Shown one piece after another: positions 1 to 64,000 of a stretch of DNA of 64,000 nt. Position numbers and translations under genes: made by a program. Within the stretch, counting starts at the first letter, position 1; the number at the start of each line of letters is the position of its first letter. Origin of the DNA: a virus (Duplodnaviria; Caudoviricetes); the IMG/VR virus record IMGVR_UViG_2933348407_000001, positions 32,001 to 96,000 of that record, one strand, 5' to 3'. The notes beneath the pieces are model-generated. The model did no database searches. It was given only the letters and a program-made list of their open reading frames with translations, and was not told the DNA's origin.

Positions 1-1194
1 AACTCGGTGGAGATGGCGCTGCCCATCGGGCTGTACCCCGACGGAGGGGGCATCTTCGTCGACCTGGTGGCCGGGCACGTCCTCATCGCGGGCGGCACGG
101 ACATGGGCAAGTCCGGCGTCATCAACTGCGTGATCGGCAACCTCGTTGCGTGCGAGGACGCCGAGATCCTGGGCATCGACATGAAGCCCGGCGCGCTCGA
201 ACTCGGCCCGTGGCGCCGCAACATGCTCGCCCTGGCCGACGACGCCGACGGCGCCCGCCAGGTCCTCACCATGGTCAAGGCGGAGATGATCCGCCGCGGC
301 AAGTACCTGTCCACCCTCCGGGGCCCGAACGGCGAACCGGTCCGGAAATGGACGAGCGAGCACGGCCCGTACTGGATTCTGGTCGTCGACGAGCTTGCCG
401 AGCTTCTGCGCCAGGCCCCGGACGTGGCCTCGGAGCTGGTCACGATCAACCAGGTGGCCCGCGCCATGGGTATCCGCGTGATCGCGGCCACGCAGTCCCC
501 CAGCGAGCAGGCGTTCGGCGGCAAGGGCACGGACGCCCGGCAGCAGTACAGCACCCGCATCGGTCTGCCCGTGTTCGAGACCGAGCCCATCAACATGATC
601 TTCGGCCGGGGCGCGTACGGCCGCGGGTGGCGCCTCGACTGGCTCGACCTGCCCGGCAAGGTCATGGTCTCGTCGCGGCGGTACGAGAAGCCCCGTGAGG
701 GCCGCTGCTACTACGTGACGGACGGCGACATCGTCGTCGTCTCCACGGAGCACGCCCGGTACGAGGACGAGGAGCCCGCCGAGCCCGCGCGGCCGCACCC
801 GCAGCATGAGCCGGACCCCGACCCTGAGCCGCCGGGCCCCCCGCCCGGCGGTGGCGGTGGGGGCCCGCGCGGCGGCCGGCCTCACCTCCGGCCCGTGCCG
901 ACCTTCCCGGACGGCTCCCGCATCCCCGACAACCGCATTGCGCTGTGGGAGGCCCTGCAGAAGGCAGGCCCCGACGGTGTGACGAAGCCCGAACTCGTCG
1001 CTGACGGAATCGTCGGGCACGGCTCCAGTGCCACCCAGCCGCTCACGCGGTGGACCAAGCAGGGGTGGCTGGACGACTCCGGCAAGCGCGGCCAGGCCAA
1101 GGTCTGGCGCTTGGTCGCCGCAGCCCACACCCCCCGCCCCGAAGCGACGAGCAGCACCGATGAGGAGAACTCCGCATGTCCCGCAAGCCTGTAG
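1..1194 (+). CDS. traB: FtsK/SpoIIIE-family conjugal DNA translocase (TraB-like), 5'-truncated by the window edge
   Basis: Walker A GGTDMGKS, Walker B WILVVDE, RAMGIRVIAATQ FtsK motif, Pro/Gly linker and C-terminal wHTH-like region; frame is open to base 1. Confidence 0.85.
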   Translation, partial: NSVEMALPIGLYPDGGGIFVDLVAGHVLIAGGTDMGKSGVINCVIGNLVACEDAEILGIDMKPGALELGPWRRNMLALADDADGARQVLTMVKAEMIRRGKYLSTLRGPNGEPVRKWTSEHGPYWILVVDELAELLRQAPDVASELVTINQVARAMGIRVIAATQSPSEQAFGGKGTDARQQYSTRIGLPVFETEPINMIFGRGAYGRGWRLDWLDLPGKVMVSSRRYEKPREGRCYYVTDGDIVVVSTEHARYEDEEPAEPARPHPQHEPDPDPEPPGPPPGGGGGGPRGGRPHLRPVPTFPDGSRIPDNRIALWEALQKAGPDGVTKPELVADGIVGHGSSATQPLTRWTKQGWLDDSGKRGQAKVWRLVAAAHTPRPEATSSTDEENSACPASL

Positions 1195-1502
1195 TACCGA
1201 CCAACGTCTACCCGGGCATCATGGCGTCCCACATGCCCGTCGAGCAGTACCAGGCGGCGCACGGCTGCACCTGCGGGCACTCGCACGGCCACGGTCAGGC
1301 GCCTGTCCAGCAGATCATCATCAAGCAGTCCGACCCGTGGGTCCGGTACATGGCGATCGGCTTCGCCGGGGCCAGCATCGGCCTCCTGGTCCTCGCCAGC
1401 GTAGTGGCGACGCTGATCGCCGCCGGCCTGTGCGCCCTGTGCATCGCGGTCGCCACCTGGGCAATAAGGGCCCTGCTCAGCGGCCGCAAGGACTCCAAGT
1501 AG
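1176..1502 (+). CDS. small membrane protein, SpdD-like plasmid spread protein
   Basis: Overlaps the traB end, GAGGAG RBS, long C-terminal hydrophobic segment; typical position next to actinomycete traB. Confidence 0.55.
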   Translation: MSRKPVVPTNVYPGIMASHMPVEQYQAAHGCTCGHSHGHGQAPVQQIIIKQSDPWVRYMAIGFAGASIGLLVLASVVATLIAAGLCALCIAVATWAIRALLSGRKDSK

Positions 1503-1526
1503 CCGTAGCGCGCGCCTGCTTCGGGG

Positions 1527-1556
1527 AAGGGCCCTGGCCGACCGGCCGGGGCCTTT
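1527..1556 (+). terminator. hairpin, probable intrinsic terminator
   Basis: AAGGGCCCTGGCC-GAC-CGGCCGGGGCCTTT imperfect inverted repeat after the spd-like gene. Confidence 0.5.
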
Positions 1557-1596
1557 GGCGTGTGCGTGTCGGAGGGCCGTGCGATGATCCTCCGTC

Positions 1597-2052
1597 ATGG
1601 GGAGATACACATGGGGGAAGAGGGTCGCCGGGCTGTTCCTGGCCGCGACCATGGCGGCCGTGAGCGGTTGCAGCAGCTCGGACGACGAGAGCGACGCGAA
1701 GCCGACCGCGAAGGCGAAGACGGTGAGCGTGGAGGCCGCGTCTACCAGGTTCCAGGATGCGGTGACGAAGTTCGACACGGACGGCGGGTGCCTGGAGCAG
1801 GAGCCCGGTACGTGCTGGAAGCAGATGACCGCCCTGATGGAGCCCGCGCGCGACCTGCGGAAAGCGATGAACACGGAGAAGTCCGTGGGCGCCGACTTCT
1901 GGACGGACGCGTACGCCCTGATCGAAACCATGGAGGACGGCATCGCCGTGGGTGAGGACCAGGGCGCCACGGCGTACGGCACGAACCGGCCGAAGGTGCT
2001 TGGGTCCGCGCACGACTTGTCCGACTGGCTCGACGAGAACCCGATCAAGTAG
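1597..2052 (+). CDS. putative lipoprotein
   Basis: Basic N-terminus, hydrophobic stretch, lipobox VSG-C followed by SSSDD. Confidence 0.75.
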   Translation: MGRYTWGKRVAGLFLAATMAAVSGCSSSDDESDAKPTAKAKTVSVEAASTRFQDAVTKFDTDGGCLEQEPGTCWKQMTALMEPARDLRKAMNTEKSVGADFWTDAYALIETMEDGIAVGEDQGATAYGTNRPKVLGSAHDLSDWLDENPIK

Positions 2053-2062
2053 CAGAAACTAA

Positions 2063-2100
2063 GCGGCATCCGCGCGCGGCCGGGGCCCGCCGGATGCCGC
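2063..2100. terminator. bidirectional terminator hairpin between convergent genes
   Basis: GCGGCATCCG (2063-2072) and CGGATGCCGC (2091-2100) form a perfect inverted repeat. Confidence 0.55.
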
Positions 2101-2104
2101 CGGC

Positions 2105-2599
2105 CTACTCGCCCTTCGGCTTCCCCGCGGCCAGCCGGGGGGCGAGCCGGGCGCACCGCGCGGCGTACGCGGACAGGTGCTTGGCCTCGAACTCCGCGGC
2201 GTTCCAGTCCTCGTCGAGGACGTCGCCGCCCGGCCAGATGTAGGCCCACCCGGTCGCACCGGTGGACAGGGTCACTTCACGAAGGTCGTACTGCTCGTCC
2301 TCGAACGCGTCGAGGATGCGCCACTCCTCATTGCTCAGGTCGGTCAGGACCACCCCGGACGCGGAGCCACCGAGAGCGCGCACGACGAGCCCGGGATAGA
2401 GGCGGTCCACGAGCGCAGCCGCGCGGTACCCGGGAGCAGCCGCCGGGGCCTGCTCGGGTACCCGCCCCAACAGGGCCTTGAGGACGGCGGCGAACTGAAG
2501 CGTGCCGTAGCAGAACAGCACGTCGGGGTGTTGCGCGAGTCGGTCCCGGCGACCAGAGGTCTCCGAGACCGGGGCGGGGCTGGTTATCGTCTGGATCAT
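2105..2599 (-). CDS. gamma-glutamylcyclotransferase (AIG2-like) family protein
   Basis: LFCYGTL N-terminal motif and LDAFE..Y; ATG at 2599 chosen over the longer ORF start. Confidence 0.8.
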   Translation of the reverse strand: MIQTITSPAPVSETSGRRDRLAQHPDVLFCYGTLQFAAVLKALLGRVPEQAPAAAPGYRAAALVDRLYPGLVVRALGGSASGVVLTDLSNEEWRILDAFEDEQYDLREVTLSTGATGWAYIWPGGDVLDEDWNAAEFEAKHLSAYAARCARLAPRLAAGKPKGE

Positions 2600-2612
2600 T
2601 GGCGTTCCGGTT

Positions 2613-3185
2613 TCAGGGAGAGGGCAGGTACATCGCGTCGTAGACGGGCGATTCTGGGGCGTGCTTGATCTGTCCCATAATCGTGTACCCCCACCGCAGG
2701 TATGCATCGTGGGCAGGCTGGTTATCGACGATGCACGTCAGTGCCGTGACGGTCTCCGCGCGGCCAGCAATGACCGTGTCGTGGATCTGGCGGCCGAGCC
2801 CCTTGTTCTGGAACTCGGGCAGCACCATCAGTTCCCGGAGCCAGAAGATTCCGCCGGCGTCGGCCAGGACGACGAGGTCGTTCGGCCGCCTGTTGCCAAG
2901 TGACGTCCACCAGGGCTTGTCTGCGGGCAAGGTCGCGCCGTGCACGTACCCGATGATTCGGCCGTCCTGCCAGGCAGTCACGGTCTCGAACCCCGGGCTG
3001 TCGAACGCCATCTCCAGTCGCTCCCGGAAGGAGTCGGCAGAGAAGAATGGGTCTCCGATGTACGGCGGGACGTCGTACACGTGGGCGTAGACGTCGACCA
3101 GCTCGGAGGTTATGCCCATCGCCGACTTAGCATCGTGCCGCTGGAACTGCGGTGCCACTGTGTGCACTCTCCTTTTCTCGCTCAC
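2613..3185 (-). CDS. GNAT-family N-acetyltransferase
   Basis: ELMVLPEFQNKGLG acetyl-CoA motif A and NQPAHDAYLRWGY motif B. Confidence 0.85.
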   Translation of the reverse strand: MSEKRRVHTVAPQFQRHDAKSAMGITSELVDVYAHVYDVPPYIGDPFFSADSFRERLEMAFDSPGFETVTAWQDGRIIGYVHGATLPADKPWWTSLGNRRPNDLVVLADAGGIFWLRELMVLPEFQNKGLGRQIHDTVIAGRAETVTALTCIVDNQPAHDAYLRWGYTIMGQIKHAPESPVYDAMYLPSP

Positions 3186-4525
3186 GCGACGTGAGCCCGG
3201 ATCTGTTCAAGCAAGTCCCCCACCCCGCGGGCGCGCTGATGGGGGAGCATCCCGTTATGGACGATCTTCAACTGCGCGGCGGTCCGAGTCGAGGACATGC
3301 CGCTCTCGACTAGCCGTAGGGCTTCGGTGGCAGCCGCAAGGCCGTGATCGACGTCACCGTTCTCCACGGCCGCGACCGAGAGCCGACCGAGGCACATCCC
3401 GCGGTTCCGGGAATGGGCGGCATCCTGCATCGCCTCAGACCGGGCCAGTAGCGCCTGCGCGCGGGCCGTTTGGCCAAGGTCGAGGCGGCACATGCCTTCA
3501 AGGCAGGTCAGCTCCGCGAGGTTGAGGAACAGGGCCCAGTCCGGATCTCGCTCGTCGCCACCGCGCTCCCACTCCTTCCAGGCCCGCTTGATGGCAGCCT
3601 CGCAGTTGAAAGTGTCACCGAGGCGGGCGTAACCCTGTGCCTCTCGGATCGCGAGGAGAGCTATGACGCGGGTGGGCGCATCCCACAGTTCCGCATGCCG
3701 CTGTCCGAGCTTGGCGAAGCGCACGGCCTCACGGCCCTTGTTCAGGTCGACGGCCTGTCGGGACATGTTGCTCAACGTGCGGCTGGCCAGCTTGTCGTCG
3801 CTGGTGTAGTTGGCCGCGTTCAGGGCCTCGGAGAAGTATTGGCGGGCCTTGTCCTGGAGGCCGGCGTCGTAGCAGAACCATCCGAGCGATGTCGTGAGCT
3901 TGCCCGCCAAAGCATGGAGCTGCTGGCCCAGGGCGTCATCGTAGATACCTCGGTCGATCATGTGGTGAGTCCAGAGCAGGTGCGCCCGGGTCGGCCGCCA
4001 CAGCCTGTTGGCGCCGAACTGCTGGTCGATCGCGTAGTTGTCATCCGCAGCGGCCGAAAGGAATGACACTTCTTCCGGGACGATCCGCCACTCGCCGGAC
4101 CGGTCAGTGCCGGTAGTGGTCTCGGCCAGCCACGGCGGCGGCGCCTCGTCGGTGAGAGGGGCCGGGCCGGTGGCAACCAACAAGGGGCCGACTGCGGGCT
4201 CTTGGGTGATCAGGGGCACTGGGGTGAGCACGATGGGGCCACCATCGCTCTTGGCCCCCCGTGGCCGCAGACCTAGCTCCTCGACGGGGCGCTTCCAGTA
4301 GGCGGCCAGCACCGCGCGGGCGTCGGGGTGCGGCCACGGAGGAGGCTCCTTGCTCTCCCACTTCGAGAGCTGGCGGACGGTGAAGGTGGGGAGCTTGCCT
4401 ATCCGCCGCTCGGCGAAGAGGCGCTTGGCAAGGGTGGTGAGGTGGTCGACCATCTCCTCTTGCGTCAGGTTCGCGTGCTCGCGTAACCGCTTGAGTTCAC
4501 GCATCTCCACCGCCCCCATCGCCAT
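3182..4525 (-). CDS. Xre-type HTH plus TPR-like helical regulator
   Basis: N-terminal LKRLREHANLTQEEM...QLSKWE HTH; C-terminal LGWFCYDAG...ARQYFSEAL helical repeats typical of Streptomyces regulators; overlaps the GNAT start. Confidence 0.75.
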   Translation of the reverse strand: MAMGAVEMRELKRLREHANLTQEEMVDHLTTLAKRLFAERRIGKLPTFTVRQLSKWESKEPPPWPHPDARAVLAAYWKRPVEELGLRPRGAKSDGGPIVLTPVPLITQEPAVGPLLVATGPAPLTDEAPPPWLAETTTGTDRSGEWRIVPEEVSFLSAAADDNYAIDQQFGANRLWRPTRAHLLWTHHMIDRGIYDDALGQQLHALAGKLTTSLGWFCYDAGLQDKARQYFSEALNAANYTSDDKLASRTLSNMSRQAVDLNKGREAVRFAKLGQRHAELWDAPTRVIALLAIREAQGYARLGDTFNCEAAIKRAWKEWERGGDERDPDWALFLNLAELTCLEGMCRLDLGQTARAQALLARSEAMQDAAHSRNRGMCLGRLSVAAVENGDVDHGLAAATEALRLVESGMSSTRTAAQLKIVHNGMLPHQRARGVGDLLEQIRAHVA

Positions 4526-4598
4526 CTGGTCCGCCTCACGGTAGCGACTCCCGTGGCGGTGCGTGAGGGTTCGTCAACTGAACGCCCTGGTCAGGAGG

Positions 4599-4643
4599 AA
4601 AGGGCGGGCGAAAGGGCGGGCAAAGGGCGGGTAGGAGGCGGGC
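4599..4643. repeat. tandem AAAGGGCGGG(C) direct repeats in a divergent promoter region
   Basis: Copies at 4599, 4611 and 4622 plus a degenerate GGAGGCGGGC. Confidence 0.75.
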
Positions 4644-4741
4644 AGAGTTCCGGCGAAAAGACCTGTTCACCGCCTGGCGTCTTCGCTGCACTGGGTCACG
4701 CCGCACACACCGCGTGTGCCGTCGTGATGCCGGGAGGGCTC

Positions 4742-5341
4742 ATGAAGACCCGCGAGATCGCCGAGCACGAGGCCGTGTCCGCGTGGCTCTCCGCGGCGAC
4801 GGCACACCCGGAGACGGCCACCGCCCGCTGGCACCAGAACCCCCACCTACCGCGGCGCCTCGGGTGCGGCGTGACCTTCGACATCGTGCTGTCTGATCGA
4901 TCCCTGGTCGAGGCGGCGTATCAGCTTCTCGACCAGTACGAGCAGCCGCTCGGGCCCGCCGTGCTGTTCTCCAACCTTCGCTCCGCAGCCGTGCTGGTCC
5001 CGCGCGGCACAGCGGCGGGCTGGTACGGCCTGATGGCAGCCTCACAGTGGCCCGAACGGCTCCCCCGGCCGGCATGCCTTGGCGAGGGGCACGCGATTCT
5101 CGTGCCCGCGCTCGTCCCTCGGCCGACGGCAGGGCTCGTGCGCTGGCTGGTCCCTCCCGACGGCGAACAGTCCGTCGGCGGGACGCCGCTGCTCACCAGC
5201 CCCGTTCCGCTCGCACGATGCCTCTCCGAGGCGGGCGCCCTCCTCGCGCCCGTGGAGCGGACTCCCCTCAGCAGGGCCGTGTCGGCAGTCAGGTCGGTCC
5301 TGCCGTCGCCGTCAGTCCTGCCATCCCCCAAGAGGACGTGA
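4742..5341 (+). CDS. hypothetical protein (resembles the degenerate primase-polymerase-like proteins of Streptomyces Xre cassettes)
   Basis: GGAGG RBS before ATG 4742; motifs WLSAA..P..A..W, GVTFDIV, GPAVL, LVP.G and WLVPPDG. Confidence 0.55.
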   Translation: MKTREIAEHEAVSAWLSAATAHPETATARWHQNPHLPRRLGCGVTFDIVLSDRSLVEAAYQLLDQYEQPLGPAVLFSNLRSAAVLVPRGTAAGWYGLMAASQWPERLPRPACLGEGHAILVPALVPRPTAGLVRWLVPPDGEQSVGGTPLLTSPVPLARCLSEAGALLAPVERTPLSRAVSAVRSVLPSPSVLPSPKRT

Positions 5342-5817
5342 TGACGACGACAGCCGTACCACCGTCCCGCGCGGTCCCCCTCCGCGACACGGACCTGATG
5401 GACCAGTGGATCGACGTCGCGCCCCACCGCGGTAACGGCCCGCTCCGCAAGGCAGACGCCCACCGCGTACGCGTCCTACGCAGGATCGCCGCCGCCCAAG
5501 TCCGCTACTACGGCCTGGAAGACCTGATCGACGAGGTGATGCTCCTCGTCTCCGAGTTGGTGACCAACGCGGTACTGCACAGCGGAACCGACAGGGTTGG
5601 CCTGGTGATGGCCGTACGAGACGGCTTCCTGCACATCGACGTCATCGACGGCGTGCCTGGTCACGCGACGCCCAGACAGGTGAGCGCCAACGCCGAGTCG
5701 GGGCGCGGCCTCGCCCTGGTCGAAGCCGTGGTCACAGAGTGCGGCGGGACCTGGGGGACGAGCGACGCCGGCGCGAAGACCTGGTGCCGCCTCGCCTTGC
5801 CGGAGGAGTCGCAGTGA
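5341..5817 (+). CDS. HATPase_c ATP-binding protein (RsbW/anti-sigma-like)
   Basis: LLVSELVTNAVLH N-box, ESGRGLALV G-box and GAKTWC; coupled to the upstream stop codon. Confidence 0.85.
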   Translation: MTTTAVPPSRAVPLRDTDLMDQWIDVAPHRGNGPLRKADAHRVRVLRRIAAAQVRYYGLEDLIDEVMLLVSELVTNAVLHSGTDRVGLVMAVRDGFLHIDVIDGVPGHATPRQVSANAESGRGLALVEAVVTECGGTWGTSDAGAKTWCRLALPEESQ

Positions 5818-6245
5818 CGGCTATCCCCGCTCTGGCCCCCGGTTGGGCTCATCCCGTACGTGCGGCCGTGCCGCCCTTCACCGAGGCCGGACTGAAAAGG
5901 GTCCTGGAGAAGGTGCAGCGGTGGGCCCCGTACGTCGACGGCTCCTTACTCGACGACGTTGCGGCCGTCCTGGACGACTACACGCCCCCCGAGGACGAGG
6001 TCGAGGAGCACGCGCAGCGGCTCCGCGGCCACCTGATGCGACTCGTCAATCTCGCCCTCACCTCCCAGATGGACCAGAAGGACCAGCGAATAGCCGACCT
6101 CGTCGAGCGGGGCCGCACCATCCGATCCGAGGAAGTACCCAGCGACCACCGCCGGGCCGTCGGACACGTCCGACAGATGGCGTGGACGCTCAACGAACTC
6201 CTCGAACTGCTGGTGAAGAACCAGTGCCTTACGGAGGAGCCGTGA
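5814..6245 (+). CDS. hypothetical helical protein (DUF6415-like)
   Basis: GTGA overlap, GGAGG RBS; LRGHLMRL and AVGHVRQMA pattern recalled for this family. Confidence 0.55.
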   Translation: MTAIPALAPGWAHPVRAAVPPFTEAGLKRVLEKVQRWAPYVDGSLLDDVAAVLDDYTPPEDEVEEHAQRLRGHLMRLVNLALTSQMDQKDQRIADLVERGRTIRSEEVPSDHRRAVGHVRQMAWTLNELLELLVKNQCLTEEP

Positions 6246-6952
6246 CCTTCCCGTCCCTCAGACTCGCGTACAACCCGCGGGCCATAGACCCTCGGGCCCC
6301 GCGCCTGTCCCTAGTTCCCTACATCACCCAGAGGGCCGGGGAAGACGCAGCGCCAGAAAACCTCTTCATCATCCGGCACTCGTCCGGCCCGCGGCTGTAC
6401 TACCGAGACGAGGACCCCAGGGATCGAGACCCGCGAGGCGCCCTGTGGGCCCGGTGCGGCTGGAACCCCGTCGACGCGCAAGGCAGAATCACCGGCGAAC
6501 CGCAATGGAAGCTGATGCACCCCCACCGGCAAATGGTGTGCATGCAGACGATGCTCTGTCAGATCTGCTCGCTCCCCGCCCGGACGCCGCTCGGCTTCAT
6601 CTTCCTCGCCGGCCCCAGGGACCACGACCCAACCCAGGCGAGCATCCTCACGAATCAGCCGCCCGTGTGCCGCAAGCACGCCCGTGCAGCCGCGAAGCTC
6701 TGTCCTCACCTGGAGGACAACCCGATGGTGTTCCTGGCCAGGAGCGCGCCCTTATACGGCGTGCACGGCACCCTGTACGGCCTCGACGACGGAGGCGTGA
6801 AGGTCGTCGCCCAGCCGGACGCGCCGTTGCCGTACGGCCACGCGAACATCGGGACGTTTCTCGCCTCGCAGTTGGTTCGCCGCCTCCAGTCGTTCCGCAC
6901 CGTCGGCCTCGACGAGCTGCTCGAGGACCTGGCGGCGCCCGCCGCCGCATAG
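6242..6952 (+). CDS. Cys/His-rich hypothetical protein
   Basis: GTGA overlap, GGAGG RBS; HPHRQ..CM...LCQIC and PPVC..H....CPHL possible Zn ligands. Confidence 0.65.
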   Translation: MTFPSLRLAYNPRAIDPRAPRLSLVPYITQRAGEDAAPENLFIIRHSSGPRLYYRDEDPRDRDPRGALWARCGWNPVDAQGRITGEPQWKLMHPHRQMVCMQTMLCQICSLPARTPLGFIFLAGPRDHDPTQASILTNQPPVCRKHARAAAKLCPHLEDNPMVFLARSAPLYGVHGTLYGLDDGGVKVVAQPDAPLPYGHANIGTFLASQLVRRLQSFRTVGLDELLEDLAAPAAA

Positions 6953-6955
6953 ACC

Positions 6956-7090
6956 CCTGCCTGGTGACCACACGACCGGCTCTGTGGCCATCAGGCAGGC
7001 AGCAAGCTCCGCCCGTAGACAACGGCATTCGGCGCGGGCGGAGGAACGGCGCTGGGGCCCACATCCCCCATAGGCCCCAGCGCCAGCCGG
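6956..7090 (+). repeat. multi-hairpin intergenic element, copy 1
   Basis: Stems 6956-6999, 7007-7043 and 7048-7084; 7003-7090 is homologous to 9058-9142. Confidence 0.7.
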
Positions 7091-7143
7091 ACGTTCAGAA
7101 CGGCATCCGAAGACACCTCAAGCCCCCGAAGGGGAGGAACCTG

Positions 7144-8088
7144 TTGAACTCGACCGATGAGTTTCGCGTCGTTTCGTGGAACGTCGAGCACAACGGCATC
7201 AGCAACAGCGGTGATGATGCCAAATGGCACCTGGCCATGGACGTCCTCGTCGAACTCCAGCCCCACGTACTCCTCCGCCAGGAGATCACCCGCGGGGACA
7301 TGTTCGGCGGGCGAGCGATATGGGCGGAGGCTGCTCGTCTCGGCGGCAACGGCCCGGCGCACACGGCGTTCCTCGCTACTGCCACCCCGGAGTCAGCCAA
7401 TCCGACCGGTGTCTACACCGACCCGTCTCTGTGTACGCCCGTCCAATACTTCGAGCACGTCACCAGCATGTGGCATCCGATCTGCAACCCGGTCGTACGG
7501 CTCAAGGGCGCGCCGTCGACGCTGAGCCTGGCCTCATTCCACCTGTGTTCCTTCGACCCAGCCCAACGGGCGAGCGAAGCGAAGCGGCTTGCCATGTTGG
7601 GGCAACCGGGCATGGCGGCGATTATCGGCGGCGACTGCAACTCCTATCCACACCGATCCGACGACGAGACGGCCGCGTTACCCGAATGGGACAAGATCAC
7701 TGACCGGTCTCACTTTGAGGCCCGCACGATCGAGCGGGGCGGCGAACGCGTCTCCGACACCCGGCCGGACGAGATCCTCGCTGGCGAGCACGATGGACGA
7801 CCGCCGGTCTTCAAAGAACTGGGGCACCACGCCGCGACGGTGCTCGGCCAGCCGGATGCGCTCGACCCCACGGCATCGCTGTGGCGCATGGACCAAGGCC
7901 CTATGCGGCGGATCGACCGCATCTATGCGACCCCGCAGGTAGCCGAGGCCCTGACCAGGCTGGAGGTCATCGTCACCGACGACGTTCGCGAGGTATCCGA
8001 CCACGCTCCTCTTGTCGCCACCTTCAGCCTCGCCAAGCTGCGCCGCGCCCTGTCTGGGGCCCCTGGTGAGAAGGAGGTCGCAGCATGA
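7144..8088 (+). CDS. endonuclease/exonuclease/phosphatase (EEP) family protein
   Basis: VVSWNV, LLRQE, IIGGDCN, RIDRIY and SDH motifs; TTG start after GGGGAGG. Confidence 0.85.
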   Translation: MNSTDEFRVVSWNVEHNGISNSGDDAKWHLAMDVLVELQPHVLLRQEITRGDMFGGRAIWAEAARLGGNGPAHTAFLATATPESANPTGVYTDPSLCTPVQYFEHVTSMWHPICNPVVRLKGAPSTLSLASFHLCSFDPAQRASEAKRLAMLGQPGMAAIIGGDCNSYPHRSDDETAALPEWDKITDRSHFEARTIERGGERVSDTRPDEILAGEHDGRPPVFKELGHHAATVLGQPDALDPTASLWRMDQGPMRRIDRIYATPQVAEALTRLEVIVTDDVREVSDHAPLVATFSLAKLRRALSGAPGEKEVAA

Positions 8089-9008
8089 GCACCCGAATCA
8101 CCGTGCTGTCCTGGAACTTTGAGAACAACGGTGGTGGTGACTCCGCCAAGCGCCTTCAGGCGCACGAGAGGCTGGTGTCCCTCAGCCCACACCTGGTGCT
8201 TCGTCAGGAGATGTGGCGCGCGGACACCGACGGCAACGCGATCTTGTACGAGCTGGAGGGCGTTCTCGGTATGCGCGGCTGGCTCGGCCCAGAATCGTGC
8301 ACCGCGATCTTCGCCGATCCGCGCTTCTTCCACCCGGTGCGTGAGTGGCCCAAGCCCGGCCCCATGTGGGTGCTGCCGCCCACAGCGCTGACCATGCGCT
8401 ACCTGCCCGCTGGCACCGAAGCCACACCGCTCGCCCTGGCCTCGTACCACCTCAACTACGCATCGAGCACCAACCGTGCTGCCGAGGCGGAATGGCTGTC
8501 GACGTGGGCCGACAAGAAGTGGACCAACCCACAGGGTGAGACCGTACGGATGCCGTGTCTTGTCGCCGGCGACAACAACAGCTATCCAGTCCCCGGCATC
8601 GAGGGCGACCCGGCGCTGCCGGTGCTGAACGAGATCAAAGACCGGCCGCACCGCCTACACCGCTCGTTCATGGGCCCGGACGGTACCCGGGTAATGGATA
8701 CCCGCCCGGATGAGGCGCTGCGCACCGCCGGCCTGGAGGACGTGGCCCGCCACTGGTCTGCCAAGCACGGAGACAAGGCCGCAGTCTCCCGAACGGTCAA
8801 CGCCTGTGAGACGCACGGGCCGGACTCCCGCATCGACCGCCTTTACGCCACCCCCGACTTGTTGGACGCGGTGACTGGTGTGGATGTGATCGAGGTCCCC
8901 GAGGAGGTTTCGGACCACCACATCGTTCGGGTCACGCTCGACGGCGACCGCCTTTCGGACATCCTCAACCAGCAGCCGAACACGCTCGAGTCGCTGGTCG
9001 CCCCCTGA
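8085..9008 (+). CDS. endonuclease/exonuclease/phosphatase (EEP) family protein, paralog of the upstream gene
   Basis: VLSWNF, LRQE, AGDNN, RIDRLY and SDHH motifs; ATGA overlap. Confidence 0.85.
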   Translation: MSTRITVLSWNFENNGGGDSAKRLQAHERLVSLSPHLVLRQEMWRADTDGNAILYELEGVLGMRGWLGPESCTAIFADPRFFHPVREWPKPGPMWVLPPTALTMRYLPAGTEATPLALASYHLNYASSTNRAAEAEWLSTWADKKWTNPQGETVRMPCLVAGDNNSYPVPGIEGDPALPVLNEIKDRPHRLHRSFMGPDGTRVMDTRPDEALRTAGLEDVARHWSAKHGDKAAVSRTVNACETHGPDSRIDRLYATPDLLDAVTGVDVIEVPEEVSDHHIVRVTLDGDRLSDILNQQPNTLESLVAP

Positions 9009-9030
9009 GACTGCCGCTCGGTGGGACGGA

Positions 9031-9237
9031 TGCCCGCCCTGGCCACCCGGCGGGTAACAAGCTCCGCCCGTGCGACAAGCGGCATTCGGTACGGGCGGAG
9101 ACGCGGCGCTGGGGCTATACCCCATGGGCCCCAGCGCCGGACCAATTCGCCGCAATCCGACAGTTGATCGCTGCTCCCGAGGCCCCACGGCCCCACGAGA
9201 CCCACCCGCTGTCGGACCGCCTTCGGCGCCCGGGCGG
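9031..9237 (+). repeat. multi-hairpin intergenic element, copy 2
   Basis: Stems 9031-9056, 9062-9100, 9105-9138 and TCCGACAG...CTGTCGGA (9156-9216). Confidence 0.7.
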
Positions 9238-9292
9238 CAGTACCAGCACCAGAGCGACACCCCGAGGACCCCAAGAGAGAAGGAAGCTCCGC

Positions 9293-10195
9293 GTGTTCAT
9301 CGACATCCCGAGCGAACTCGAAGCCGACCTGATCGACCTTCCTCTCCCGAAATGGGAACTGGACGGTTCGTTCCTGGCGCAGTCCACCATGGAGCGGTAC
9401 CGGACCGACCTGACGGCCACCCCGCGGTTCGAGGAGACCGCCACGACGCTGCGCCACGCGCTGAGCGGGGAGGGCGGCGGATACGCCGTGCTGCGCCTGG
9501 GGAACCTCGCCAAGGCGCTGGGGACCGACGACAACAGGTTCCTGCGGCTGGCGACGGCGTTCGCCGCCGAGGTGGCCATCCCCTTCTCGCCCTTCCCGCG
9601 GTGGCCCCTGTGGAAGGACATCGGGGTCAAGGTCGACAAGGACCCCGGCAAGTCCAGCGGTATCGGTTACAACGCGTTCCACATGGACCTGGTGAACGGG
9701 ACCCTGCCCCCGGACTACACCACGCTCCTGTGCGTTCGCCCCGACCCGCTCGGCGGTGGCCTCAGCATCCTCTCCGACGCCCACGCAGCGGCGGCGCGGC
9801 TGTCGGAGGCCAGCCGTGCCCTGCTGGCCGAGTCCGCCTACCACTACGGGACTTTCTTCGACCTGTTCGGCGTGGGCGAGGAGTACAAGCCCTTCCCGAT
9901 CCTGGACGGCTCCGAGCCAGGCGAGGGGTTCGTCCGGTTCACCGCCAAGATGCTGGAGCGGTCCCAGCTCGGCCAAGCCCACGCCGACGCCGCCCGGGAA
10001 CTCGCTGAGGAGCTTGTCCGGGGCCAGGTCTCCTTCATGCTCCAGCCCGGGGACTACCTCATCGTGAACCAGCGCCGCTTCCTGCACGGCCGGGAGGCGC
10101 TCCACAGCGGTCAGGAGACCGTCCCGGTCGCCGACCGGCGGCTGCTCCTCCAGTTGTTCCTGCGCGCGGGGGCCGGCGACGGCTCGGCCGCATAG
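9293..10195 (+). CDS. TauD/TfdA-family Fe(II)/2-oxoglutarate dioxygenase
   Basis: FHMD (HxD), PDYTTLLCVR and LQPGDYLIVNQRRFLHGR distal His motif. Confidence 0.85.
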   Translation: MFIDIPSELEADLIDLPLPKWELDGSFLAQSTMERYRTDLTATPRFEETATTLRHALSGEGGGYAVLRLGNLAKALGTDDNRFLRLATAFAAEVAIPFSPFPRWPLWKDIGVKVDKDPGKSSGIGYNAFHMDLVNGTLPPDYTTLLCVRPDPLGGGLSILSDAHAAAARLSEASRALLAESAYHYGTFFDLFGVGEEYKPFPILDGSEPGEGFVRFTAKMLERSQLGQAHADAARELAEELVRGQVSFMLQPGDYLIVNQRRFLHGREALHSGQETVPVADRRLLLQLFLRAGAGDGSAA

Positions 10196-10334
10196 CCGGC
10201 CGACGGCACCGGTGACCCACCGAGTCTCGCCGCCGGGTCCAGCCCCCGAGCACGCGGCACGGCCACGGGGCGGGGCCCGGTCGGGCACCCCCGGAAACCG
10301 TCGCGCACCGGGCTCCCCAGGCCCGTGCACGGAT

Positions 10335-11108
10335 TTAGATGCGCGAGTTGCTCAGCGACTGCCATACAGCGCCGGCCAGCGCCCGCGTCGCCCGCGGGAC
10401 CGACAGGCGCTCGTGCCGGCGGTACAGGGCCCAGTTGTATTGCACGAGCGACAGCTTGTTGGAGGACAGCGATCCCGCCTGGTGGGCCCTGTACACCGCA
10501 AGGGGCTCAGCCAGGCCCCGGGCGTCGGCACCGTCCCGCATGATCGACAGCCACAGGGCGTAGTCCTGGCGCTTGCGCATCTCCGGCATCAGCCTCGTGC
10601 CCAGGACATTGCGGTCGTACATGGCGGTGAGAGCACCGATGTGGTCTCGGACCAGCATCGCGCGGTAGTCCACGTGCTCCCGCGCACGGACCACCCGCCC
10701 GTTCGGGACCCAGTCGGTGCTCTCGCCGTCGTAGTCGGCATCCATCTTGAAGTACGAGGTGAACGTCAGCGGCGCATCACCTTCCGCGGCGAAGGCGAGC
10801 TGCTTCTCGGTCTTCTCCGGAAGCCACATGTCGTCGGAGTCGAGAAAGGCGATGTAGTCCCCGCGGGCCCGCGCAATCGCCAGGTTGCGGGCCCGGCCCG
10901 CACCGCCCCGTTCGGGTGCCGACTCCGGCAGAACGCGCTCGTCCTGCTCGGCGAACTCGCGGAGCAGGTCCATGGAGCCATCGGAGGACTGGTCGTCGGT
11001 GACCAGCAGCTCCAGGTCGCTGTGGGTCTGCGTGAGCACCGATCGGACGGCTGCGCCGAGGGTGGCTGCCGAGTTGTACACGGGCATCACGACGGACACC
11101 AAGGGCAC
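10335..11108 (-). CDS. family 2 glycosyltransferase (TuaG-like)
   Basis: PLVSVVMPVYN, ARNLAI, YIAFLDSDD and QDYALWL; AAGGAG RBS before GTG 11108. Confidence 0.9.
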   Translation of the reverse strand: MPLVSVVMPVYNSAATLGAAVRSVLTQTHSDLELLVTDDQSSDGSMDLLREFAEQDERVLPESAPERGGAGRARNLAIARARGDYIAFLDSDDMWLPEKTEKQLAFAAEGDAPLTFTSYFKMDADYDGESTDWVPNGRVVRAREHVDYRAMLVRDHIGALTAMYDRNVLGTRLMPEMRKRQDYALWLSIMRDGADARGLAEPLAVYRAHQAGSLSSNKLSLVQYNWALYRRHERLSVPRATRALAGAVWQSLSNSRI

Positions 11109-11174
11109 AGCGCTTCTCCTTACCAGATCAGGAACGACGGTCCATTCAAGCACCGCATCCGAGTAGGAGCTGCC

Positions 11175-12425
11175 ATGCAGGTTGTTGTCGCTGGTCAGGG
11201 CTACGTAGGGCTTCCCCTGGCCGTACGCGCGGCCGAGGTGGGACACCGTGTCGTCGGCTACGACGTGGATACGGACCGTGTCCAGCAGCTCGCCGCTGGC
11301 CAGTCCTACGTGCGGGATGTGGACCCCTCGCGGCTGCGCGCAGTGCTGGACTCCGGGGCCTACTCCGCGACCGCCGACGGTGCCGCGCTGGCCGGCTTCG
11401 ACATCGCGGTGATCACCGTGCCGACCCCGCTGCGGGACGGCGTGCCCGACCTGACCTACATCGAGTCCTGCGCCCGGACACTGGGTGAGCTCCTGTGCCC
11501 TGGCGCGACGGTGGTCCTGGAGTCCACGAGCTATCCCGGCACCACCGAGGAGCTGCTGCTGCCGATCTTGGAAGAGACCTCGGGCCTCAAGGGCGGGGCG
11601 GACTTCCTGGCCGGCTTCAGCCCCGAGCGGATCGGAAACAAGCGGTGGTCATTCGACGGGACGCCGAAGCTGGTGTCCGGAATCGACGCCAAATCGCTCG
11701 ACGTGATCAAGGGCTTCTACGACGGCATCTTCGACACCACGGTGCCGGTGTCAGGGCCGAAGGTCGCCGAGCTGGCCAAGCTGCTGGAGAACACCTTCCG
11801 GTTCGTCAACATCTCCATGATCAACGAGATGGCGATGCTGGCCGATGCCCTCGGCGTGAACATCTGGGAGGCGATCGACGCCGCCGCGACCAAGCCATTC
11901 GGATTCACGAAGTTCACCCCGGGGCCGGGGGTCGGCGGGCACTGTCTGCCCGTCGACCCGATGTTCCTGTCGTGGAAGGCGCAGCAGGAGCTTGGCATCC
12001 CGTTCCGGTTCGCGGAACTCGCCGCCGACGTGAACCGGCACATGCCCGACTACGTCGTCCGGCGCCTCGTGGAAGCACTCAACAAGCGGGGCATGCCGGT
12101 CAGCGGATCTCGGATTCTGCTGCTCGGCCTGACCTACAAGTTCAACGCCACCGACCTTCGCAATTCCCCGTCGGCACGTGTCGCCGAACTTCTCATCGGC
12201 CTCGGCGCCGATGTCTGCGGCGCCGAACCCAACATCCCGGACGGCGACGACACCGGGCTGAACGTGGCCCGGGTCCATGCCACCCCGGAAGAGGTGGCCG
12301 CCGCTGATGCGGTGGTTCTTCTCATGGATCATCCGCGATTCGACCTCGCGATGATCGAGGAGCACGCGCCGTACGTGCTCGACTGCCGAAACCGTCTGTC
12401 CGGAGCGAACGTCGAGACCCTGTAG
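11175..12425 (+). CDS. nucleotide-sugar (UDP-GlcNAc/UDP-glucose-type) dehydrogenase
   Basis: GQGYVG Rossmann motif, VPTP, ESTSYPGTT, KLLENTFR, catalytic GGHCLP and DLRNSP. Confidence 0.9.
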   Translation: MQVVVAGQGYVGLPLAVRAAEVGHRVVGYDVDTDRVQQLAAGQSYVRDVDPSRLRAVLDSGAYSATADGAALAGFDIAVITVPTPLRDGVPDLTYIESCARTLGELLCPGATVVLESTSYPGTTEELLLPILEETSGLKGGADFLAGFSPERIGNKRWSFDGTPKLVSGIDAKSLDVIKGFYDGIFDTTVPVSGPKVAELAKLLENTFRFVNISMINEMAMLADALGVNIWEAIDAAATKPFGFTKFTPGPGVGGHCLPVDPMFLSWKAQQELGIPFRFAELAADVNRHMPDYVVRRLVEALNKRGMPVSGSRILLLGLTYKFNATDLRNSPSARVAELLIGLGADVCGAEPNIPDGDDTGLNVARVHATPEEVAAADAVVLLMDHPRFDLAMIEEHAPYVLDCRNRLSGANVETL

Positions 12426-12473
12426 CTCCCGAACTCCCCTGGCCTGCTGCTGACTTCAACCCCCGGAGTTCCC

Positions 12474-13859
12474 TTGCGTGAAGAATGGGAGCACGTGCAC
12501 ACGGACTACGCCCGGCCCGCGCAGCGCCCCGCTCCTGCCTCGTTGGCCGAGAGCGAGGGCGACTGGCGCCGCTACCTGGAAGGTGACACCCCGAACGGTT
12601 GGCTGATCCAGCACAGCGCGATGGCGGAAGCACTCGCCAGCGGCCGACCCATGTACCTGCTGCACACCACCAAGGACATCGCCGCGATCCGCACCAGCGG
12701 TGAGCTGCACGTCTCCACCGGGTGCCTGGTCGGGGCCCTGTATTGCTCCCCTCTGGTACGTCAGCGTGAAGGAATGCGTCCGCACAATCTCGGCGCCTAC
12801 CTGATGCAGACGAAGCCCGACACCACGCCCATGATCTTCGAGGTCATCCCGGACGCTCCGGTCCCAACCAAGGGTGTGGATTATCTGCATCTCGGTGCCA
12901 TCCACCTGCGTACCTACCTGCGCTACCGGAGCTTTCTCACCCGGGCCGAGAACGACCGGCTCGACCATGCCGTGCTGGCCGGACTGGGCGCCGCGGCCGG
13001 ATTTCTCGACATGGCCCTGCGCAACGCAGTCGGCCGCGCCACGGCGGCCCCCGAGTTCATCGACCAGTTGGCCGCTGCTGTGCCCGCCGTACCGTTTCTC
13101 GGCTACCTGTACTTCGAGGTCTTGTCCGAGTACCTGATGCTCCACTCCAGGACTCCGGAGACCAAGGGCTACGCCCAGGTCGGAGAGCTGAACAACTGGC
13201 TGTACAAGCGACTCGCGTTCGCCGCCGTGGATGGCATGCACCAGTTGTTCGACCTGGCTCGCTTCCATCCGCGCCACCAGCAGCTCGTCCAGCTCATCGC
13301 CGGCGTGGAACAGGCACTCGCTCCGGGAGCCGCCGACTACGTACGGCGGCGGCTGTCCCACCTGTTCGCCCGGATCGCGCTGCACCCGTCCCAGGACGCG
13401 GCCACGGTGACCTTCCGGGGCATTGATCTCAGCGCGCTCCGGTACGTCGCGCCGGGACTGATCGGGCAGATGATCTTTCGCGAGATCCGGTACATGCCGC
13501 GCTATCGGCAGCTCTACCACTGCTTCGAGAAGGCCAAGGCGCTGGAGGCTTGGGACTACTGGAACCACGAGGGCATCCCCACGCCGTTCAACGGCATCCT
13601 CCCCAAGGGCGAGATCGGGATACACCCCGTCTACCCTCGGTCGGCCGTCAGGGGGTGGACGGCAAAGCAGGACAGCAGAGGCTTCCTGCATCCAGCCGAG
13701 GAGATCACCGCGGTCCTCACGCCGCACCTGGCGTCGTGGTGGGCGCCCCCTCGCAGCCACGGACGGATGATCACCACTGATCCGCAGGTCACAGTGGACT
13801 GTAGTGCCCCGTCCTCGGTTCCCGCCCACCGATCATCCATTGAGGGGATCTCCGCGTGA
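12474..13859 (+). CDS. hypothetical protein, possible N-terminal ADP-ribosyltransferase-like fold
   Basis: Long ORF with high GC at third codon positions, coupled to GT4; YLLHTT....I..SG.L...G...GALY resembles H-type ART motifs (weak). Confidence 0.6.
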   Translation: MREEWEHVHTDYARPAQRPAPASLAESEGDWRRYLEGDTPNGWLIQHSAMAEALASGRPMYLLHTTKDIAAIRTSGELHVSTGCLVGALYCSPLVRQREGMRPHNLGAYLMQTKPDTTPMIFEVIPDAPVPTKGVDYLHLGAIHLRTYLRYRSFLTRAENDRLDHAVLAGLGAAAGFLDMALRNAVGRATAAPEFIDQLAAAVPAVPFLGYLYFEVLSEYLMLHSRTPETKGYAQVGELNNWLYKRLAFAAVDGMHQLFDLARFHPRHQQLVQLIAGVEQALAPGAADYVRRRLSHLFARIALHPSQDAATVTFRGIDLSALRYVAPGLIGQMIFREIRYMPRYRQLYHCFEKAKALEAWDYWNHEGIPTPFNGILPKGEIGIHPVYPRSAVRGWTAKQDSRGFLHPAEEITAVLTPHLASWWAPPRSHGRMITTDPQVTVDCSAPSSVPAHRSSIEGISA

Positions 13860-15037
13860 CCACGAAACCCTTGACGATCCTCACCGGCATCAACCGCACG
13901 TCCGAGCCTTCGTCCGGCAGCATGATCCTCGTCAGCGACCTCTACCGCGCTATGCCCGACACGCATACGACCTTCCTCGGCCGGACACCGGTCCATCAGG
14001 GTTGGAAGACCGCGTTCGATCAGCTGATCCCCCTCTCCACGACGAAACGACCCCAGGGCCCCGGCTTCGACACCTACGTGGACGAGCTGACTCAAGAGGT
14101 AGGGACGCTCATCGGGCAGATCCAACCGACCGCCATCCACGCCCAGAACGTCGGGTTCGCCCTCAGCCTCGCGTTCAGTCGCACCGCCGGCACCATCCCG
14201 ATCATCTCCATCGCTCACGGCCCCGAAGTGATGGCGGCCGAGCGCAACACGGCGGAACACGAGGCCGTGCTCGAAGTCGTCGGCGCCAGCGCCGCGATCG
14301 TCACCCCGACCTCCGTCCTCGCCGACCGCATCGACCACCTCACCGGGCGCCGGTTCACCGACCGCATCGCCATCATCCCGTGGGGCATCCGTCTGGCCGA
14401 TGCCCATGTACGCGATCAGCCTTCCGCAGGGACCGGACCCCTGTCTCTGGTACAAGCCGGTCGCCTGGACGACAACAAATCCACAATCACCGCCATCGAA
14501 TCCCTCGCATTCACCGATCAGCCGCACCAATTGACCGTGATCGGCAACGGACCCCTACGGGAGCATCTGGAACAGCGGGCTATCGACCTCGGCCTGCGGG
14601 ATCGGGTCCACTTTCATCCGTTCCTGCCCCGCGCCGAACTGTGGCGCCGCCTGCCGAACTTCGACGCCTGGGTCTTCACAACCACGGGTCTGGAGGCTTT
14701 CGGGCTCGTCCTCATTGAGGCTCAAGCCCACGGACTCCCGGTTGTCTACTCCGATCTTCCCGGAGTGAGGGAAATCCTCGGAGGCACTGGCATCGCCTAC
14801 ACTCCGGGCGACCCGCGCTCGCTGGCTGTGGCCCTAGACGAGATGGGCCGGGACTCCCACCAGCGCCGGGCCCTGAACAAGGCGGCTCTCGATAACGCGC
14901 GCCGATACGACATCACTACCACCGGCCGCCAACTTCGCGAACTGACGCTCCGCATTACCTCCCTACGGGGCACATCGGTGGGGCCCGTGCACCAAGGGCC
15001 CCACCGATGTTGGGGTGTAACAGAACGCGGTCGTTGA
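13856..15037 (+). CDS. family 4 glycosyltransferase (GT-B)
   Basis: GRL...K, EAFGLVLIEAQAHGLPVV and GVREI. Confidence 0.9.
   Translation: MTTKPLTILTGINRTSEPSSGSMILVSDLYRAMPDTHTTFLGRTPVHQGWKTAFDQLIPLSTTKRPQGPGFDTYVDELTQEVGTLIGQIQPTAIHAQNVGFALSLAFSRTAGTIPIISIAHGPEVMAAERNTAEHEAVLEVVGASAAIVTPTSVLADRIDHLTGRRFTDRIAIIPWGIRLADAHVRDQPSAGTGPLSLVQAGRLDDNKSTITAIESLAFTDQPHQLTVIGNGPLREHLEQRAIDLGLRDRVHFHPFLPRAELWRRLPNFDAWVFTTTGLEAFGLVLIEAQAHGLPVVYSDLPGVREILGGTGIAYTPGDPRSLAVALDEMGRDSHQRRALNKAALDNARRYDITTTGRQLRELTLRITSLRGTSVGPVHQGPHRCWGVTERGR
14972..15010. terminator. perfect 15-bp inverted repeat at the end of the cargo operon
   Basis: ACATCGGTGGGGCCC-N9-GGGCCCCACCGATGT. Confidence 0.55.
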
Positions 15038-15096
15038 CGTTCCTGCTGTGAAGGGGATTGCGCTTTACGTCAACCCCGCATTGATCCGGAGGAACG

Positions 15097-15606
15097 GTGA
15101 CGACCGCTATAGCTGCCCTTTCGTCCACGCCCGGCAGGTCGCACCTGCAGGAGTCTCTGTTCTCCTGGCTCGCCCCGGAGAGCACTCCGCCCCTGCCCGA
15201 GACCAAAGCCCTGGTGGAGTCCGACCCCGAAGGCCCGCCCGAGCCCCCCGCCGAGGAGGAGAAGGCCGACCTCTCCCACGTCTGGGTTGTGGCCGCGGAG
15301 ATCGAGGTCATCCCGAAGATTGCGAAGGTGGCCGACTACCGCGGCAGCTTCAAGGCGACCGAGGGCCAGCGCATCGACGCGCTCGAGGTCTACTGCAAGG
15401 GATGCCGGCGCCCGTACGACGAGGTCACCGGCCAGGACTGCTCAGCGAAGATCGACAACCGGCACTTGATCGGCGGAGACCAGAGCACCCGGGCTAAGCG
15501 GAAGATTCCCGTCCCGCCCCGGAACGCCCGGGTCGTGCCCGGCGGCCGTATCCAGCGCCGCGGTATCGAGGCTTACGTGGGAGGGGTGTCGCGGCCCCCG
15601 CGCTGA
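15097..15606 (+). CDS. hypothetical protein with CxxC motif
   Basis: GGAGG RBS, GTG start, YCKGC...C...H. Confidence 0.65.
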   Translation: MTTAIAALSSTPGRSHLQESLFSWLAPESTPPLPETKALVESDPEGPPEPPAEEEKADLSHVWVVAAEIEVIPKIAKVADYRGSFKATEGQRIDALEVYCKGCRRPYDEVTGQDCSAKIDNRHLIGGDQSTRAKRKIPVPPRNARVVPGGRIQRRGIEAYVGGVSRPPR

Positions 15607-15609
15607 CCA

Positions 15610-15640
15610 CGCGACACTAACTCCGCCCGCTGTCCACTGT
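15610..15640 (+). promoter_or_regulatory. putative late-promoter motif (leaderless)
   Basis: CGCGACACTAAC-N13-CACTGT-N7-GTG. Confidence 0.65.
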
Positions 15641-15647
15641 GCGCGGC

Positions 15648-16001
15648 GTGACTACTCAGCGAACCTCCTGGGCGCTCGCGCGTGAAGCCGCCGGCCTGTT
15701 CCTCACCGCGTTCGGCCTGCTCGGCGTCCTCGTGGCGTTGGGCGCACTCCACTGGGCCGCCGGACTTTCCGCCGCGATGGCCGGTCTCCTCGCCACGGGC
15801 CTGTTCATGCGCCCGAAGCCGACCGCAGCGCGCTGGGCGCACCTTGCCCGTGCCGCCGTCTGCATCCTCGGCTACGGCGGTCTCACCGGCTGCGCGTTCG
15901 CCCTCTGCACCCCCCTGGGCTGGATCGGCGTCGCCCTGGCGGTCGTGCTCCTCGGCCTGTGGCTCACCACCCGTGAGCACGAGGACGAGGGGGCCGCCTG
16001 A
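15648..16001 (+). CDS. small membrane protein upstream of the portal
   Basis: Three to four hydrophobic segments; TGATG coupling to the portal gene. Confidence 0.7.
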   Translation: MTTQRTSWALAREAAGLFLTAFGLLGVLVALGALHWAAGLSAAMAGLLATGLFMRPKPTAARWAHLARAAVCILGYGGLTGCAFALCTPLGWIGVALAVVLLGLWLTTREHEDEGAA

Positions 16002-18463
16002 TGCCCCGCCAGTTCCTCCCGACGCTCCGGGGACTCCTCGTACCGCGCTTGGCTGCTCCCCCGCCCACACCGACCGCTGAGACCAAGGACCTGCTCGCGG
16101 GCAACGCCTACGTGTCGATGACGTACGCCGGCGTCACCAACGTGTGGGGCACGCCCGGCCGCGCGGACGGCTGGGACATGGAACGCGTCATCGTCGAGGG
16201 CTACGAGCGCTCCATCTGGACCTTCAAGTCCATCGAGGCGATCAGTAAGCACGCCAGCACCCTCCCGATCCAGATCGGCCGGGGCGGGGACGAACGGCGC
16301 TTCGAGGAGACCCTCGACGACCACCCGCTGCTGAAGCTGCTCAACAAGAAGGCCAATCCGCTCGAGACCGGCGATGTCTTCAAGAAGCGGCTGAGCGCAC
16401 AGCTCCTTCTGTCGAAGAAGGGCGTCTTCATCGAGAAGACCTACAGCCGCGGCGGCAACCTCGTACGCCTCGACCTGCTTCCGCCGGACCGCGTCCAGAT
16501 CATCCCGGACGACCGTAACGCCGACTACGTGAAGCACTTTGAGTTCACGGACTACAGCGGCCACGTCCGGGAGCTGCTGCCCAAGCACGTCATATGGATT
16601 CGCGACCCCCACCCTCTCGACCCTTTCTGTGGCGTCACCCCGCTCGAAGCGGCGGGCCTGTCCATCGACTTGGACGTCAAGGCCCGCACCTACAACATCA
16701 GTTTTATTGACAATGACGGCAGACCGGGCGGAATTGTCGGTATCGACCTGGAAGGAGTCGACCAGCGCGAAGTCGACCGCATCCAGAAGCGATTGGCGCC
16801 CGGCGCGCACAGCGCCGGCCAGCTCACCCTCGTTGGCACCGGGCCCGGCGGCGTCACCTACGTCGACACCTCCGCCCGCCCTCGCGAGATGGCCTACGAG
16901 ACGCTGTCCGGCACCTCTAAGGGCGAGATCCTGGCCGCGTTCGGTGTCCCCGAAAGCATCGTCGGCAACGCCTCTGAGCGGACCTACGCGAATGCTGACC
17001 GCGAGGAATACAACTTCTGGGACCACACGGAGCTGCCCCACCTCAACCTGATCGCCTCCGGGTTCGACCCGGACCTCGATGACGAGTGGATCGTCCGCTT
17101 CGACACTTCCAGTGTTCAGGCACTGGAGTTTCCCCGCCGCCAGGCCCGCGAGGAAGCCCGCAAGGAGTGGGAAGCCGGCCTCATCACGATCGACGAGTAC
17201 CGGGAGATCGCGGGGCGACCGGCATTCAACGTCCCACAGTCCCGGGCCCTTTGGATCTCTCCGCAGAAGGCCCCCGTACCCGCCAACGACCAGGACGCCG
17301 CCGCACTGGGCCTCGGCCCCGACCCGGCCGCGGGCGGAACACCCGGAGCGGTGCCCACCGGCGCCCCGCTCCCGCCGGGCACCGCTCCGGACACCGCGGC
17401 CGCCGACGTCGCCGCCGCCCGCGCTCTGGACGCTGGCCCGAGCGCCGCCGCGGATGTCGCCGCCGCACGAGCGCAGGGCACGCCCCTCGCCCTGCCCGCC
17501 GGTTCGACGGCTACCGACGCCGTCGCAGCGGCCCGCGCCGCCACTACCGACAGCGGCCCCGGCGACGCGGCCGCCGACGTCGACCGCGCCCGCAGCGCCC
17601 AGAACGCTGCACTCCCCGGCGACGCCGCCGAGGACGTCGACGCCGCACGCGCCACGGTCGAGACCAAGGCCCTGCCCGAGGACGACGGATACGAGGTCAC
17701 TGACGACGACTTCGACGCTCTGTCCATGGCCGTGGCCGCGGCCGTCACCGCGCTCCTCGCACGCCAGGAAGGCGTCATACTCGCCCGGCTACGCGCTCCG
17801 AAAATCCGCAAGTACACGCGGTACTGGGAGCCCGAGAACGACGACGACGTCCGGCACGTCGACGCCGACCTCGACCAGGACCGTGTTGTCAGCGCCGCCC
17901 GCTGGGCCGAGGAGACCAGCCAGACGCTGACCCCGATCCTCCAGCAGGCGGCCATCGCCACGGCACGCAAGGTCGGCCAGGCACTCACCGGCACCGACGA
18001 AGTCCCGCCGGCCGCGGCAGCGGCCGCCATCGTTACCGCGGCGTACGCCAGCGAGGCCATGACCACGTTCCTCCGTGAACTGGCCACCGCCCTGTTCGAC
18101 GCACAGCACGGAGTACCGACGATCAGCGACCTCGAGAACGCTGTCGCCTTCTTCTACCGCTCCGCGGCCCCCAGCCTGGTGGCACGACTAGCCGAAGCCT
18201 GCGCCGTGGCAACCATCAACGGCGCCGCAGACGCGGCCGCGGAGCACGCCGGCCCCGACGTCGTCCGGACCTGGATCACCCGCGGAGACACCCGCGTACG
18301 GCCCGCCCACAAGGCACTCCACGGCACGACGCTGCCCGTCGGCACCCCGTACACCGTCGACGGTGCCACCCTCCGCTACCCCGGCGACCCCTTCGCCCCC
18401 ATCGCCCTCACGATCAACTGCCGCTGCCGCCTGCACTACGCCACCGACAAGGAGCCCCAGTGA
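16001..18463 (+). CDS. phage portal protein fused to a C-terminal MuF-like minor head domain
   Basis: HPLLKLL..ANP, LLPPDRV, G.TPLEAA and ILAAFGVP portal motifs; C-terminal WITRGDTRVRPAH...LRYPGDP...INCRC MuF motif. Confidence 0.85.
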   Translation: MPRQFLPTLRGLLVPRLAAPPPTPTAETKDLLAGNAYVSMTYAGVTNVWGTPGRADGWDMERVIVEGYERSIWTFKSIEAISKHASTLPIQIGRGGDERRFEETLDDHPLLKLLNKKANPLETGDVFKKRLSAQLLLSKKGVFIEKTYSRGGNLVRLDLLPPDRVQIIPDDRNADYVKHFEFTDYSGHVRELLPKHVIWIRDPHPLDPFCGVTPLEAAGLSIDLDVKARTYNISFIDNDGRPGGIVGIDLEGVDQREVDRIQKRLAPGAHSAGQLTLVGTGPGGVTYVDTSARPREMAYETLSGTSKGEILAAFGVPESIVGNASERTYANADREEYNFWDHTELPHLNLIASGFDPDLDDEWIVRFDTSSVQALEFPRRQAREEARKEWEAGLITIDEYREIAGRPAFNVPQSRALWISPQKAPVPANDQDAAALGLGPDPAAGGTPGAVPTGAPLPPGTAPDTAAADVAAARALDAGPSAAADVAAARAQGTPLALPAGSTATDAVAAARAATTDSGPGDAAADVDRARSAQNAALPGDAAEDVDAARATVETKALPEDDGYEVTDDDFDALSMAVAAAVTALLARQEGVILARLRAPKIRKYTRYWEPENDDDVRHVDADLDQDRVVSAARWAEETSQTLTPILQQAAIATARKVGQALTGTDEVPPAAAAAAIVTAAYASEAMTTFLRELATALFDAQHGVPTISDLENAVAFFYRSAAPSLVARLAEACAVATINGAADAAAEHAGPDVVRTWITRGDTRVRPAHKALHGTTLPVGTPYTVDGATLRYPGDPFAPIALTINCRCRLHYATDKEPQ

Positions 18464-18705
18464 GACGCACAGCCAGCTTCATCCGACGGAACCTCAGCGC
18501 GTTTCTCTGGGGCGGCTGGGCGCTGTTCTTCGCGGTCTACGAGACGATCGCGCTGCTCACCAAGAAGGACGACGACACGCTGAGCGAGAACACGCGCAAG
18601 CTGTTCCGCATACGGAGCTCGAAGGCAGGACGCGCCGCGTTCACGGTCATCTTGGGCGGAGGCGCAGCGTGGTTCCTGCTGCACATCCTCACCGAGACGA
18701 TGTAA
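18460..18705 (+). CDS. small membrane protein
   Basis: GTGA overlap, AAGGAG RBS, two hydrophobic helices flanking DTLSE. Confidence 0.65.
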   Translation: MRRTASFIRRNLSAFLWGGWALFFAVYETIALLTKKDDDTLSENTRKLFRIRSSKAGRAAFTVILGGGAAWFLLHILTETM

Positions 18706-18722
18706 GCGCGGGCCCGAGGGCG

Positions 18723-18752
18723 GCTTGCACAATTGTGCAAGAACGATCTTGG
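18723..18752 (+). promoter_or_regulatory. 30-bp element with 18-bp palindrome, copy 1
   Basis: GCTTGCACAATTGTGCAAGAACGATCTTGG. Confidence 0.75.
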
Positions 18753-18774
18753 GCGCGGAGGGCCGCCCGCAGCG

Positions 18775-18805
18775 CGCGACGCTAACCACCCGCACTGTGC
18801 ATGGT
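18775..18805 (+). promoter_or_regulatory. putative late-promoter motif (leaderless)
   Basis: CGCGACGCTAAC-N13-CATGGT-N7-ATG(18813). Confidence 0.65.
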
Positions 18806-18812
18806 CCGCGCC

Positions 18813-21800
18813 ATGCTGAATCGCCCCACTGCACAGGCTGAGTCGCAGGACCTGAGTCGCGACCTCGAGGTCAAGGTCACGCGCCGGCCGTGGAACCCTG
18901 CCCTGCACCCCCGGGACAGCAAGGGCCGCTTCATCGAGACCGGCGGCGTGGTGAGGACCTGGGGCGGCAAGCTCGCCCGCGTCATCCGCGCGCTCCCCCA
19001 CGACCGCATCCTCGTCCAGGACCAGACCGGCCCGAACGAGTTCAACGGCCGCAGGCACACCACCAGCGCCAAGTGGGTCAGCATGGTCGCGCGCCCCGAC
19101 GGCAGCGCGCCCACCGACGACGAAGAGAAGGTCGCCGAAGAGGACGAGCGGCGCACCCAGGACCCGCGCCGCGGCAACGGCGTAGCCCGCGACGACGACG
19201 GCGACCCGGATACCCCGAACGAGCCTCACGACCAGGACGACAAGGGCCGCCCGATCGGCGACGACGACGGCGACGGCCCGGACAACGATGACGACCAGGA
19301 CGAGCCCGAGGACGGCGCCCATCCGGTCAACGTCGATGCCCTCCCGAACCGGCAGCACGCGGCCGGGGCCCGGCATAAGGACACCGCCGCCGTCCGTCGT
19401 CACTTCACGCAGCTCGCCGAGCAGCCCGGCACGAGCCCCGACATGGCCACGTTCCTGCTCTCGGTGGCCCACGACGACGACCTGCAGACCGCCCCGTCCG
19501 GCCGCCTCGCGATCCTCCGCGACGAGAGGAACGGCCGCTTCTACCTCACGGCAACCGGCACCGGACAGCGCGTCGATGCCGCCGGCGACTTCGACACCGC
19601 TCAGGACGCCGAACGATTCGCCGAACACCTCGACAAGACCGCCGTCAACGGTCAGCTCACCAAGTTCCAGCAGCCGTTCGACTTCTCCGACCCGCAACTG
19701 GACCGGGAGGCCCGCGACTGGCGCACCACCAGGGGAGAGAACATCCAGGGCGCCATCCAGCGGGCCCGAACAGAGTTCGCCGGCACCCCGGCGCCCACGG
19801 CTACGCCGAAGACCTCCGCGGACAACCGGACCGACGGCAGCGGCCAGCGCTTCAGCACTCTCCAGGCCGCTCGCGCCCACTGGCAGCAGCGCCTCGGCCA
19901 GATCAACGACCTTGGCCCGGACAGCCTTCGAGAGCAGCGAGCCGCGCGACACCTCGAAGGACTGATCAGCAACGACCGGATCAAGCTCGTCGGCCGCGGC
20001 CAGTTCGTCGTCGGCCAGGACCAGAACGGCGAGTGGTACCTGGTCGCAACTGGCAACGGCCTGCCCCTCCGCCGTCGGTGGACCTCCCAGCGCGGCGCAC
20101 AGGCATTCGCCGAGTCCTTCGCCGAGAACCCGCCCATGGGAGACGACGGCAAGCCGCTGGACCTGTCGGACCCCAACGTCCGCATCGCAACCTGGCGTTC
20201 CGAGGACAACCGGTCGATCAGTGAGGTCATCGACGCGGCCGCCGAGAAGTTCCAGCGCGAGAACGCCGCAGGGGAACCACCAGCCGTCACCCCGGCGCCG
20301 GCCGCCGTTCCAGAGACGCCCGCCGCTCCGCAGGCGCCGGAGACCCCGGAGGAGCCGCAGGCGCCCGCGCTGCCGGGCAACGCCGAGCCCGTCGAGGGCG
20401 TCGACGGCTACCACTACGTCAACGATGGCGGATCAATCACCCTGTACGGCCCGGACGGACAGGTCGCCGCGACGAGCGAGCGCGGCTACCCGCCGCAGGC
20501 CAAGATCGACGGCGTCACCGTGCCCGTCCCGCAGTACCCGAAGCAGGGCGCCGCGGTGATGGCCCGCCTGCACCGCGCTGCGAAGAACCCGGACCAGCGT
20601 GACCGGATCACTGCGGCGTGGGTCATGAAGCCCGGCAAGGACGGCAAGCCCGCCAAGCGGGTCATGGTCTTCCGGGGCACCATCAAGGGCGACGATCGGG
20701 ACTACGACGCCGTGGGCTCCACCCGCGCCATCAAGTGGGCCCCATCCCTGCGCGCCTACTCGACCCAGTCGAACATGACCGAGGCCACGCGCGATGAGCG
20801 GATCTCGGAGGTCCTGTCCAACCTCGCCCGTCAGGGCCGCAACGTCCACGTCACCGACGAGACCGCTGCCGGCGCCCCGGGCGCCCCGGCCAACGCCGTC
20901 GACGAAACCGAGGCCCTGCGCAAGGCCATCGCCAACGCGGATGACGCCCGCCTGTCGCAGATGAAGTACGAGCGGTGGGGAACGATCAACCGCACCCGCT
21001 CCGAAGCCAACCGCCGACGCCTCAACTCCGAAGTCGAGATGATCGACGACGAGTTGAAGCGCCGGCGCAAGGAGCGGGACGAGGCCGCCGCCCGAGACGC
21101 CACGTCGCTCAGCGACGACGACATCGCCAACCGCATCCGCGAGTCGCAGGAGGAACGCGGAACCTACGGCGTTCGCAAGGGCCAGGAGGCCAACGACGTT
21201 GAGCGGGCCATTTACAGCGAGCGCCGCCGCCGCTCGCAGGCCCTCGTCGACGACGACACCGACCTGACCACGGCCGCCGAGGACGACCTGGCCAAGGCCC
21301 GCGAGACCGTCGCCGAACGCGTCCGCATGCACCAGGCCGCCGGCGACGACCCCGAGGCCGAGCGCACCATGCGCCAGGCCCTGCAGAACCGGCACGACGT
21401 CATCGTCGGCGAGCAGCAACGCCGCCACGCCCAGCAGATCGCCGACCGACCGCCGGTCGTCGACCTCACCGACGAGGAACTGTCGCAGGAGTACAACGAC
21501 TTGCTCCGGCGCGACTTCCGGAAGGCCCCGCCGGAGGCCCAGCAGGTCCTCGAGGGCCGCATGGAGGACGTCAAGCGGGAGCGCCGCGACCGGGAAAAGC
21601 GGGCCATCACCGACCGCGATGCCCCCGAGAACCTGAGCGATGAGGACCTGAAGGAGGAGTACACCGAGCTTCGCCGTACCCGCTCCTCGTACACCGGGAC
21701 CGACGACGTCAAGGCGGCCCGCAAGGAACGTATGGCCGCGCTGGAGGCCGAGCAGAACCGCCGCGACACCACGCCGGAGACTGAGCAGCTCCTCGCCCGC

Positions 21801-24800
21801 GTCGACAACCCCGACGCCAACGGCATGATCAGCATCGACGGCCGCAGCGGGTACGGCTACGTCGACTACCGGGATCAGACGCACGGGTACGCGGGCCGTC
21901 AGCTCGGATGGACCTGGGGCAAGCAGAGACACAGCCACGGAGACACGGCGTACCCGTCTCGTGCCGCGGCCCTGGCCGCGATGGTTCAGGCGTACGACAA
22001 CGACCCCGACACCCGCGGTGAGCGGACCTGGGGCACCAAGCGCCGCGTATTCGTGCCGAAGATGTTCGTCGAGCTGTACCAGAACGAGCGTCTTCGCGAC
22101 CGGCTCGCCGACGCCAGCGAGGAGCGGCAGTTCCTCTACAGCCTGTTCCGGGACCGGTACGGCTGGGACGACGGCGTGAACCCCCTGGTGCCCAGTAACA
22201 AAAAGGGCCACAACATAAAGGGCCGGAACCTGTGGGTGCCCGAAGGCCTCCTCGCCGAGCTGAACCGGGTGACGGAGGAGCTGTCACGGGACATGTCCGT
22301 GCGGGCCACGGACCGGGACGCGGACAGTTCCGACCGACAGAAGGCCAAGACCCGGCTCGCTTCCATCAACGTGGCTCTGCACGGCATTGAGGCGCAGCGC
22401 GAGTCAGTCCGCAAGAATGGCGGGGACGACGACCGGAAGGTCATCTCCCGCGAGGAGATCGAGGCACAGCAGGCCGCGCTCCGTGCAGCGCTGGGAGGCG
22501 ACGATGACGAACATGTTCAGTCCGATGGTCCGGGATCACTGGAGGACGTACCTGCCCAAGGAGTGGGCGGCGATGACCGATCCGGAGGCGTTCGTCGAGA
22601 CGAAGGCCAGGGAGATCGAGACTCAGATTCTGAAGGCCGAGGAGGCTCTGGAGCAGACAGTTCCGGAGCCGACGGAGTACGAGGAGCAGGTCGGCCGGCA
22701 CAAGCAGATCAGGGCGGACGCAACAGCGATGGTCCTGGCGGAGCTTCTGCCGGAGCCGGAGCCCGGGGCGGAGAAGGCGCCGGAGCAGACGCCAATGGAG
22801 AAGCACCTGCAGGAGATCAGGGACCTGATGTACGACGCGTAGCGCGGTTCCGGCCGGACCCGGCCAACGCGCCCAAGGGCGCCCGCGCGCGTGCGACGGC
22901 CAACGTCGAGGCCATTCGCGTCCTCAAGAAGCTGGAGGCAGAGAACCGGCCGGCCACCGACGAGGAGCGCCGTATCCTCGCCCGCTGGTCCGGCTGGGGA
23001 TCGGTGCCGATCCTCTTCGCCAACGAGCCGAACGAGAAGGAGCCCCGCTACCAGCAGGGCGGTACCCGGTACGGCAAGTTCGCCAAGGACCACGAGCGGT
23101 GGTCCGAGTACAGCGACGTCCGCAGCGAGCTGCAGCGCGTGCTCACGCCGGTGGAGTTCCGGCAGGCATCCCGCGGCGTGCTGTCCATGCACTACACGCC
23201 GCAGCCCATCGCCGAGGCGATGTGGGAGGGCCTTCGGGCGTTCGGCTTTGACCGCGGTGACGTCCTCGAAGCCGGTTCCGGCGCGGGCACGTTCTTCGGC
23301 GTCGCTCCGAACGGTGCCCGTCTGACCGGTGTCGAGCTGGACCCGACCACGGCCCGGATCGCCCAGGCGATCTACCCGCACGCCAATGTCCTGAACGAGT
23401 CCTTCGCGGAGACCGACGTCGGTCCCGGCACCTTTGACGCCGCGATCGGCAACGTCCCCTTCGCCCGGGTCCCGTTCGATGACAAGCGGTACCCGGCGGA
23501 GAGCCTGCACAACGGCTTCGTCACCAAGGAGATCGCCCTCGTCCGGCCCGGCGGCATCACCGCCGTCATCACCTCTCGCCAGACCCTCGACTCCAAGGGC
23601 GACAGGGCCCGCCGCCAGATGGCCAAGTACGGCGACCTGGTCGGCGCCGTCCGCCTGCCCTCCGGCGTCTTCACCGACGCCGGCACCGGGGTCACCACCG
23701 ACGTCCTCGTGTTCCGTCGCCGCGAGGACGGCACCGAGCCGGCTGACCCGTCGTGGCTGGACGCCCCCGAACGGGACATCAACGGCACCGCGCACCACAT
23801 CAACGCCTACTTCGACGAGCACCCCGAGCACATCCTCGGCACGCTGACCACGCAGTCCGGCCCGTACGGGCCCGAGGTGACAGTCAAGGGCGACCCGGCC
23901 AAGGCCGCCGAGCAGCTTCGCGCCGCGCTCGACGACATCGCCGCCAAGGCGAAGGCTGACGGCCGCGGCTACGAGCCGCACCCCGACGGCGACAACCGGC
24001 CTCCGGTGCAGCTCCAGACCGCCCGGGAGAAGCACGCGAACGACTGGACGGGCCGCCTGTACGAGGGCGACGACGGCCAGTTCTACCAGCACGTCAACGG
24101 TGCTGAACCGGTCCTGCTGGAGCCGGCCGACGGCAACACCGCCCAACTTCGTGCCCTCATGCAGCTCCGCGACGTCGCCGCCGAGCTGCGCGAGCTGGAC
24201 CGGAAGAACGACGAGGAGGAGCGCGCCGAGGCCCTGCGCGCCCAACTCCGGGACCTGCACGCCGACTACGTCGCCGAGTACGGGCCCCTGTCCAAGCCGG
24301 GCCAGCACCGCACCAAGGGCGGCCGCCCCACGGCATGGGGCTACTTCCGGGCCGACCCGGACGCCGCGGCCGTCCTCGCCCTGGAACGGTGGGACGCCAG
24401 CAAGGGCGAGCCCGCCCTCTCCCGCGTCTTTACCGAGCGCGCCGCCGCTCGCCGACAGCCGCTCTCCTCGACCAACGACCCGAAGGCGGCCCTGGCCGCG
24501 GTCGTTGCTGCCAAGGGTGAAGTGGACCTCGGCGAGATTGCCCGGCTCCTCGACGTCACCCCGCAGGAGGCGGTGAAGCGCCTCGGCAACGAGGTCTTCA
24601 CCGACCCGGAGACCGGCGGCCTCGAACTGGCCGGCGCCTACCTGTCCGGCGCCGTCCGCGACAAGCTCGATGCCGCCCGCAAGGCCGCCGAGCGCGACCC
24701 GGGGTACGCGGTCAACGTAGCCGCGCTGGAGGCCGTTCAGCCGCCGGACCGCACCATCGGCCAGTTCACCCCGGAGATGGGCGCCCACTGGACGCCCCCG

Positions 24801-27800
24801 GAGCTTCTGCAGGGCTTCCTGCGCGAGTACCTGGGCGACCGCACACTCCGCGTCGCGCACGACGACCGGTACGGCTGGGTTCTCAACACCGGCCGCGTGC
24901 CCGAGGCCAACAACGTCATGTACGGCGTCCCGGCCGTCGAGCCCGACCCGGACAAGGGCATCAAGGGCAACAAGGGCAAGAACGCCGTTGAGATCGCCCG
25001 CGCGATCCTCGGCTTCGGCTCGCTGACCGTCTACGAGGACGACAAGCGCAAGGAAGTCGACGAGGCTACGTCACGTCTGATCCGGCAGAAGGCCGATCAG
25101 ATGCGGGCCGAGTTCGCCAAGTACGCCACGGCGAACGCCGAGCGGCTGAGCGTCCTCACCGACTCGTACAACCGCATCATGAACGGGCACATCGTCCGTT
25201 CGTACGAGGGCATGTCGCCCACGCTCGAGGGCTTCACCCCCGACCGCAACCCGCACGCCTGGCAGCTCGCCGGCGCGGCCCGGATGCAGTTCGAGCGGGG
25301 CGTGATCCTCGCCCACGAGGTGGGCCTCGGCAAGACGTCGACGCTCGTCATGGGCACCCAGGCTCTCAAGGCGTCCGGGCAGATCGAAAAGCCCATGGCC
25401 GTGGTGCCCAACCACGTCTCCAAGCAGTTCTACGACGAGGCCCGACTTCTCTACCCGAACGCCGACATCCACCTGATCACTTCGGCGGACCTGGCCGGCG
25501 ACCGGCGAGGCAGCACGCTGGAGTGGCTGCGCGCGAACAAGCCGGACCTGGTCATCTTCACCGAAGAGGCGTTCGGCTCGATCAAGATGAGCCCGGAGGC
25601 TCAGGACGACTACGAGTTCCGGGAGCTGGAGGCGCTGCGCGAGCAGCTTGACCGCCAGTACGAGGACGCCGACAACCCGAACCACCCGTTCATCGTCGCG
25701 AAGATCGAGCAGCGCATCGCGACGGTCAGCAAGAACATCAACAAGAACGCCGCCCCGATGCGGCGGCCGGGCGAGACGTACTGGGACGACCTCGGGTTCG
25801 ACTACTTCGTCGTCGACGAGGCCCACAGGTACAAGGGCGTCGGCTTCCGCTCCAAGGAGGGAGGCGGCGACCCCGCGTCCATCCGCGGCGTCGACCTGCA
25901 CCAGAAGACGACCGATCTGCACCGCCGCCGCCAGGGCCGGGCCACGATCACGCTCGCCACCGGTACGCCGCTGTCGAACAGCATCAGCGAGCAGTTCACC
26001 ATGCTGATGTTCGCGGCGCCGTGGGTGCTGGACGCCTACAAGGCGGGCGCTCCGGACCTGTGGGCCAACACCTTCGGCCGCAAGACCCTGCGCATCGAGA
26101 ACGCGCCCGACGGCTCCGGCCTGCGCGTCGTGGAGCGGTTCTCCGAGTTCCACAACAAGCGCGCCATGAAGACCATGTGGGGCCTGGTCGCGGACACCAA
26201 GCGCGGTGACGACGTCGGCATTCCCCGCCCGAAGCTCAAGGGCGGCAAGCCGAATCTGATCATGGTCGACGCGACGCCCGACCAGAAGAAGCGCCTCAAG
26301 GGGCTCGTCGCCCGCGGCCGCGCGATCCACAACGGTGAGGTCGACCGCCACCAGGACAACATGCTCGCGGTGTCCAACGAGGGCACCAGCGTGGCCCTCG
26401 ACCCGCGGCTCATCGACGCCAAGGCCCCGGCCGGCAACAAGCTCAAGGCCGTCGCAGACCGGCACATCGAGCGCTACTTCCAGCACAAGGACCGGATCTA
26501 TCCGGTCACCCGCGACAGCCTCGTCGACCACCCCGTCCCGGGCGCCCTCCAGATGATCTTCCTGAACGAAGGCGTCCCGGGAGGCAAGAACAAGGGCAAC
26601 TTCGACGCCTACGCCGAACTCAAGCGGCTCATGGTCGCGGGCGGCATCCCCGCGCACAAGATCGCCTTCGTCCAGGACGCCAAGAAGTCCGGCAAGCCCG
26701 AGGACATGACGGAGCTGTTCCGGAAGGCCCGCGAAGGAGAAATCGCGGTCCTCATCGGCTCCAGCGCCGTCGCGGGTACGGGCATGAACGCCCAGGACCG
26801 CATGATCTCCCTCTCGCACGTCGACCTCGACTGGGGCGCCGCGCAGATGGAACAGCGCAACGGCCGCATCCTGCGCTACGGCAACCTGAACCCCGAAGTC
26901 GAGATCGACATCTACGCGACCAAGGGCTCCATGGACGGCTGGAAGGCCGGATTCGTCGCCGCCAAGGCTGAGGGCCTGGTCGACATCCAGCGGCCCGAGC
27001 CGGAAGACGGCGACTCCAGCGACGTCGTCCAGGAGATCGACGGCGCCGAGTTCGACTACGAGACGATGGAAGCCGAGATCGGCGGCAACCCCTTCATGAG
27101 CCAGCTCATGAAGGCGAAGCGCCGTCTCAAGGACCTGGAGATCGACCAGCACAACGAGGCCGCCGAGCGTATCCGCCGCGCCGAAGCCCTCGATGCGCTG
27201 CGCCAGGAAGCCCAGGCCACCCGCGACGGCATCCAGCGCCGCGAGCAGGCCCTGCCCCGCATCCAGGAGGCCGACGACCGGTTCCGCATGACCATCGGCG
27301 GCTCCCCGTATGGCGAGCGCTCCGACGCTGGCAAGGCCCTGCACCGGCAGATCACCTCCCGCCTCCTCGAGCACAATCGTGAGGGCCTGAGCGACTGGCA
27401 CGTCCTTGGCCAGTTCCGCGGCCTGGACTTCGGTGTCCGCACCGAGAAGACAGCGGACGGCAAGCTCGTCGCGCACGTCGGCTTCCCCGACCTGCGGCAC
27501 TCGGACTTTGAGCGGACCGTGGAGGACCTGCAGAAGAAGGGCGCCGGGGCGGGCATGATCACCCGCCTCGGCAACGCCCTCGACAAGGCGCCCGCGTTGC
27601 AGGAGTCGGACCAGGCCAAGGTTCCGGAACTGGACGAGCAGATAGCCCTGCTCCAGTCCGCACACGCGGCCGCGGACCTCACCCCGCAGATCGACCACGC
27701 TCGCAAGCGGTCGAACCTGCTCGAGGAGATCGTCGCCCGCGTCACCAACCTGGACGCGAAGCCGGAGATCGACCCCGACGAACTCGACAAGGAGCGGTAC

Positions 27801-30800
27801 AAGAACAAGGACGACCGCGAGAAGATCGCCAAGGGGCGGCGCGAGGAACGCGAGCCGCTGCAGGCCGCCGTCGACGAGGCCGTCGCGAACCTGCACCGCT
27901 GGGACGAAGAGAACCCGGCACCCGAACAGGACGACACGGTCCGCCTCTCCGAAGACGAGGTGCGCGAAGCCCTCGCCCGCCTCACCCCGGAGCCCAGCAC
28001 CCCCCCGAAGCCGGGCGCCCCGGAGACCAACAACCGCAGTTCCGCGGATGCCGACACCGACGTCGACGAGCCGAACCCTGACGAGACGGAGGCACCTGAC
28101 ACCACCGGATCAGGCAGCAGCGACGAGCCGCCGGCCGCCGTACCGGCCGAGGGTGACACCGACGCCCAGAACGACGGCCAGGACCAGGACGACGTCGTTC
28201 GCCTCTCCGAGGAAGAGGTGAACGACACCCTCGCCAGCATCCAGCCGGACGCCGACACGACCGGAGGCGACGAGCCGGACGAGCCGCTGCGGTACGCGTG
28301 GGACAAGCCCGAGGACTTCGTCACCCTGACCATGCCGGCTGCACTCGCCGACTTCCTCAACGTCGACGAGACCGCCGCCATGGAGGACCCCGACACCCGA
28401 AAGGCCCTCAAGGAGGCCAAGCCCGGCCGCCGCGGCACACTCCAGGTGACCGGCCCGATCGAGGTACACCGCGCCCTCCTCCAGTGGGCATGGACGCTCG
28501 AGGGCGGCGAAGGACTGGAGTCCGACCCCAGCGATGTCCGGGCCTACAAGGCGTACGCCAAGCGCATCGACGAGGCCGACGCAGACCTGCAGCGCCGTCG
28601 CGCCGAGCGGGAGGCCGCGGCCTCCGCGGACACCGACGAGAACAACACCCCGGACACGGACAACACGAACGACGGCGGCAGCGACGCGCCGCCGGCCGAC
28701 GCCCCCAGCACGGCTGAGCCGGACGGCGAGGACGACCAGGACCAGAGCACCGACGACGACACGGAGGCCAGTGACACCGTCACCCTGACTCCGGATGAGG
28801 TGTCCGACCAGCTCGACGCTGTACGCCCCGAGGGGTCCAAGGCTCCGTCCTCGATGGACGATGGCGAGATCCGCGACGAGATCGTCGACCTGATGGGCCG
28901 TGAGATGGCGGATGAGCTGTCCGGCGCGGACCGTACCCGCCTGCAGGTCCTGGAGGCGGAGGAGGCCCGCCGTGCCGGCCGGGCCCCGAAGCCGGAGCCC
29001 AAGCCGAAGCGGACGACCGAGGAGCCCGGGGGACTCTTCGACGTCGACCAGCCCACCACCCAGCAGCCGAGCAGCGCCGCCGATGTCGACAACCCTGAGG
29101 ACCAGCCCGACGACCTCTTCGGCACGCCGGACATGATCGCCGACGCCGAGGGCCGCAGCACCGAGGGCCTGCGCCCGGCGCGCATGCGCAACGCCGCCGA
29201 CTTGGAGCAGGGCGACCGGTACACCGACGCAGACGGCCGCACGCACACCGTGTCCGAACCGCCGGTCAAGACGCCTCGTGGCCGGACTCGCATCGTCACC
29301 GACGACGGCGAGGAGCGCTTCTACAACGCCGACGCCCAGGTGCGCCTGCGCTACCCGGACGAGGAGATCCCCGACAACGAGACCGACGAGCGGTCCGCCG
29401 ACGACGATGCGGACAACGTCCCGGCCGTCGACGAACCGGAGACCTCCGAGCCGGACGTCGACGGGACTCCCGCCGACGAGCCGGAGTTCACCCCCGACAG
29501 CTACCGCAGCAGCGCCAAGGACCGCGCCGACCGCATGACCGGCCTCATCGACCAGGCCACCGACGGGGCAGGCGGTGACGAGCTGCCCGAGGTCAGCGAG
29601 GTCCGTGATGCGTTGGGCAGGGCCGAGGACTCCGACGACCCGGACGCCGAGCTGCGTTCCGCCGCCGACCGGCTCGACGACCTCGCAGAGATGTATGAGC
29701 TGGGAGGCCCCGACGGAGAGCGCGCCGCAGACCTGTTCCGGCAGGCCGCCCGCATCGCGAGGGGTGAGGACGAGGACGATCGCCGCGGCGACGACGACCG
29801 CAACGAGGACGACAGCGAAGCCCCCGACGCTACGAACCAGGACTCCGAGGAGGACCAGGACGACGACGAGGAACGCCAGCAGCGTCGGAATGGGGACGCG
29901 GACAGCGACGCCGCCGACCCGGACGGTGCCCCCGACGGAGGCGGCGCTGGCACCCCGGCCGCTCCCACCGACGAGGAGGACGAGGACGGCAGCCCCGACG
30001 ATGTGCCCGACAACTCCGACGACGAGCAGGACGAGCCGGAGGCCGAGGAAGACGACGAGCAGGACGACCGTCGCCGACGTCGCCGTCGGCGTCGCCGCAA
30101 CGGCGGTGGCGGCAGCGGCGGCCCCAGCGGGCCCGGCCTGCCGCACCTGAACCTGCCCGACCTCAACACGCCGGACACCGGAGGCGCCGACGGCAACGGG
30201 GATGGCGGAGACGGCCGCGGTACGCGCGACCGCGGGCGGACCCCTGTACGGCACAGCGACGTCAATTCGCTGCGCCGCGCCTGGAAGAACGGCGATGGGC
30301 TCACTCCTGCCGAGGACACTCCGCAGCGGCGCGAGGCCCTGGCACAGGCGGCCGACCGGGACGGCTTGGCTCTGTCTCCGGGCGGGGGCCTGGTGACGTG
30401 GCCCGAACAGCAGGAAGACGGCACCACCCTGTGGCGCTTCGCCCAGGCACGCAACGGCGCCAACCTGACCGGACTGTCCCTGACCACCGAAGACCCCGAA
30501 GAGGCCCGCGCGCTCGCAGGCCGCTTCGAGGAGATCACCGGTCGCGACGGGCAGCCCTTCGACTGGCAGCAGGCGTGGGGCCCGAGCACCGTCGGGCAGT
30601 GGCGCGACGGGGAGGGCCGCAACCTGCAGCGGGCGCTCCAGGCCGTCCTCGACGACTTCGAGCAGCAGCGGGACGCCTCCGCCCAGCCGGAGCCGACGCC
30701 AGAACGGAGGGCGCTGCCAGACGACCTCACCGGCCTCGACGACGACGAGCTGGTCGACGCGTGGAGCAACGACCTCAGCGACGAGGACCAGAAGCGCCTC

Positions 30801-33800
30801 ATGGCGGAGATGGACCGCCGCGACGGCTACACGGACCAGCGCGTTCGTGACGTGCTGCCGGACACCCCGCCAGCCGACGCCGAAGAGGCCGAGCGCCGCG
30901 CAAAGGCCGTCGACGAGGCCCTCGGCTTCGCAGGCGCCGACGTTCCGCGCGTGCGTCGCACCCGTGAGGACATCATCCGTGCGGAGTTCGCCGACTTCGA
31001 CGAGGCCCGCTACCAGGCCGCCATTGCCGCCACGAACGGCTACTTCTACGCCCGGAAGTACAAGTACGGCAGCGGCATCAACGAACGAGAGCTGTTCTCC
31101 GGCGGTGAACTCGCCAAGTTCGGCCGCTGGGAGGAGTACGCCAGCGAGGAACTGAAGGACTGGTACAAGGCCAACGGCGGCCGCATCACGTACAACCAGT
31201 TCCGGCAGACCTACCGGGACAACGACCGCCGAGACCGGCAGCAGTTCGAGGAGGAGCAGCGCCGCCAGGCGGAAGCCGGGCAGACCACGGAGCCCACCAC
31301 CCCGGAGACGGAGCCGTACGACCCGGTCACGCCGCGCTTCGCGGATGAGGCGGCCCTTCGGGATCACATCCGCAGCGGGCAGCTCGACGAGGTGCCCGAA
31401 GACCAGCGTGGAGACGTGCCCTCAGCCGAGGAACGCGCGCAGATCGCCGATGCCGAAAGCACCCAGCTCTCCGACGGCGGCCGACTGCTCATCTACGGCA
31501 ACGAGGCCGGTCGCACCGGCAGCCGCAGCGGGCAGCGGTTCGACGTGGCCCTTCCGGGCAGCATGCAGCCCCTGTTCCGCAGCGGCTTCCACAGCGCCGA
31601 GAAGGCCCGCCAGTACGCCAGCGTCCTCGAGGGCATCAAGGACGCGGACGGCAACCCGTTCCCGTGGGACGCCCCCGACGTCGCCGAGCGCGCCCGCGCG
31701 TTCCGGACCGCCGACGGCAACCGGCTGTTCGACGAGATCACGGAACGCCTGTACGGCTTCAACGACCTCTACGAGCAGTGGAACAGCGACCGCGGCCAGG
31801 CATTGCACCACCGGACGTGGAGCCAGCAGGAAGCCGACTGGAACACCCGCGAGGAGGAAGCCGGCTACTCGATTCCCGTCGACCTGACGGACATTCGCCC
31901 GGGTGACGAAATCAGCTTCCCCGTGGCCACGAGCCGCGGACAGAACACGCGGCCGCAGGACGAGTACGTGGGAACCGTGCACGCTACGGTGACCGGCGAG
32001 GGAGAGCCCTTCCGATACCGCTCGCAGTTCTCTGCCTTCGGGAGTCAGCAGCTCTACCGGTTCCCGGCTGAAGGCTCCTGGACCAACCAGTACGGGGAGC
32101 ACACCGAGATCGACGAGGCGTTCCCGAACCTGGGTGTCGTCCGCCGCCGCCCGCGGCCCGATGAGGTGCCCAGCACGGGCGACGGCCGCGACGACCGTTC
32201 GTCCCGCGCGGACACCCCGCAGGCGGAGACGCCGGGCACCGCGACGCCCCGCGCGCGGCGGCAGCCCGCCCCGGACCGTGCTCCTGCAGAGCCGGAGCCC
32301 GCCGTGCCCTCGGCGCCGGCCGACGAGCCGCAGGGTGAACCCGAGCCCGTGGGCGGTCAGCCCGCGCACTGGGCGCGTGTCCGCGACCTGGTGCAGGGCG
32401 ACATGGTCCGTATGGACGGCCGCACGAGGAACGGTCGCGCCATCACGCGGTCTGGCTACGTCTTCACCGGGCCCGTCGACGTGGAGGTCACTCGCAACGG
32501 CCGTACGGAGCGGATGCTGCGCACGTACGTCACGGCGAACCCGGACGGCACTGGCAAGCGTGGCAATGTCTTCACGCCGCGGAACGCCACCGCGGCGCGG
32601 GCCGAGACGCCCGACGACGTGGTGCCCGGGTCTCCGGCCAGCGGCGCGCAGAGCGCCGTTCAGGCCGGCAACCTCCCCGACCTGATCCCCGCGGACCGGA
32701 ACGGCCGGGGCTTGTTCCCGGGCAGCACGGTCACCAGTGTTGACGGGCTACGTACCCGTGAGGGCACCGTCACGGGCGCCACCAGCACCACGGTGTCGGT
32801 GCGCTGGGACAACGACGACACCGCAGACGGTCTCTCTCCGAACGCCCTCACCGTGACCGGTGGCGACCGCCCCGACGGCTGGACCTCGTCCGGGCAGCGC
32901 GTGACCCCGCGGCACATCGTGACCGACACCGAGGGCGCTCTCCTCGGGCCCGTCGACGAGGTCAACGGCGACCGCGTCACCATCACCACCGCCGAAGGCA
33001 CCATCACGCGGAGCGCCGGAGATCTCCGCGTCGCTGGCGAAGTGCGCGACGACGCCCCGGGCACCGACCCCGTCACCGGCATCGACGACCCGGCGGCCGC
33101 GGACATCAAGGAGGACGACGTCGTGGTCCTGGACCTCGACGGCACGCCCACCACTGTGGCGGTCACCGGTATCCACCGCGAAGGCGACCGCGTCACCATC
33201 GACTTCGCCGACACCACCACAGGCGAGATCGGTCAGATCGACGTGGACGCCTCCCAGGTCATTCCCCGGGCCCAGGGCGCCGACGACACTCCGCCCGACC
33301 TCGGGCCGGACGACGCCCCGGACGCCCCGGACGACCTGACCGTGCACGAGCCGCCGCACCGCGTCGAGCCCGTCACCGGCCCGACCCTCGACCCCGACCT
33401 CACGATGGGCGACCGAGACGTCATCGGTGACCTCGCGGACGGCCCGGACGACGACCCCGACGCCCAGCAGGCCGCCGTACGCATCACTGCCGACCTGCCT
33501 GTCCCCCCGGAGCAGGCCGCCGCGCTTGCCGCGCAGCTCCGCGATTCTGCCGACCCCTCGACCCCGGAGGGCCGTGCCGCCCTGCGCGCCGCCAACCACC
33601 TGGACCGGGCTATCGGCCGGACCCCTCCGCCCGAGCTCAACCGGCCGCGGCCGTCGAACGCCGCACAGGTCGCGGAAGACGACACGATCGCCATCCCTGA
33701 CAACCGGGGCAACGGCGTGAGCGTCTACCGCGTTCGGGGTGTCGAGGACGGCCCCGGCGGTACGCGCAGCCTCCTCCTGGAAGGCGAGGACGGCCGTACA

Positions 33801-35843
33801 CGCCGCCGCGTCGTCCACGGAGCGATGCCGCTGTGGCAGCTCAGTGAGCCCCAGTCGGACGGCGAGAACGGACCGGATGACACCGCCCTTGTGCCGGGCG
33901 CCCCGACTGCGCCGACCCCGAGCCTGCCGCCCGCCGGTGCTCCTCGGGACCCCAACCCGTCCCCGCAGTCCGACGCCGACCGCATCGTCGCCGACCACCC
34001 CCGCGCGGTCGCCGCGCGGATCATCGACGCGGCGATTGCGGGCACCGAACCGCCCGGCGACATCCACGCGCTTCGTGAGCAGATCGCCCAGCGCCTCACC
34101 GCCGAGGCCCTGCGCGATGCACGCCAGGCCGCTCGCGACGACGCCGTGGCCGCGTTGGACGCCGCGGGTGTCACCGGCCGCGACCGGTCCGCAGCGCTGC
34201 AGGCCCTCAAGAAGGCACGGCAGAAGGCCCACACCGCGACGGTGCGCGCCGCCCTGCGCACCATCAACGACCTGGAGCCTCTGCCCGACGAGAGCGACGA
34301 GGACCTCGCCGCGCGGGCCCGTGACCTCCTCAGCCTCATCCCCGACCAGATGGGAGGCACCCCCAACGGGCCCGACAACGACGGTGATGCAGACATCGCC
34401 CGCACCGTCGCCGGGCACGTCGACGACGCCGTGAACGCGATCATGCGGCAGCTTCAGACCGCGGGCGTGGACCCGGGCGACGCCGACCGTATCGCCCGCG
34501 TCCTTGCTCAGCAGATGAACGGCTCCCGACAGGCCACCGCCCGGCAGATCGCCCGCCGAGTGACGGCAGTGTCTCCGCAGGCCGGCCGCCAGCCGGGGCT
34601 GCTCGCCCGGGTCGTGGCCGCGCTCGTCCGTCTCGCCAAGCGCTTCGCGGAACTTGTGCGGGCGGCAGCCCGGAAGATCGCCGAGAAGTACCGCAGTGCC
34701 CGTGAGCGCATGCGACGCCTGCGCGCCTTCCTCGGCCGTCTCGCCCGCCGGGTCCGGGAGTGGCCGGAGTCTCGGCGCCTGGCCCGCCTGCACCGCGCCC
34801 TCGACCTGCCCGGAGCCGACGGTGAGTCCCTGACGGCCCGGATCTCCCACTGGGCCGGCCTGATGCCGGAGGCCGGACGCTTCGGTCAGGCTCAGCGCCG
34901 TGTCACGTGGTGGAAGCCCACGACGTGGGCGCAGCTTGCCGCCGGGCGGCTCCCGGGCCGAAGCGACCGCACTCAGTGGGCGCCGGACCGGGCCGCGGAC
35001 GGTGGCCCCGGCCTGACTGCGCTCCGCCACCTGGCAGCGCTGAGGGCGGCCGGCGGCGATGTCGACCAGGACGTGACCCGCCGTCTGGCCGACGTTCTCG
35101 GCGGCGACTTCGGCGGCGACCCTCACGGCACGCTGCAGCGCGCGGACGACTACGTGGCGCTCACCGAGCGCCGCCTGGTCAACCTCCAGGCCGCGCGGAC
35201 GGGCGGCACCCTGCCGGATGACCCCGACCTCGAGGTCGAGATCACTGCGGCTCGGGCCGAAGCCGCGGCCGCGCGCCGAGAGTGGGCGGACCTGCGGGCC
35301 CAGTACGCCGCGGCGGTCCCGGACGCGGTCGCGGCGACCCTCGCTGAGATCCGCGACATGGGTCCCGAAGGGAACGCCAGCATCGTGTTCGGTCCGGACT
35401 CCACGCCGGACGCCGAGCGGGCCGTACGGGGCGTGCAGCGCCTCGTGCCTCGGGCGTGGCTCAACACCCCGGCCGCGCGCCGCGTGACGGCCGTGGACGG
35501 CGACGAGGGCCGCTACGAGCCCGACGGGCAGCGGATCACGATCGCCGATCTCGCCGACGACGGGCTGGGCACCGCCGGGCACGCCCTTGCCCAGCACCTT
35601 GCCCAGCACCTGGGAGACCTGGACGCCGCCCAGCGCGCGTTCTGGTTCAACCAGACCCACACCGGCCGGCCGGGCGCCCGCCGCATGCGGCGCAGCACCC
35701 TCAGCCGCATCATGCGTCGCCAGCAGACGCAACCGGACACCGGTGACACCCTCGCCCGGTCCGTTCAGTCGATGTTCAACGGCGACTGGTACCTGGATGA
35801 CGACCTTCGGGCGTTCCTTCTGGGCCTGCTCGCCACCCGATGA
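18813..35843 (+). CDS. giant polyvalent DarB-like protein: N6-adenine methyltransferase, SNF2 helicase and accessory domains
   Basis: MTase motifs VLEAGSGAGTFF and AIGNVPF; helicase motifs AHEVGLGKT, VDEAH, LATGTP and EQRNGRILR; N-terminal WNPALHPRDSKGRF; start could instead be 18801. Confidence 0.85.
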   Translation: MLNRPTAQAESQDLSRDLEVKVTRRPWNPALHPRDSKGRFIETGGVVRTWGGKLARVIRALPHDRILVQDQTGPNEFNGRRHTTSAKWVSMVARPDGSAPTDDEEKVAEEDERRTQDPRRGNGVARDDDGDPDTPNEPHDQDDKGRPIGDDDGDGPDNDDDQDEPEDGAHPVNVDALPNRQHAAGARHKDTAAVRRHFTQLAEQPGTSPDMATFLLSVAHDDDLQTAPSGRLAILRDERNGRFYLTATGTGQRVDAAGDFDTAQDAERFAEHLDKTAVNGQLTKFQQPFDFSDPQLDREARDWRTTRGENIQGAIQRARTEFAGTPAPTATPKTSADNRTDGSGQRFSTLQAARAHWQQRLGQINDLGPDSLREQRAARHLEGLISNDRIKLVGRGQFVVGQDQNGEWYLVATGNGLPLRRRWTSQRGAQAFAESFAENPPMGDDGKPLDLSDPNVRIATWRSEDNRSISEVIDAAAEKFQRENAAGEPPAVTPAPAAVPETPAAPQAPETPEEPQAPALPGNAEPVEGVDGYHYVNDGGSITLYGPDGQVAATSERGYPPQAKIDGVTVPVPQYPKQGAAVMARLHRAAKNPDQRDRITAAWVMKPGKDGKPAKRVMVFRGTIKGDDRDYDAVGSTRAIKWAPSLRAYSTQSNMTEATRDERISEVLSNLARQGRNVHVTDETAAGAPGAPANAVDETEALRKAIANADDARLSQMKYERWGTINRTRSEANRRRLNSEVEMIDDELKRRRKERDEAAARDATSLSDDDIANRIRESQEERGTYGVRKGQEANDVERAIYSERRRRSQALVDDDTDLTTAAEDDLAKARETVAERVRMHQAAGDDPEAERTMRQALQNRHDVIVGEQQRRHAQQIADRPPVVDLTDEELSQEYNDLLRRDFRKAPPEAQQVLEGRMEDVKRERRDREKRAITDRDAPENLSDEDLKEEYTELRRTRSSYTGTDDVKAARKERMAALEAEQNRRDTTPETEQLLARVDNPDANGMISIDGRSGYGYVDYRDQTHGYAGRQLGWTWGKQRHSHGDTAYPSRAAALAAMVQAYDNDPDTRGERTWGTKRRVFVPKMFVELYQNERLRDRLADASEERQFLYSLFRDRYGWDDGVNPLVPSNKKGHNIKGRNLWVPEGLLAELNRVTEELSRDMSVRATDRDADSSDRQKAKTRLASINVALHGIEAQRESVRKNGGDDDRKVISREEIEAQQAALRAALGGDDDEHVQSDGPGSLEDVPAQGVGGDDRSGGVRRDEGQGDRDSDSEGRGGSGADSSGADGVRGAGRPAQADQGGRNSDGPGGASAGAGARGGEGAGADANGEAPAGDQGPDVRRVARFRPDPANAPKGARARATANVEAIRVLKKLEAENRPATDEERRILARWSGWGSVPILFANEPNEKEPRYQQGGTRYGKFAKDHERWSEYSDVRSELQRVLTPVEFRQASRGVLSMHYTPQPIAEAMWEGLRAFGFDRGDVLEAGSGAGTFFGVAPNGARLTGVELDPTTARIAQAIYPHANVLNESFAETDVGPGTFDAAIGNVPFARVPFDDKRYPAESLHNGFVTKEIALVRPGGITAVITSRQTLDSKGDRARRQMAKYGDLVGAVRLPSGVFTDAGTGVTTDVLVFRRREDGTEPADPSWLDAPERDINGTAHHINAYFDEHPEHILGTLTTQSGPYGPEVTVKGDPAKAAEQLRAALDDIAAKAKADGRGYEPHPDGDNRPPVQLQTAREKHANDWTGRLYEGDDGQFYQHVNGAEPVLLEPADGNTAQLRALMQLRDVAAELRELDRKNDEEERAEALRAQLRDLHADYVAEYGPLSKPGQHRTKGGRPTAWGYFRADPDAAAVLALERWDASKGEPALSRVFTERAAARRQPLSSTNDPKAALAAVVAAKGEVDLGEIARLLDVTPQEAVKRLGNEVFTDPETGGLELAGAYLSGAVRDKLDAARKAAERDPGYAVNVAALEAVQPPDRTIGQFTPEMGAHWTPPELLQGFLREYLGDRTLRVAHDDRYGWVLNTGRVPEANNVMYGVPAVEPDPDKGIKGNKGKNAVEIARAILGFGSLTVYEDDKRKEVDEATSRLIRQKADQMRAEFAKYATANAERLSVLTDSYNRIMNGHIVRSYEGMSPTLEGFTPDRNPHAWQLAGAARMQFERGVILAHEVGLGKTSTLVMGTQALKASGQIEKPMAVVPNHVSKQFYDEARLLYPNADIHLITSADLAGDRRGSTLEWLRANKPDLVIFTEEAFGSIKMSPEAQDDYEFRELEALREQLDRQYEDADNPNHPFIVAKIEQRIATVSKNINKNAAPMRRPGETYWDDLGFDYFVVDEAHRYKGVGFRSKEGGGDPASIRGVDLHQKTTDLHRRRQGRATITLATGTPLSNSISEQFTMLMFAAPWVLDAYKAGAPDLWANTFGRKTLRIENAPDGSGLRVVERFSEFHNKRAMKTMWGLVADTKRGDDVGIPRPKLKGGKPNLIMVDATPDQKKRLKGLVARGRAIHNGEVDRHQDNMLAVSNEGTSVALDPRLIDAKAPAGNKLKAVADRHIERYFQHKDRIYPVTRDSLVDHPVPGALQMIFLNEGVPGGKNKGNFDAYAELKRLMVAGGIPAHKIAFVQDAKKSGKPEDMTELFRKAREGEIAVLIGSSAVAGTGMNAQDRMISLSHVDLDWGAAQMEQRNGRILRYGNLNPEVEIDIYATKGSMDGWKAGFVAAKAEGLVDIQRPEPEDGDSSDVVQEIDGAEFDYETMEAEIGGNPFMSQLMKAKRRLKDLEIDQHNEAAERIRRAEALDALRQEAQATRDGIQRREQALPRIQEADDRFRMTIGGSPYGERSDAGKALHRQITSRLLEHNREGLSDWHVLGQFRGLDFGVRTEKTADGKLVAHVGFPDLRHSDFERTVEDLQKKGAGAGMITRLGNALDKAPALQESDQAKVPELDEQIALLQSAHAAADLTPQIDHARKRSNLLEEIVARVTNLDAKPEIDPDELDKERYKNKDDREKIAKGRREEREPLQAAVDEAVANLHRWDEENPAPEQDDTVRLSEDEVREALARLTPEPSTPPKPGAPETNNRSSADADTDVDEPNPDETEAPDTTGSGSSDEPPAAVPAEGDTDAQNDGQDQDDVVRLSEEEVNDTLASIQPDADTTGGDEPDEPLRYAWDKPEDFVTLTMPAALADFLNVDETAAMEDPDTRKALKEAKPGRRGTLQVTGPIEVHRALLQWAWTLEGGEGLESDPSDVRAYKAYAKRIDEADADLQRRRAEREAAASADTDENNTPDTDNTNDGGSDAPPADAPSTAEPDGEDDQDQSTDDDTEASDTVTLTPDEVSDQLDAVRPEGSKAPSSMDDGEIRDEIVDLMGREMADELSGADRTRLQVLEAEEARRAGRAPKPEPKPKRTTEEPGGLFDVDQPTTQQPSSAADVDNPEDQPDDLFGTPDMIADAEGRSTEGLRPARMRNAADLEQGDRYTDADGRTHTVSEPPVKTPRGRTRIVTDDGEERFYNADAQVRLRYPDEEIPDNETDERSADDDADNVPAVDEPETSEPDVDGTPADEPEFTPDSYRSSAKDRADRMTGLIDQATDGAGGDELPEVSEVRDALGRAEDSDDPDAELRSAADRLDDLAEMYELGGPDGERAADLFRQAARIARGEDEDDRRGDDDRNEDDSEAPDATNQDSEEDQDDDEERQQRRNGDADSDAADPDGAPDGGGAGTPAAPTDEEDEDGSPDDVPDNSDDEQDEPEAEEDDEQDDRRRRRRRRRRNGGGGSGGPSGPGLPHLNLPDLNTPDTGGADGNGDGGDGRGTRDRGRTPVRHSDVNSLRRAWKNGDGLTPAEDTPQRREALAQAADRDGLALSPGGGLVTWPEQQEDGTTLWRFAQARNGANLTGLSLTTEDPEEARALAGRFEEITGRDGQPFDWQQAWGPSTVGQWRDGEGRNLQRALQAVLDDFEQQRDASAQPEPTPERRALPDDLTGLDDDELVDAWSNDLSDEDQKRLMAEMDRRDGYTDQRVRDVLPDTPPADAEEAERRAKAVDEALGFAGADVPRVRRTREDIIRAEFADFDEARYQAAIAATNGYFYARKYKYGSGINERELFSGGELAKFGRWEEYASEELKDWYKANGGRITYNQFRQTYRDNDRRDRQQFEEEQRRQAEAGQTTEPTTPETEPYDPVTPRFADEAALRDHIRSGQLDEVPEDQRGDVPSAEERAQIADAESTQLSDGGRLLIYGNEAGRTGSRSGQRFDVALPGSMQPLFRSGFHSAEKARQYASVLEGIKDADGNPFPWDAPDVAERARAFRTADGNRLFDEITERLYGFNDLYEQWNSDRGQALHHRTWSQQEADWNTREEEAGYSIPVDLTDIRPGDEISFPVATSRGQNTRPQDEYVGTVHATVTGEGEPFRYRSQFSAFGSQQLYRFPAEGSWTNQYGEHTEIDEAFPNLGVVRRRPRPDEVPSTGDGRDDRSSRADTPQAETPGTATPRARRQPAPDRAPAEPEPAVPSAPADEPQGEPEPVGGQPAHWARVRDLVQGDMVRMDGRTRNGRAITRSGYVFTGPVDVEVTRNGRTERMLRTYVTANPDGTGKRGNVFTPRNATAARAETPDDVVPGSPASGAQSAVQAGNLPDLIPADRNGRGLFPGSTVTSVDGLRTREGTVTGATSTTVSVRWDNDDTADGLSPNALTVTGGDRPDGWTSSGQRVTPRHIVTDTEGALLGPVDEVNGDRVTITTAEGTITRSAGDLRVAGEVRDDAPGTDPVTGIDDPAAADIKEDDVVVLDLDGTPTTVAVTGIHREGDRVTIDFADTTTGEIGQIDVDASQVIPRAQGADDTPPDLGPDDAPDAPDDLTVHEPPHRVEPVTGPTLDPDLTMGDRDVIGDLADGPDDDPDAQQAAVRITADLPVPPEQAAALAAQLRDSADPSTPEGRAALRAANHLDRAIGRTPPPELNRPRPSNAAQVAEDDTIAIPDNRGNGVSVYRVRGVEDGPGGTRSLLLEGEDGRTRRRVVHGAMPLWQLSEPQSDGENGPDDTALVPGAPTAPTPSLPPAGAPRDPNPSPQSDADRIVADHPRAVAARIIDAAIAGTEPPGDIHALREQIAQRLTAEALRDARQAARDDAVAALDAAGVTGRDRSAALQALKKARQKAHTATVRAALRTINDLEPLPDESDEDLAARARDLLSLIPDQMGGTPNGPDNDGDADIARTVAGHVDDAVNAIMRQLQTAGVDPGDADRIARVLAQQMNGSRQATARQIARRVTAVSPQAGRQPGLLARVVAALVRLAKRFAELVRAAARKIAEKYRSARERMRRLRAFLGRLARRVREWPESRRLARLHRALDLPGADGESLTARISHWAGLMPEAGRFGQAQRRVTWWKPTTWAQLAAGRLPGRSDRTQWAPDRAADGGPGLTALRHLAALRAAGGDVDQDVTRRLADVLGGDFGGDPHGTLQRADDYVALTERRLVNLQAARTGGTLPDDPDLEVEITAARAEAAAARREWADLRAQYAAAVPDAVAATLAEIRDMGPEGNASIVFGPDSTPDAERAVRGVQRLVPRAWLNTPAARRVTAVDGDEGRYEPDGQRITIADLADDGLGTAGHALAQHLAQHLGDLDAAQRAFWFNQTHTGRPGARRMRRSTLSRIMRRQQTQPDTGDTLARSVQSMFNGDWYLDDDLRAFLLGLLATR
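22504..22842 (+). CDS. nested +1-frame gene (TnpV-like small helical protein) inside the giant ORF
   Basis: GGAGG at 22494, ATG 22504; third-position GC bias switches to this frame; HWRTYLP..W..M.DPEAF pattern. Confidence 0.65.
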   Translation: MTNMFSPMVRDHWRTYLPKEWAAMTDPEAFVETKAREIETQILKAEEALEQTVPEPTEYEEQVGRHKQIRADATAMVLAELLPEPEPGAEKAPEQTPMEKHLQEIRDLMYDA

Positions 35844-35853
35844 GGAGGTAGCC

Positions 35854-36123
35854 GTGCCGTTCACCGTCACCGGCGCGTTCGATGACGGGGCGACCTACAG
35901 CGTGCAGGTCACCGGGCGGGCCGACCGCCCGGTGATCGGGTCGCACCGCGCCACCGCCCTGGTGGAGCTCCATCAGGGAAGCCCGGTCTCCCTGTCCCCG
36001 ACCGGCCCCGTCCGTACGGTGGCCGGAGACGATGAGGCGACCGTGCTCGCAGTGCTGCGGGAGTACACCAAGGTCGTCGAGGAGGGGCCCGGCGCTCCAC
36101 AGCAGGCCAGCGTTCCCGGGTGA
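35854..36123 (+). CDS. small hypothetical protein
   Basis: GAGGAGG RBS directly after the giant ORF stop; GTG start. Confidence 0.7.
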   Translation: MPFTVTGAFDDGATYSVQVTGRADRPVIGSHRATALVELHQGSPVSLSPTGPVRTVAGDDEATVLAVLREYTKVVEEGPGAPQQASVPG

Positions 36124-36130
36124 GCCAGGC

Positions 36131-36160
36131 GCTTGCACAATTGTGCAAGAACGATCTTGG
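36131..36160 (+). promoter_or_regulatory. 30-bp element with 18-bp palindrome, copy 2
   Basis: Identical to 18723-18752. Confidence 0.75.
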
Positions 36161-36182
36161 TCCGGGATGGGGCGGGCGTGGC

Positions 36183-36212
36183 CGGGACACAAGCGGCCCC
36201 GCCCGTCATCCT
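36183..36212 (+). promoter_or_regulatory. putative late-promoter motif (leaderless)
   Basis: CGGGACACAAGC-N12-CATCCT-N6-GTG(36219). Confidence 0.55.
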
Positions 36213-36218
36213 CCACCC

Positions 36219-36824
36219 GTGACCAGATACGGATTCGCCATCAAGGCCTTCCCCAAGGGCGGTAAGCCGTTCGGGGACGAAGAAGACGACGAGCAGCCCG
36301 AGGGCGCCGAGGAGGAGACGCTCGAGGGCGAAGGCCCCGCAGCGGCTTTCGAGGACCCTTCCGCCGACATGGGCCAGGACCCCGCGGCGCCGCCCGAGGA
36401 CCCGGCCGCGCCCCCGGAGGACCCGGCCGCCGAACCGCCCACACAGGGAGCCGAGCCCCCGACGGAGGGCGAGGAGCCGGTCGACGCACCAGAGCCGCCG
36501 GCCGACGACGCCCGGCCGTGGGCGGGCGACATGTACGACGAGGGCGACGAGACCGACCCGGCCGACTCCTTTTCCGCGTACACCGGCAGCAACGGCGAAC
36601 AGGCTTGGTTGGATCGGGCCCCAGACGGCACACTGACCGGGTGGGTCAGGGACGGCACGGGCCAGGTATGGCGCTACACCGACCCGGACGCGTGGGCGGT
36701 CGACGTGGACGGCGCGCACATGACCCGCACGCACAGCCAGGCCGACGAACCTTCCGCCCCGCCCGCGGACGCCCCACCCGGCAACCGCGGCGTACAGGAC
36801 TCGATGTTCCAGCAAGGGAGCTGA
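36219..36824 (+). CDS. acidic Pro-rich hypothetical protein in the head module
   Basis: PPEDPAA repeats and a Trp-rich C-terminal domain; start inferred from the promoter motif. Confidence 0.65.
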   Translation: MTRYGFAIKAFPKGGKPFGDEEDDEQPEGAEEETLEGEGPAAAFEDPSADMGQDPAAPPEDPAAPPEDPAAEPPTQGAEPPTEGEEPVDAPEPPADDARPWAGDMYDEGDETDPADSFSAYTGSNGEQAWLDRAPDGTLTGWVRDGTGQVWRYTDPDAWAVDVDGAHMTRTHSQADEPSAPPADAPPGNRGVQDSMFQQGS

Positions 36825-36825
36825 C

Positions 36826-37035
36826 GTGCAGTTGACCCGCAGCACCGCCTTTGCGCTCCAGCAGGAGGGCAAAGCCGCCTTCGAGGCGGGCGACCCCGCT
36901 GACTCCAGCCCGTACAGCCGGTTCGGCAACGCGGAGCAGCAGTTCGGCTACCAGTTCTGGACCCGCGGCTACATCACGGCGCGTTCGGCCGCCGAGGGTG
37001 CCCAAGAGCCTGCAGGAGCCAGCGCAGGACGTTAG
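36826..37035 (+). CDS. small protein, Rmf/CrpP-like pattern
   Basis: EGKAAFEAG....SPY....W.RGY; GGGAG RBS. Confidence 0.55.
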   Translation: MQLTRSTAFALQQEGKAAFEAGDPADSSPYSRFGNAEQQFGYQFWTRGYITARSAAEGAQEPAGASAGR

Positions 37036-37094
37036 CCAGACGCGAACGGCACGGTGCCCGGCGGCCCACTGTCCACCGCCGGAGGTTCCCCGCC

Positions 37095-39014
37095 GTGCCG
37101 AGCGCTCCACCCACCAGATCGTCACACCCGAACACCCTGCGAGGCACCAGCCGGGCAATCTACGCCGTCACTGGCGTGGTCGACGAGGTCAACGACCTCA
37201 TCGTCCCCGGCGCCTTCGCCCACACCCTGGCCACCCGCCGCGTCAAAGCCGTATGGCACCACGAATGGAAGGACGCCGTCGGCGTCGTCCTGCACGTCGA
37301 GGAGTGGCTACCCGGCGACCCGAGGTTCGCCGACGTCCCCGACTGGCCCGCGGAGGCCGGCGCCCTGGTCGCGACCGTCGAGTACAACCGGCGCACCAGC
37401 AAGGGACGCGACACCTACGAGCAGGTCAAGCAGTGGTACGAGCACGGCGAAGCCGCGTTCTCCATCGGCTACCGCGTGCCCGCCGACGGAGCCACCCGCC
37501 GCGGTGACGGCGTCCGCGTCATCCACCGTCTCGACCTGTTCGAAGTGAGCCCCGTCCTGCACGGCGCGCACCCGATGACCCGGGCGCTCGAGGTCAAGGC
37601 CGCGGCCAACCCCGGCATGGAGTACAAGGCGACGCCCAACCTCGTCGAACTCGACACGGGGAAGGACGAGGACCGCATCAAGGTCGCCGGACTCGTTCTC
37701 AAGGCCGAGGACACCGGCCGCGTCCTGCTCATCCAGCGCGCCCTCGACGACGAGGACCCGGCCGCCGGAACCTGGGAGTTCCCCGGCGGGCACCTGGAGA
37801 AGGGCGAGGACGCGCTCGCCGCGGCGCTGCGCGAGTGGCAGGAGGAGACCGGCGCCGAACTCCCCGGAGCGACAAGCGTCGTCGGCTCCTGGACCGCCCC
37901 GAATGGCATCTACCGCGGGTTCGTCGCCATAGTCCCCGGCGAGTCCCACATACCGCTCAACCGGCCCCCCAGCGAACGACGGGTGACCAACCCCGACGAC
38001 CCCGAGGGCGAAACGCCGGAGGTCACCGCCTGGTGGCCGATCACCGCTCTCCCCGACATGTCCCTGCTCCGGCCCGCATGCCGAGACACCCCGTGGTCTC
38101 TCCTGGCAGGCGCCACCTTGCCGCAGGGCCCGGCGGCCAAGAAGCCCAGCGCCGAGGCCGAGCAGTTCGCCGCTGGCGTCATGAACACCTACGCCGCTCT
38201 CGGCGCCACGGAAGCGAAGTCCGCGCACGCCGCCGTGGCCGCCGCCCGTTCCGTCCAGCCGCGCATCGAGCACAAATCCGCCCGCTCCACGGTCGCCGAG
38301 GCCAAGAGCCATCCCACGCCCCTCCCGGAGGCTTCTGTGATGTCCCCCAACCCCCTGCCCGAGTCTCAAGAACAGTTCCGCGCCCGCCTCTCCGACAGCG
38401 TCCGCGAACTCCTCGACCAGGACGGCCAGACCTGGACGTGCATCGAGGGCACCTACCCGGACCGCGTCATCGTCTCCGTGCACAGCGAGGACGAACGGCG
38501 AAGCAGCCACTACGCCATCCAGTACACGGCCACCACGAACGGCGAGATCAGCCTCGGCACCCCTCAGTCCGTCGAACTCGCCACCGTCGTACTCCCGGAG
38601 GGCACCAGTGCGCAGCGTGCGGCCACCGACGCGGAAGACGTCGATGCCCGCGTGGTGCAGCCCACCGCGGAAGCCCTCGCCGACGCCACCGCCCGCATCA
38701 ACACCACCGAGGCCGACCCGGACCAACTCACGGGCGTACGGGACAAGGTGCGCACGCTGATCGCCGCCCTGTCCGCGAAGGGCCTCGACATCGCCGACGA
38801 CACCGATGTGCCCAAGGACGCCCCCCGGGACCGCACGGCCGGCCCTACCGGCATGGACCTGTGGGACGAGTACACGTTCAACGACGACGAGGACGAGGAC
38901 GAAGTCCCCACGGAGGACGCGCCGCCGCCCGCCGAAGACGACGTCGACGACGAGGACACGGTCCGGCTCGACGAGGACGAAGTGAAGTCCGCGCTCGCCA
39001 TGATGCGGAGCTGA
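37095..39014 (+). CDS. HK97-family prohead protease fused to a NUDIX hydrolase domain
   Basis: DLIVPGAF, WHH, FSIGY and LFEVSPVLHGA (peptidase S78); Nudix box GGHLEKGEDALAAALREWQEETG. Confidence 0.85.
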   Translation: MPSAPPTRSSHPNTLRGTSRAIYAVTGVVDEVNDLIVPGAFAHTLATRRVKAVWHHEWKDAVGVVLHVEEWLPGDPRFADVPDWPAEAGALVATVEYNRRTSKGRDTYEQVKQWYEHGEAAFSIGYRVPADGATRRGDGVRVIHRLDLFEVSPVLHGAHPMTRALEVKAAANPGMEYKATPNLVELDTGKDEDRIKVAGLVLKAEDTGRVLLIQRALDDEDPAAGTWEFPGGHLEKGEDALAAALREWQEETGAELPGATSVVGSWTAPNGIYRGFVAIVPGESHIPLNRPPSERRVTNPDDPEGETPEVTAWWPITALPDMSLLRPACRDTPWSLLAGATLPQGPAAKKPSAEAEQFAAGVMNTYAALGATEAKSAHAAVAAARSVQPRIEHKSARSTVAEAKSHPTPLPEASVMSPNPLPESQEQFRARLSDSVRELLDQDGQTWTCIEGTYPDRVIVSVHSEDERRSSHYAIQYTATTNGEISLGTPQSVELATVVLPEGTSAQRAATDAEDVDARVVQPTAEALADATARINTTEADPDQLTGVRDKVRTLIAALSAKGLDIADDTDVPKDAPRDRTAGPTGMDLWDEYTFNDDEDEDEVPTEDAPPPAEDDVDDEDTVRLDEDEVKSALAMMRS

Positions 39015-39089
39015 GTCGCACGACTCGGCCTTCTCCCCGCTCCCGCGCCCACTGTGTGCCGCCCCATAAAACCGCAGGTCAAAACCTAT

Positions 39090-39125
39090 GCGCTGCCCGC
39101 TCTTGACTCCCTGAGCGGGCAGCGC
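39090..39125 (+). terminator. 13-bp stem hairpin after the protease gene
   Basis: GCGCTGCCCGCTC-N10-GAGCGGGCAGCGC. Confidence 0.55.
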
Positions 39126-39155
39126 GCGACGTTAACCCCTCTCTCCCTCTTCACT
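39125..39155 (+). promoter_or_regulatory. putative late-promoter motif before the major capsid gene
   Basis: CGCGACGTTAAC-N13-TTCACT. Confidence 0.55.
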
Positions 39156-39240
39156 CCCGCCTCGCGTTGAGGCTGTCCCGGTGCTGGCCGGGCGGAGCGA
39201 CGCACGTCAACCGCACCCCAGCACCAGGGAGAGAGCAGCA

Positions 39241-40530
39241 ATGCCCGACAACGCTCGCATCAAGGAACTGCAGAAGCAGCTCCAGGCCAAGAGCGCCGAG
39301 GCCGAGGAGATCAGCAAGTCCTTCAAGGTCGAGGACGGCGGGTTCGTCGTCTCCACCGAGCAGGCAACCAAGTTCCGCAAGGTCTCCAGCGAGGCGCAGG
39401 AGATCAAGGCGCTCATCGACGCCGAGCAGGGCCTGGTCGAGATCAAGCAGTACCTCGACGCCCCGGAGACCACGCCGGCCGCGGCCGCGCACTACGGCAA
39501 GACGCCGACCATGGAGGAGAAGTCGCTCGGCGACATGTTCGTCGACTCCGACAGCTTCAAGCGAGCCAGCGCGGCCGGTTTCGATGACCGGCCGTACATC
39601 CGCGCCGCGATGGAGGGGAAGTCGATCTTCTCCCTGAGCGCCGGCACGGTCACGCACCAGACCCTCGGCAGCGTCCAGAACCTGGGCATCGCCGAGCGGG
39701 CCTACCGCAAGTGGCACATCCGAGACCTGTTCCCGAAGTCCTCGACCAAGCAGGCCGTCCTCTACGGCGCCCGGGAGACCGGCTGGACGAACAACGCGAG
39801 GCAGGTCAAGGAGCGCTACGCCGCCGACGGCACCAGCCCGGCGACCGGTGCGGACACCGACACCTGGGGCCGGGCCCCGCGGTCGAAGCTGTCCCTGACC
39901 CCGGTGATGTACCCGGTCGCCGAGGTCGCCCACCTGATCGACGCGCATAAGAACATCCTGAGCGACGAACCGAGGCTCAAGACGTTCATCAACGGGCGCA
40001 TGGTCGAGGGCGTCAAGTACCAGGAAGATTGGGACCTTCTCCACTCCGTCGGCGACGGCCAGTCCCTCACCGGCATCTACAACACCCCCGGTGTTCAGCA
40101 GTACACGGGGTTGGCGACCGACAAGTACAGCGTCCAGATCCGGCGTGCCATCACCAAGGCGCTCCTTGCCGAGTACGAGCCGACCGGCATCGTCCTGTCG
40201 CCCACGATGTGGGAGCACGTCGAGGTCGAGGAGGACGACAACGGAGCCTTCCGTGTCGCCATCGCCGTCGCCATCGGCGCGGAGAAGAAGGTCTGGAGGC
40301 TGAACGTCGTCGAGACCACGGCCATGTCGGACGGGGACTTCCTCATCGGCGCCTTCGGCCTCGGCGCCCAGCTCCACGACAGGGAGAACGTCAGCGTCAC
40401 CGTCTCCTCGGAGAACGCGGACAACTTCGAGAAGGGCCTGATCACCTTCCGCGCGGACGAGCGCCTGGCGCTCGAGGTCCCGCGGCCCGAGTCCTTCGTC
40501 ATCGGCACCTGGACCCAGCCCACCGGCTGA
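39241..40530 (+). CDS. HK97-fold major capsid protein
   Basis: Coiled-coil delta domain, EEKSLGDMF, GDG....GI and NF.KGLITFRADERLALEV.RP.SF. Confidence 0.9.
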   Translation: MPDNARIKELQKQLQAKSAEAEEISKSFKVEDGGFVVSTEQATKFRKVSSEAQEIKALIDAEQGLVEIKQYLDAPETTPAAAAHYGKTPTMEEKSLGDMFVDSDSFKRASAAGFDDRPYIRAAMEGKSIFSLSAGTVTHQTLGSVQNLGIAERAYRKWHIRDLFPKSSTKQAVLYGARETGWTNNARQVKERYAADGTSPATGADTDTWGRAPRSKLSLTPVMYPVAEVAHLIDAHKNILSDEPRLKTFINGRMVEGVKYQEDWDLLHSVGDGQSLTGIYNTPGVQQYTGLATDKYSVQIRRAITKALLAEYEPTGIVLSPTMWEHVEVEEDDNGAFRVAIAVAIGAEKKVWRLNVVETTAMSDGDFLIGAFGLGAQLHDRENVSVTVSSENADNFEKGLITFRADERLALEVPRPESFVIGTWTQPTG

Positions 40531-40543
40531 CCCGGACGCGGGT

Positions 40544-40581
40544 GAGGGGGTGCGTCCCGCCTCGAGCGGGCGCGCCCCCTC
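40544..40581 (+). terminator. hairpin after the capsid gene
   Basis: GAGGGGGTGCGTCCCGC-CTCGA-GCGGGCGCGCCCCCTC. Confidence 0.5.
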
Positions 40582-40614
40582 CACGTACCACCACCACGAA
40601 CACGGAGGACGCCG

Positions 40615-40890
40615 GTGATCGAGAAACAACCCATTGGCCTCGCGGAAGAGTTGGACGCGCTCGCCAACGCCCCCACCACCCACCGGGGCCCACAGTGCAG
40701 CGTCGGCACCTTCCTGGCCGCCGCGGGCGAGAAGGCAGCGGCCTCCCTGCGCGCGGCCTTGGACTCCGACCGCGTCACGGCGAAGTCCATCGCCGACACT
40801 CTCAGCCGTTATGGCGACGCAGTCACCGCGTACACCGTCGCCCGGCACCGGCGCCGTGGGCAGTCCAACGGATGCCGGTGCGAGCGATGA
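40615..40890 (+). CDS. small phage protein (HTH-like, C-terminal HRR...CRC)
   Basis: GGAGG RBS, GTG start, ATGA coupling to the downstream phosphoesterase. Confidence 0.65.
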   Translation: MIEKQPIGLAEELDALANAPTTHRGPQCSVGTFLAAAGEKAAASLRAALDSDRVTAKSIADTLSRYGDAVTAYTVARHRRRGQSNGCRCER

Positions 40891-42134
40891 GCCTGGACAG
40901 CGACCTGCAGGCGCTCCTCGAACCGGCCTCCCCCGAGCAGAGCCACGCCGCGCAGGCACAGCCCACGCAGCCGGCCGCCCCGCGCGGCTGGGAGGCCGGA
41001 GTGCGGTTCGATCCCGGCGGCACGATGGTCGTCACGGCCCCGCCCACTGAGGCGGAGCCCGGCGGCGAGGCCGACTGGCGCGAACGAGTTGAGGAGATGG
41101 GTCTCGCCATCCCCGAGGGCTTCCGCGTCCGCCTCGTGGAGGCCAAGCACGACCCGGCCGCCTGGCACCGCGACAACCAGGGCGACGACGCGGTGACCCG
41201 CGCCGTATGGCGCTGCCGCTACGTCATCGAACCGGCCGCTCCCGCCTGGCAGTCCGCCGGCGACGTCGACGCCCTCGTACGAGACGCGATGCGCCGCCGC
41301 CGCAAGGCCCGCCCGGCGGTCGACACCGCGGAGCGCGCCCTGGTCGTGGTCTACGCAGACGCCCAGGCCGGGAAGGTCGGCCGGGACGGGGGAACCCCTG
41401 AGCTGATCGCGCGCGTTGCTGACCGCTTCGACAAGCTCGATGACCACGTACGCGACCTCAAGGCCATCGGCCGCGGCCCCACCGCGGCGTACTGGATGGA
41501 CGCCGGGGACTGCGTCGAGAACTACGAGAACACCGCCCAGCAGGCGTACACCAACGACCTGACCATGACGGAGATGATCCGCGTTCACCGCCGGATCACC
41601 TTCGAGGGCCTGGACCGCCTCGCCGGACGCTTCGGCCGTGTCGTCGCCGCGACGTGCGGCTCGAACCACGGCCGAGTGCGGCGCGGCCGTGAGGCTGTCG
41701 GCCCGCCCAGCGATGACTGGGGCATTGAGGTCCTGTCGCAGATTGCCGACGCGTACGCCCGCAACGAGGACGCCTACGGTCACGTCAGCTTCGTCATGCC
41801 GGAACGGTGGCGGGAGTCGGTGTCGCTGGACGTCGCCGGCACCATCGTGGGCCTGTCGCACGGGCACCAATACCCGCGGCCGGACAAGGCCGTGGACTGG
41901 TGGCGCGGGCAGACGTTCGGCCGTCAGCCAATCGCCGACGCGGACGTGTTGATCACCGGCCACTTCCACCACTTCCGGGCCCAACAGGTCGGCAACGGCC
42001 GACTGTGGGTTCAGGCGCCCACGCTGGACAACGGCTCGGACTGGTACACCGCGCGCAGCGGTGAAGTCTCCGCGTCCGGCCTCCTCGTGTTCAGCGTCGG
42101 CCCCGACGGCTGGGACGACCTTCGGCTCCTGTGA
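40887..42134 (+). CDS. calcineurin-like metallophosphoesterase (Mre11-like phage nuclease)
   Basis: ADAQAG, AGDCVEN, GSNHG, SHGH and TGHFHH motifs. Confidence 0.8.
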   Translation: MSLDSDLQALLEPASPEQSHAAQAQPTQPAAPRGWEAGVRFDPGGTMVVTAPPTEAEPGGEADWRERVEEMGLAIPEGFRVRLVEAKHDPAAWHRDNQGDDAVTRAVWRCRYVIEPAAPAWQSAGDVDALVRDAMRRRRKARPAVDTAERALVVVYADAQAGKVGRDGGTPELIARVADRFDKLDDHVRDLKAIGRGPTAAYWMDAGDCVENYENTAQQAYTNDLTMTEMIRVHRRITFEGLDRLAGRFGRVVAATCGSNHGRVRRGREAVGPPSDDWGIEVLSQIADAYARNEDAYGHVSFVMPERWRESVSLDVAGTIVGLSHGHQYPRPDKAVDWWRGQTFGRQPIADADVLITGHFHHFRAQQVGNGRLWVQAPTLDNGSDWYTARSGEVSASGLLVFSVGPDGWDDLRLL

Positions 42135-42151
42135 TGGACGGCCACCCCGGA

Positions 42152-42181
42152 CCAAGATCGTTCTTGCGCAATTGTGCAAGC
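42152..42181 (-). promoter_or_regulatory. 30-bp element with palindrome, copy 3 (inverted, 1 mismatch)
   Basis: Plus strand CCAAGATCGTTCTTGCGCAATTGTGCAAGC. Confidence 0.75.
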
Positions 42182-42191
42182 CCGGCCAGGG

Positions 42192-42222
42192 CGCGACCGT
42201 AGCGCTCTCTGTCCCCCATCCT
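42192..42222 (+). promoter_or_regulatory. putative late-promoter motif
   Basis: CGCGACCGTAGC-N13-CATCCT. Confidence 0.5.
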
Positions 42223-42260
42223 TCCGCGGCCACCACACCGGAAGCAGCGGAAGGAAACCC

Positions 42261-42722
42261 ATGGGGCTCTACCGAGAGAACGGGCAGCGGATCACGAAGG
42301 CGGCGTTCCCGGCCGTTGTGCTCACCGACCCGCCCAAGCGCATCACCGAGAACGTCTACCAGACCGAGCCGTACGGTCGCGGCGACGGCCGCCCCGAGGG
42401 CTCCCGTCGTCACCTGATCTACGAGGCCGGGGACATCGTCCCTCAGTCCGTGATCGACCGGCTGTTCACCGCGGCGACGATCGCGACCGTTGCGCCGGCC
42501 ACCGGCCCGGTCGCGGGCGGGACCAACGTCACCATCACGGGCACCGCCCTGGATGGCGTCTCCGCCGTGAACTTCGGGGCGACCGCCGGTACCGAGCTCA
42601 CGGTCGTCTCTGCGACCGAGCTGCGCGTCAAGGCGCCCGCAGGCGCGGCCGGGGCGGTGAACGTCGTCCTCGTCGACGACGCCGGCAACGTCATCAAGAC
42701 CAACGGCTTCACCTACGCCTGA
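42261..42722 (+). CDS. IPT/TIG Ig-like domain protein (possible virion decoration)
   Basis: VAPATGPVAGGTNVTITG...VNFG...FTY. Confidence 0.8.
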   Translation: MGLYRENGQRITKAAFPAVVLTDPPKRITENVYQTEPYGRGDGRPEGSRRHLIYEAGDIVPQSVIDRLFTAATIATVAPATGPVAGGTNVTITGTALDGVSAVNFGATAGTELTVVSATELRVKAPAGAAGAVNVVLVDDAGNVIKTNGFTYA

Positions 42723-42729
42723 CCCGGGC

Positions 42730-42759
42730 GGCGGGCGGCCGAGTGTGCGGCCGCCCGCC
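42730..42759 (+). terminator. hairpin
   Basis: GGCGGGCGGCCG-AGTGTG-CGGCCGCCCGCC. Confidence 0.55.
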
Positions 42760-42785
42760 CTCCGCGCCGCCTCGCAGCGGCAGGA

Positions 42786-42816
42786 CGCGACACAAGCGCC
42801 GCCCGGTGTGCAGGGT
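42786..42816 (+). promoter_or_regulatory. putative late-promoter motif
   Basis: CGCGACACAAGC-N13-CAGGGT. Confidence 0.65.
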
Positions 42817-42856
42817 GCGCGCCGACCGGAACACCACCCCCGAGAGGGAGCAACCC

Positions 42857-43393
42857 ATGGCAGGCACCACCCGAACCCGTAAGACCGCCGCGGCACAGCC
42901 CGCGGACGCCGGTAACACCCCCGTCGCAGAGACGGAGCAGACCGCCGCGGAGCCCGCGGGTGCTCCGGCCGTCGAGGAAGCGACCACCGCGGCGGCCGCC
43001 GAGGAGACGACCGCGACCGAGGCCAGTCCGAAGGCGCCCGACGTGGCTCCGCTGGAGCCTCCGGCCGTTCACGAGGCTCCCGAGCCCCCGGCCGAGCCCG
43101 GCTACGTCTCCCCGACCGAGGTCATTCCCGACGACATCGCCGAGGTCATCCTCGACGACGCCACCAAGGAGCCTCCGGCCGACATCGACGCCGTGTTCCA
43201 GCCCGTCACCCCGCACGGCTCCGCTTTCCGATGCACCGTCCGCCTGATCGAGCGCACCTACGTGGGCCCGCACAGCAACCCGATCGAGCGGCTGCTGCAG
43301 CCCAAGGGCGCCCATGTCTCCGAGAGCATCGCCGCCCGTATCCGTGAGCGCCTGGTCGCTCAGGCCGACGCCGTGACCGGCGCCGAGAAGTAA
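42857..43393 (+). CDS. hypothetical protein with Ala/Glu/Pro-rich N-terminus
   Basis: GGGAG RBS, high GC at third codon positions. Confidence 0.7.
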   Translation: MAGTTRTRKTAAAQPADAGNTPVAETEQTAAEPAGAPAVEEATTAAAAEETTATEASPKAPDVAPLEPPAVHEAPEPPAEPGYVSPTEVIPDDIAEVILDDATKEPPADIDAVFQPVTPHGSAFRCTVRLIERTYVGPHSNPIERLLQPKGAHVSESIAARIRERLVAQADAVTGAEK

Positions 43394-43405
43394 GGGAGGC
43401 CCGGG

Positions 43406-44269
43406 GTGTCGGTCGTCGACTACGAGCCCATGTACGGCGGGGCGCACTACGACCCCGAACCGGCCGGAGGACAAGTCACGAGCCTCGTCCTCTACGACGG
43501 CCCGGAACGCACCACCGAAGTTGCCGCGGCAGGGCCGGGCACTCGACTGCGGCCCGGGACGTACCGGTTCGCGCTGCCCGACGTGCCGCCCGGCCGGTAC
43601 TGGGCAACCGTCACCTTCACCCCGAGCAACGGCACCCAGCCCGTCAAGGACCAGTCCCTACGGCTGGACCTCCCCCTCGGGCTGGGGCTCGCCACCTCCC
43701 CCGAAGCCGTCGCCGACGACCTCGGCGTCCCGCTCCCGCTCACACCCGTCCAGCGAGACGCACTCACGACTGCGATCCGCCGAGCGCAAGCCGACGTCGA
43801 GGGATACCTGGGCCGCTCCCTCGTTCCCCGCGTCGTCACCCGCACCGCGGTCACGCCCTACTGGCGCCCCGCAGAAGACCTGACCGACCCGGAGGCGTGG
43901 CCGTTCGACATCGACGACGACTGGCAGGTATCCGCCTACCGCGACCGCGGGGACGGCACATACGACGTCGACCTCCTCGTCGGCCTGAACGGCGCCGCCG
44001 AAGACCCCGTCGTCCGCTACGTCACCGCCCACGCCGCGGAGTCCGAACGCAACCGGCCCGGCGGCGTCGGCTCCCAGGGCCGCCGCGTCTCCTCTGTGAG
44101 CGCCGAAGGACAGTCGATCTCGTACGACTCGGCGCCAACAGCCGGCCAGGCCGGCGCACTGCCGACCATCGACACCCTGTCCAAGTTGAAGCGCCGACTC
44201 TGGCAGCCGCTCGCCACCCCACCACGCCCGCCCTGGCCGTACTCCTCCACCCCCTACCGCCGCCGCTGA
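43406..44269 (+). CDS. head-to-tail adaptor-like protein
   Basis: AIRRAQADVEGYLGR and SVSAEGQSISY; position after the capsid genes. Confidence 0.65.
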   Translation: MSVVDYEPMYGGAHYDPEPAGGQVTSLVLYDGPERTTEVAAAGPGTRLRPGTYRFALPDVPPGRYWATVTFTPSNGTQPVKDQSLRLDLPLGLGLATSPEAVADDLGVPLPLTPVQRDALTTAIRRAQADVEGYLGRSLVPRVVTRTAVTPYWRPAEDLTDPEAWPFDIDDDWQVSAYRDRGDGTYDVDLLVGLNGAAEDPVVRYVTAHAAESERNRPGGVGSQGRRVSSVSAEGQSISYDSAPTAGQAGALPTIDTLSKLKRRLWQPLATPPRPPWPYSSTPYRRR

Positions 44270-44285
44270 AAGGGAGCTGCCCCGC

Positions 44286-44618
44286 ATGGCCGTCGTGCTG
44301 CCGAACGCCACGCTGACGGTGCGCGCCCTCGCCCACCCCTGGGAGCGCGACACCAACGGCGTGCCCGTACCACCGAACCCCAACCAGAAACCCGTCCCAC
44401 GCGGCACCTGGCCCGGATCGGTCCTCGAGCAGACCGACGGCTCATGGTCGGTACGGCTCGACCCGCAGGCGTGGCCGGTCAAGGAAGGCGACACCGTCGA
44501 GGACGAGACCGGACGGTCCTGGACCCTGACCAGCACCCGCAACCACACCGTTCCCGGGTGCTCCGACGCCGACTACGTCCAGGCGACCGCCACCCTCAAC
44601 CCGCCGGAGGTCCCCTGA
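44286..44618 (+). CDS. head-to-tail stopper-like protein
   Basis: Size, beta-rich pattern (D..G.P, GD.V.D..G..W) and synteny. Confidence 0.55.
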   Translation: MAVVLPNATLTVRALAHPWERDTNGVPVPPNPNQKPVPRGTWPGSVLEQTDGSWSVRLDPQAWPVKEGDTVEDETGRSWTLTSTRNHTVPGCSDADYVQATATLNPPEVP

Positions 44619-45148
44619 TGGCGAAGTTCACGGCCGCCCCCGGGCTCGAGGAGGCGCTCGCCCGGATGGTGGCTCCCCATGTCCAGCGCATCGCACAGCA
44701 GGTGGAGATCGAGGCCAAGCGACTTGCCCCACCGGTCAAGCGCTGGATCACCGTCGGCGACGACAAGGTGCGCCCGACCCACGTCGCCGCCCAGGGCCAA
44801 GAGGTCCCCGGAAACCTCCGGTTCGCCATCAACTCGATGGACTGGGACCGCCGGCACCGCGGCCTCGGCGAGAAGACGTACATGCGGGAGCCCAAGGACC
44901 AGACGTCCCGCGCCGTCGCCAACATCAAGAACTGCCGATGCACGACCCACAGCGACCCGGATGGCATCGCGAGGAACATCAACACCGGCCCGCTCGTCAT
45001 CTCCGGGAAGAAGGTCACCGTGACCGTCACCGCCCGCGGCCGCCTGGTCGTCGAGGCCGAAGTCGGCACGGTCTACCCCGGCAACCTCGTCGCCGACGGC
45101 GCACACTTCATGTCCCGCGGCGCGGCCATCGTCGCCGCCCGCCGCTGA
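44618..45148 (+). CDS. neck/tail-completion (HK97 gp10-like) protein with an inserted MuF-like motif
   Basis: EAKRLAP...EVGT...HFM.RG gp10-like pattern; internal WITVGDDKVRPTH...NCRC. Confidence 0.55.
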   Translation: MAKFTAAPGLEEALARMVAPHVQRIAQQVEIEAKRLAPPVKRWITVGDDKVRPTHVAAQGQEVPGNLRFAINSMDWDRRHRGLGEKTYMREPKDQTSRAVANIKNCRCTTHSDPDGIARNINTGPLVISGKKVTVTVTARGRLVVEAEVGTVYPGNLVADGAHFMSRGAAIVAARR

Positions 45149-45151
45149 GCA

Positions 45152-45181
45152 CGCGACACAAGCGGCTCCCGTCCGCACAGT
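45152..45181 (+). promoter_or_regulatory. putative late-promoter motif (leaderless)
   Basis: CGCGACACAAGC-N12-CACAGT-N7-ATG(45189). Confidence 0.65.
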
Positions 45182-45188
45182 GCGCGCC

Positions 45189-45458
45189 ATGGCTACGAAC
45201 ACCACCACCAAGAAGACCACCGCCCCCGAGGCGGAAGAGTCCACCGAGGCCGTCACCGTCGAGGCCCGCCCCGAGCGCACCCGCCGCGCCCCGGCCGTCG
45301 TCGGCCCGCCCCTCGGCGAGGACCAGGAGCCGGTGACCGTCACCCTGTCGCATCACCTGCGCATCGACGGCACCGACCACACACCCGGCTCCGAGATCAC
45401 CGTCAGCCCGGACTACGCCCGCCGTCTCCGCGGCCAGGGCTTCACCGCCCGCACCTGA
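45189..45458 (+). CDS. small phage protein
   Basis: G..H.PG..I.V....A.RL..QG pattern; TGATG coupling. Confidence 0.6.
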   Translation: MATNTTTKKTTAPEAEESTEAVTVEARPERTRRAPAVVGPPLGEDQEPVTVTLSHHLRIDGTDHTPGSEITVSPDYARRLRGQGFTART

Positions 45459-45883
45459 TGGCCGAGCTGACCCTCGCGGACGCCGACCCCGTATCCGCCC
45501 TCCTGCTCTGGCTCCAGCAGAGCGCCGAGGTCGCCGACGCCCTCGGCGGCCCCGGACGGGTGTCCGGCATCGCCGAGGCCCCGTGGCCGCACCTGGTCAT
45601 CGGCCACGGCCCCGGCGGCGACCTCCGCGACTTTCGCTGGGCCACCGCACCGGAGGTGACGCTCGAGGTGCACGGGGACCCGGGCGGCTGGCCGGGCAAG
45701 GCCGAACTACGGCGCATCCTCGTCCGCTGCGCGCAGGTCGCACAGAGCATCGTCGAGGCCCCGCACAAGCCCGGTCAGCCGGTCATCAACGGCGTGAAGC
45801 CCTCCGGCCTCCTCCTGTGGTCGCCGCTCGTCGACGGCCAACCCCGGTGGCTGCTCAACCTCGCGGTGACCCTCCACCCATGA
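45458..45883 (+). CDS. tail terminator-like protein
   Basis: PWPHLVI and VTLEVHG; directly upstream of the major tail gene. Confidence 0.6.
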   Translation: MAELTLADADPVSALLLWLQQSAEVADALGGPGRVSGIAEAPWPHLVIGHGPGGDLRDFRWATAPEVTLEVHGDPGGWPGKAELRRILVRCAQVAQSIVEAPHKPGQPVINGVKPSGLLLWSPLVDGQPRWLLNLAVTLHP

Positions 45884-45886
45884 CGA

Positions 45887-45917
45887 CGCGACGTTAACCA
45901 CCCCGGCTCTCCACGGT
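45887..45917 (+). promoter_or_regulatory. putative late-promoter motif
   Basis: CGCGACGTTAAC-N13-CACGGT. Confidence 0.65.
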
Positions 45918-45956
45918 GTCCCGGCCCTACCACCCGGACACCTTGGAGAGCACGTC

Positions 45957-46544
45957 ATGGCAGGCGAAGCCAACAGCAACGAGATCGTCATCCCCTCCGT
46001 CACCCGGATCTACCTGGGTGCCGTCGGGTCCACGGCGCCGGCCGACGCCACGTCGGCGATGCCCGCAGCACTGCGCAACTGCGGCCTTTCCACCGAGGAC
46101 AGCCTGAAGTTCAACACCGAGCCCAACTTCGAGCAGGTCCGCAGCGCGCAGTCCTCCTACCCGACCCGGACCTTCCAGACCACGGACGCGGCGACGATCG
46201 AGATCGACCTGCAGCAGTGGTCCGGCGAGAACTTCAAGGCCGTGTACGGCGGCGGCGAGATCGCCGAGGTCACCGTGGCCGGCCAGACCGGCGTCAAGCA
46301 CTACAAGTTCAGCCCGCCGAAGATCGGCGGCCGCACCGAGGTCATGGCCGTCGTCGAGGTCATCGACGGCGGCAAGCACTACCGCTTCGTCTTCCCGCGC
46401 TGCATGCAGATGGAAGGCGTCTCCGGCGACCTGGCCAAGACGAAGGAAGCCGTCCTGCCCTTGAGGCTTGCGGTCCAGGGCGGCGACGACCTCGACGCCT
46501 GGTACGTCCTGACCGACGACCCGGCCTTCACACCGGCGGCGTGA
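45957..46544 (+). CDS. major tail protein
   Basis: IYLGAVGSTAP, G.STEDS and DGGKHYRFVFPR actinophage tail-tube pattern; synteny. Confidence 0.8.
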   Translation: MAGEANSNEIVIPSVTRIYLGAVGSTAPADATSAMPAALRNCGLSTEDSLKFNTEPNFEQVRSAQSSYPTRTFQTTDAATIEIDLQQWSGENFKAVYGGGEIAEVTVAGQTGVKHYKFSPPKIGGRTEVMAVVEVIDGGKHYRFVFPRCMQMEGVSGDLAKTKEAVLPLRLAVQGGDDLDAWYVLTDDPAFTPAA

Positions 46545-46560
46545 CCCCTCCGCGGCAGCG

Positions 46561-46591
46561 CGCGACACAAGCCCTGACGGCTTGCCACTGT
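46561..46591 (+). promoter_or_regulatory. putative late-promoter motif
   Basis: CGCGACACAAGC-N13-CACTGT. Confidence 0.65.
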
Positions 46592-46646
46592 CCGCGCGCT
46601 GCCGCACCCCCGCGACTCAGCTACGCAGACACGAGAGGTCACGCAC

Positions 46647-47171
46647 ATGTCGTTCGTCATCGACCTGGACGCCGAACGCCGTGAGGTCCAGTACCCCGAC
46701 GGCATCCCGGTCAAGTTCGGCGGAGAGCAGTTCATCTTCCCCGCGGAGCTGCCCGCCGAAGCCCTCGACCCGATCCTCTCGGACGAGTTGGACCTGGTCG
46801 GGCTCCTCGGCGACGTCATCGACTCCGCCGAAGGTGACGCCGGAATCACCGAGGTCGTCACCGCCCTGTTCCGCCGCCCGTCCCTGCCGCGGAAGTTCCT
46901 CGCCGCGATCCGGGAGACGTACGCCATCCTCCTCCGCGACCAGCATGAGGACTTCCTCAAGCAGCGCCCGTACATCGGCGACTACGTCCGCCTGACGACC
47001 GCTCTGACCCGCGTCTACGGGGTGGAGCTGGGGAAACTCTTTCGGTCGGCCGACTCCTCCGCGAACGATTCGCAGACGTCGAAGCCGACCTCTCCCGATA
47101 CCACCGGATCGACGCCCGACGCGTCTGGCTCCGACCAGGACAGCCCGGATTCCTCGGAGTCCGACGGCTGA
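46647..47171 (+). CDS. tail assembly chaperone (gpG)
   Basis: Lies between the major tail and tape measure genes; Ser-rich tail after the slippery site. Confidence 0.75.
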   Translation: MSFVIDLDAERREVQYPDGIPVKFGGEQFIFPAELPAEALDPILSDELDLVGLLGDVIDSAEGDAGITEVVTALFRRPSLPRKFLAAIRETYAILLRDQHEDFLKQRPYIGDYVRLTTALTRVYGVELGKLFRSADSSANDSQTSKPTSPDTTGSTPDASGSDQDSPDSSESDG

Positions 47172-47476
47172 TCTCCCTCGTCGACGGATTGCCAGACGAC
47201 TCCCAGGTTCGCTCCGCCCCCGTCGGGGGCTGGACCAAGGTCCTGGAACTCCTGGCGCTGATCGTCGACGAGGTCGGGCTCCTGGCCGCAGACAAGCGGC
47301 GTGAGGAGCCGACCCACGTCATCCGCCCGCCTCGCTCCAGCAGCGCAGGGCGCCAGCACAGCGGTTCCACACCGCAGCCAGCGCAGCCCGCACCGGAACA
47401 GCAGGCGCCCCGCATGACCGGCCACCGGCAAATGCTCATGGCCGCCATGCAGAGAGGAATGATCCGCAGTGGCTGA
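47030..47476 (+). CDS. tail assembly chaperone -1 frameshift extension (gpT part)
   Basis: GGGGAAA at 47030-47036; the -1 frame is open (GETLSVGRLLRERFADVEADLSRYHRID...RRLISLVDGLP) to 47476. Confidence 0.7.
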   Translation, partial: GETLSVGRLLRERFADVEADLSRYHRIDARRVWLRPGQPGFLGVRRLISLVDGLPDDSQVRSAPVGGWTKVLELLALIVDEVGLLAADKRREEPTHVIRPPRSSSAGRQHSGSTPQPAQPAPEQQAPRMTGHRQMLMAAMQRGMIRSG

Positions 47477-50400
47477 GGGCCTGCAGGCCGGTCGCCTCGA
47501 CGTGCCGGTCGTCGCCGACCTTGCAGGCTTCGCCGCGAAGCTCCGCACCGAGGTCGAATCGGCCGCCGAGGGTCTGGCCGCCAAGATCAAGGTGGAGGTC
47601 GACGCCAAGGGGCTGCGACGCCGCCTCAAGGAAGTCGTCAAGGAGGCGTCCAAGGGCGTCACCGCCACCGTCAAGGTCAAGGTCGACGAGGAGCGGTTCC
47701 GCGCTGAGATCGACGGCATCCGCCGCCGCCTCGACGACGCAGACCTCAACCTCCCCGTGCGCCCCAACGGCGATGGGGACGGGGAGCGTAGAGGCGGACT
47801 GCTCAGCGGTCTGCGGAACCTGATCACCGGCGCCCAGGGCGAGGCTGACCGGAACCCGGTCAACGTGCCGGTGCAGATGCGCATGCCCGGCCGCGGCCGC
47901 GGGTCGCTGCGGATGCTCGGCATCGGCGCGATCGTCTCCCTGCTCGAGCCCGCGGTCGCTCTCATCGGCCAGTACGGTGCCGGCCTCACCGCGCTCGTCT
48001 CAGCGGCCGCGCCCGCGGTCGGTGTCCTCGGCGCGATACCTGGGCTGATCGCCGCGGCAGGCTCCGCGGCGATCGGGACGAAGATCGCTTTCAGCGGGTT
48101 CGGTGAAGCGCTCAAGCAGTCCGCGGCCGCGCAGCAGATGCTCGCGCGGGACGGCAAGGTAACCGAGGCGCAGCAGAAGAAGCTGCAGGAGGCACTGGAC
48201 AAGCTCTCTCCCTCAGCCCGGGACGCCGTTAAGGCCGTCTCCTCGCTGCAAGGCGCGTGGAGCAAGGTCCGCATGTCGGTCAGCGACCGGTTTTTCTCCA
48301 AGGTCGCCGACGACATCAAGCCCCTGGCGAAGTCCGTCTTCCCTCTCCTGGAAGACGCCCTCGGCGACTCCGCCGCCCAGATGGGCAGCCTCGCGGAACG
48401 TGGCGCCAAGGCCATGCAGACGGGCCCGTTCCGTAAGGACTTCAAGACCATCGCGTCGACGAACTCGCGGGTCATCGGGCACCTAACAGACAGCCTCGCC
48501 AACGTGGGTTCCGCGACCAAGGACTTCCTGGTGGCGAGTGGACCGTTCGTCGAGCGCGTCGCCCGCGGCGGAGAGCGGATGACGCAGTGGTTCCGCGCCT
48601 CGGTGAAGGCAGGCCGGGAGACCGGCAGCCTCGCCAAGTTCCTCGATCACGCCGGCGACAAGGCGGCCCAGCTCGGCCGCACCACCGGCAGCCTGATCGC
48701 GGGTTTCGGCGGCGTCGGCCGGGCCGCGATGGACACCGGCAATGCGCTGCTCAACGGCCTCGAGGGCAGCATGCTGCGGTTCGAGCGCTGGGCCAACTCG
48801 GGCGCAGGCCAGAAGGCCATGAAGCAGTTCTTTTCCGACGCTGCTCCGGTCTTCCACGAGGTGAACGCCCTGTTCGGCGACATGATGCGCGGGATGGGCC
48901 GGTCCATGAAGGACGGCGGCATCCTCGACCTGGTCCGCCAGATCCGCACCGAGCTGATGCCGGCCTTGGGCACCTTCTTCAGCTCCCTCGGACAGACCGT
49001 CGGTCCGGCGGTCATCTCCGTCATCTCGAACGTCGCCACGGCGATCGGCAACCTCTCGGCGGCCGGCTCCGGGCTCGGGGTCCTGCTCGTGGCGTTCAGC
49101 GGACTCCTGAACGTCTTCAACACGCTGATGAGCGTCATCCCCGGCGCGAACGTGGCCCTGGCCACCTTCCTGGGCACGATGCTCGCCCTCAAGGTGGTCA
49201 CGGCCGTCGGGAACGCGCTGCGTTCCTTCGGCACGTCCGTCACGGCCGCGGGTACCTCCGTACGCGGACTCGGCACCACCATGCGCGGCAGCCTGGGCCC
49301 TGGAGTCATCGGCCCTCAGATCACCATGTGGCAACGGATGGGCCTGGCCTACTCGGGCGCCGCAACACAGGGGAACCGGTTCACCGGCGCCATGCGCGGG
49401 ATCGGCGCGGCTAACCGTGTCGCCTCCCGGGCCATCGGTGGTATCACCTCGGCCCTAGGCGGCCCGCTCGGTATCGCGCTCGCCGGCGTCACCATCGGTC
49501 TCGGTCTCCTCGCCTCACGACAGGAAGAGGCGGCCCGCGCTACTCAGGCCCACAAAGAGCGCGTGCAGTCCCTGACGGACGCCTTGGTCGCCTCCGGCGG
49601 CGCAATCGACGCCAACGTGAGGGCCCAGGCCGCACAGCTCCTGCAAGACACGGAGCTTGCCGACGGCAAGGGCAAGTTGGTCGACATGATGTCCAAGGCG
49701 GGCGTCAGCCTCGGTGAGCTGACGAACGCCTACCTCGGCCAGGGCACGACTCTCGACGCCCTGCAGAAGGACCTCCAGTCGACGGCCGACGCGCACAAGG
49801 TATGGGTGACAACCGCATCCGGTGCCGCGCAAGCATGGGACGACGAGGGCCTCGCAGCGATCCGCGCGAGGGATGCCCTCGGCACCGTGAAGGGCGAGCT
49901 CGGCGACGCCGCGAAGAAGCACAAGGAACTCGCCAACGCCATCAACAACTCCGGTACCACCGGCAACTCCGCCTACGACCGTCTCGGCGCGGCCGTGCAG
50001 ACGTTCGGCGACAAGACGAAGTCAGCGGACGAGCGGGTCAACGCCCTCAAGAGGGCACTGGACGCCCTCAACGGCAACACGCAGTCGTTCCACGACGCAG
50101 AAGCCCAGCTCAACGCCGTAATGCTCCAGATCGACGACACGATGAAGTCGAACATTGACCATGCCGACGGCTGGGGCAAGGCACTCGTCGGCAACGACAA
50201 GCTGGTCGACACCTCGACGAAGAACGGCCAGACCCTCAACAGCCAACTCACGGAGTTGCGTGACGGCATGCTGGCCGTCGCTACCCGGGCGAAGGAGGCC
50301 GGGGAACAGGGCCTGATGCCCATGTCCGACGCGATGAACAAGAGCCAGGCCGCCATGGAGCAGGCCCGCGCAAAGGCCATCGCTCTCGCCACGGATCTCG

Positions 50401-51518
50401 GCATCCCAAAGGAGCAGGCCAAAGCGCTTGCCGATCAGATGGGGTTCGTCCCGGACACCATCACCACCCTCGTCACTGCCCAAGGCGTCCCGCAGGCCAC
50501 GGCCGAAATCCTCAGTCTGCGCAGCCAGCTCGAGGGCATCAAGCCGGGCAAGCACATCACGATCTCGGCGCCCACCACGGCGGCCCGGCAGCAGCTCGAA
50601 GCTCTCGGCTTCACCGTGACGAAGGTCCCGGGGTCCAAGAAGGTCACCGTCACCGCTCCCACTGGCGGAGCGCGTGTGAACATCGCCGCCCTGGCTGCGG
50701 ACATCGCCAACGCGCCGGACAAGAAGAAGGTCACCGTCCAGGCCATCATCAAGCAGGCCGCGGGCGACCTGAAGAACGTCCAGGAGAAGGTGGCAGGCCT
50801 GCCCAAGGGCAAGTCCATCGACGTCAAGGCGCCGACGAAGACCGCCCAGCAGGCGCTGAAAGACCTCGGCTACAAGATCAAGACCGTCGACGGCTCGAAC
50901 GGCAAGACGGTCCGCATCACCGCCCCAACCGCCTCGCCGCTGGCCAACGTGCAGCGCATCCAGGGAGCGATCAACGGCCTCACCGGCAAGACCATCAACG
51001 TCACCGTGCAGTACACCGAGTCAGGCAAGCCGGCCGTCGTACGGACGCACGCGGCCGGCGGCATCGTCCACTACGCCAACGGCGGCATCCGAGCGGCCAC
51101 CAACCGCATCAAGGCGTTCGCGGCCGGGGCCGAGCGGCACATCGCACAGATCGGGCGGCCGGGCGAGATCCGTGTGTGGAATGAGCCGGAAACTAAGGGC
51201 GAGGCCTACATCCCCCTAGCCCCCGGCAAGCGCAAGCGCAGTGAGGCCATCCTCCAGCGCGTTGCGCAGATGTTCGGCGGTCAGGTCGTCTACTTCGCTC
51301 AGGGCGCCCTCCGCCAGTACGCGGCCGGCGGCCTACGCAGCACGAGCACGGCCACGACCAGGCCCCGCGCGAGCACCGCCCCGGCGGCCACTCCGCTCGT
51401 CGGAGGCGACCTGAACCTGAACATGACCAGCGCCCCCACAAGCCCGAGCCAGGCCCTGGGCGACGCGATGTTCGAACTGCGCCGCATCAAACTGGGAGGT
51501 GCGTATGCCTCTGGCTGA
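47469..51518 (+). CDS. tape measure protein
   Basis: 1349 aa, Ala/Gly-rich helical; C-terminal FAAG/EP.T.GEAYIPL motif; synteny. Confidence 0.9.
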   Translation: MAEGLQAGRLDVPVVADLAGFAAKLRTEVESAAEGLAAKIKVEVDAKGLRRRLKEVVKEASKGVTATVKVKVDEERFRAEIDGIRRRLDDADLNLPVRPNGDGDGERRGGLLSGLRNLITGAQGEADRNPVNVPVQMRMPGRGRGSLRMLGIGAIVSLLEPAVALIGQYGAGLTALVSAAAPAVGVLGAIPGLIAAAGSAAIGTKIAFSGFGEALKQSAAAQQMLARDGKVTEAQQKKLQEALDKLSPSARDAVKAVSSLQGAWSKVRMSVSDRFFSKVADDIKPLAKSVFPLLEDALGDSAAQMGSLAERGAKAMQTGPFRKDFKTIASTNSRVIGHLTDSLANVGSATKDFLVASGPFVERVARGGERMTQWFRASVKAGRETGSLAKFLDHAGDKAAQLGRTTGSLIAGFGGVGRAAMDTGNALLNGLEGSMLRFERWANSGAGQKAMKQFFSDAAPVFHEVNALFGDMMRGMGRSMKDGGILDLVRQIRTELMPALGTFFSSLGQTVGPAVISVISNVATAIGNLSAAGSGLGVLLVAFSGLLNVFNTLMSVIPGANVALATFLGTMLALKVVTAVGNALRSFGTSVTAAGTSVRGLGTTMRGSLGPGVIGPQITMWQRMGLAYSGAATQGNRFTGAMRGIGAANRVASRAIGGITSALGGPLGIALAGVTIGLGLLASRQEEAARATQAHKERVQSLTDALVASGGAIDANVRAQAAQLLQDTELADGKGKLVDMMSKAGVSLGELTNAYLGQGTTLDALQKDLQSTADAHKVWVTTASGAAQAWDDEGLAAIRARDALGTVKGELGDAAKKHKELANAINNSGTTGNSAYDRLGAAVQTFGDKTKSADERVNALKRALDALNGNTQSFHDAEAQLNAVMLQIDDTMKSNIDHADGWGKALVGNDKLVDTSTKNGQTLNSQLTELRDGMLAVATRAKEAGEQGLMPMSDAMNKSQAAMEQARAKAIALATDLGIPKEQAKALADQMGFVPDTITTLVTAQGVPQATAEILSLRSQLEGIKPGKHITISAPTTAARQQLEALGFTVTKVPGSKKVTVTAPTGGARVNIAALAADIANAPDKKKVTVQAIIKQAAGDLKNVQEKVAGLPKGKSIDVKAPTKTAQQALKDLGYKIKTVDGSNGKTVRITAPTASPLANVQRIQGAINGLTGKTINVTVQYTESGKPAVVRTHAAGGIVHYANGGIRAATNRIKAFAAGAERHIAQIGRPGEIRVWNEPETKGEAYIPLAPGKRKRSEAILQRVAQMFGGQVVYFAQGALRQYAAGGLRSTSTATTRPRASTAPAATPLVGGDLNLNMTSAPTSPSQALGDAMFELRRIKLGGAYASG

Positions 51519-52443
51519 GGGCGAATTCAAGCTGTCGTACAGCGCCAACGGGGTGCACCCGGGCGCTGCCTTCACCTTCGGGACCGTACGGACGGGCTAC
51601 TACCTGCTCGACGACTTCGAGGTGAAGGACACCGACGTCACGGCCGGCGACACTCCGCTCCCGCGGGAGGACGGCATCCGGCACGGCCAGGACTACACCA
51701 CGGGCGCCATCATCACGTTCGAGGTCGGCGTTGACACCGTCGACGACGGCGACACCCTGCTCGAGCGGCACGGTGCGAACCTCGACGCGGTGTCGGTCAT
51801 GAAGCAGGCGTGGGATGCGAAGGCGGTCCGCGACCGCATGGCCACACCCGCGGTGCTGTCCACAACGCAGGGCGGGCGGGCGCGGCGTTGGTACGGGCGG
51901 CCCCGGCAGTACGCGAAGGCCGCGTCGAAGCTGACAAGGCAGGGGTACACGCCCGTCGTCGCCACGTTCGCCGCGATCCACACGGGCAGCTTCGACGACG
52001 TCGAGCAGAGCGTTCGCGTCGACATGGCACCGCCCCCGCACCGCGGCATTGTGGGCCCGCTCAAGGACCCGCTGACGATGGTCGGCGAGGGAGCGGTGAG
52101 AGTCCCCGGGCAGATCACGGTGGGCGGCAACCGCCCGGCCTGGCCGGTCATCACCATCACCGGGCCCATCTCCCAACCGGTGTGCGAGTTGGTCGGCAAG
52201 TGGAAGCTGGGCCTGAACCTGACGCTGAAGGCGGGCGAGAAGGTCACCGTCGACCCGCGGCCGTGGGTCCGCACGGTCCTCCGCGGCAGCGGCAGCGTGG
52301 CGGGGCTCATCACCAGGGGCTCGCCGCTGCTCGAGGACCTCCTCATCCCGCCTGGCCGGCAGGACTTCGTGCTGCGTGGCACTGACGCGACCGCCACGGC
52401 GTCCATGACTGTGGCCTGGCGCGACGCCTACGCCTACCTGTAG
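51505..52443 (+). CDS. distal tail (Dit)-like minor tail protein
   Basis: Directly after the tape measure; G..PAWPVITITGP..P and W..AY. Confidence 0.75.
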   Translation: MPLAEGEFKLSYSANGVHPGAAFTFGTVRTGYYLLDDFEVKDTDVTAGDTPLPREDGIRHGQDYTTGAIITFEVGVDTVDDGDTLLERHGANLDAVSVMKQAWDAKAVRDRMATPAVLSTTQGGRARRWYGRPRQYAKAASKLTRQGYTPVVATFAAIHTGSFDDVEQSVRVDMAPPPHRGIVGPLKDPLTMVGEGAVRVPGQITVGGNRPAWPVITITGPISQPVCELVGKWKLGLNLTLKAGEKVTVDPRPWVRTVLRGSGSVAGLITRGSPLLEDLLIPPGRQDFVLRGTDATATASMTVAWRDAYAYL

Positions 52444-52453
52444 GCGGCCAGCG

Positions 52454-52484
52454 CGCGACATAAGCGCGACGGTCCCGTGATCCT
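52454..52484 (+). promoter_or_regulatory. putative late-promoter motif
   Basis: CGCGACATAAGC-N13-GATCCT. Confidence 0.6.
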
Positions 52485-52520
52485 CCGCTGTCCACCAGGA
52501 CCAGCAACGAGGAGAAGCAG

Positions 52521-53498
52521 ATGGCTTGGGACAGCGTGCCGTGGTTCACCGAGGGCGGTGCCGAGCACAGCAGTGAAGTGGCGCGGCTCCTGGCGTACGC
52601 GGCCTTCGGCGGCGCGCAGGGCGTGGTCGGCTCCGGGGACCTGGCCGTCAAGGCGCTGTCGTCGCCGGCGGCTCAGGTTCAAGTCCGTGCCGGGGCCTGC
52701 GCGATCATCAACCGGGCCACCGGATCGACGTATCAGGCCTACGCGGGCCGCCTGCCGACGTCGGACACGGTGAACGTCGCCGCAACCGGCACCACTGCAC
52801 GGTCGGACCTGGTCGTGGCCCGGGTCGAGAACCCGTACTCCTACGGCGAGACGTGGCCGAACCCGTCGGACCCCGTGGTCGGGCCGTACATCTTCACCCG
52901 GATCATCTCCGGCGTGGCCAAGACGGTCACCGACGTGAAGCAGGTCCGCCCCAACGATTCGGCGATCACCCTGGCCCGCATCGACATCCCCGCGAACACC
53001 TCGGCCATCACCCAGGCGATGATCAAGGATCTGCGGGACATGGTGAGTCCCCGCCGGGACCGGCGCCTCTACACCGCGTTCCCCGGCGCTCTGTCGACGC
53101 TGGCCTACAGCGACAACAAATGGCACAACTGGCCTTCCGCGGCCAGTTGGGACATCGACGTGCCGTCCTGGGCGACCCGGGCCAAGGTCGTGATGACCTT
53201 CGCCGGGTTCCGCATGACGAGGTCCGACGTGTACGCCCGGATGCAAACCAAGTGGGGCAGCACCCTCCTGGGTCAGGACACGTACATCGACGACGACTCC
53301 GGCAACGGCACCCGCCGCTCCACCATCGTCCTCGCCGACAACTACGCCATCGCCTCCGCGCTCCGCAGCACGACGCAGACCCTGTCCGTGCAGACGTACA
53401 TGTACAAGTCCGAGACTGGCGACGTTTCCGTCGACGCCGGCACGTCGATCGTCGCGGACGTCGAGTTCGTCGAGAGCCCGGACGACGAGGAGGCGTGA
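52521..53498 (+). CDS. minor tail protein
   Basis: VQVRAGA, RSDLVVARV and LARIDIPA.T.AIT.AMI.DLR pattern. Confidence 0.75.
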   Translation: MAWDSVPWFTEGGAEHSSEVARLLAYAAFGGAQGVVGSGDLAVKALSSPAAQVQVRAGACAIINRATGSTYQAYAGRLPTSDTVNVAATGTTARSDLVVARVENPYSYGETWPNPSDPVVGPYIFTRIISGVAKTVTDVKQVRPNDSAITLARIDIPANTSAITQAMIKDLRDMVSPRRDRRLYTAFPGALSTLAYSDNKWHNWPSAASWDIDVPSWATRAKVVMTFAGFRMTRSDVYARMQTKWGSTLLGQDTYIDDDSGNGTRRSTIVLADNYAIASALRSTTQTLSVQTYMYKSETGDVSVDAGTSIVADVEFVESPDDEEA

Positions 53499-53501
53499 CC
53501 G

Positions 53502-54725
53502 ATGCCGACCGGGTGGCGCTTCATCGCGCAGGACGCGCTCACCGAGGACGTCCTGGACTGGCAGGTCCCCTTCGCGCTGTCCTCGAATCCGAAGCGGGAC
53601 CTCTCAGGGCCGGGCGCCATGGCCGGGACCATCGAGCCGGAGTACGCGCGGATGCTCGGCCCCAACGGAGACCCGATCCTGCAGGAGTGGGGCACGAAGC
53701 TGTACCTCGAGATCGACGGCGCAATCCGGTGGGGCGGTGTCGTCACCAAGACCGCGTACGACGGGGCGCAGGCGACGGTCAACTGTGAGGGGTTCTCGAC
53801 GTACCCGCATGGCATCCCGTTCGAGGACTACATCATCTCCGGCAAGAAAATCACGCCAAAGGACCCGTATGCGGGCAAAGACAAGAATCACGACGGATAC
53901 ATAGACGGATCGAACCCCAAGCGGAAGGTGCCCAAGCCGCCCAAGTCGTACGGCGGCCCCCGCATCGACGTCTATGACGCCTTCCGCAAGATCTGGTCGC
54001 ACGTCCAGGGGAAGCCCAACGGGGACATCGGCCTGGTCATCGACTCCCACGACAAGGGGGAGCTGCTGGGGACCGCTGACGGCGAGGACCCGTGGGAACT
54101 CGCCTGGTGGGATAACCCCGACTGTGGCCAGACCCTCGACAACCTGGTCAACCAGTTCATGTTCGACTGGATCGAGACGCACGCCTGGAAGGACTCGACC
54201 AGCAACACCATCACCCACCGGCTGAGGCTGGGCACCCCCCGCCTCGGCCGCAAGCGCACCGACCTCCGGTTCGCGCAGGGCGAGAACATCGTTGCCATCG
54301 CCAAACCCGAAGGCATGGGCGAGGACTACGCCAACGAGGTCATGGTCCTGGGGCGCGGCGAAGGCCAGAAGATGAAGCGCATCCAGGTCGCAGACCTCTC
54401 CACCCGCGGCTGGGCGCAGGGACGGCGACTGCGCCGGGTGGCGACCGTCACCGACAAGACGCTGTCCTCGACGGACGCGCTTCGCAAGAGGGCATCTCAG
54501 GAACTCGCCGGCCGTACGGCCGCCCTCCAGATCCCCGCCATTCAGATCACCGACCACCCCAACGCCCGGTTCGGGTCCTGGTCCCTCGGCGACGACATCC
54601 GCGTCCAGGTGCACGTGCCGTGGGTCGGGGACATCGACGTGTGGCACCGCATCATCTCCGACGAGATCAGCGCGGACGGGTTCATCACCCTCACTCTGAA
54701 GCGGTCCGACAGCTTCCACTACTAG
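53502..54725 (+). CDS. minor tail / tail-tip hub protein
   Basis: LSGPG, IRWGG, LG.PRLG, RF..GENI and LGDDIRV motifs seen in actinophage minor tail proteins. Confidence 0.75.
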   Translation: MPTGWRFIAQDALTEDVLDWQVPFALSSNPKRDLSGPGAMAGTIEPEYARMLGPNGDPILQEWGTKLYLEIDGAIRWGGVVTKTAYDGAQATVNCEGFSTYPHGIPFEDYIISGKKITPKDPYAGKDKNHDGYIDGSNPKRKVPKPPKSYGGPRIDVYDAFRKIWSHVQGKPNGDIGLVIDSHDKGELLGTADGEDPWELAWWDNPDCGQTLDNLVNQFMFDWIETHAWKDSTSNTITHRLRLGTPRLGRKRTDLRFAQGENIVAIAKPEGMGEDYANEVMVLGRGEGQKMKRIQVADLSTRGWAQGRRLRRVATVTDKTLSSTDALRKRASQELAGRTAALQIPAIQITDHPNARFGSWSLGDDIRVQVHVPWVGDIDVWHRIISDEISADGFITLTLKRSDSFHY

Positions 54726-54731
54726 CCAGGG

Positions 54732-54762
54732 CGCGACACTAACCACCTGGACCGTTGACCAT
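54732..54762 (+). promoter_or_regulatory. putative late-promoter motif (leaderless)
   Basis: CGCGACACTAAC-N13-GACCAT-N8-ATG(54771). Confidence 0.65.
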
Positions 54763-54770
54763 CCCGCGCC

Positions 54771-57700
54771 ATGGTCAACTTCCTGGACGATCAGTCAGAC
54801 GCCAAGCGCTTCGCCGCGCTCCTGGCGGACTATGACCGTCGCCTCCGGGACCTCGAGCGCACCTCCAAGGCCGCGTACACCTCCATCGAGGGGGGCACCC
54901 TCGACATCTACACCGAGGACGGGCAACTCGCCGGATCGGTCGGGGTGCAGCCGGACGGCGGAATCGCGCTCGTCCCGGAGGTCACGGCCGCCACCCCGCC
55001 TCCCACGCCCGGCGCCCCGACCGTGACGTCGGCCCTGTCCGGCGTGGTGGTTGCCTGGGATGGCTGGTGGGACGACTCCAACGCTCCACCCACCGACTTC
55101 GCGGCCATGCAGGTCCACATTGGCGCGGCCGCCGACTTCACCCCGGACGTCACCACCCTCGCCGCGGCCATCACCGACGTCTCCGGCGGCAGCGTCACGA
55201 TCGCGCTGAACGACTACACCGAATGCTGGGTGCGGCTCCTCGCCCTCAGCACCGCCGGCCTCTTCAGCGCCCCGTCCGTGGCCGTTCAGGGCAAGGCACG
55301 ACAGGCCGTTGAGCAGGACCTCGTCGACGGCATGGTCACCGAGGTCAAGCTCGCCCAGAGCGCCGTCACCGCGGCGAAGATCGCACTCGGAGCTGTCGGG
55401 ACCACGGCGCTCGCCGACGGCGCGGTCCTCGAGGACAAGCTCGCCAAGGCCGCGGTGACCCTGGGGAAGATCGCCAACGGGGCCGTCACCATCAACGCCC
55501 TCGGCGGCGCGCTCTCCGACTCCGCGGCCCAGCGCTACGTCGACACGATGAACGACCCCGCGGCCTGGGCGGTCACGGAAAAGGGCACCGGTGCCACCTG
55601 GGAATTCCTCTCCGGCGTCACGGATGCCCCGACGAGCCAGCGGGTTGGCCAGGCCACCGGCTACAACCGCCTGCAGGGCAACACGACCATCCCGTACGAG
55701 CCGGGGGTGTTGTACCGGCTGAGTGCGCGGGTGCGGCTCAAAGCCGGGACCAGCGACACGTTCTATGTCGGTGTCGCTGGTATCGGCGCGGACGGGAAGA
55801 CGCTCGTTAACCGCAGCGGCACCGCGGGGAGCCCGAACTCGCACTACTACGTAGCTGCCTCCGGCCGGACCATCACGTCCGCTGACGAGTGGGTCACGGT
55901 CGTCGGGTTCGTCAAGGACAGGGCCGCGGCCGGGTCTGCCGGCCCGAACAACGACCCGCGGTCCCCGGGCGTGCTGCACAACGACGTCCGGTTCATCGCG
56001 CCGTACGTGTGGCTCAACTACACCGGCCTCGGCGGGACATCGACGAACGTCATGCAAGTCGACTGCGTGACGCTCGAGGCCCTCAAGACCGGCATCGTCG
56101 ACTCCGTCAACATCACGGCCGGAGCCGTGAACACCGCGGCGCTCGCCGCGGACGCCGTGACGGCGGGGAAGGTCGCCGCGGACGCCATCAGCGCGCGGGA
56201 GCTGCAGACGAACTCCGTCACGGCCGCGGAGCTGTCGGCCGGCTCAGTCACCGCGGCCGCCGTGGCGGCCGGGGCCATCACGACCGACAAGCTCACCGTC
56301 ACCGGCGGATCGAACATCCTGCCCGACCCCTCCTTCGAGGGCGCCGTCACCGCGGCGCTGATCCTCGGCCTCTCGTACGCCACGCAGGACAAGACCAAGG
56401 GCAACGGGTCGGCCGCCTCCCTGAAGATCGACAGTCGATCGGCGACCGCGGTCTATCGCGACGTGCCGTTGACCCTGATCCCCGCGTTGGCCGGTGACCA
56501 GTTCTATCTCGCAACCGACTACTTCCTGTCCGCGGACTGGGCGGGCTCCGCGGTCAACATCCACGCGCGGTGGGAAGACGCCGCGGGGACGGTCCTCGGG
56601 TACGGCGTCGTCGGGACCACCGGCACACCCACTCTCGGGGCGTGGACGAGGCTGTCCGCGACGGTCACAGCTCCGGCGGGGACGACCCGCGCGGCGATAC
56701 GCATACAGACCGCCCTGACGACCGCGGGGGATGCCTGGTTCGACAACGCGGCCCTACGCCCGATCGTCCCCGGCGTGCAGATCGCGGACGGTGCGATCAC
56801 CGCGCCGAAGATCCTGGCCGGGGCCGTCACGACCGACAAGCTCCTCGCCCTGGCCGTGACCGCCGAGAAGATCGCCTCACTCGCCATCACGACCGACAAG
56901 CTCAACGCCCTCTCGGTGACCGCGGACAAGCTCGCCGTGAACAGCGTGACGGCCACGAAGATTGCCGCCGGCGTCATCGACGCCACCCACGTCAAGGCCG
57001 GGTCCCTGACCGCCGACCGGCTGTCCCTCGGAACGGACGGCAACCTTATCGCCGACCCCTCGTTCGAGGGGGCCGTGTCCGCTCAGCGAGTCGCGGGGAG
57101 CACTGCCTGGTCCGTCGTCGCCGGCGGCAACGGCACAGCGCAGGCCCTTCGCGTGAACGCGGCATCGCCCCCGGACATGCCCCTGCTCGGGCCGGTTCCC
57201 GCGGTCCCGGGCCAGAAGATGTATCTCGCCATCGACTACTTCGCGTCCGCCGACTGGGTGGGCGACCGCATCAGCATCTACGCGGAGTGGCGCAACTCGG
57301 CAGGCACCCCGCTGGATGCTGCTGTCATCACCACCGGCACCGGACTGGCGACCCTGGGCGCCTGGACCCGAATCTCCGGGGTCTCTGCGGTCGCTGCACC
57401 TGCGGACACGACACAGGTAGTCGTACGCATCAAGTCCGTGTCCTCGACGGCGGGCAGCGTGCTGTGGGACAACGCCGACGCCAAGTTCGTGACCGCCTCC
57501 GGCTTCGCTGGGGCGCGGGCGGAGCTCTCTCCGCTGGGCCTTCAGTTGTACGACGAGGCGGGCGAGGAAGCCGTCGCGCTCCTGACCGGCCGCCCCAACT
57601 ACCTGACCCTCTCCGCTGACGGCGTGCCGGTCGCGACGATCGACCAGGAGGGCAAGGCCGGCTTTCAGAGCATGGCCATCGCCGACACCCTGACCATCGG

Positions 57701-58697
57701 CGGCGACGACATCACCACCATCCTCGACCAGCGGCCGCGCGGCATCATCGCGTACGGCGTGCCAGCAACAACCGTCACTTCGACCGGCACTGAGATCGGC
57801 TACTTCGAGCTACCCGCCACGATCGTGGCGGCCCGGATGTACCGCATCAAGTTCCACGCGACCGCGGACTTCGACAACGCCAACGACGGCGAGGCCCGCG
57901 TCTACCTGCGGGACGGTGGGGCGTCCACCCCCTCGATCACCTCGACGCTACGCCAGTCCTGCATCCTCACCCCGTCGCACACGGGCAACTACTGGACGGC
58001 CGAGCTGGAGTACATCGCGCCGGCAAGCGCGCTCGGGGCAGGCCTCCACCGGTTCCTGCTCAGCTTCAACAACAACGGCGGCACCACGGGCCAGACGATG
58101 GAACTGGGCCTGCCCACCACCGGCCGGAGCTGCTACTTCATCGTCGAGGACATCGGGCCGGAGATCCCGAAGACCGGCGGCTACAACACCGGCGGCGGCA
58201 CGGCCACCCCGCCCGTCGTCCAGTACACCAAGACATACAGCGCGACCTGGTCCGGCTCGTACGCCGCCCGCGGCTCGTACAACTCGTACTTCGGGAACTC
58301 CTGTTACCAGGGCTACTACAGCTCCACCAACGGCATGCAGGCCTCCCTGATCGGGTTCGCATCGTCCCTGGGCACCGACCTGTCCGGCGCGACGATCCAA
58401 AAGGCCGAGGTCTACCTGTATTTCGATCACTGGTACAACAACAGCGGCGGCAAAGCCGTGATCAAGGCACACGGATTCACATCCCGCCCGTCAACGTTCT
58501 CCTGCGACCCCGAGTCCAAAACGATCTCCTGGGCGAAGAACGAGGGCAAATGGGTCGACATCACGAGCGTCTTCGACTCCACCAAGTGGCGCGGCATTGC
58601 CCTGGACCCAAACACGTCGGGCCTGACCTACTACGGCCGCGCCCGGGGCTACGGCCAGACCAACCCGCCCAAACTCCGCGTCACCTACACGAAGTGA
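54771..58697 (+). CDS. tail fibre / host-specificity protein
   Basis: FN3-like N-terminal region, AVT..KI fibre repeats, two N.I.DPSFEG carbohydrate-binding-like modules, C-terminal PKLRVTY. Confidence 0.8.
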   Translation: MVNFLDDQSDAKRFAALLADYDRRLRDLERTSKAAYTSIEGGTLDIYTEDGQLAGSVGVQPDGGIALVPEVTAATPPPTPGAPTVTSALSGVVVAWDGWWDDSNAPPTDFAAMQVHIGAAADFTPDVTTLAAAITDVSGGSVTIALNDYTECWVRLLALSTAGLFSAPSVAVQGKARQAVEQDLVDGMVTEVKLAQSAVTAAKIALGAVGTTALADGAVLEDKLAKAAVTLGKIANGAVTINALGGALSDSAAQRYVDTMNDPAAWAVTEKGTGATWEFLSGVTDAPTSQRVGQATGYNRLQGNTTIPYEPGVLYRLSARVRLKAGTSDTFYVGVAGIGADGKTLVNRSGTAGSPNSHYYVAASGRTITSADEWVTVVGFVKDRAAAGSAGPNNDPRSPGVLHNDVRFIAPYVWLNYTGLGGTSTNVMQVDCVTLEALKTGIVDSVNITAGAVNTAALAADAVTAGKVAADAISARELQTNSVTAAELSAGSVTAAAVAAGAITTDKLTVTGGSNILPDPSFEGAVTAALILGLSYATQDKTKGNGSAASLKIDSRSATAVYRDVPLTLIPALAGDQFYLATDYFLSADWAGSAVNIHARWEDAAGTVLGYGVVGTTGTPTLGAWTRLSATVTAPAGTTRAAIRIQTALTTAGDAWFDNAALRPIVPGVQIADGAITAPKILAGAVTTDKLLALAVTAEKIASLAITTDKLNALSVTADKLAVNSVTATKIAAGVIDATHVKAGSLTADRLSLGTDGNLIADPSFEGAVSAQRVAGSTAWSVVAGGNGTAQALRVNAASPPDMPLLGPVPAVPGQKMYLAIDYFASADWVGDRISIYAEWRNSAGTPLDAAVITTGTGLATLGAWTRISGVSAVAAPADTTQVVVRIKSVSSTAGSVLWDNADAKFVTASGFAGARAELSPLGLQLYDEAGEEAVALLTGRPNYLTLSADGVPVATIDQEGKAGFQSMAIADTLTIGGDDITTILDQRPRGIIAYGVPATTVTSTGTEIGYFELPATIVAARMYRIKFHATADFDNANDGEARVYLRDGGASTPSITSTLRQSCILTPSHTGNYWTAELEYIAPASALGAGLHRFLLSFNNNGGTTGQTMELGLPTTGRSCYFIVEDIGPEIPKTGGYNTGGGTATPPVVQYTKTYSATWSGSYAARGSYNSYFGNSCYQGYYSSTNGMQASLIGFASSLGTDLSGATIQKAEVYLYFDHWYNNSGGKAVIKAHGFTSRPSTFSCDPESKTISWAKNEGKWVDITSVFDSTKWRGIALDPNTSGLTYYGRARGYGQTNPPKLRVTYTK

Positions 58698-58709
58698 GGA
58701 GGGCTCACC

Positions 58710-59102
58710 GTGCCCGCGTTGCCGCTGTCCCTGAACACCATCTGTGGCCTGGCCTGCGAGCCGTCTTTACTCCCGCGCGTCCGAATGGCCATCGCCATGA
58801 TCGCTCAGGAGGTGTTCGCTGAGTCAGTGGATACCCCGGGGTATCCGGCGCGCTGGAACTTGGCGAAGACGGTTCTCAGCCCGTCGGAGGCGCAGGCCGC
58901 CCAGATGATGGTCGGCATCGTCGCCTCACCTCCCATGCTCGCCGCGGCCGTCACCGCTGCCGCCGGCGGGGCCACAGACTCCGTCGGCATGGCCGCGGCG
59001 ATCACAGACGACGAGATCCTCGCCGCGATCCGCTTGGGCTGGAACGCCGTTGCCGGCGTCAGACCCACCGCGCCCGATGAGTCAGCGAGGGCAGAGACGT
59101 AA
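58710..59102 (+). CDS. hypothetical phage protein
   Basis: GAGGAGG RBS; ITDDEILAAI...WN..AG. Confidence 0.65.
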   Translation: MPALPLSLNTICGLACEPSLLPRVRMAIAMIAQEVFAESVDTPGYPARWNLAKTVLSPSEAQAAQMMVGIVASPPMLAAAVTAAAGGATDSVGMAAAITDDEILAAIRLGWNAVAGVRPTAPDESARAET

Positions 59103-59199
59103 GCCCTCACGGTGGTGCAGCGTCCGGGCTGCGGGGAGCCGCGGGCCTTCGGGCCCCGGCTCCCGCGCACCCCATCCGACTGACGATCTAGGAGGCGCC

Positions 59200-59631
59200 A
59201 TGGAATGGCTCATCTCCCTGGCGCCTGTCCTCGGCCCCCTCTTCGGTATGACGGGCGTGCTGGGCGGGGCCTGGATGGTTCACCGCCGGGAGAACCGCAA
59301 GAACAAGAAGGACGCCCAGACTGCAGAGGCGAACACCTACGTTGCTTCCGTCCAGACGGTCACGGACGGCTTTACGCAACTCCTCGAACAGCAGCGGGCG
59401 ACGAACGCCCAGACCCTCGAGCGGGTCGCCACTCTGGAGACCAAGCAGACCGCGCTTGAGCGGAAGGTCGAGGTCCTGGAGGAGGAGCAGCGACAGTGGC
59501 GGCGCTGGAAGGCGGCCGCGGTCGAGTACATCCACCAGCTTCGCGACCTGGTCGCCAAGCTCTACGACCGGCCCGTCCCGGCCCCACCCAGAGAGATCGC
59601 GGAAGACCTCGGCGACGGCCCCACCTCCTGA
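59200..59631 (+). CDS. membrane-anchored coiled-coil protein (lysis-module associated)
   Basis: N-terminal transmembrane segment, coiled coil and P.PP C-terminus; GGAGG RBS. Confidence 0.7.
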   Translation: MEWLISLAPVLGPLFGMTGVLGGAWMVHRRENRKNKKDAQTAEANTYVASVQTVTDGFTQLLEQQRATNAQTLERVATLETKQTALERKVEVLEEEQRQWRRWKAAAVEYIHQLRDLVAKLYDRPVPAPPREIAEDLGDGPTS

Positions 59632-59634
59632 GCC

Positions 59635-59665
59635 CGCGACACAAAGCCGAGGCACCCCCCAGAGT
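59635..59665 (+). promoter_or_regulatory. putative late-promoter motif
   Basis: CGCGACACAAAG-N13-CAGAGT. Confidence 0.55.
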
Positions 59666-59701
59666 CCGCCCGTCACACAACCTCGTGAAGGGCAGGACCT
59701 C

Positions 59702-60025
59702 ATGTCGCAGACACTCGAATCCCTCTCCAACGGCGCCCAGGTGGGCGCCGTGCTGCCGCTCCTCACCGCGGTGGTGCAGAAGCCCGCCTGGTCGGCGAAG
59801 TACAAGAAGGTCGTGGCGGTCGTGGCCGCGCTCGTCGCCGGCGTCTTCGCCGTGGCAGCAGACGGTGGATGGGACCATTTCGAGCACGGACAGCTCACGG
59901 CCGCGACCCTCCTCGGTGTCCTGGCGGCCTCGCAGACGAGCTACGACCTCGTCTGGAAGCCGAGCAAGCTCGCCCCCATGATTGAGGCCCTGACCACCAG
60001 GAAGACGGCTCAGCAGGCCGAATAG
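59702..60025 (+). CDS. holin
   Basis: ~107 aa, 2-3 transmembrane segments, PLLTAVVQ.P.W...K and SY..VWKP..A..IE pattern. Confidence 0.7.
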   Translation: MSQTLESLSNGAQVGAVLPLLTAVVQKPAWSAKYKKVVAVVAALVAGVFAVAADGGWDHFEHGQLTAATLLGVLAASQTSYDLVWKPSKLAPMIEALTTRKTAQQAE

Positions 60026-60072
60026 CGCCCAGGGCACCTGCCCGGCCCTTCGCCGGCGGGTACCATCAACTC

Positions 60073-60282
60073 TCGAGGTGGCCGTACCGCTGCCGCGACA
60101 ACAGCGTTGAGATAGCCGTCAGGCGTCATTGGATTCTCGGACACCGCGGTGACCCTTCTCCAGGGACGCGCCTGACACCAGGCATCGAGACCACCGGGTG
60201 CGTGCAGAGCACTCGGGGCCGGGGAGCACTGCTCAGCGATGAGCCGGCACACGCTGTCGCAAAGCTCGGTACGGCCACCTCT
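60073..60282 (+). ncRNA. predicted structured RNA (~210 nt), family unknown
   Basis: Perfect 15-bp closing stem 60075-60089/60267-60281, nested stems, TACCAT -10-like hexamer at 60061. Confidence 0.55.
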
Positions 60283-60337
60283 TGCTGCCCCGGCAGCGCC
60301 GAGAGCAGCGGGCCCAACCCGAGGAGGAACAGACCGC

Positions 60338-61159
60338 ATGGCCGAAGCACAGGAGATCGAGGCGGAGATCAAACGCCTGTCAGGCATGTCTCCCGATGGC
60401 CTGATGAACGCGGTCGTCCAGTACGTCACCGGCGGGTCCAAGACCGGCGCCCCACGCGACGTCCAAGGCGCGGCACTGCTCTCCCCTCAGATGGCTCCGC
60501 GGACCCTCGATGCGCTGGAGCTGGCCCTCAAGCGGGTGCGCAGCTTCATGCCCCGCCAGGAGGGCGAGAGCAAGAACCAGCAGGCTGCCCGCATCGCTCC
60601 GTTCCGGGCAGCTCTCCAGGCGGCCACGCGTCCGTACGAGGACGTCGTCGACGACCTCGCACACGAGGAGGCCAAGCAGCTCGCCGCGCTCGACGACAAG
60701 ACGTTCGCCCGTCGGTGGACAGCGTTCGTCCGCGACGAGCCGGTCACAGGACCGGTGCCGCGGCGGGTGCAGGCTCTCGCCTTCCGCTCACCGAGAGTAG
60801 CGAGCAGGGCTGAGGCGATCTGCCGTCTGATGATGGAGGAACCGGCCCGGTTCCTGCCGCCGGCCGCGGCTGGCGAAAGCCGCAAGGCGCGCGATGCCCG
60901 GGTCAAGGAGTTCCGCGACCGGGTCCTGGCGGAAGCGCGCTTCCTGCGGTACGGCATCCAGCACGCCGAGGCGCGCCACGGCCGGATGCCGAGCGAGCCG
61001 AACGTCCGACTGCGCGCGCTCCGTCTCCTCGGCCAGCGGCACCCCGAGGAGCTGTCGAGTCTCCTGCGCCAGGTCCGCGAGGAGCTGATGGCAGGGAAGA
61101 AGCAGGCGCGCAGAGACGCACGAGCGGTGCGCCGCGCCGCCGGGCAGAGCGCGCCGTAA
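60338..61159 (+). CDS. Arg-rich helical hypothetical protein with an internal tandem duplication
   Basis: GAGGAGG RBS; two ~100-aa repeats (PRDVQGAALLSP / PRRVQALAFRSP). Confidence 0.75.
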   Translation: MAEAQEIEAEIKRLSGMSPDGLMNAVVQYVTGGSKTGAPRDVQGAALLSPQMAPRTLDALELALKRVRSFMPRQEGESKNQQAARIAPFRAALQAATRPYEDVVDDLAHEEAKQLAALDDKTFARRWTAFVRDEPVTGPVPRRVQALAFRSPRVASRAEAICRLMMEEPARFLPPAAAGESRKARDARVKEFRDRVLAEARFLRYGIQHAEARHGRMPSEPNVRLRALRLLGQRHPEELSSLLRQVREELMAGKKQARRDARAVRRAAGQSAP

Positions 61160-61907
61160 GGGCGCGCGGCACCGGCCGGATCGTGGAGAGAGGGCGCGCC
61201 TGGGGCGCGCCCTTCGTTGTCTCCGGGCGCGCGCGATCGGCCCGGCCAGGCGCGCCACTGGCGGGCGCTCGAGGGGAACCGGCGCGCGCTCGATCAGTAC
61301 CCGCGCCGCGCGGCGCGGGTAGACCGCGCGGTCGACGGCGCGCTCGAGGACCCGCGCCGTGCTCGCCGCGCGCCTCCTGCGCTGGCCCGTTCACCCCGCG
61401 CCAGGCAGACGCGCGCCACGCAGCCCACGGGGCGCGCCTCGATGAATTCGCAGGTCACAGTGCGCGCGCCATCGACTCCGAGGGGCGCGCCGTCCTGAGC
61501 GCGCCATACCGCGCGGCTACGCAGGCGTGGGCGCGCCGGTCGAGATCAAGCGCGTCGCGCCGCGCGCCTCCGTGGGGCGCGCTGCGCGCCGATCGGGGGC
61601 GCGCCCTGCCCCGGCGCGCGCCATCGCGCGGGTTCGCAGGCGCGCCAAGATCAGCGCGCGGCGCGCCCCACGGAGGCGCGCCAGGGTCCCGGATGCGCGC
61701 CTCGGATTGGGCGGGCGCCTGGCGCGGGCGCGCCCCGGGAGGCGATCATGGGCGCGCCTGCCACCTTTCGGAGGCGCGCCTGCAGGCGGGGGCGGGGCGC
61801 GCCGCGCGCCCCGTGAGGTGAGGTGAGGTGACGCAGGGAGGGAGGCGCGCGAGAGCGGTGGGCGCGCCCCAGAGGCCCCGGGCGGGCGTCACCTCACGTC
61901 ACCTCAC
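61160..61907. repeat. non-coding array of GGCGCGCC/GCGCGC palindromes with terminal GTGAGGTGAC inverted repeats
   Basis: About 15 exact GGCGCGCC by manual count plus many variants; (GTGAG)n at 61813-61832 against GTCACCTCAC x2 at 61888-61907. Confidence 0.75.
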
Positions 61908-63604
61908 TGCCCTGCGGGCGCGCTGTCGAAGTAGGGGGCGAACTTCTTCGCGAGACCAAGATCCGGCATCGGCGCGCGCCGGTAGACGTCGGCGAGGACG
62001 GCCTGGTCGTTCTCCTCCAGGAGCGCGATCACCTCGGCTCGCTGCCCCTGCACGAAGTCCCGAAGCTGAGCCAAACCCGGCTCTCCGTTCGCGTAGATCG
62101 GCTGGAGGAGGTCACGCCGAGTAGTGAACTTCAAGCGGGCCTGTACCTCGGCTTCGTCGAGCAGAGCCTGGCGCGCGATCTCCGTCGGGTCGTTTGGCTT
62201 CTTCTTCGGGGCGCGTCTGGCCGCGGGCCGGGCCGGGATGTCCTGCGGCTCCTCGGCCGCGCTGGTGTCCTCGGGGGTCTCAGCGGGCGGCGGCTCGTCG
62301 GCTTGCGGGTCCGGCGGCGGAGGGGTGGCGCCTTCGGCCGGAGGCTCCTGCTCGGGCGTGGGCGGGACCGGCGCCGATGACTCCGGCGGCGTCTCGCGGT
62401 GCTCGCGCGCCTGGTCCTGCTCGACCGCGGCCGACGGAGTGCTGGCCGTCTCTCCCTGCCCGGCGTCGGTGCCGGTCGTCTCTCCCTGCTGCTGGTCCCC
62501 CGCGCCCTGCTGGCGCTTCTCGGCCTGTGCCTTGATGTACGCGAGGGAGCGGGTGATCAGGGCGTCCGCGCTCATCTTCCCGAGCCGGGACTCGGTGGGG
62601 ATCTGCTGGAGGGTGCGGATGCCCCACTCCTCGCGGATGCCCTGCAGGGCCATCTCGGGGTTGGTCGGGTCTTCCAGCGCCTTCTTGATGAGCGCGGCAG
62701 CCTTCGGGCCGGTCAGCTCGTTGTCCGCGGGGCGCTGCTGTTGAGCACGCTGGGGCTGGGTGGGCTGTTGCTCGTCGAGGTAGGCCTCCGGGCGCGACTC
62801 GGTGACCTGACGGTGTGTGGCCGCTTCCTCGAACCCCATACGGCGCAGAAGGGCGTCGATGCTGAAGTCCTCGAACCGGACGGTATCGCCGGGCTTCACG
62901 TCCCAGTGCAAGGTGCGCACTCCCGTCAGGTACGCATCACCGATGCCGCGCATCTCCACGATCGCGTCGACGGCGGCCGGGAGATTCTTCTCCGCCTTGA
63001 TCTTCCGGGTCGTGTTGCGGGTGGGCTTGTCGTTCTCGAAGGCCGTGACGATCTCCTGGCGGGCGATCATCACGACGGGCCCGGCGTGGCGGCGGAGCAT
63101 CCAAAGGATCTCGCCCCACCTGTCCTTGGCTCGGTTCCACAAGTCAGGGTCGACGACGACCGGATCGTCCAGGCTGGGCGCACGGCGACGGTTCTCCTGT
63201 GCCTTGTTCATGGCTCGTCGCCGGGCGAACAGGGCCTGCTCGTCGCTGATCATGTCCCACAGGTTGGAGCCGTTGTCGATGACGATCATGTTCGGCTTGC
63301 CCGCGACGCGTTGCGGCTGGTGCACGGCCCATCGGATGGCGTCGAGGATGTCCTGGTAACTGCCGTCATGCGGAACGATCTCGTAGTTGGCGCCAGGGAC
63401 TCGACCGTAGTAGTCGGCTGTTCCCTCAGACCCGCCGATCTCGATCCAGAACGCGATGCCGATCAGGTCGGAGCCGGTACCACGGGCGGCCTCGTGGCTC
63501 TTGCCGCATTTCTCCGGACCGCACAGCACGATCATGGGCGGGTTGGGGAGACCGGTCGGTCGGCGGGACTTGCGTTCACGCAGGGGCGTGGTGATACCAG
63601 GCAT
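61904..63604 (-). CDS. AAA_24/Sak4-like ATPase with a long acidic Pro-rich C-terminal extension
   Basis: Walker A GPEKCGKS, Walker B-like MIVID, VVMIAR.E and K.EKNL...VD. Confidence 0.7.
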   Translation of the reverse strand: MPGITTPLRERKSRRPTGLPNPPMIVLCGPEKCGKSHEAARGTGSDLIGIAFWIEIGGSEGTADYYGRVPGANYEIVPHDGSYQDILDAIRWAVHQPQRVAGKPNMIVIDNGSNLWDMISDEQALFARRRAMNKAQENRRRAPSLDDPVVVDPDLWNRAKDRWGEILWMLRRHAGPVVMIARQEIVTAFENDKPTRNTTRKIKAEKNLPAAVDAIVEMRGIGDAYLTGVRTLHWDVKPGDTVRFEDFSIDALLRRMGFEEAATHRQVTESRPEAYLDEQQPTQPQRAQQQRPADNELTGPKAAALIKKALEDPTNPEMALQGIREEWGIRTLQQIPTESRLGKMSADALITRSLAYIKAQAEKRQQGAGDQQQGETTGTDAGQGETASTPSAAVEQDQAREHRETPPESSAPVPPTPEQEPPAEGATPPPPDPQADEPPPAETPEDTSAAEEPQDIPARPAARRAPKKKPNDPTEIARQALLDEAEVQARLKFTTRRDLLQPIYANGEPGLAQLRDFVQGQRAEVIALLEENDQAVLADVYRRAPMPDLGLAKKFAPYFDSAPAGQ

Positions 63605-63649
63605 CGGTGATCCTTCGTTCGGGACGCGCGGGTTGCTCTGCCCGCGCAG

Positions 63650-63724
63650 AATGAGACAGCGGAACCGTTAAGCTCTCACAGTCTCATTGCTGCACTATTC
63701 TACCCGTACGAAGGCCTGACTCAA
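63650..63724 (-). promoter_or_regulatory. sigma70-type promoter with downstream inverted-repeat operator
   Basis: Minus strand TTGAGT-N16-TAGAAT; AATGAGACAG (63650) and CAGTCTCATT (63679) inverted repeat. Confidence 0.5.
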
Positions 63725-64000
63725 TGCCTGTTCAGTAGATCAGCGACAGGTTTTTCGAGGTCAGGGTCGTGATCCTCGCGATGCCGGGCGTACCAGGCGT
63801 CCAGGTCCTCTGCGCCTTCGTCCTCGGAGTCGACCTCGTCCTCGTGCGCGCTCCACTCGGCGACGGCGTCCGCGTACTCCCCTTCGACCGTCTTCGGGTC
63901 GCGGCGGTTCAGCGCCTTGCTGATCTCCTTCCAGTCGGCGCCGGCCAGGGCTTCGCCGAGTACGACTCGGTCCACATACTCGTTGACCATCTGTCGCAGT
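63721..64000 (-). CDS. hypothetical protein, 5'-truncated (HTH-like GADWKEISKAL)
   Basis: Frame runs to the window edge; G.SW..I..AL-type helix-turn-helix. Confidence 0.6.
   Translation of the reverse strand, partial: LRQMVNEYVDRVVLGEALAGADWKEISKALNRRDPKTVEGEYADAVAEWSAHEDEVDSEDEGAEDLDAWYARHREDHDPDLEKPVADLLNRH

What the first reader, a model, noticed from the sequence alone, without database searches (positions are those of the whole stretch)
22504..22842. Overprinted gene nested in the +1 frame of the giant ORF
Seen: GGAGG RBS, ATG and a 112-aa helical protein (MTNMFSPMVRDHWRTYLPKEW...). Over this stretch third-position G/C bias moves to the +1 frame, while the giant frame turns into a G/D/R-rich linker with many A/T-ending codons yet stays open. 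It ends just before the MTase domain. Recalled similarity to TnpV-like proteins found near ICE methylase/helicase genes. Inference: a true dual-coding region producing a chaperone or regulator of the MTase-helicase.
Basis: partly seen in the sequence, partly recalled or inferred. Interest (0 to 1): 0.75.

Follow-up and report, generated by a model that had tools for sequence, protein, structure and literature searches.

The report
Gene nested inside giant phage gene
A real small gene lies wholly inside a second reading frame of a giant anti-restriction gene of a Streptomyces prophage, and because the same two-frame layout is kept in many distantly related actinobacterial phages and plasmids, both readings of this DNA are very probably used.

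Summary
At 22504-22842 a 112-aa ORF with GGGAGG 5 nt before its ATG lies in the +1 frame of a 5680-aa ORF (18801-35843). This is the only place in the giant ORF where the G+C-rich third position moves to another frame. Selection moves with it: pN/pS is 0.43 in the small frame and 1.22 in the giant frame, repeated in three other groups.

The small protein belongs to a large actinobacterial family, distantly TnpV-like and below Pfam's cut-off. The giant protein is a DarB-like methylase-helicase polyvalent protein in a prophage head module.

In 42 of 42 loci where such a small gene abuts a methylase module, the methylase frame has no stop across it (14 clusters; chance about 3e-9). Copies in other contexts mostly have stops. 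Short-leader relatives start the methylase frame upstream of the small gene with a conserved peptide, so that frame must be read through it.

The overlapped giant-frame stretch is a Gly/Asp/Ala/Arg-rich, predicted disordered tether. So this is real dual coding, but the small gene is the older frame. Its function, and any expression data, remain untested.

The parts
18801..35843 (+). Giant ORF (5680 aa, frame 0): DarB-like polyvalent protein lying between the portal gene and the head protease and major head genes
   Evidence: ORF list. Pfam N6_Mtase, SNF2 and Helicase_C hits, all just under the cut-offs. phrog_10089 'DarB-like antirestriction' E 3.6e-267. Head-module neighbours.
18801..22502 (+). 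N-terminal part of the giant protein (1234 aa), upstream of the overlap; no family match
   Evidence: No Pfam or PHROG hit. Its C-terminal end is conserved in other giant lineages. pN/pS 0.41 in the giant frame just upstream of the overlap.
22493..22498 (+). Shine-Dalgarno-like GGGAGG of the nested gene, 5 nt before its ATG
   Evidence: Sequence. Invariant in the 7 aligned close sequences. A purine-rich SD-like element precedes the start in the other lineages.
22504..22842 (+). Nested gene in the +1 frame: 112-aa helical protein, distantly TnpV-like; stop TAG at 22840-22842
   Evidence: Translation. GC3 0.894 in this frame. pN/pS 0.43. Homologues called as stand-alone 109-112-aa proteins. Family of 1197 cluster representatives. 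AF2 pLDDT 86.5.
22503..22841 (+). Giant-frame reading of the same DNA: 113-codon Gly/Asp/Ala/Arg/Ser-rich tether, free of stops
   Evidence: Composition. pN/pS 1.22. AF2 pLDDT below 50 and no secondary structure for residues 83-202 of the segment 22248-23240, where the overlap is residues 86-198.
22842..27746 (+). Methylase-helicase module of the giant protein. It starts with the conserved RFRPDPA...WSGWG N-terminal region directly after the nested gene's stop
   Evidence: PHROG match to residues 11-1635 of the piece that starts at 22842. N-terminal motif conserved in all lineages.
22402..22503 (+). Last 34 giant-frame codons before the nested ATG: unusually conserved at the DNA level, and RNA no more folded than shuffles; possibly the initiation region of the nested gene
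   Evidence: 10 of 102 columns vary here against 38 of 129 further upstream; giant third positions 5/34 against 20/43. Fold z-score +1.29.
16001..18463 (+). Portal protein with a head-morphogenesis (MuF-like) C-terminal part; gives the context of the giant gene
   Evidence: phrog_2662 portal E 1.1e-82; head-morphogenesis families match residues 634-818.

Best explanation
One stretch of DNA (22503-22842) is read in two frames, and both products are made.

Frame +1 holds an ordinary small gene. It has its own ribosome-binding site, an ATG and a TAG, and encodes a 112-aa helical protein of a large actinobacterial family remotely like TnpV.

Frame 0 is the 5680-aa DarB-like methylase-helicase polyvalent protein of a Streptomyces prophage. 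It crosses the small gene as a 113-residue, low-complexity, unstructured tether that joins an N-terminal part (1234 aa) to the methylase-helicase module.

The small gene is the older reading. Selection on protein sequence acts on it alone; in the giant frame selection only removes stop codons. The layout is a conserved cassette of class Actinomycetes. The methylase-helicase ORF starts upstream of the TnpV-like gene: with a short conserved leader peptide in plasmid and chromosomal versions, and with 690-1300-aa N-terminal modules in the giant Streptomyces versions. It runs through the small gene in its -1 frame and begins its conserved domain 2-5 codons after the small gene's stop in most lineages (later in a few, such as L026, L068, L071 and L072).

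Shown here: both frames are open, selection switches frame at the overlap, the start signals are conserved, and coding sequence in one frame is conserved on both sides.

Inferred: both are translated, because there is no expression data. Ribosomes that start at the upstream start make the large protein; ribosomes that load at the internal SD make the small one.

Inferred with less confidence (about 0.35): the small protein is a partner of the methylase-helicase (assembly factor, adaptor or inhibitor). Being encoded inside the tether fixes its co-expression and places its synthesis beside the nascent methylase domain.
For: 1. Frame switch of codon bias: GC3 is 0.38 in the giant frame and 0.89 in the small frame, and this is the only such dip in 17 kb.

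2. Frame switch of selection:
- pN/pS over the overlap is 0.43 (small frame), 1.22 (giant frame) and 1.04 (third frame).
- The flanking giant frame gives 0.41 and 0.22.
- The small frame read upstream of its ATG gives 1.09.
- Three further groups give 0.51/0.34/0.60 for the small frame against 0.97/0.65/1.16 for the giant frame.

3. The small gene is real:
- Stand-alone homologues of 56-96% identity exist.
- 1197 cluster representatives match at E<=1e-3 and 738 at E<=1e-10.
- SD plus ATG or GTG is conserved in every lineage looked at.
- The fold is predicted with confidence.

4. The large frame is read through:
- In W there is no frame-0 stop from 18801 to 35843. In the lineages I read at that junction (W, L012, L017, L023; sequences) I saw no ATG, GTG or TTG in that frame near the start of the methylase module; this was read by eye, not scanned.
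- The same frame is open on both sides in 6 of 6 close loci and in lineages whose small proteins are only 27-60% identical to the window's.
- Nested-gene-bearing ORFs measure 3444-6523 aa.
- 42 of 42 small ORFs that abut a methylase module have no stop in that frame; 14 clusters; product of per-cluster chance values 2.6e-9.
- T-ending codons never precede AA/AG/GA codons in these ORFs. In the six homologues in other contexts 16 of 68 do, and each of the six has 1-6 stops.

5. Short-leader relatives: in 10 of the 13 short-leader loci listed, a methylase-frame start 67-208 nt upstream of the small gene is followed by a leader with the conserved motif. Two more (L066, L068) have upstream starts, but their leaders carry at most a loose likeness of it. 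In 6 loci the 13-codon leader core varies at codon positions 1/2/3 in 1/1/5 columns, and a Ruania plasmid encodes the same peptide with other codons.

6. The overlap in the giant frame is predicted unstructured, between confidently folded flanks.

7. Not an artefact: independent assemblies show no indel.
Against: - No direct evidence of expression: no RNA run holds the stretch, and no ribosome profiling or proteomics was available.
- For a single genome the giant frame would stay open by chance about one time in five. The case rests on comparison, and the lineages are not fully independent. The window's codon usage was applied to all of them.
- pN/pS of the small frame (0.34-0.60) shows only moderate constraint.
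- One locus (L070) has no canonical methylase-frame start in the open stretch upstream of its small gene.
- One paralogue that is not followed by a methylase module also has an open -1 frame (L066/L073, first copy).
- Nothing here shows what the small protein does or that it binds the large one.
- P0001 itself does not reach any Pfam, NCBIfam or PHROG family, and its model matches no solved fold.
Confidence: 0.8

Rival explanations
1. Programmed frameshifting rather than independent initiation. The TnpV-like segment would be made as a fusion: either appended to the N-terminal part by a +1 shift near 22500 and ending at the TAG, or joined to the methylase-helicase by a -1 shift just before the TAG.
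For: - The two frames differ by one base.
- An SD-like GGGAGG lies inside the giant ORF just before the switch.
- The small ORF's stop lies 2-5 codons before the conserved methylase domain in most lineages.
- The stop is always TAG or TAA, never TGA.
- The +1 frame is open for 77 codons upstream of the ATG in the close relatives.
Against: - I saw no conserved slippery sequence at either junction; the junction sequences differ between lineages. This was read by eye, not scanned.
- The small frame read upstream of the ATG evolves neutrally (pN/pS 1.09). In several lineages it is closed by a stop a few codons to about 25 codons before the start (L011, L021, L023-L026).
- An ATG or GTG with an SD is conserved in all lineages.
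- A -1 shift near the stop would not need the methylase frame to be open across the whole small gene, yet it is in 42 of 42.
- The conserved leader upstream of the small gene shows that the methylase frame starts upstream.
Confidence: 0.07
2. Only the giant protein is made. The +1 ORF would be a fossil, either a former in-frame domain scrambled by compensating indels or an old gene now silent, and its codon bias a remnant.
For: - Annotators of complete Streptomyces plasmids list only the giant CDS over the match; PLSDB's gene table is incomplete, so this is weak.
- There are no expression data.
- The small frame's pN/pS is only moderately low.
Against: - Purifying selection acts in the small frame in four independent groups.
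- Start codon, SD and stop are kept at small-protein identities down to 27-31%.
- Homologues exist as stand-alone genes.
- Decayed loci keep the small gene intact while the giant frame is broken (L011; the S. hirsutus plasmid).
- A silent relic would not keep GC3 at 0.9 and an open frame over such divergence.
Confidence: 0.05
3. Three separate genes: the N-terminal part, the small gene and the methylase-helicase are separate polypeptides, and the long frame is open across the small gene by chance or ends by an unknown mechanism.
For: - High G+C keeps the -1 frame of a gene open about one time in five.
- PGAP annotates a Pimelobacter plasmid as a small gene followed by a separate SNF2-related gene.
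Against: - In W there is no frame-0 stop from 18801 to 35843, and the loci and the contexts show none across the overlap.
- In the four lineages I read by eye I saw no canonical start in the methylase frame within some 30 nt of the small gene's stop.
- In three short-leader loci that were scanned, the next start lies inside the conserved methylase N-terminal region, so the PGAP start in Pimelobacter cuts that region off.
- The same frame lies on both sides, and 42 of 42 are open.
Confidence: 0.04
4. Sequencing or assembly error: an indel pair creates an apparent frame switch.
For: None found.
Against: Three independent assemblies of about 97% identity cover the stretch with no gap. Seven aligned sequences have no indel in 678 columns. 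The layout recurs in many lineages.
Confidence: 0.01

Closest known systems
Rz/Rz1 spanin genes of phage lambda (recalled, no call)
   Same: A complete gene with its own start lies inside the +1 frame of a larger phage gene on the same strand, and both products are made.
   Different: In Rz/Rz1 both frames encode functional, selected sequence, and the products are known to bind each other. Here the host frame is only a stop-free disordered tether (pN/pS about 1), the embedded gene is the older one, and binding is untested.
comS inside srfAB of Bacillus subtilis (recalled, no call)
   Same: A small gene with its own ribosome-binding site is embedded out of frame in a giant multi-domain ORF.
   Different: comS is 46 codons long and lies within a folded enzyme domain of one species group. 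Here the overlap is about 90-200 codons, sits in an inter-domain linker, and is conserved across a bacterial class.
TnpV of Tn4451, Pfam PF14198
   Same: Small helical protein of mobile elements. Sub-threshold full-length matches of family members to PF14198 (L030 protein: residues 5-81 on profile positions 27-111, E 7e-4; 17 of 84 representatives). The nearest ESM-Atlas clusters are auto-named TnpV.
   Different: The window's protein does not match the Pfam model at all, and no member seen here reaches the 27-bit cut-off. As far as I recall TnpV's own function is unknown, and I know of no report that it is nested.
DarB of phage P1, and the LPD36-methylase-SF2 helicase dyad of polyvalent proteins (Iyer et al. 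2017, PMC5512222; passages read)
   Same: An adenine methylase fused to an SNF2-type helicase, preceded by a conserved N-terminal domain, inside very large multi-domain proteins of phages and plasmids. PHROG 'DarB-like antirestriction' E 3.6e-267. The gene lies in the head-gene neighbourhood.
   Different: 'TnpV', 'overlapping' and 'frameshift' do not occur in that paper's main text, so it does not describe a gene embedded in front of the methylase. Whether the conserved N-terminal region here is LPD36 was not tested. Antirestriction activity and packaging are not shown for this protein.

Membership tests
Same-strand nested (dual-coding) gene pair | Two long open frames over the same DNA, one wholly inside the other | tested here: met
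   22504-22842 lies inside 18801-35843. The same holds in 42 of 42 related loci.
Same-strand nested (dual-coding) gene pair | The nested frame has its own start signals and is under purifying selection | tested here: met
   GGGAGG plus ATG, conserved in the other lineages. pN/pS is 0.43, 0.51, 0.34 and 0.60 in four groups.
Same-strand nested (dual-coding) gene pair | The host frame is really translated across the overlap | tested here: met
   By comparison only: conserved coding in one frame on both sides, with no stop in between and, where looked for, no usable start codon in between (by eye in 4 lineages; scans of 3 short-leader loci); a conserved leader upstream in short forms; stop avoidance with a chance value of 2.6e-9.
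Same-strand nested (dual-coding) gene pair | Both proteins detected | not testable with these tools
   No RNA run holds the stretch. No ribosome profiling or proteomics was at hand.
TnpV (Pfam PF14198) | Match to the family model at or above the curated cut-off (27 bits) | tested here: not met
   P0001 has no TnpV hit at E<=1, and the whole record has none at E<=10. The best relative seen individually scores 20 bits. 17 of 84 representatives match at E<=0.01 and none was reported over the cut-off.
TnpV (Pfam PF14198) | Remote homology shown by profile-profile comparison or by fold | tested here: inconclusive
   No TnpV alignment was available for hhalign. No solved structure matches by sequence or by fold. 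The Atlas neighbours named TnpV are a lead only.
DarB-like methylase-helicase polyvalent protein | Adenine methylase domain followed by an SNF2/SF2 helicase in one chain | tested here: met
   phrog_10089 E 3.6e-267 over 1625 residues. The Pfam hits N6_Mtase 20.3 bits (cut-off 20.4), SNF2-rel 22.7 (24.9) and Helicase_C 21.8 (23.5) are each just under the cut-off.
DarB-like methylase-helicase polyvalent protein | Packaged in the virion or transferred with the DNA, and protects it from restriction | not testable with these tools
   Only context is available: the gene lies between the portal and the head protease and major head genes. Plasmid versions lie beside a type IV coupling protein.

The most novel reading that the evidence does not exclude
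The TnpV-like gene and the DarB-like methylase-helicase form an obligatory two-frame cassette across Actinomycetes. The small protein would be made from the very stretch of mRNA that encodes the large protein's flexible tether, and would act on the nascent methylase-helicase as a co-translational partner (assembly factor, packaging or transfer adaptor, or inhibitor until delivery). The stop-free tether over the small gene would be the device that let leaders and whole N-terminal modules be fused again and again in front of the methylase, so that these polyvalent proteins could grow without losing their partner gene.
Probability: 0.35. Interest if true: 0.8.

Novelty: new variant of a known kind. 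Interest (0 to 1): 0.7.

Why it matters
Well-supported, long, same-strand nested genes are rare in bacteria and their viruses. Most proposed cases rest on a single genome. Here the two-frame layout spans about 90-200 codons and is kept in 14 sequence clusters of a whole bacterial class, with a clean switch of selection between frames. That makes it a good natural model for three questions: how overlapping genes arise, how they are maintained in high-G+C DNA, and how a disordered linker can be written over an older gene.

It also links a widespread family of unknown function (TnpV-like) to the DarB-type methylase-helicase antirestriction proteins of phages and plasmids, which makes the function of both easier to test.

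There is a practical side too. In the gene tables seen here, complete Streptomyces plasmids list only the giant CDS over the nested gene (these PLSDB tables are incomplete), and one annotated methylase-helicase start cuts off its conserved N-terminal region.

Tried and rejected
Family and fold searches for the small protein
- P0001 gave nothing usable in Pfam, NCBIfam (18 members of alignment A2) or PHROGs.
- A profile of A2 found only a synthetic helix among PDB sequences (E 0.2).
- Foldseek of the AF2 model against the PDB gave 9 matches, all at E>5.
- The TnpV model found nothing in the provirus record even at E<=10.
- tblastn against the phage collection found no match.

Literature
- Seven searches (and the passages read) found no description of a TnpV-like gene nested in a methylase-helicase gene.
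- PMC5512222 was read as found passages only; PMC9513070 likewise, and it was irrelevant.
- All other papers were seen as search listings only.
- Supplements were not opened and could hold relevant gene tables.

Expression
- No RNA holder was listed.

Regulatory signals and frameshift sites
- The scan of 22100-23000 found no promoter-like and no terminator-like site.
- The RNA around the start is not more folded than shuffles.
- Programmed frameshift sites were looked for by eye in the junction sequences. No conserved slippery heptamer was seen, and no dedicated scan was run.

Loci set aside
- L003 (Promicromonospora; 46% identity over 37 aa) was dropped as a weak partial match with no long frame through it.
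- L058 has its methylase region spread over two frames and was treated as decayed, not as a counter-example.
- L019-L022, L027 and L029, and the first copy in L066/L073, are family members in other contexts. They served as controls: 6 of 6 and L058 have stops in the -1 frame, while the L066/L073 first copy has none.

Tool and script failures
- One search stopped on a print error after listing its results; the product was recomputed from the printed values.
- In one search the upstream giant-frame translations of loci with short flanks were out of frame (my bug).
Full report
What is in the window

The + strand carries a 5680-aa ORF, 18801-35843. The ORF named in the finding, 22504-22842, lies in its +1 frame and gives a 112-aa protein (P0001). 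GGGAGG sits at 22493-22498, 5 nt before the ATG.

The giant ORF as a whole has G+C of 0.74/0.49/0.895 at codon positions 1/2/3. Inside 22504-22842 the giant frame reads 0.894/0.646/0.381 and the +1 frame 0.646/0.381/0.894. In 150-nt windows this is the only place in the 17-kb ORF where frame-0 GC3 drops below 0.70, over windows spanning 22431-22940.

The giant-frame peptide over the overlap is G 27%, D 15%, A 13%, R 10% and S 9%. It has 7% hydrophobic residues against 22% elsewhere.

What the two genes are

The upstream ORF 16001-18463 is a portal protein with a head-morphogenesis C-terminal part. Downstream lie a head-protease/NUDIX protein, the major head protein, a tape measure and tail proteins. 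The record is an IMG/VR provirus of 108.5 kb.

The part of the giant protein that follows the overlap matches phrog_10089, 'DarB-like antirestriction', at E 3.6e-267, starting at residue 11 after the overlap. Pfam gives N6_Mtase, SNF2 and Helicase_C just under their cut-offs. The 1234 residues before the overlap and the last 2680 residues match nothing.

A near relative is a 129.6-kb circular Streptomyces 'plasmid' with the order portal, one 17,541-nt CDS, NUDIX-domain protein (with three small hypothetical CDSs between), major capsid. PLSDB's table lists the nested ORF not at all.

P0001 has no Pfam, NCBIfam or PHROG family, but it is not an orphan:
- Stand-alone proteins of 105-112 aa (one of them a partial record) with 56-96% identity are on record from Streptomyces.
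- A profile of 18 family members finds 1197 cluster representatives at E<=1e-3 and 738 at E<=1e-10. The 150 listed are 88-295 aa long.
- Of 84 representatives, 17 match Pfam TnpV (PF14198) at E<=0.01, the best at 5.1e-5. One locus protein matches the full domain at 20 bits against a cut-off of 27.
- ESM-Atlas neighbours are actinobacterial clusters auto-named TnpV.

I therefore call the protein TnpV-like. It fails the Pfam membership test. AF2 predicts five helices with pLDDT 86.5, and no solved fold resembles the model.

Is the small frame selected?

Seven close sequences (W, two Streptomyces genomes and four IMG/VR contigs) align over 678 columns without a gap. Pooled Nei-Gojobori values are as follows:
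- Overlap, small frame: pN/pS 0.43.
- Overlap, giant frame: 1.22.
- Overlap, third frame: 1.04.
- Giant frame upstream of the overlap: 0.41; downstream: 0.22.
- Small frame read upstream of its ATG: 1.09.

So protein-level selection jumps from the giant frame to the +1 frame at the ATG and back at the TAG. Three further groups repeat this, with 0.51/0.34/0.60 in the small frame against 0.97/0.65/1.16 in the giant frame.

Every lineage looked at has an ATG or GTG preceded by a purine-rich SD-like element.

Is the giant frame really read through?

For one genome, the probability that the giant frame has no stop, given the small protein and the codon usage, is 0.22. Openness in this window alone therefore means little. 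The comparative picture is different.
- A search of 401 genomes of the genus of locus L001 (a Streptomyces genome by its record title) found the protein in 22.
- A search of 401 genomes of the class found it in 15.
- The plasmid collection gave 9 records.

Wherever the small ORF is followed, in its -1 frame, by the conserved methylase N-terminal region, that frame has no stop inside the small ORF: 42 of 42 loci. That region reads RFRPDPA... in the window and ends in W[ST][GS]WG. It follows directly in most lineages, and only after some 30-100 further residues in a few (L026, L068, L071, L072).

These loci fall into 14 single-linkage clusters at 60% identity. Taking the largest chance value in each cluster, the product is 2.6e-9.

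In these ORFs T-ending codons never precede AA, AG or GA codons. In six family members from other contexts 16 of 68 do, and all six have 1-6 stops in that frame. A decayed locus has one stop (L058). One tandem paralogue has none, which is within chance.

The long frame is the same on both sides of the small gene. I saw no ATG, GTG or TTG in it near the small gene's stop in the four lineages whose junctions I read by eye (W, L012, L017, L023). In the three short-leader loci that were scanned, the next start lies inside the conserved region. ORFs carrying the nested gene measure 3444, 5271, 5280, 5444, 5483, 5515 and 6523 aa where complete, with 69 to 1301 residues before the small gene.

The strongest single argument comes from the short forms. 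That start is the first one in the open stretch in 9 of the 10; in L071 an earlier ATG precedes it. In 8 of the 10 it lies 67-82 nt upstream. L066 and L068 also have upstream starts, but their leaders carry at most a loose likeness of the motif. L070 has no upstream start.

In six loci the 13-codon core of that leader varies at codon positions 1/2/3 in 1/1/5 columns. The Ruania plasmid encodes the same motif with different codons. A translated leader upstream and a translated methylase domain downstream, in one frame with no stop between them, mean that this frame is read through the whole small gene.

PGAP's start for the Pimelobacter SNF2-related CDS lies inside the conserved N-terminal region and is probably set too late.

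AF2 of the giant-frame segment 22248-23240, run with 14 aligned sequences, gives pLDDT below 50 and no secondary structure for residues 83-202. The overlap is residues 86-198, and it lies between confidently helical flanks.

An artefact is excluded. Three independent assemblies of about 97% identity each cover 22200-23100 in one contig without a gap.

Rivals

- Programmed frameshifting is unlikely. I saw no conserved slippery sequence at either junction (by eye). The small frame upstream of the ATG is neutral and is closed by a nearby stop in several lineages. A shift near the stop would not require the methylase frame to be open over the whole small gene.
- A silent relic is unlikely, given the selection, the conserved start signals at 27-31% protein identity, and the decayed loci in which the small gene outlives the giant ORF (L011; the S. 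hirsutus plasmid).
- Three separate genes are unlikely, for want of a stop codon and, where looked for, of a start codon.

Mechanism

Shown:
- There are two open frames.
- Codon bias and selection switch frame at the overlap.
- The internal start signals are conserved.
- The flanks are conserved in one frame.
- Stops are avoided in the methylase frame.

Inferred:
- Ribosomes starting upstream (at 18801 here) make the large protein with an unstructured tether.
- Ribosomes loading at the internal SD make the small protein.
- The small gene is the older reading and the tether the overprint.
- The tether let a leader or large N-terminal modules be joined to the methylase-helicase without loss of the small gene.

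Speculative: because the small gene always sits directly upstream of the methylase module, whatever lies further upstream, its product most likely works with that module. The kind of partnership is unknown.

Comparison and novelty

Embedded out-of-frame genes are known, for example lambda Rz/Rz1 and comS in srfAB (both recalled, no call). The methylase-helicase dyad of polyvalent proteins is described in PMC5512222. In that paper's main text 'TnpV', 'overlapping' and 'frameshift' do not occur.

My searches found no report of this nested pair. They cover open-access papers and preprints only, and no supplements.

I rate it a new variant of a known kind. It is a class-wide conserved embedded gene in which the host frame is a mere tether written over an older gene.

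Limits

- There are no expression or protein data.
- The chance values use the window's codon usage for all lineages.

Noticed in passing
Loci L054, L060-L065 and L071-L072, 67-163 nt upstream of the small ORF start (L053: 208 nt; L068 has only a loose likeness): The methylase-helicase ORFs with short leaders begin with a conserved basic N-terminus followed by a motif of the type IDGQLSLESLW (variants QQSLDLW, QPDLFS). It resembles the sliding-clamp-binding motif QL[SD]LF (recalled). This would suggest recruitment of these antirestriction proteins to the host clamp.
   Followed up: partly
Window 22840-22842 and the stops of 42 related small ORFs: All 42 methylase-linked small ORFs end in TAG (39) or TAA (3) and never in TGA, which I recall as the commonest stop in high-G+C actinomycetes. 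Shared ancestry may explain this, or a need for RF1-type termination at the junction. It remains unexplained.
   Followed up: partly
Window 22402-22503: The last 34 giant-frame codons before the nested ATG are unusually conserved at the DNA level, synonymous sites included: 5 of 34 third positions vary against 20 of 43 just upstream. The RNA there is no more folded than shuffles. This may be the translation-initiation region of the nested gene.
   Followed up: partly
L053 (Pimelobacter simplex plasmid NZ_CP097986.1), locus 6555-6633; L032 and L055-L057 (Streptomyces plasmids): Annotation issues. The SNF2-related CDS of the Pimelobacter plasmid starts at a GTG inside the conserved methylase N-terminal region, although that frame is open from 5742. 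In four Streptomyces plasmids only the giant CDS is listed over the nested ORF (PLSDB's tables are incomplete).
   Followed up: partly
L011 (G163:C53) and L033 (S. hirsutus plasmid NZ_CP109265.1, locus 17998-18327): Decayed copies. The giant frame is broken by stops, or replaced by an IS5 transposase gene, while the small gene stays intact at 75-79% identity. The small protein may therefore have a use of its own.
   Followed up: no
L066/L073 (G159:C7, about 149454-150348): Two TnpV-like genes lie in tandem. Only the second is nested, in a 6523-aa ORF that starts 69 codons before it. The first copy has an open -1 frame of only 186 aa.
   Followed up: no
Window 27801-35843 and 18801-22502: About 2680 C-terminal and 1234 N-terminal residues of the giant protein match no Pfam or PHROG family. 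These are large uncharted parts of a polyvalent protein.
   Followed up: no
Window 37095-39014 and 7-1194: A 639-aa protein combines head-maturation-protease and NUDIX matches. An FtsK/SpoIIIE-like protein lies at the window's start, an unusual item in a tailed provirus and reminiscent of Streptomyces conjugative elements.
   Followed up: no

Follow-up and report, generated by a model that had tools for sequence, protein, structure and literature searches.

How giant polyvalent proteins enter phage heads is largely unexplained, the worked cases being the N-terminal signal of T4 and the 30 N-terminal residues of P1 DarB. The question arises in a Streptomyces prophage whose head genes run in the order portal-MuF fusion, DarB-like giant, S78 protease-NUDIX fusion and HK97-like capsid protein. 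An earlier note on this DNA had reported that the C-terminal peptide of the protease recurs three times in the giant. Is this repeat real, is it kept in related phages, and could it be an address for the capsid interior? Positions given below are those of the window, that is, the whole stretch of 64,000 nucleotides that was analysed; the six-frame and scoring scans cover the whole 108,523-bp genome.

The head module and its giant protein

The portal (15977..18463, + strand) carries a C-terminal MuF-like domain (Pfam Phage_portal, E 1.4e-41; Phage_Mu_F, E 3.1e-5), and its homologue in the isolated phage Gilgamesh bears the annotation 'portal and MuF-like fusion protein'. A tail tube gene and a tape-measure-sized gene are present as well, as in a tailed phage. 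The giant (18801..35843, + strand) is encoded by a single open frame with a GC3 of 0.89; it is a polyvalent DarB-like protein of 5680 aa (~620 kDa), multi-module and strongly mosaic, and giants in related records span 3917-6065 aa. Its DarB-like block, an N6-methyltransferase with an SNF2/SF2 helicase (residues about 1182-2982; 22344..27746, + strand), matches phrog_10089, 'DarB-like antirestriction', with an E-value of 3.9e-270, and gives weak Pfam matches to N6_Mtase, SNF2-rel_dom, ResIII and Helicase_C. Only for this methylase-helicase dyad was a family recognised; residues 1-1000 and 3001-5680 matched none in Pfam or PHROG. A MuF domain is absent from the giant, being fused to the portal instead, and the giant's N-terminal motif HPR..G[RK]F has no other occurrence in a real gene. 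Both the N- and the C-terminal regions are conserved in all giants, and either could hold the true loading signal.

The prohead protease (37095..39014, + strand; 639 aa) is composed of a Peptidase_S78 domain (PF04586, E 1e-10; phrog_80, E 3.4e-17), a NUDIX domain (Pfam, E 1.5e-18) and a C-terminal region, and homologues from Streptomyces measure 611-703 aa. No solved structure matched a profile of the protease alignment at E<=0.1. The major capsid protein (39241..40530, + strand; 429 aa) has the HK97 fold (Pfam Phage_capsid, E 7.7e-31), with 30% identity to HK97 gp5 (E 3e-38); to the capsid protein annotated in Gilgamesh, identity is 84.6% across residues 1-428. It begins with a delta domain of ~94 residues (about 1-94; nt 39241-39522, + strand), and residues 92-98, EEK SLGD, resemble FNK SLGS of HK97, a candidate site for removal of that domain. 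From this alignment with the K-SLG junction of HK97, the maturation site is likely to be E-x-K-S, cut between K and S. Identity among relatives is 69-99% for the capsid protein versus 43-94% for the protease, this better conservation being what a fixed receptor would show. With an S78 protease and a capsid protein bearing an N-terminal delta domain, assignment to the HK97-type head modules is supported by sequence.

The protease tail recurs in the giant

The protease ends with DTVRLDEDEVKSALAMMRS (residues 621-639; 38955-39011, + strand, in frame), followed directly by the stop codon. The four peptides described in the earlier note all lie where it had placed them, on the + strand and in the frame of both genes. 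Copy 1 of the giant, DTVRLSEDEVREALARL (residues 3045-3061; 27933..27983, + strand), starts 8 residues past the last helix of the DarB-like block and is found by a profile built from protease tails only with an E-value of 8.7e-5. Copy 2, DVVRLSEEEVNDTLASI (residues 3131-3147; 28191..28241, + strand), is preceded by a variable acidic linker of 69 residues, and linker and copy have no counterpart in two related loci (L006 and L016). Copy 3, DTVTLTPDEVSDQLDAV (residues 3325-3341; 28773..28823, + strand), heads a conserved module starting RPEGSKAPSSMDD. The element common to protease and giant copies is T-V-x-L ... E-V ... L.

A strict-pattern scan of the genome in six frames matched the three giant copies and the protease tail only. 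When the last 20 residues of the protease were scored with BLOSUM62 against 164,395 stop-free windows, the giant copies scored 59, 45 and 36, and the next best score was 29. Among 2000 shuffles of the giant, none gave a maximum of at least 45 and none a third-best score of at least 36, but a maximum of at least 36 was reached in 24. Copies 1 and 2 are thus secure; copy 3 by itself is borderline, yet it resembles the other two. The repeat of the protease tail in the giant is real, and chance falls far short of explaining it. Synonymous positions differ among the four DNA copies, meaning that no recent gene conversion took place. The idea of a recombination joint was also considered and rejected, as the mean column identity of the four DNA copies is only 74% over 81 nt.

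Conservation in relatives

With a profile of the tag, all 33 matches at E<=10 in 15 related records fell either at protease C-termini (15) or in giant ORFs (18), and none of the related records examined held a third protein with the tag. The protease tail is kept, strictly C-terminal, in 15/15 records. Indeed, in each of the 14 relatives' tails that were read (10 loci from a pattern search plus L009, L011, L012 and L014), the T/Q that opens the motif sits 18 residues before the stop, a spacing also found in the window's own protease; columns V630, K631, L634 and A635 are invariant across 10 relatives.

The giants are less uniform. The earlier note had looked to co-conservation of the motif in protease/giant pairs, which holds for the 10 of 14 related giants with one to three copies and fails for the other four (G002, G003, G004 and G008), where no profile match was obtained, two of them from records 94-97% complete. 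In Gilgamesh the giant has a single copy, of which the helical half is lost. The tag is therefore not generally required. The profile built from protease tails alone gave 16 matches, all in protease or giant ORFs, six of them in giants (5/10 records); it recovers just the giant copies behind the DarB-like block and misses copy 3 and its relatives, copy 3 being a weaker relative. As for co-variation, protease tails with the ending A-A-I-Q-x pair with giant copies L-D-A-I-R-P, and tails with the ending A-L/M-M-R-S mostly with L-D-A-V-R-P. This pairing separates two clades, with G007 as an exception, and so a single clade-level difference is all that the check returned; it is not evidence for co-evolution.

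Helices in acidic linkers

We modelled giant residues 2961-3480 with AlphaFold2, and positions here are in model numbering. The tags are predicted helices at 91-101, 177-187 and 371-381, with pLDDT values of 50-74 in blocks of 10 residues, and the stretches 102-172, 188-199 and 321-366 fall below 50. The linkers carry a net charge of -15 to -17. The description of the tags as lying in acidic disordered linkers is therefore mostly right, the linkers being acidic and of pLDDT <50, but tag 1 is only 8 residues past a confident helical fold and tag 3 continues directly into a conserved segment. Column identity was 0.89 for tag 1 versus 0.57 for the adjoining linker, and 0.97 versus 0.73 for tag 3, so that by this measure the giant tags are conserved islands amid variable linkers. 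They are located at mosaic module junctions and have a Pro at the position where the protease chain ends; this residue, position 18 of the giant copies, is Pro in all but one (L016).

For the protease tail, a helix is predicted at 627-638 in a low-confidence AlphaFold2 model (mean pLDDT 43). With that mean value, the model of the whole protease is too poor to inform on docking.

The protease gene also contains an internal GGAGG followed by an 8-nt spacer and an in-frame ATG at residue 416 (38327..38342, + strand). A GGAG with ATG or GTG is found at the homologous alignment column in 10/10 relatives and is the sole such site common to all, which makes it a candidate start for a nested C-terminal product of 224 aa bearing the tag. 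If used, this putative in-frame internal start would recall the nested protease-scaffold genes of the lambda C/Nu3 type.

A possible docking peptide for the capsid interior

We give an even chance to the reading that the tag is a shared capsid-docking peptide, a variant among known capsid-targeting signals. The 19-residue peptide would dock to the capsid interior and would consist of an acidic run, a short extended T-V-R-L and an N-capped amphipathic helix of ~11 residues (E-V-x-x-x-L-A-x-hydrophobic); it would probably also terminate the nested product. Most likely it would tie the protease and the nested product to the inner face of the assembling procapsid, by binding the capsid protein at the delta domain or in the shell interior, in the manner of the HK97 protease. 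The giant is a plausible capsid cargo, given the position of its gene between portal-MuF and protease. It would bear up to three internal imitations of the tail on long acidic disordered linkers, each closed by a Pro, and these would use the same sites as the protease tail, thus fastening a 620-kDa cargo at several points. Packaged in this way, the giant would be enclosed during assembly and would later exit with the DNA. For the reuse of the protease tag in loading, as the earlier note proposed, speak the genomic context, the tail conserved in 15/15 records and the fact that only the giant shares it; the four giants without a tag speak against it. Since the tag is missing from some related giants, it probably serves as an auxiliary tether rather than as the sole loading signal. 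A more elaborate version, which we put forward tentatively and hold to be somewhat doubtful, is that the Pro-capped giant tags at the module junctions mimic the protease/scaffold tail as multi-point, self-releasing tethers whose receptor, the delta domain or a scaffold, is destroyed at maturation, each new module bringing or gaining its own tether. Were this version true, an HK97-type system would possess a natural code of internal capsid addresses in several copies, with which foreign proteins could be loaded.

How does such a peptide compare with known systems? Encapsulin cargo is docked inside an HK97-fold shell, on its luminal face, by a short peptide that is usually C-terminal and sits on a flexible linker; the present locus, with its portal, protease, tape measure and tail tube, belongs to a tailed phage, and the likeness is an analogy only. 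Closer is HK97 itself, for which Duda, Oh and Hendrix are said to have shown in 2013 that gp4 is encapsidated via its C-terminal tail. A fusion of GFP with part of gp4 was encapsulated in HK97 particles, according to a passage of PMC11626933 that cites Woods et al. 2023. Our locus is like HK97 in that an S78 protease adjoins a capsid protein of HK97 fold whose N-terminus is a delta domain, and in that the protease ends with a conserved acidic stretch and then an amphipathic helix, to which the end of gp4, ...NEAQINALLQSIKSFPSNLGK, bears a loose resemblance too weak for homology. It differs in that the protease is 639 aa long and includes a NUDIX (or 2H-like) domain plus an additional C-terminal region of ~220 residues, and in that HK97 has no second protein copying the tail.

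P1 DarB is packaged in the capsid, and passages of PMC9024508 place its short transferable targeting signal in the N-terminal 30 residues. Here too a giant protein of the methyltransferase-helicase anti-restriction type is encoded beside portal and protease genes, but it is more than twice as long, and whereas the P1 signal is N-terminal and not common to the protease, the present copies are internal, up to three, and resemble the protease tail. In T4, IPI-III and Alt bear a capsid-targeting sequence in the form of an N-terminal propeptide, which attaches to the scaffold core and is taken off by gp21 (PMC7411985). The likeness is a short peptide common to several head-internal proteins and directing prohead entry; in contrast, our tags are C-terminal or internal (3045-3341), and no candidate cleavage site adjoins the copies in the giant. 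SaPI1 CpmB and the 80alpha scaffold share the C-terminal motif RIIK and the same capsid site, as a passage of PMC6893505 has it. There, as putatively here, two proteins use one short motif to bind an HK97-fold capsid protein, but that case is phage-island piracy with both motifs C-terminal, and ours is a single phage whose second protein has internal copies. Finally, phage polyvalent proteins are predicted capsid cargo in the passages on them in Iyer et al. 2017 (PMC5512222), which mention no shared protease-tail tag; the multi-module giant, its methylase-helicase dyad, the head-gene context and the strong mosaicism all fit that description. For phage cargo that shares a targeting signal or mimics a scaffold, our literature search yielded nothing comparable.

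The shared tag is a short, defined and mutable peptide with which loading could be tested in an HK97-type delta-domain system, and it would show that a docking signal is able to act from within a polypeptide. If true, the docking reading would offer a handle for filling actinophage capsids with proteins, as well as a sequence signature by which capsid cargo could be recognised in prophages.

Alternative readings

It is rather unlikely that the protease tail alone docks to the capsid, the giant copies being inherited module pieces (the end of the DarB-like block, the head of the RPEGSKAP module) and the giant being loaded via its conserved N- or C-terminal region. Tags do occur only with those particular modules, and giants without a DarB-like block, or with a distant one (34% identity), have none, so part of the tag conservation may be inheritance along with the module. 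The four giants lacking a copy and the half-lost one of Gilgamesh point the same way, as do the first 143-488 residues, conserved in all giants examined (48-83% identity), and the N-terminal signal that passages of PMC9024508 give for P1 DarB. What this leaves unexplained is why unrelated modules bear look-alikes of the protease tail in variable linkers, Pro-terminated in the same register, and the protease-only profile matches nothing beyond protease and giant in these genomes. If docking by the giant copies proves false, attention shifts to the conserved ends of the giant.

We also consider it improbable that the tag docks to a partner other than the capsid, such as the portal-MuF ring, a domain of the giant or of the protease's C-terminal region (the tag then joining protease and giant), or a host factor after ejection. 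Polyvalent cargo is usually carried by MuF domains in the passages of PMC5512222, and here MuF is on the portal and not on the giant; moreover the NUDIX or 2H-like domain of the protease resembles cargo, so that the host might be the place of action of both tagged proteins. However, the numbers of protease copies that a passage of PMC12749128 gives, ~60 per HK97 prohead and ~90 for D3, fit capsid-protein sites better than a 12-fold portal, and the strict C-terminal position of the tail in an HK97-type delta-domain setting favours the capsid.

That the prohead protease instead recognises or cleaves the motif, for cutting the polyprotein into modules and trimming the protease itself, is very unlikely: the tags do lie at module junctions, the protease tag has E-V-K-S, the E-x-K-S pattern of the likely capsid maturation site, which also occurs three times between the protease domains, and polyvalent protein processing has been proposed in passages of PMC5512222, but the giant has no E/H-x-K-S site and in its copies the K-S/A of the protease tail is replaced by R, N, S or A plus an acidic residue, the element common to both proteins excludes the K-S part, and removing 8 C-terminal residues would have no modular use.

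The tag in other genomes

Whether the docking tag is portable, as the earlier note suggested, remains a conjecture, as no third protein and no other architecture with a tag was found. A word search with protease residues 596-639 against 5.8 billion proteins, which needs shared 5-residue words and covers proteins of up to 3195 aa, revealed no tagged protein of another architecture among the matches whose architecture was read: the 13 matches of similar length were all S78 protease-NUDIX proteins and proteins of 1120-3195 aa gave none; shorter proteins gave a single match, of 228 aa. In the distant myophage relatives Cantare and ChisanaKitsune, the stretches read on either side of the protease gene, 24.5 kb and 40.5 kb respectively, show no reuse of the protease tail above noise. 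We found no paper naming Gilgamesh in the literature search. Finally, when T-V-R-L-x-x-[DE]-E-V was searched for as a degenerate DNA pattern, 44 IMG/VR stretches matched, namely 10 protease tails, 2 giant copies and 32 other contexts, the latter made up of one portal-like sequence found 9 times, 3 short ORFs and 20 unrelated matches. In the three short ORFs, which encode 65-75 aa, 18 residues separate the motif from the stop.

A peptide shared by the prohead protease and the giant protein

The 19-residue peptide that ends the prohead protease (the tag) is repeated three times within the giant protein, at 27933, 28191 and 28773, and all four peptides were found exactly where the earlier note had read them. 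A strict tag pattern, run in six frames over the entire genome, gave no match beyond these four copies. When the last 20 residues of the protease were scanned with BLOSUM62 over 164,395 stop-free windows, the giant copies scored 59, 45 and 36 and the best other window 29. Shuffling the giant 2000 times never gave a maximum of at least 45 or a third-best score of at least 36; a maximum of at least 36 occurred in 24 shuffles. The DNA copies have synonymous differences (mean column identity of 74% over 81 nt), and the likeness of the peptides is therefore maintained at the protein level. A different repeat lies near 21456 (giant residues about 880–1000): its L-[ST]-D-E-[ED]-L ... E-Y ... L-R-R helices match DUF6158 weakly, were caught by the loosest tag pattern only and are not the tag repeat.

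The genes concerned belong to a siphovirus-type late region on the + strand of the window (G+C about 70%; bases 32001–96000 of a single contig of 108,523 bp classed as a provirus). This region encodes a portal fused to a MuF-like domain (15977–18463, +), the giant, which is a single open frame of 5680 codons (18801–35843, +), a prohead protease of 639 codons whose S78 and NUDIX domains are followed by an additional C-terminal region (37095–39014, +), an HK97-family major capsid protein (39241–40530, +) and, after the capsid gene on the same strand, the tail tube protein followed by a tape-measure-sized gene (1351 codons). Giant residues 1182–2982 match phrog_10089 'DarB-like antirestriction' (E 3.9e-270) and, weakly, Pfam methyltransferases and SF2 helicases; outside this block no family match was found in Pfam or PHROG. 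The closest named phage, Streptomyces phage Gilgamesh, has an identical gene order, that is portal-MuF, a 4624-aa 'hypothetical protein', a 641-aa 'hydrolase' and the major capsid protein. Directly upstream of the head genes (8070–15037) we observed a sugar-modification-like set composed of an Exo_endo_phos-like gene, a TauD-family dioxygenase, a UDP-glucose/GDP-mannose dehydrogenase and a group-1 glycosyltransferase with an additional 'GT4-conflict' match; this set may serve DNA or virion glycosylation.

Distribution of the tag among relatives

Protease relatives were present at 12 IMG/VR loci. The tail is kept in 10 of them (L004–L012 and L014), at overall identities down to 43%; at the remaining two the match is restricted to the middle of the protein and the ends differ. 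The last 44 residues are common to 13 proteins, all from Streptomyces records and all combining S78 and NUDIX domains. A tag profile of 20 columns (A1), built from 23 protease and giant instances and searched in 15 records, gave 33 matches at E<=10 in a list that is not exhaustive because of a first-look filter: 15 are C-termini of protease ORFs, one a record, 18 fall within the giant ORF, and none of the 15 records had a match elsewhere. With A1, giant copies were found in 10 of the 14 records holding both genes, three in G000, G005 and G009, two in G010 and G011, one in G001, G006, G007 and G012, and one partial copy in Gilgamesh. On the protease side, the tail ends the protein in 15/15 records; A1 detected no giant copy in G002, G003, G004 and G008, despite giants of 3917–6065 aa. 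Four more contigs, visible through a 10-kb flank only, carry three copies (L004, L005, L008) or two (L006).

Because A1 includes giant copies, we built a second profile (A7) from ten protease tails without giant sequences and searched it in ten records. Of its 16 matches, ten are the protease tails and six fall in giants (two in G005, the others in G000, G009, G001 and G011; E 8.7e-5 to 0.011), with nothing outside protease tails and giants in these records. The giant copies that follow the DarB-like block therefore genuinely resemble the protease tail. The giants of G010, G006, G007, G012 and Gilgamesh gave no match to A7, and the tag-3 type, which reads as a remoter member of the same pattern, was never recovered.

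No other tagged cargo was found in these genomes or in protein searches, and the distant myophage relatives Cantare and ChisanaKitsune showed no reuse of their protease tails, the portal-protease interval included, in the 24.5 kb and 40.5 kb covered around the protease gene. This interval (8240–19906 in Gordonia phage ChisanaKitsune, L003; 6179–11910 in Cantare, L002) holds separate genes, not one giant, among them an RNA ligase, an ADP-ribosyltransferase-like gene, a 970-aa HNH protein and lysin B. Short ORFs of 65, 65 and 75 aa in the IMG/VR metagenome contigs L030, L061 and L034 carry T-V-R-L-x-x-D-E-V 18 residues from the stop, in the register of the protease tails; they may be due to chance or be small tagged proteins.

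Anatomy of the tags and mosaicism of the giants

Giant residues 2961–3480 were modelled with AlphaFold2 (7-row alignment, mean pLDDT 61), and every tag is predicted as an 11-residue helix (model residues 91–101, 177–187 and 371–381). Blocks of 10 residues over the tags average pLDDT 50–74, and long stretches below 50 flank them (102–172, 188–199 and 321–366). The giant linkers are strongly acidic (net charge −15 to −17), and the 58 residues preceding the protease tag carry −21. The acidic, disordered linkers described in the earlier note are largely borne out, but tag 1 is only 8 residues past the final helix of the DarB-like block, and tag 3 abuts the adjoining conserved module without a gap. 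Among six close relatives, column identity is 0.89 in tag 1 versus 0.57 in the downstream linker, and 0.97 in tag 3 versus 0.73 in the upstream linker. The motif opens 18 residues before the stop in 14/14 protease tails of relatives (the 10 pattern-search loci plus L009, L011, L012 and L014) and in the window's own protease. Position 18 of the giant copies is occupied by proline, with one exception (L016), and thus their structural end matches the end of the protease chain. A run of ten arginines (30069–30098, giant residues 3757–3766) comes right behind a long acidic stretch and precedes a glycine-rich segment.

Pairwise comparison of the giants revealed strong mosaicism. Only the first 143–488 and roughly the last 1150 residues are common to all five IMG/VR giants compared, and the Gilgamesh giant has residues 1–348 and 4517–5680 in common with that of the window. 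The alignments are interrupted at the tags or next to them, at 3114 and 3326 (L016), 3326 (L017) and 3161 (Gilgamesh). The giants of G003 and G004, whose DarB-like block is merely 34% identical, are without both tag-bearing segments; the single copy remaining in Gilgamesh has kept its first half and lost the helix half, and G002 has a diverged copy with a preserved hydrophobic pattern. The tags therefore move with certain modules and are not strictly needed. They could be relics linked to these modules, with the giant loaded through its conserved ends, which we consider unlikely.

The giant N-terminus (18801–19850) is conserved in every related giant, with 57–83% identity over residues 1–350 and 48–59% over longer spans. 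Its motif N-P-A-L-H-P-R-D-S-K-G-R-F occurs in no other real gene of the genome, and the N-terminus is a possible alternative loading determinant.

A candidate nested start and a swapped domain in the protease gene

At protease residue 416, an in-frame ATG (at 38340) follows a GGAGG and an 8-nt spacer (38327–38342, +). GGAG followed by ATG or GTG is found at this one alignment column in 10/10 aligned relatives, while the local peptide varies. No other site of this kind is present in all 10; each gene has 2–4 of them among 20–28 in-frame ATG/GTG codons. This conservation suggests a separate C-terminal product of 224 residues with the tag at its end. The putative arrangement is similar to that of lambda C/Nu3, in which one gene is nested in the other, and if the product is made the tag also ends a scaffold-like protein.

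The domain between the protease and the C-terminal region (37683–38051) is swapped among relatives, as seen in the protease alignment: the window and L004–L008 have NUDIX there, and L009, L011, L012 and L014 another domain, with two H-x-T-L motifs and 2H phosphoesterase-like by eye. An additional insert of about 85 residues is present in L007, L008 and L012, and Arthrobacter phages have a NUDIX domain within the portal gene. These swaps give the impression of cargo enzymes carried along by head proteins.

The tag as a putative docking peptide

We read the tag as a docking peptide of the protease and the putative nested product, imitated by the giant for its enclosure, a reading to which we give an even chance. 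Through the tail, the protease and probably also the nested product would dock inside the HK97-type shell during assembly; by mimicking the tail internally in as many as three places, each on a flexible acidic linker, the giant would be fastened to the same sites and enclosed, and degradation of the receptor or scaffold would then release it to exit with the DNA. The sequences show the repeat together with its specificity, conservation, anatomy and gene context, whereas packaging of the giant, the use of common sites and the capsid protein as receptor are what we infer. Co-variation of the tag between protease and giant, suggested in the earlier note as a check, was not informative because the capsid protein, the putative receptor, is highly conserved: identity among relatives is 69–99% for the capsid protein versus 43–94% for the protease, which fits an unchanging receptor. 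Against docking stand the 4/14 giants without a tag and the lack of other tagged cargo and of tail reuse in distant relatives. The tag might instead bind another partner, be it portal-MuF, a host factor or, in a protease-giant association, the other protein; we hold this to be as unlikely as the module-linked relic.

Capsid-targeting peptides are already known. Published accounts describe a transferable N-terminal signal in P1 DarB (PMC9024508), a targeting sequence in T4 and a C-terminal propeptide proposed to target the SPN3US protease (PMC7411985), an HK97 gp4 segment that gets GFP encapsulated (PMC11626933), a C-terminal motif common to the 80alpha scaffold and SaPI1 CpmB that binds the same capsid site (PMC6893505), and polyvalent proteins as predicted capsid cargo (PMC5512222). 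What would be new is an internal, multi-copy tag common to a head protease and a DarB-like giant in a delta-domain system; no description of such sharing was found in the literature searched.

Candidate cleavage sites

With HK97 gp5 the capsid protein shares 30% identity (E 3e-38), and its residues 92–98, EEK SLGD, stand where the HK97 protein has FNK SLGS and is cut between K and S. The predicted cut in the capsid protein of the window is K94|S95. E-x-K-S is present at the same capsid site in Gilgamesh, Cantare and ChisanaKitsune. The motif [EH]-x-K-S occurs twice in the capsid protein, once at the likely maturation site of the delta domain (39514–39525, residues 92–95), and four times in the protease protein versus 0.11 expected, at 373, 392 and 402 in conserved interdomain linkers (38211–38309, residues 373–405) and at 629 within the tag. 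That the tag is a recognition site of the protease is nevertheless very improbable, since the giant (like the portal) has no [EH]-x-K-S and its copies have R, N, S or A, then an acidic residue, at the K-S position. The part common to giant and protease thus excludes K-S, and for this reason the tag is taken as a docking element and not a cut site; speculatively, K-S in the protease's own tag could allow its self-release. In relatives, repeats of the E-x-K-S-A-R-x-x-V-x-E-A-K-S type lie on both sides of the inserted domains, so the E-x-K-S repeats of the protease linkers are, from their sequence, candidate autoprocessing sites.

Follow-up and report, generated by a model that had tools for sequence, protein, structure and literature searches.

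A conserved structured RNA encoded next to a gene of an uncharacterised protein family in Streptomyces phage-plasmids

The locus raises the question of what is encoded at 60061–60300, between the gene of a 107-aa protein (stop codon at 60023–60025) and that of a 273-aa protein (60338–61159, + strand), in the window, i.e. the whole 64-kb stretch of DNA that was analysed. The initial annotation had proposed here an unannotated, highly structured RNA, either a discrete non-coding RNA or a regulatory leader of the next gene, lying after a holin gene. "Unannotated" is true of the homologous spacer of phage Gilgamesh, between its genes 75 and 76. The upstream 107-aa protein is at most a putative holin: judged by eye it looks membrane-spanning, but it matches no Pfam, PHROG or NCBIfam family.

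The structured core extends from 60075 to 60281 on the + strand, that is 207 nt from the first to the last base of the closing helix P1, and the transcript would span about 60073 to 60283 (+). The RNA (~205 nt) is located just 5' of a conserved gene of an uncharacterised family. Its two ends, GAGGTGGCCGTACCG (60075–60089) and CGGTACGGCCACCTC (60267–60281), are complementary at 15 of 15 nt with 177 nt between the arms, so that the perfect terminal pairing announced from the sequence is real, as is the TACCAT at 60061–60066. The three inner stems described together with it are the inverted-repeat pair GTCAGGCG (60118–60125) and CGCCTGAC (60169–60176), GCGACA/UGUCGC (60095–60100/60255–60260) and CCGGGUGC/GCACUCGG (60194–60201/60209–60216). 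All four stems are found in the minimum-free-energy fold of the + strand, which is the closed multibranch fold expected, with four arms. The + strand of 60061–60300 folds at -114.3 kcal/mol versus -95.7 ± 4.9 kcal/mol for 200 shuffled sequences, none of which was as good (z = -3.81); the z-score of the - strand is -2.79.

The architecture of the RNA, given here for the + strand, consists of a long closing helix P1–P2 leading into a four-way junction with a variable arm P3, an 8-bp hairpin P5 and an invariant arm P6. P1 pairs its 5' arm (60075–60089) with 60267–60281 around a sequence-conserved core, GUGGCC/GGCCAC, while its inner pairs covary. The 5' strand of P2 (GC, GCGACA and GC/GUU; 60092–60108) pairs with 60251–60265 and leads into the junction; P2 is absent from the shortest relatives, loci L037 and L086. 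P3 (60111–60186) is long and variable, with the helix GUCAGGCGU/GCGCCUGAC (60118–60126/60168–60176), a pyrimidine-rich internal loop and lineage-specific insertions capped by GCAA or GAAA loops (Gilgamesh, L047, L023). P5 (60194–60216) has 8 bp and a 7-nt loop, GUGCAGA. P6 (60218–60252) is the most conserved part: it comprises the invariant helix GCCGG/CCGGC (60218–60222/60244–60248), a small hairpin GAGC-ACU-GCUC (60224–60234), a 9-nt bulge AGCGAUGAG (60235–60243) and, next to it, the junction ACAC (60249–60252). No convincing extra pairing of the pseudoknot type emerged, mutual information among unpaired columns being dominated by clade structure. In 59900–60450 the direct repeats form two families of two copies each, of 12 and 15 nt; the copies are separated by 223 and 376 nt, so that none is tandem.

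The element is a real RNA family, encoded on the + strand, whose fold is kept by compensatory changes. When 39 homologs (36 distinct) were aligned to the model, standard pairs filled 94.5% of the 2268 pair cells, versus 35.1–41.7% when the partners are slid. Of the 66 pairs, 44 have changes on both sides, and none of 500 shuffles reaches any of these measures. An independent alignment of 24 sequences, made with MAFFT and RNAalifold, gives 27 pairs, 15 of them changed on both sides, with 98.9% of cells paired versus 38.7–43.2% when slid; again 0 of 500 shuffles reach these values. In this second alignment P1 (11 pairs counted, 7 changed on both sides) and P5 (7 counted, 5 changed on both sides) have 99.2% and 99.4% of their cells paired, respectively. 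In the model-based alignment 5 of the 6 pairs of P2 (helix 3) changed on both sides, as did 9 of the 9 pairs of helix 7, one of the helices (6 to 9) that form P3. The P6 helix GCCGG/CCGGC shows no variation in 36 of 36 distinct sequences; this invariance is partly a matter of ascertainment, because the homolog search patterns required those bases, and the helix is also invariant in 7 genome hits found by the model alone.

The strand is indicated by the G-U and U-G cells, which number 236 versus 27 for A-C and C-A, and the G-U changes in P1 are compatible with the + strand only. The covariance model R1 scores 60073–60283 at 256.3 bits on the + strand versus 24.4 bits on the - strand. Between close relatives the RNA is 96–100% conserved, versus 81–98% for the flanking coding DNA. 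Relatives differ by indels of 1, 2, 3 and 20 nt; there is therefore no conserved reading frame in the element.

It seems that the RNA accumulates as a separate, stable species. In four studies, one RNA run each (three recorded as RNA and one a guess) gave a single contig of 187–196 nt lying wholly inside the element, starting at 60083, 60084 or 60094 and ending at 60269, 60274 or 60279, with no differences and no loose ends there. These are assembled contigs, blind to strand, true ends and level, and we count their agreement as a weak hint. The 18 runs listed as RNA or "RNA?" share 0.19–0.22 of the words of a 1001-nt query, a fraction that roughly corresponds to the length of the element. The flanking genes are not covered by like contigs, which is not a sign of their silence; pieces matching 59820–59854 and 59913–59952 come from other organisms, since they are 90–95% alike and have loose ends.

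A promoter-like box, GGGTACCAT (60058–60066, +), is conserved across loci at the 5' side of P1. It can be read as a -10 hexamer TAnnnT (60061–60066) or as GGGTAY (60058–60063), the -10 of the SigB-homologue type according to PMC8346170. All 41 loci have the motif GGTA[C/T/A][C/A]AT, as TACCAT (24), TATCAT (14), TAACAT (2) or TACAAT (1), and in the 64-kb window this box is the sole copy of GGGTAHMAT. From its end to the first pair of P1 there are 7 nt in 25 loci, 8 nt in 13, 9 nt in one and 12 nt in two (n = 41), i.e. 7–8 nt in 38 of 41. No -35 element is recognisable at the box, and a sigma-70 scan requiring one finds nothing, so that the promoter reading derives from the -10-like box. Just upstream, 3' of the 107-aa gene, lies a GC-rich hairpin (60041–60060, +) whose 3' arm ends in the GGG preceding the box. 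With -19.9 kcal/mol and z = -1.6 this hairpin is not exceptional on its own; by eye, the listed relatives have at the same place a hairpin of varying sequence ending in GGG.

Between P1 and the protein gene we found further elements on the + strand. Two nucleotides 3' of P1 a small hairpin, GCUGCC-CC-GGCAGC (60284–60297), may act as an attenuator or terminator; it has no U tract and its stability is within that of shuffles (z = -0.8). By eye, most relatives have a hairpin of different sequence directly 3' of P1, and it is absent in L045 and L086, where the spacers are 26 and 19 nt. A spacer box, CCGAGAGCAGCGGG (60299–60312), which forms a hairpin with the loop AGAGCAG in relatives, precedes the ribosome-binding site GAGGAGGA (60321–60328). 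The box, as (A/G)GAGCA, is present in 31 of 41 spacers, and its stem differs by lineage yet stays paired (GCCCG/CGGGC versus GCUUG/CGAGC). Two candidate pairings were rejected. The GCUGCC that follows the P1 5' arm could pair with the 3' strand of the hairpin behind P1 in the window and L026, but this fails in L015, L024 and L025; the P1 3' arm as an anti-Shine-Dalgarno sequence fits the lineage of the window (CCACCUC) but fails in that of L025–L028 (CCAUCG).

The 273-aa protein has an internal duplication (30% identity over 91 aa, E = 6e-7) and an arginine-rich tail. It matches no Pfam, PHROG, PADLOC, NCBIfam or PDB-sequence entry, with none in Pfam at E up to 0.1 and none in PADLOC at E up to 1, and no known RNA-binding family; the ESM Atlas gave no usable match for it or for its distant homolog P0116. 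At 39 of 41 loci the RNA is directly followed by an ORF of this family; in L016 and L034, the remaining two, the script called no ORF. RNA and protein are found in the same 8 of 151 Streptomyces genomes. The gene is followed by a terminator-like hairpin, GGGCGCGCC-UGG-GGCGCGCCC then UUCGUUGU (61185–61224, +), with 61157–61225 folding at -37.8 kcal/mol (z = -1.8); similar hairpins follow the stop codon of the protein gene in L037 and L048. An array of the 8-bp palindrome GGCGCGCC (61193–61868) lies in the 740-nt gap before a convergent recombinase gene. This array, which holds 15 of the window's 18 exact copies of the palindrome, is part of the neighbourhood; in relatives, other short motifs form the arrays at this position. 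The motif is absent from the RNA, which rules out an RNA carrying the repeat. The P6 core and the conserved blocks of the protein are constant in L048 and L041, where the downstream arrays differ; the protein is for this reason unlikely to be a binder of the array.

The carriers of the RNA are Streptomyces phage-plasmids of ~125–130 kb, including circular plasmids, related to Gilgamesh, an isolated phage whose recorded host is S. lividans. The RNA is single-copy (once in the 108.5-kb record, one match in each of four host genomes) and occupies the same syntenic place throughout its phage-plasmid loci. A blastn search with 11-base words of 50,697 phage records returned Gilgamesh as the sole match. 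A more distant relative came from a metagenome pattern scan in which 1 of 64 matched stretches, L086, was a true model hit: there the RNA (46 bits) stands 19 nt before a single-domain homolog of the 273-aa protein (36% identity over 143 aa, E = 2e-15). Its upstream neighbours differ and include a divergent ORF that resembles, by eye, an XRE-type regulator. A looser pattern run on viral contigs matched 52 stretches, and among the 41 new ones L124 was the sole model hit. The adjacency of RNA and protein on one mobile element is partly inherited, and L086 is the sole independent context. The distant group of single-domain proteins, the alignment of which was too diverse for a pattern search, gave little more: the single protein P0113 had no match in viral contigs, of the 401 genomes of the class, profile A9 matched the centre genome alone, and a cluster look-up led to small contigs and two "hypothetical protein" names. 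Searching the main texts of the literature returned nothing on this RNA, on phage Gilgamesh or on RNAs of Streptomyces phage-plasmids; a term search of PMC8632094 finds neither Streptomyces nor phage.

The conservation on the + strand, the box at a fixed distance, the lone contigs of ~190 nt and the link to the gene together uphold the general proposal of a discrete RNA or regulatory leader. For the specific roles suggested with it (RNA-polymerase decoy, packaging RNA, antitoxin, guide), the known families behind them gave no match, neither in Rfam nor, for the protein, in PADLOC, and there are no tandem repeats as in type III antitoxins. The comparison with Rfam that had been advised leaves the RNA uncatalogued. 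Against Rfam 15 (4227 models, E-value mode) the region 59000–62000 gave four weak hits, all far below gathering and none in 60061–60300, and seven divergent homolog loci had no match on the element; ARAGORN finds no tRNA or tmRNA gene in the whole window.

Several known systems nevertheless bear some likeness to the locus. The perfect 15-nt inverted repeat that closes this RNA is reminiscent of the a1/a2 repeats of retron msr-msd RNAs, but the downstream 273-aa protein is not a reverse transcriptase: having no Pfam hit at E up to 0.1, it has no RVT domain. The order promoter, RNA apparently in excess, hairpin and protein gene is that of type III toxin-antitoxin systems (ToxIN, CptIN, TenpIN), and, as there, the carrier is a mobile element, to which an addiction or defence module is of benefit. 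In contrast to these systems the RNA is without tandem repeats, the protein matches no ToxN/AbiQ, CptN, TenpN or any other PADLOC or Pfam model, and L045 and L086 have no hairpin between RNA and gene. ROOL and GOLLD, which are families in Rfam, share with it a conserved complex fold, temperate phages as carriers and discovery by comparative analysis. This RNA is much smaller, has a fixed protein-gene partner, matches neither model and, in the data searched, is restricted to Streptomyces phage-plasmids and one metagenome relative. By these comparisons neither RNA nor protein belongs to a catalogued family, each tested system failing in a defining feature; this novelty is one of families and does not by itself extend to a mechanism.

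The reading that we favour, with a probability of about 0.45, is that of a stable RNA co-transcribed with the downstream protein, which it would bind or regulate. Transcription would start at the conserved -10-like box, 7–8 nt before P1, and such a start would leave both RNA ends inside the closing helix; ends held in P1 would be protected from exonucleases, so that the P1-to-P1 core would accumulate as a stable, abundant species. The remainder of the same transcript would carry the downstream gene at a much lower level, behind a small hairpin in most lineages, or with the RNA abutting the ribosome-binding site as in L045 and L086. RNA and protein would then function together, with a putative docking site for the arginine-rich protein in the invariant P6 arm and the junction. 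The RNA could be a functional partner in a ribonucleoprotein, or an operator by which the protein sets its own level, and candidate processes for the pair are carrier-state maintenance, immunity and counter-defence. The layout is equally well compatible with a purely cis-acting leader.

Such a leader might be a riboswitch- or ribozyme-like sensor that binds a small molecule or a host factor and sets downstream expression through the post-P1 hairpin or through mRNA stability, the 200-nt species being then a terminated or decay-resistant leader. We consider this explanation unlikely, but a serious contender. The RNA indeed occupies the 5' region of a co-oriented gene, with its end 26 nt (L045) or 19 nt (L086) from the start codon and no second promoter recognised in the window; aptamers, too, typically have several helices meeting at a junction that P1 closes, with conserved bases in the junction and the internal loops. 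However, the RNA matches none of the known riboswitch or ribozyme classes, and a P1 of 15 perfect pairs, extended by P2, has a very high stability for a helix that has to switch. Nor are the spacer hairpins more stable than shuffles or conserved in sequence, inspection reveals no conserved alternative pairing of the P1 3' arm with the ribosome-binding site, and only one gene family accompanies the RNA. If the adjacency to the gene were incidental, the RNA could instead be a stand-alone decoy or sponge for a host factor, as 6S and Ms1 are for RNA polymerase and Y RNA for Ro. Bacterial Y RNA is bound by Rsr/Ro, 6S and Ms1 by RNA polymerase, and all are closed by end pairing. The present RNA resembles them in its apparent abundance and stability, with lone contigs even in low-depth metatranscriptome assemblies, and in the pairing of its 5' and 3' ends into a long helix containing a sequence-conserved stretch; conservation of the P1 core and of P6 is what recognition by a protein would predict. 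But none of the Rfam families, 6S, Ms1 and Y RNA included, matches it, it has no tRNA-like module, and the neighbouring protein, matching no Pfam family, is not a TROVE (Ro) protein. Moreover its tie to one protein family persists in a different gene context (L086), which an incidental position leaves unexplained. This possibility therefore seems improbable to us.

We give slightly less credit still to an immunity RNA of the kind of P1/P7 c4, P4 CI or N15 CA, which would be cut from its own leader, pair downstream and silence in the carrier state a gene such as an antirepressor. The carrier is a phage able to live as a plasmid, the stable RNA stands at the start of an operon directly 5' of its possible target, and the P6 3' strand (CUGCUC, or UUGCUC elsewhere) can pair with 6 bases of the AGAGCAG loop, whose hairpin lies 15–25 nt before the ribosome-binding site of the downstream gene. 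This complementarity, of 6 nt only, is nevertheless fairly often expected by chance in a GC-rich RNA of 205 nt; it involves bases already paired within P6, it is beyond a covariation test because both partners are conserved, and 10 of the 41 loci have the RNA but lack the box. Known immunity RNAs are single hairpins of 70–80 nt, whereas the present one is about three times that size, contains a four-way junction and an internal loop that does not vary, and has no sequence or Rfam relation to them. A role in the replication or copy number of the plasmid state, as a primer, an origin RNA or a rep-control RNA acting with the downstream array, is very unlikely. An RNA-based origin has been proposed for the extrachromosomal prophages of cluster A mycobacteriophages (PMC7157519), likewise actinobacteriophages with a plasmid-type prophage and a non-coding RNA region just 3' of the virion genes; here too the RNA closely follows the virion and lysis genes, its carrier occurs as a circular plasmid, and a lineage-specific repeat array follows ~900 nt downstream. 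Yet the cluster A regions (~600 bp) are neighbours of parA, and their transcription runs against that of the virion genes (PMC7157519), whereas this RNA has 205 nt, is co-oriented with the virion genes and is tied to a protein gene; no similarity to these regions or to any mycobacteriophage appears by blastn among the 50,697 phage records. The stable species moreover stops ~55 nt short of the protein gene and ~900 nt short of the array, the RNA core is constant where the repeat motif changes, and the RNA-protein pair of L086 is in a seemingly different context. Finally, a DNA-level element (MITE, protein-binding inverted repeat or recombination site) or a small protein-coding gene has a close to negligible probability. 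The 15-bp perfect inverted repeat could in principle represent terminal repeats, the case that the initial annotation had named against itself; the MITE is excluded by the single copy at a constant syntenic place and by the lack of any target-site duplication, no duplicated bases flanking P1. The retention of pairs through G-U on the + strand would be meaningless for DNA, and the sizes of the indels leave no frame for a gene.

Coming back to the favoured pairing of RNA and protein, a bolder form of it, which we regard as possible but rather doubtful, is that the RNA and the two-repeat protein make up a new abundant ribonucleoprotein of Streptomyces phage-plasmids in the carrier state, neither family having been described before. 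The RNA would be the scaffold, the invariant P6 loop would dock the protein, and the complex would serve maintenance, superinfection immunity or counter-defence. If true, the particle would parallel either type III toxin-antitoxin pairs, though with a non-repetitive RNA, or Y RNA/Ro, as an analogue made by a phage.

New classes of structured RNA with comparable covariation are uncommon, and one of ~200 nt that combines a conserved four-way junction with a dedicated protein-gene partner is rarer still. The circular Streptomyces plasmids of ~125–130 kb and phage Gilgamesh offer an experimental handle, and the RNA seems abundant enough to be assembled alone from RNA data of soil, rhizosphere and compost. 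To our knowledge, actinobacterial phage-plasmids have barely been studied, and this includes the upkeep of their carrier state, the control of their copy number and their resistance to other phages. A stable RNA-protein module located beside a lineage-specific array would be a concrete candidate for a part in the carrier state, copy number or phage resistance.

The minimum-free-energy fold of 60061-60300 (+) reaches -114.3 kcal/mol; 200 shuffles that preserve dinucleotides give -95.7 +/- 4.9 (z = -3.81), and 0/200 are as stable. The - strand of the same stretch gives z = -2.79. The initial annotation had described here a TACCAT, a perfect pairing of 60075-60089 with 60267-60281 and three inner stems. 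TACCAT indeed lies at 60061-60066, the two arms are complementary at 15/15 positions with 177 nt between them, and each of the three stems is in its place in the minimum-free-energy fold. The repeat forms P1 (60075-60089/60267-60281), which together with P2 makes a long closing helix leading into a four-way junction; the arms P3, P5 and P6 stand on this junction, all on the + strand. P3 (60111-60186) is long and variable, and P5 (60194-60216) is a hairpin of 8 bp with a 7-nt loop. P6 (60218-60252), the most conserved part of the RNA, is built of a helix GCCGG/CCGGC that never varies, a small hairpin, a bulge of 9 nt containing GCGAUGA and the bases ACAC at the junction. Its invariance comes partly from the patterns used in the homolog search, and the same invariance is seen in seven genome matches found by the model alone. 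The core of P1, GUGGCC/GGCCAC, is kept in sequence and the adjoining pairs covary.

The window comes from a 108.5-kb IMG/VR "provirus" record. Among 50,697 phage records the only relative is Streptomyces phage Gilgamesh, at 74.5% identity; its homologous spacer, 337 nt between genes 75 and 76, carries no annotation. Searches with the downstream 273-aa protein gave five IMG/VR loci and four Streptomyces genomes, and conserved DNA patterns gave further loci (L-numbers below). A covariance model of the RNA, R1, built from 12 sequences, matches at full length in 23/23 newly added viral contigs and has matches in 8/151 sampled Streptomyces genomes. The compensatory changes for which the initial annotation had proposed a check are present in two alignments. 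In the model-based one (39 matches, 36 distinct) 94.5% of the 2268 pair cells hold standard pairs, falling to 35.1-41.7% once the partners on the 3' side are slid by 1-3 columns; both sides change in 44/66 pairs, and 0/500 shuffles attain any of five covariation measures. Because this alignment is fitted to the model, the count was repeated on 24 diverse members aligned by MAFFT alone, using the structure that RNAalifold itself predicts. The 27 pairs so obtained cover P1, P5 and P6, the variable arms being absent since they misalign; both-sided changes occur in 15 of them, and 98.9% of cells are paired vs 38.7-43.2% when slid, which 0/500 shuffles match.

Wobble cells number 236 for G-U/U-G vs 27 for A-C/C-A, and therefore the RNA is read from the + strand; R1 scores the + strand at 256.3 bits and the - strand at 24.4 bits. 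Indels of 1, 2, 3 and 20 nt among relatives exclude a reading frame, thus the element is non-coding. In close relatives the RNA is 96-100% conserved, vs 81-98% for the coding DNA on both flanks. This is a conserved RNA structure whose fold, strand and family are established. Some of the insertions among relatives fold as hairpins with a GCAA or GAAA loop at the tip: Gilgamesh (L001, about 5000-5025) has 20 nt inserted in P3 with a GCAA cap, and L047 and L023 have lineage-specific, GAAA-capped hairpins. L048 (3598-3815) has an additional hairpin between P1 and P2.

A box GGTA(C/T/A)(C/A)AT precedes the first P1 pair in 41/41 loci and ends 7 nt (25 loci), 8 nt (13), 9 nt (1) or 12 nt (2) before it. 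Its T, A and last T are fixed and its third base is free, the pattern of a -10 hexamer. Together with the GGG ahead of it, the box also fits GGGTAY, given by PMC8346170 as the -10 that SigB homologues of S. coelicolor recognise in their promoters. No -35 element can be made out upstream of the box, where a GC-rich hairpin occupies that position. On either reading of the box, transcription would start at about 60072-60075, i.e. at the foot of P1.

A 1001-nt query spanning the element picked out 24 public runs from 16 studies, 11 of them recorded as RNA. The 18 runs marked RNA or "RNA?" share 0.19-0.22 of the query words, a fraction that corresponds to about the length of the element. Contigs were placed for four of these 18 runs, from four studies (three recorded as RNA, one a guess). 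Each run has one contig wholly on the element, 187-196 nt long, with 0 differences and no loose ends; they span 60084-60279, 60083-60274, 60084-60269 and 60094-60279. The agreement of these lone contigs across runs is a weak hint, assembled contigs proving neither ends, strand nor level. Along with the putative promoter box, these contigs are most simply read as a discrete RNA of about 205 nt whose two ends are both enclosed in P1, a position that would explain its stability.

The element that carries the RNA belongs to a family of phage-plasmids of actinobacteria. The module has homologs on Streptomyces plasmids of 125-130 kb that are circular or complete (e.g. CP108533, circular, 129,653 bp), on many assembly contigs of 124-136 kb and, once, in a 10-Mb chromosome (L008). 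The annotation of the isolated phage Gilgamesh (129 kb) includes ParA, ParB, two tyrosine integrases and a sigma factor. The Gilgamesh record also annotates a "ribosome modulation factor" gene, and its gene 48 (L053 31978-45852), after the portal gene, covers 13.9 kb as one gene and encodes a hypothetical protein. Each element has one copy of the RNA, and four host genomes gave a single match each; in the wider class the centre genome alone matched among 151 sampled genomes.

The RNA holds a syntenic position and is tied to the gene that follows it. An ORF of the same family lies directly 3' of it in 39/41 loci; the script gave none in L016 and L034, the latter sequence stopping shortly past the start codon. 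RNA and protein occur in the same 8/151 Streptomyces genomes. Upstream, the 107-aa protein noted as "holin" in the initial annotation has no match in Pfam, PHROG or NCBIfam, and the gene before it has weak Rz/LysB-like and XhlA-like matches under curated cut-offs. The downstream protein (60338-61159, +) has an internal duplication (residues 10-98 vs 111-201, 30% identity, E = 6e-7) and a tail rich in arginine. Distant relatives of 160-210 aa carry a single copy of the repeat, two longer relatives (422 and 450 aa) have a C-terminal extension, and its relatives in a collection of 5.8 billion proteins are "hypothetical" wherever the source gives a name.

The spacer between RNA and gene is 26-77 nt across the 41 loci. 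A small hairpin directly after P1 is, by eye, usual in it, and a box able to form a hairpin with the loop AGAGCAG is present in 31/41 loci (60299-60312 in the window). The stem of the latter varies by lineage yet stays paired (GCCCG/CGGGC vs GCUUG/CGAGC), and its loop and the 3' strand of the P6 hairpin share 6 nt of complementarity. L045 and L086 have neither the post-P1 hairpin nor the AGAGCAG box; there the RNA abuts the ribosome-binding site, and in these two, at least, transcription of the gene must pass through the RNA. On the metagenome contig L086 the RNA is divergent (46 bits), with P1 remade from other pairs, P2 absent and P6 nearly unchanged, and it lies 19 nt upstream of the gene for a homologous protein with a single domain (36% identity over 143 aa, E = 2e-15). 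Around this pair the genes differ, one divergent ORF being XRE-type regulator-like by eye. L086 is the most telling case for the tie, and the only independent genomic context.

Beyond the protein gene, 15 of the 18 exact GGCGCGCC palindromes of the window lie at 61193-61868, inside the 740-nt gap (61160-61903) that separates it from a convergent recombinase gene. At the equivalent position L048 has GGGGCGATC 32 times, mostly 15 nt apart, L041 has GGTGGCGCGG 23 times, L037, L029 and L030 have the motif GGCGAACCC, L038 has GGCGTACC and L043 has GTACGGCTTCG, 18 nt apart. These arrays look like lineage-specific sites for protein binding, for example an origin, a centromere or an operator. Runs of GGTGA/GTGAC, in three copies opposite inverted copies about 50 nt away (61815-61832 and 61887-61906 in the window; also L037, L038 and L043), adjoin the 3' end of the convergent gene and are kept across lineages despite the differing main motif. 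The convergent gene itself encodes a Sak4-like (AAA_24) single-strand annealing protein in the window (61904-63604, -) and an ERF-family annealing protein in L038 (6727-8061, -): non-homologous recombinases are swapped at the same position.

Several known kinds of element were compared with the RNA. A retron is excluded: the closing repeats are present, but there is no reverse transcriptase. A type III antitoxin was rejected, the RNA having no tandem repeats and the protein no known toxin family, as was a MITE, the case held against an RNA in the initial annotation: the element is single-copy, in fixed synteny, and its flanks are not duplicated. The non-coding origin regions of cluster A mycobacteriophage prophages (PMC7157519) have no sequence relation to it, and no tRNA or tmRNA was found.

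The reading we favour, with a probability of roughly 0.45, is that the RNA and the downstream protein act as one unit. The operon would begin at the RNA, the P1-to-P1 core would persist as an abundant RNA while little downstream message persists, and the invariant P6 arm would be the docking site of the protein, either for a working ribonucleoprotein or for control of the protein's own level. This is favoured over a protein that binds the downstream DNA repeats, because the RNA core and the conserved blocks of the protein are constant where the repeat motif has changed (L048, L041). A leader sensing a ligand or a factor is an unlikely reading, and a decoy of a host factor is clearly more doubtful. 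Marginally behind the decoy comes an immunity RNA of the c4/CI type, which would act within its own operon, on the loop AGAGCAG. An RNA controlling replication or copy number seems quite improbable, and an element working at the DNA level has a negligible chance beside the + strand signal of the wobble pairs.

The Rfam search proposed in the initial annotation yielded no family: none of Rfam 15 matched the window or seven divergent homologs at permissive thresholds. The protein family has no match in Pfam, PHROG, PADLOC, NCBIfam or PDB sequences, and nothing was found in the literature on RNA or protein. For these reasons the module is rated outside known kinds. The rating does not speak of a demonstrated new mechanism; it is about families and failed membership tests, by which both the RNA and the protein lie outside those catalogued.
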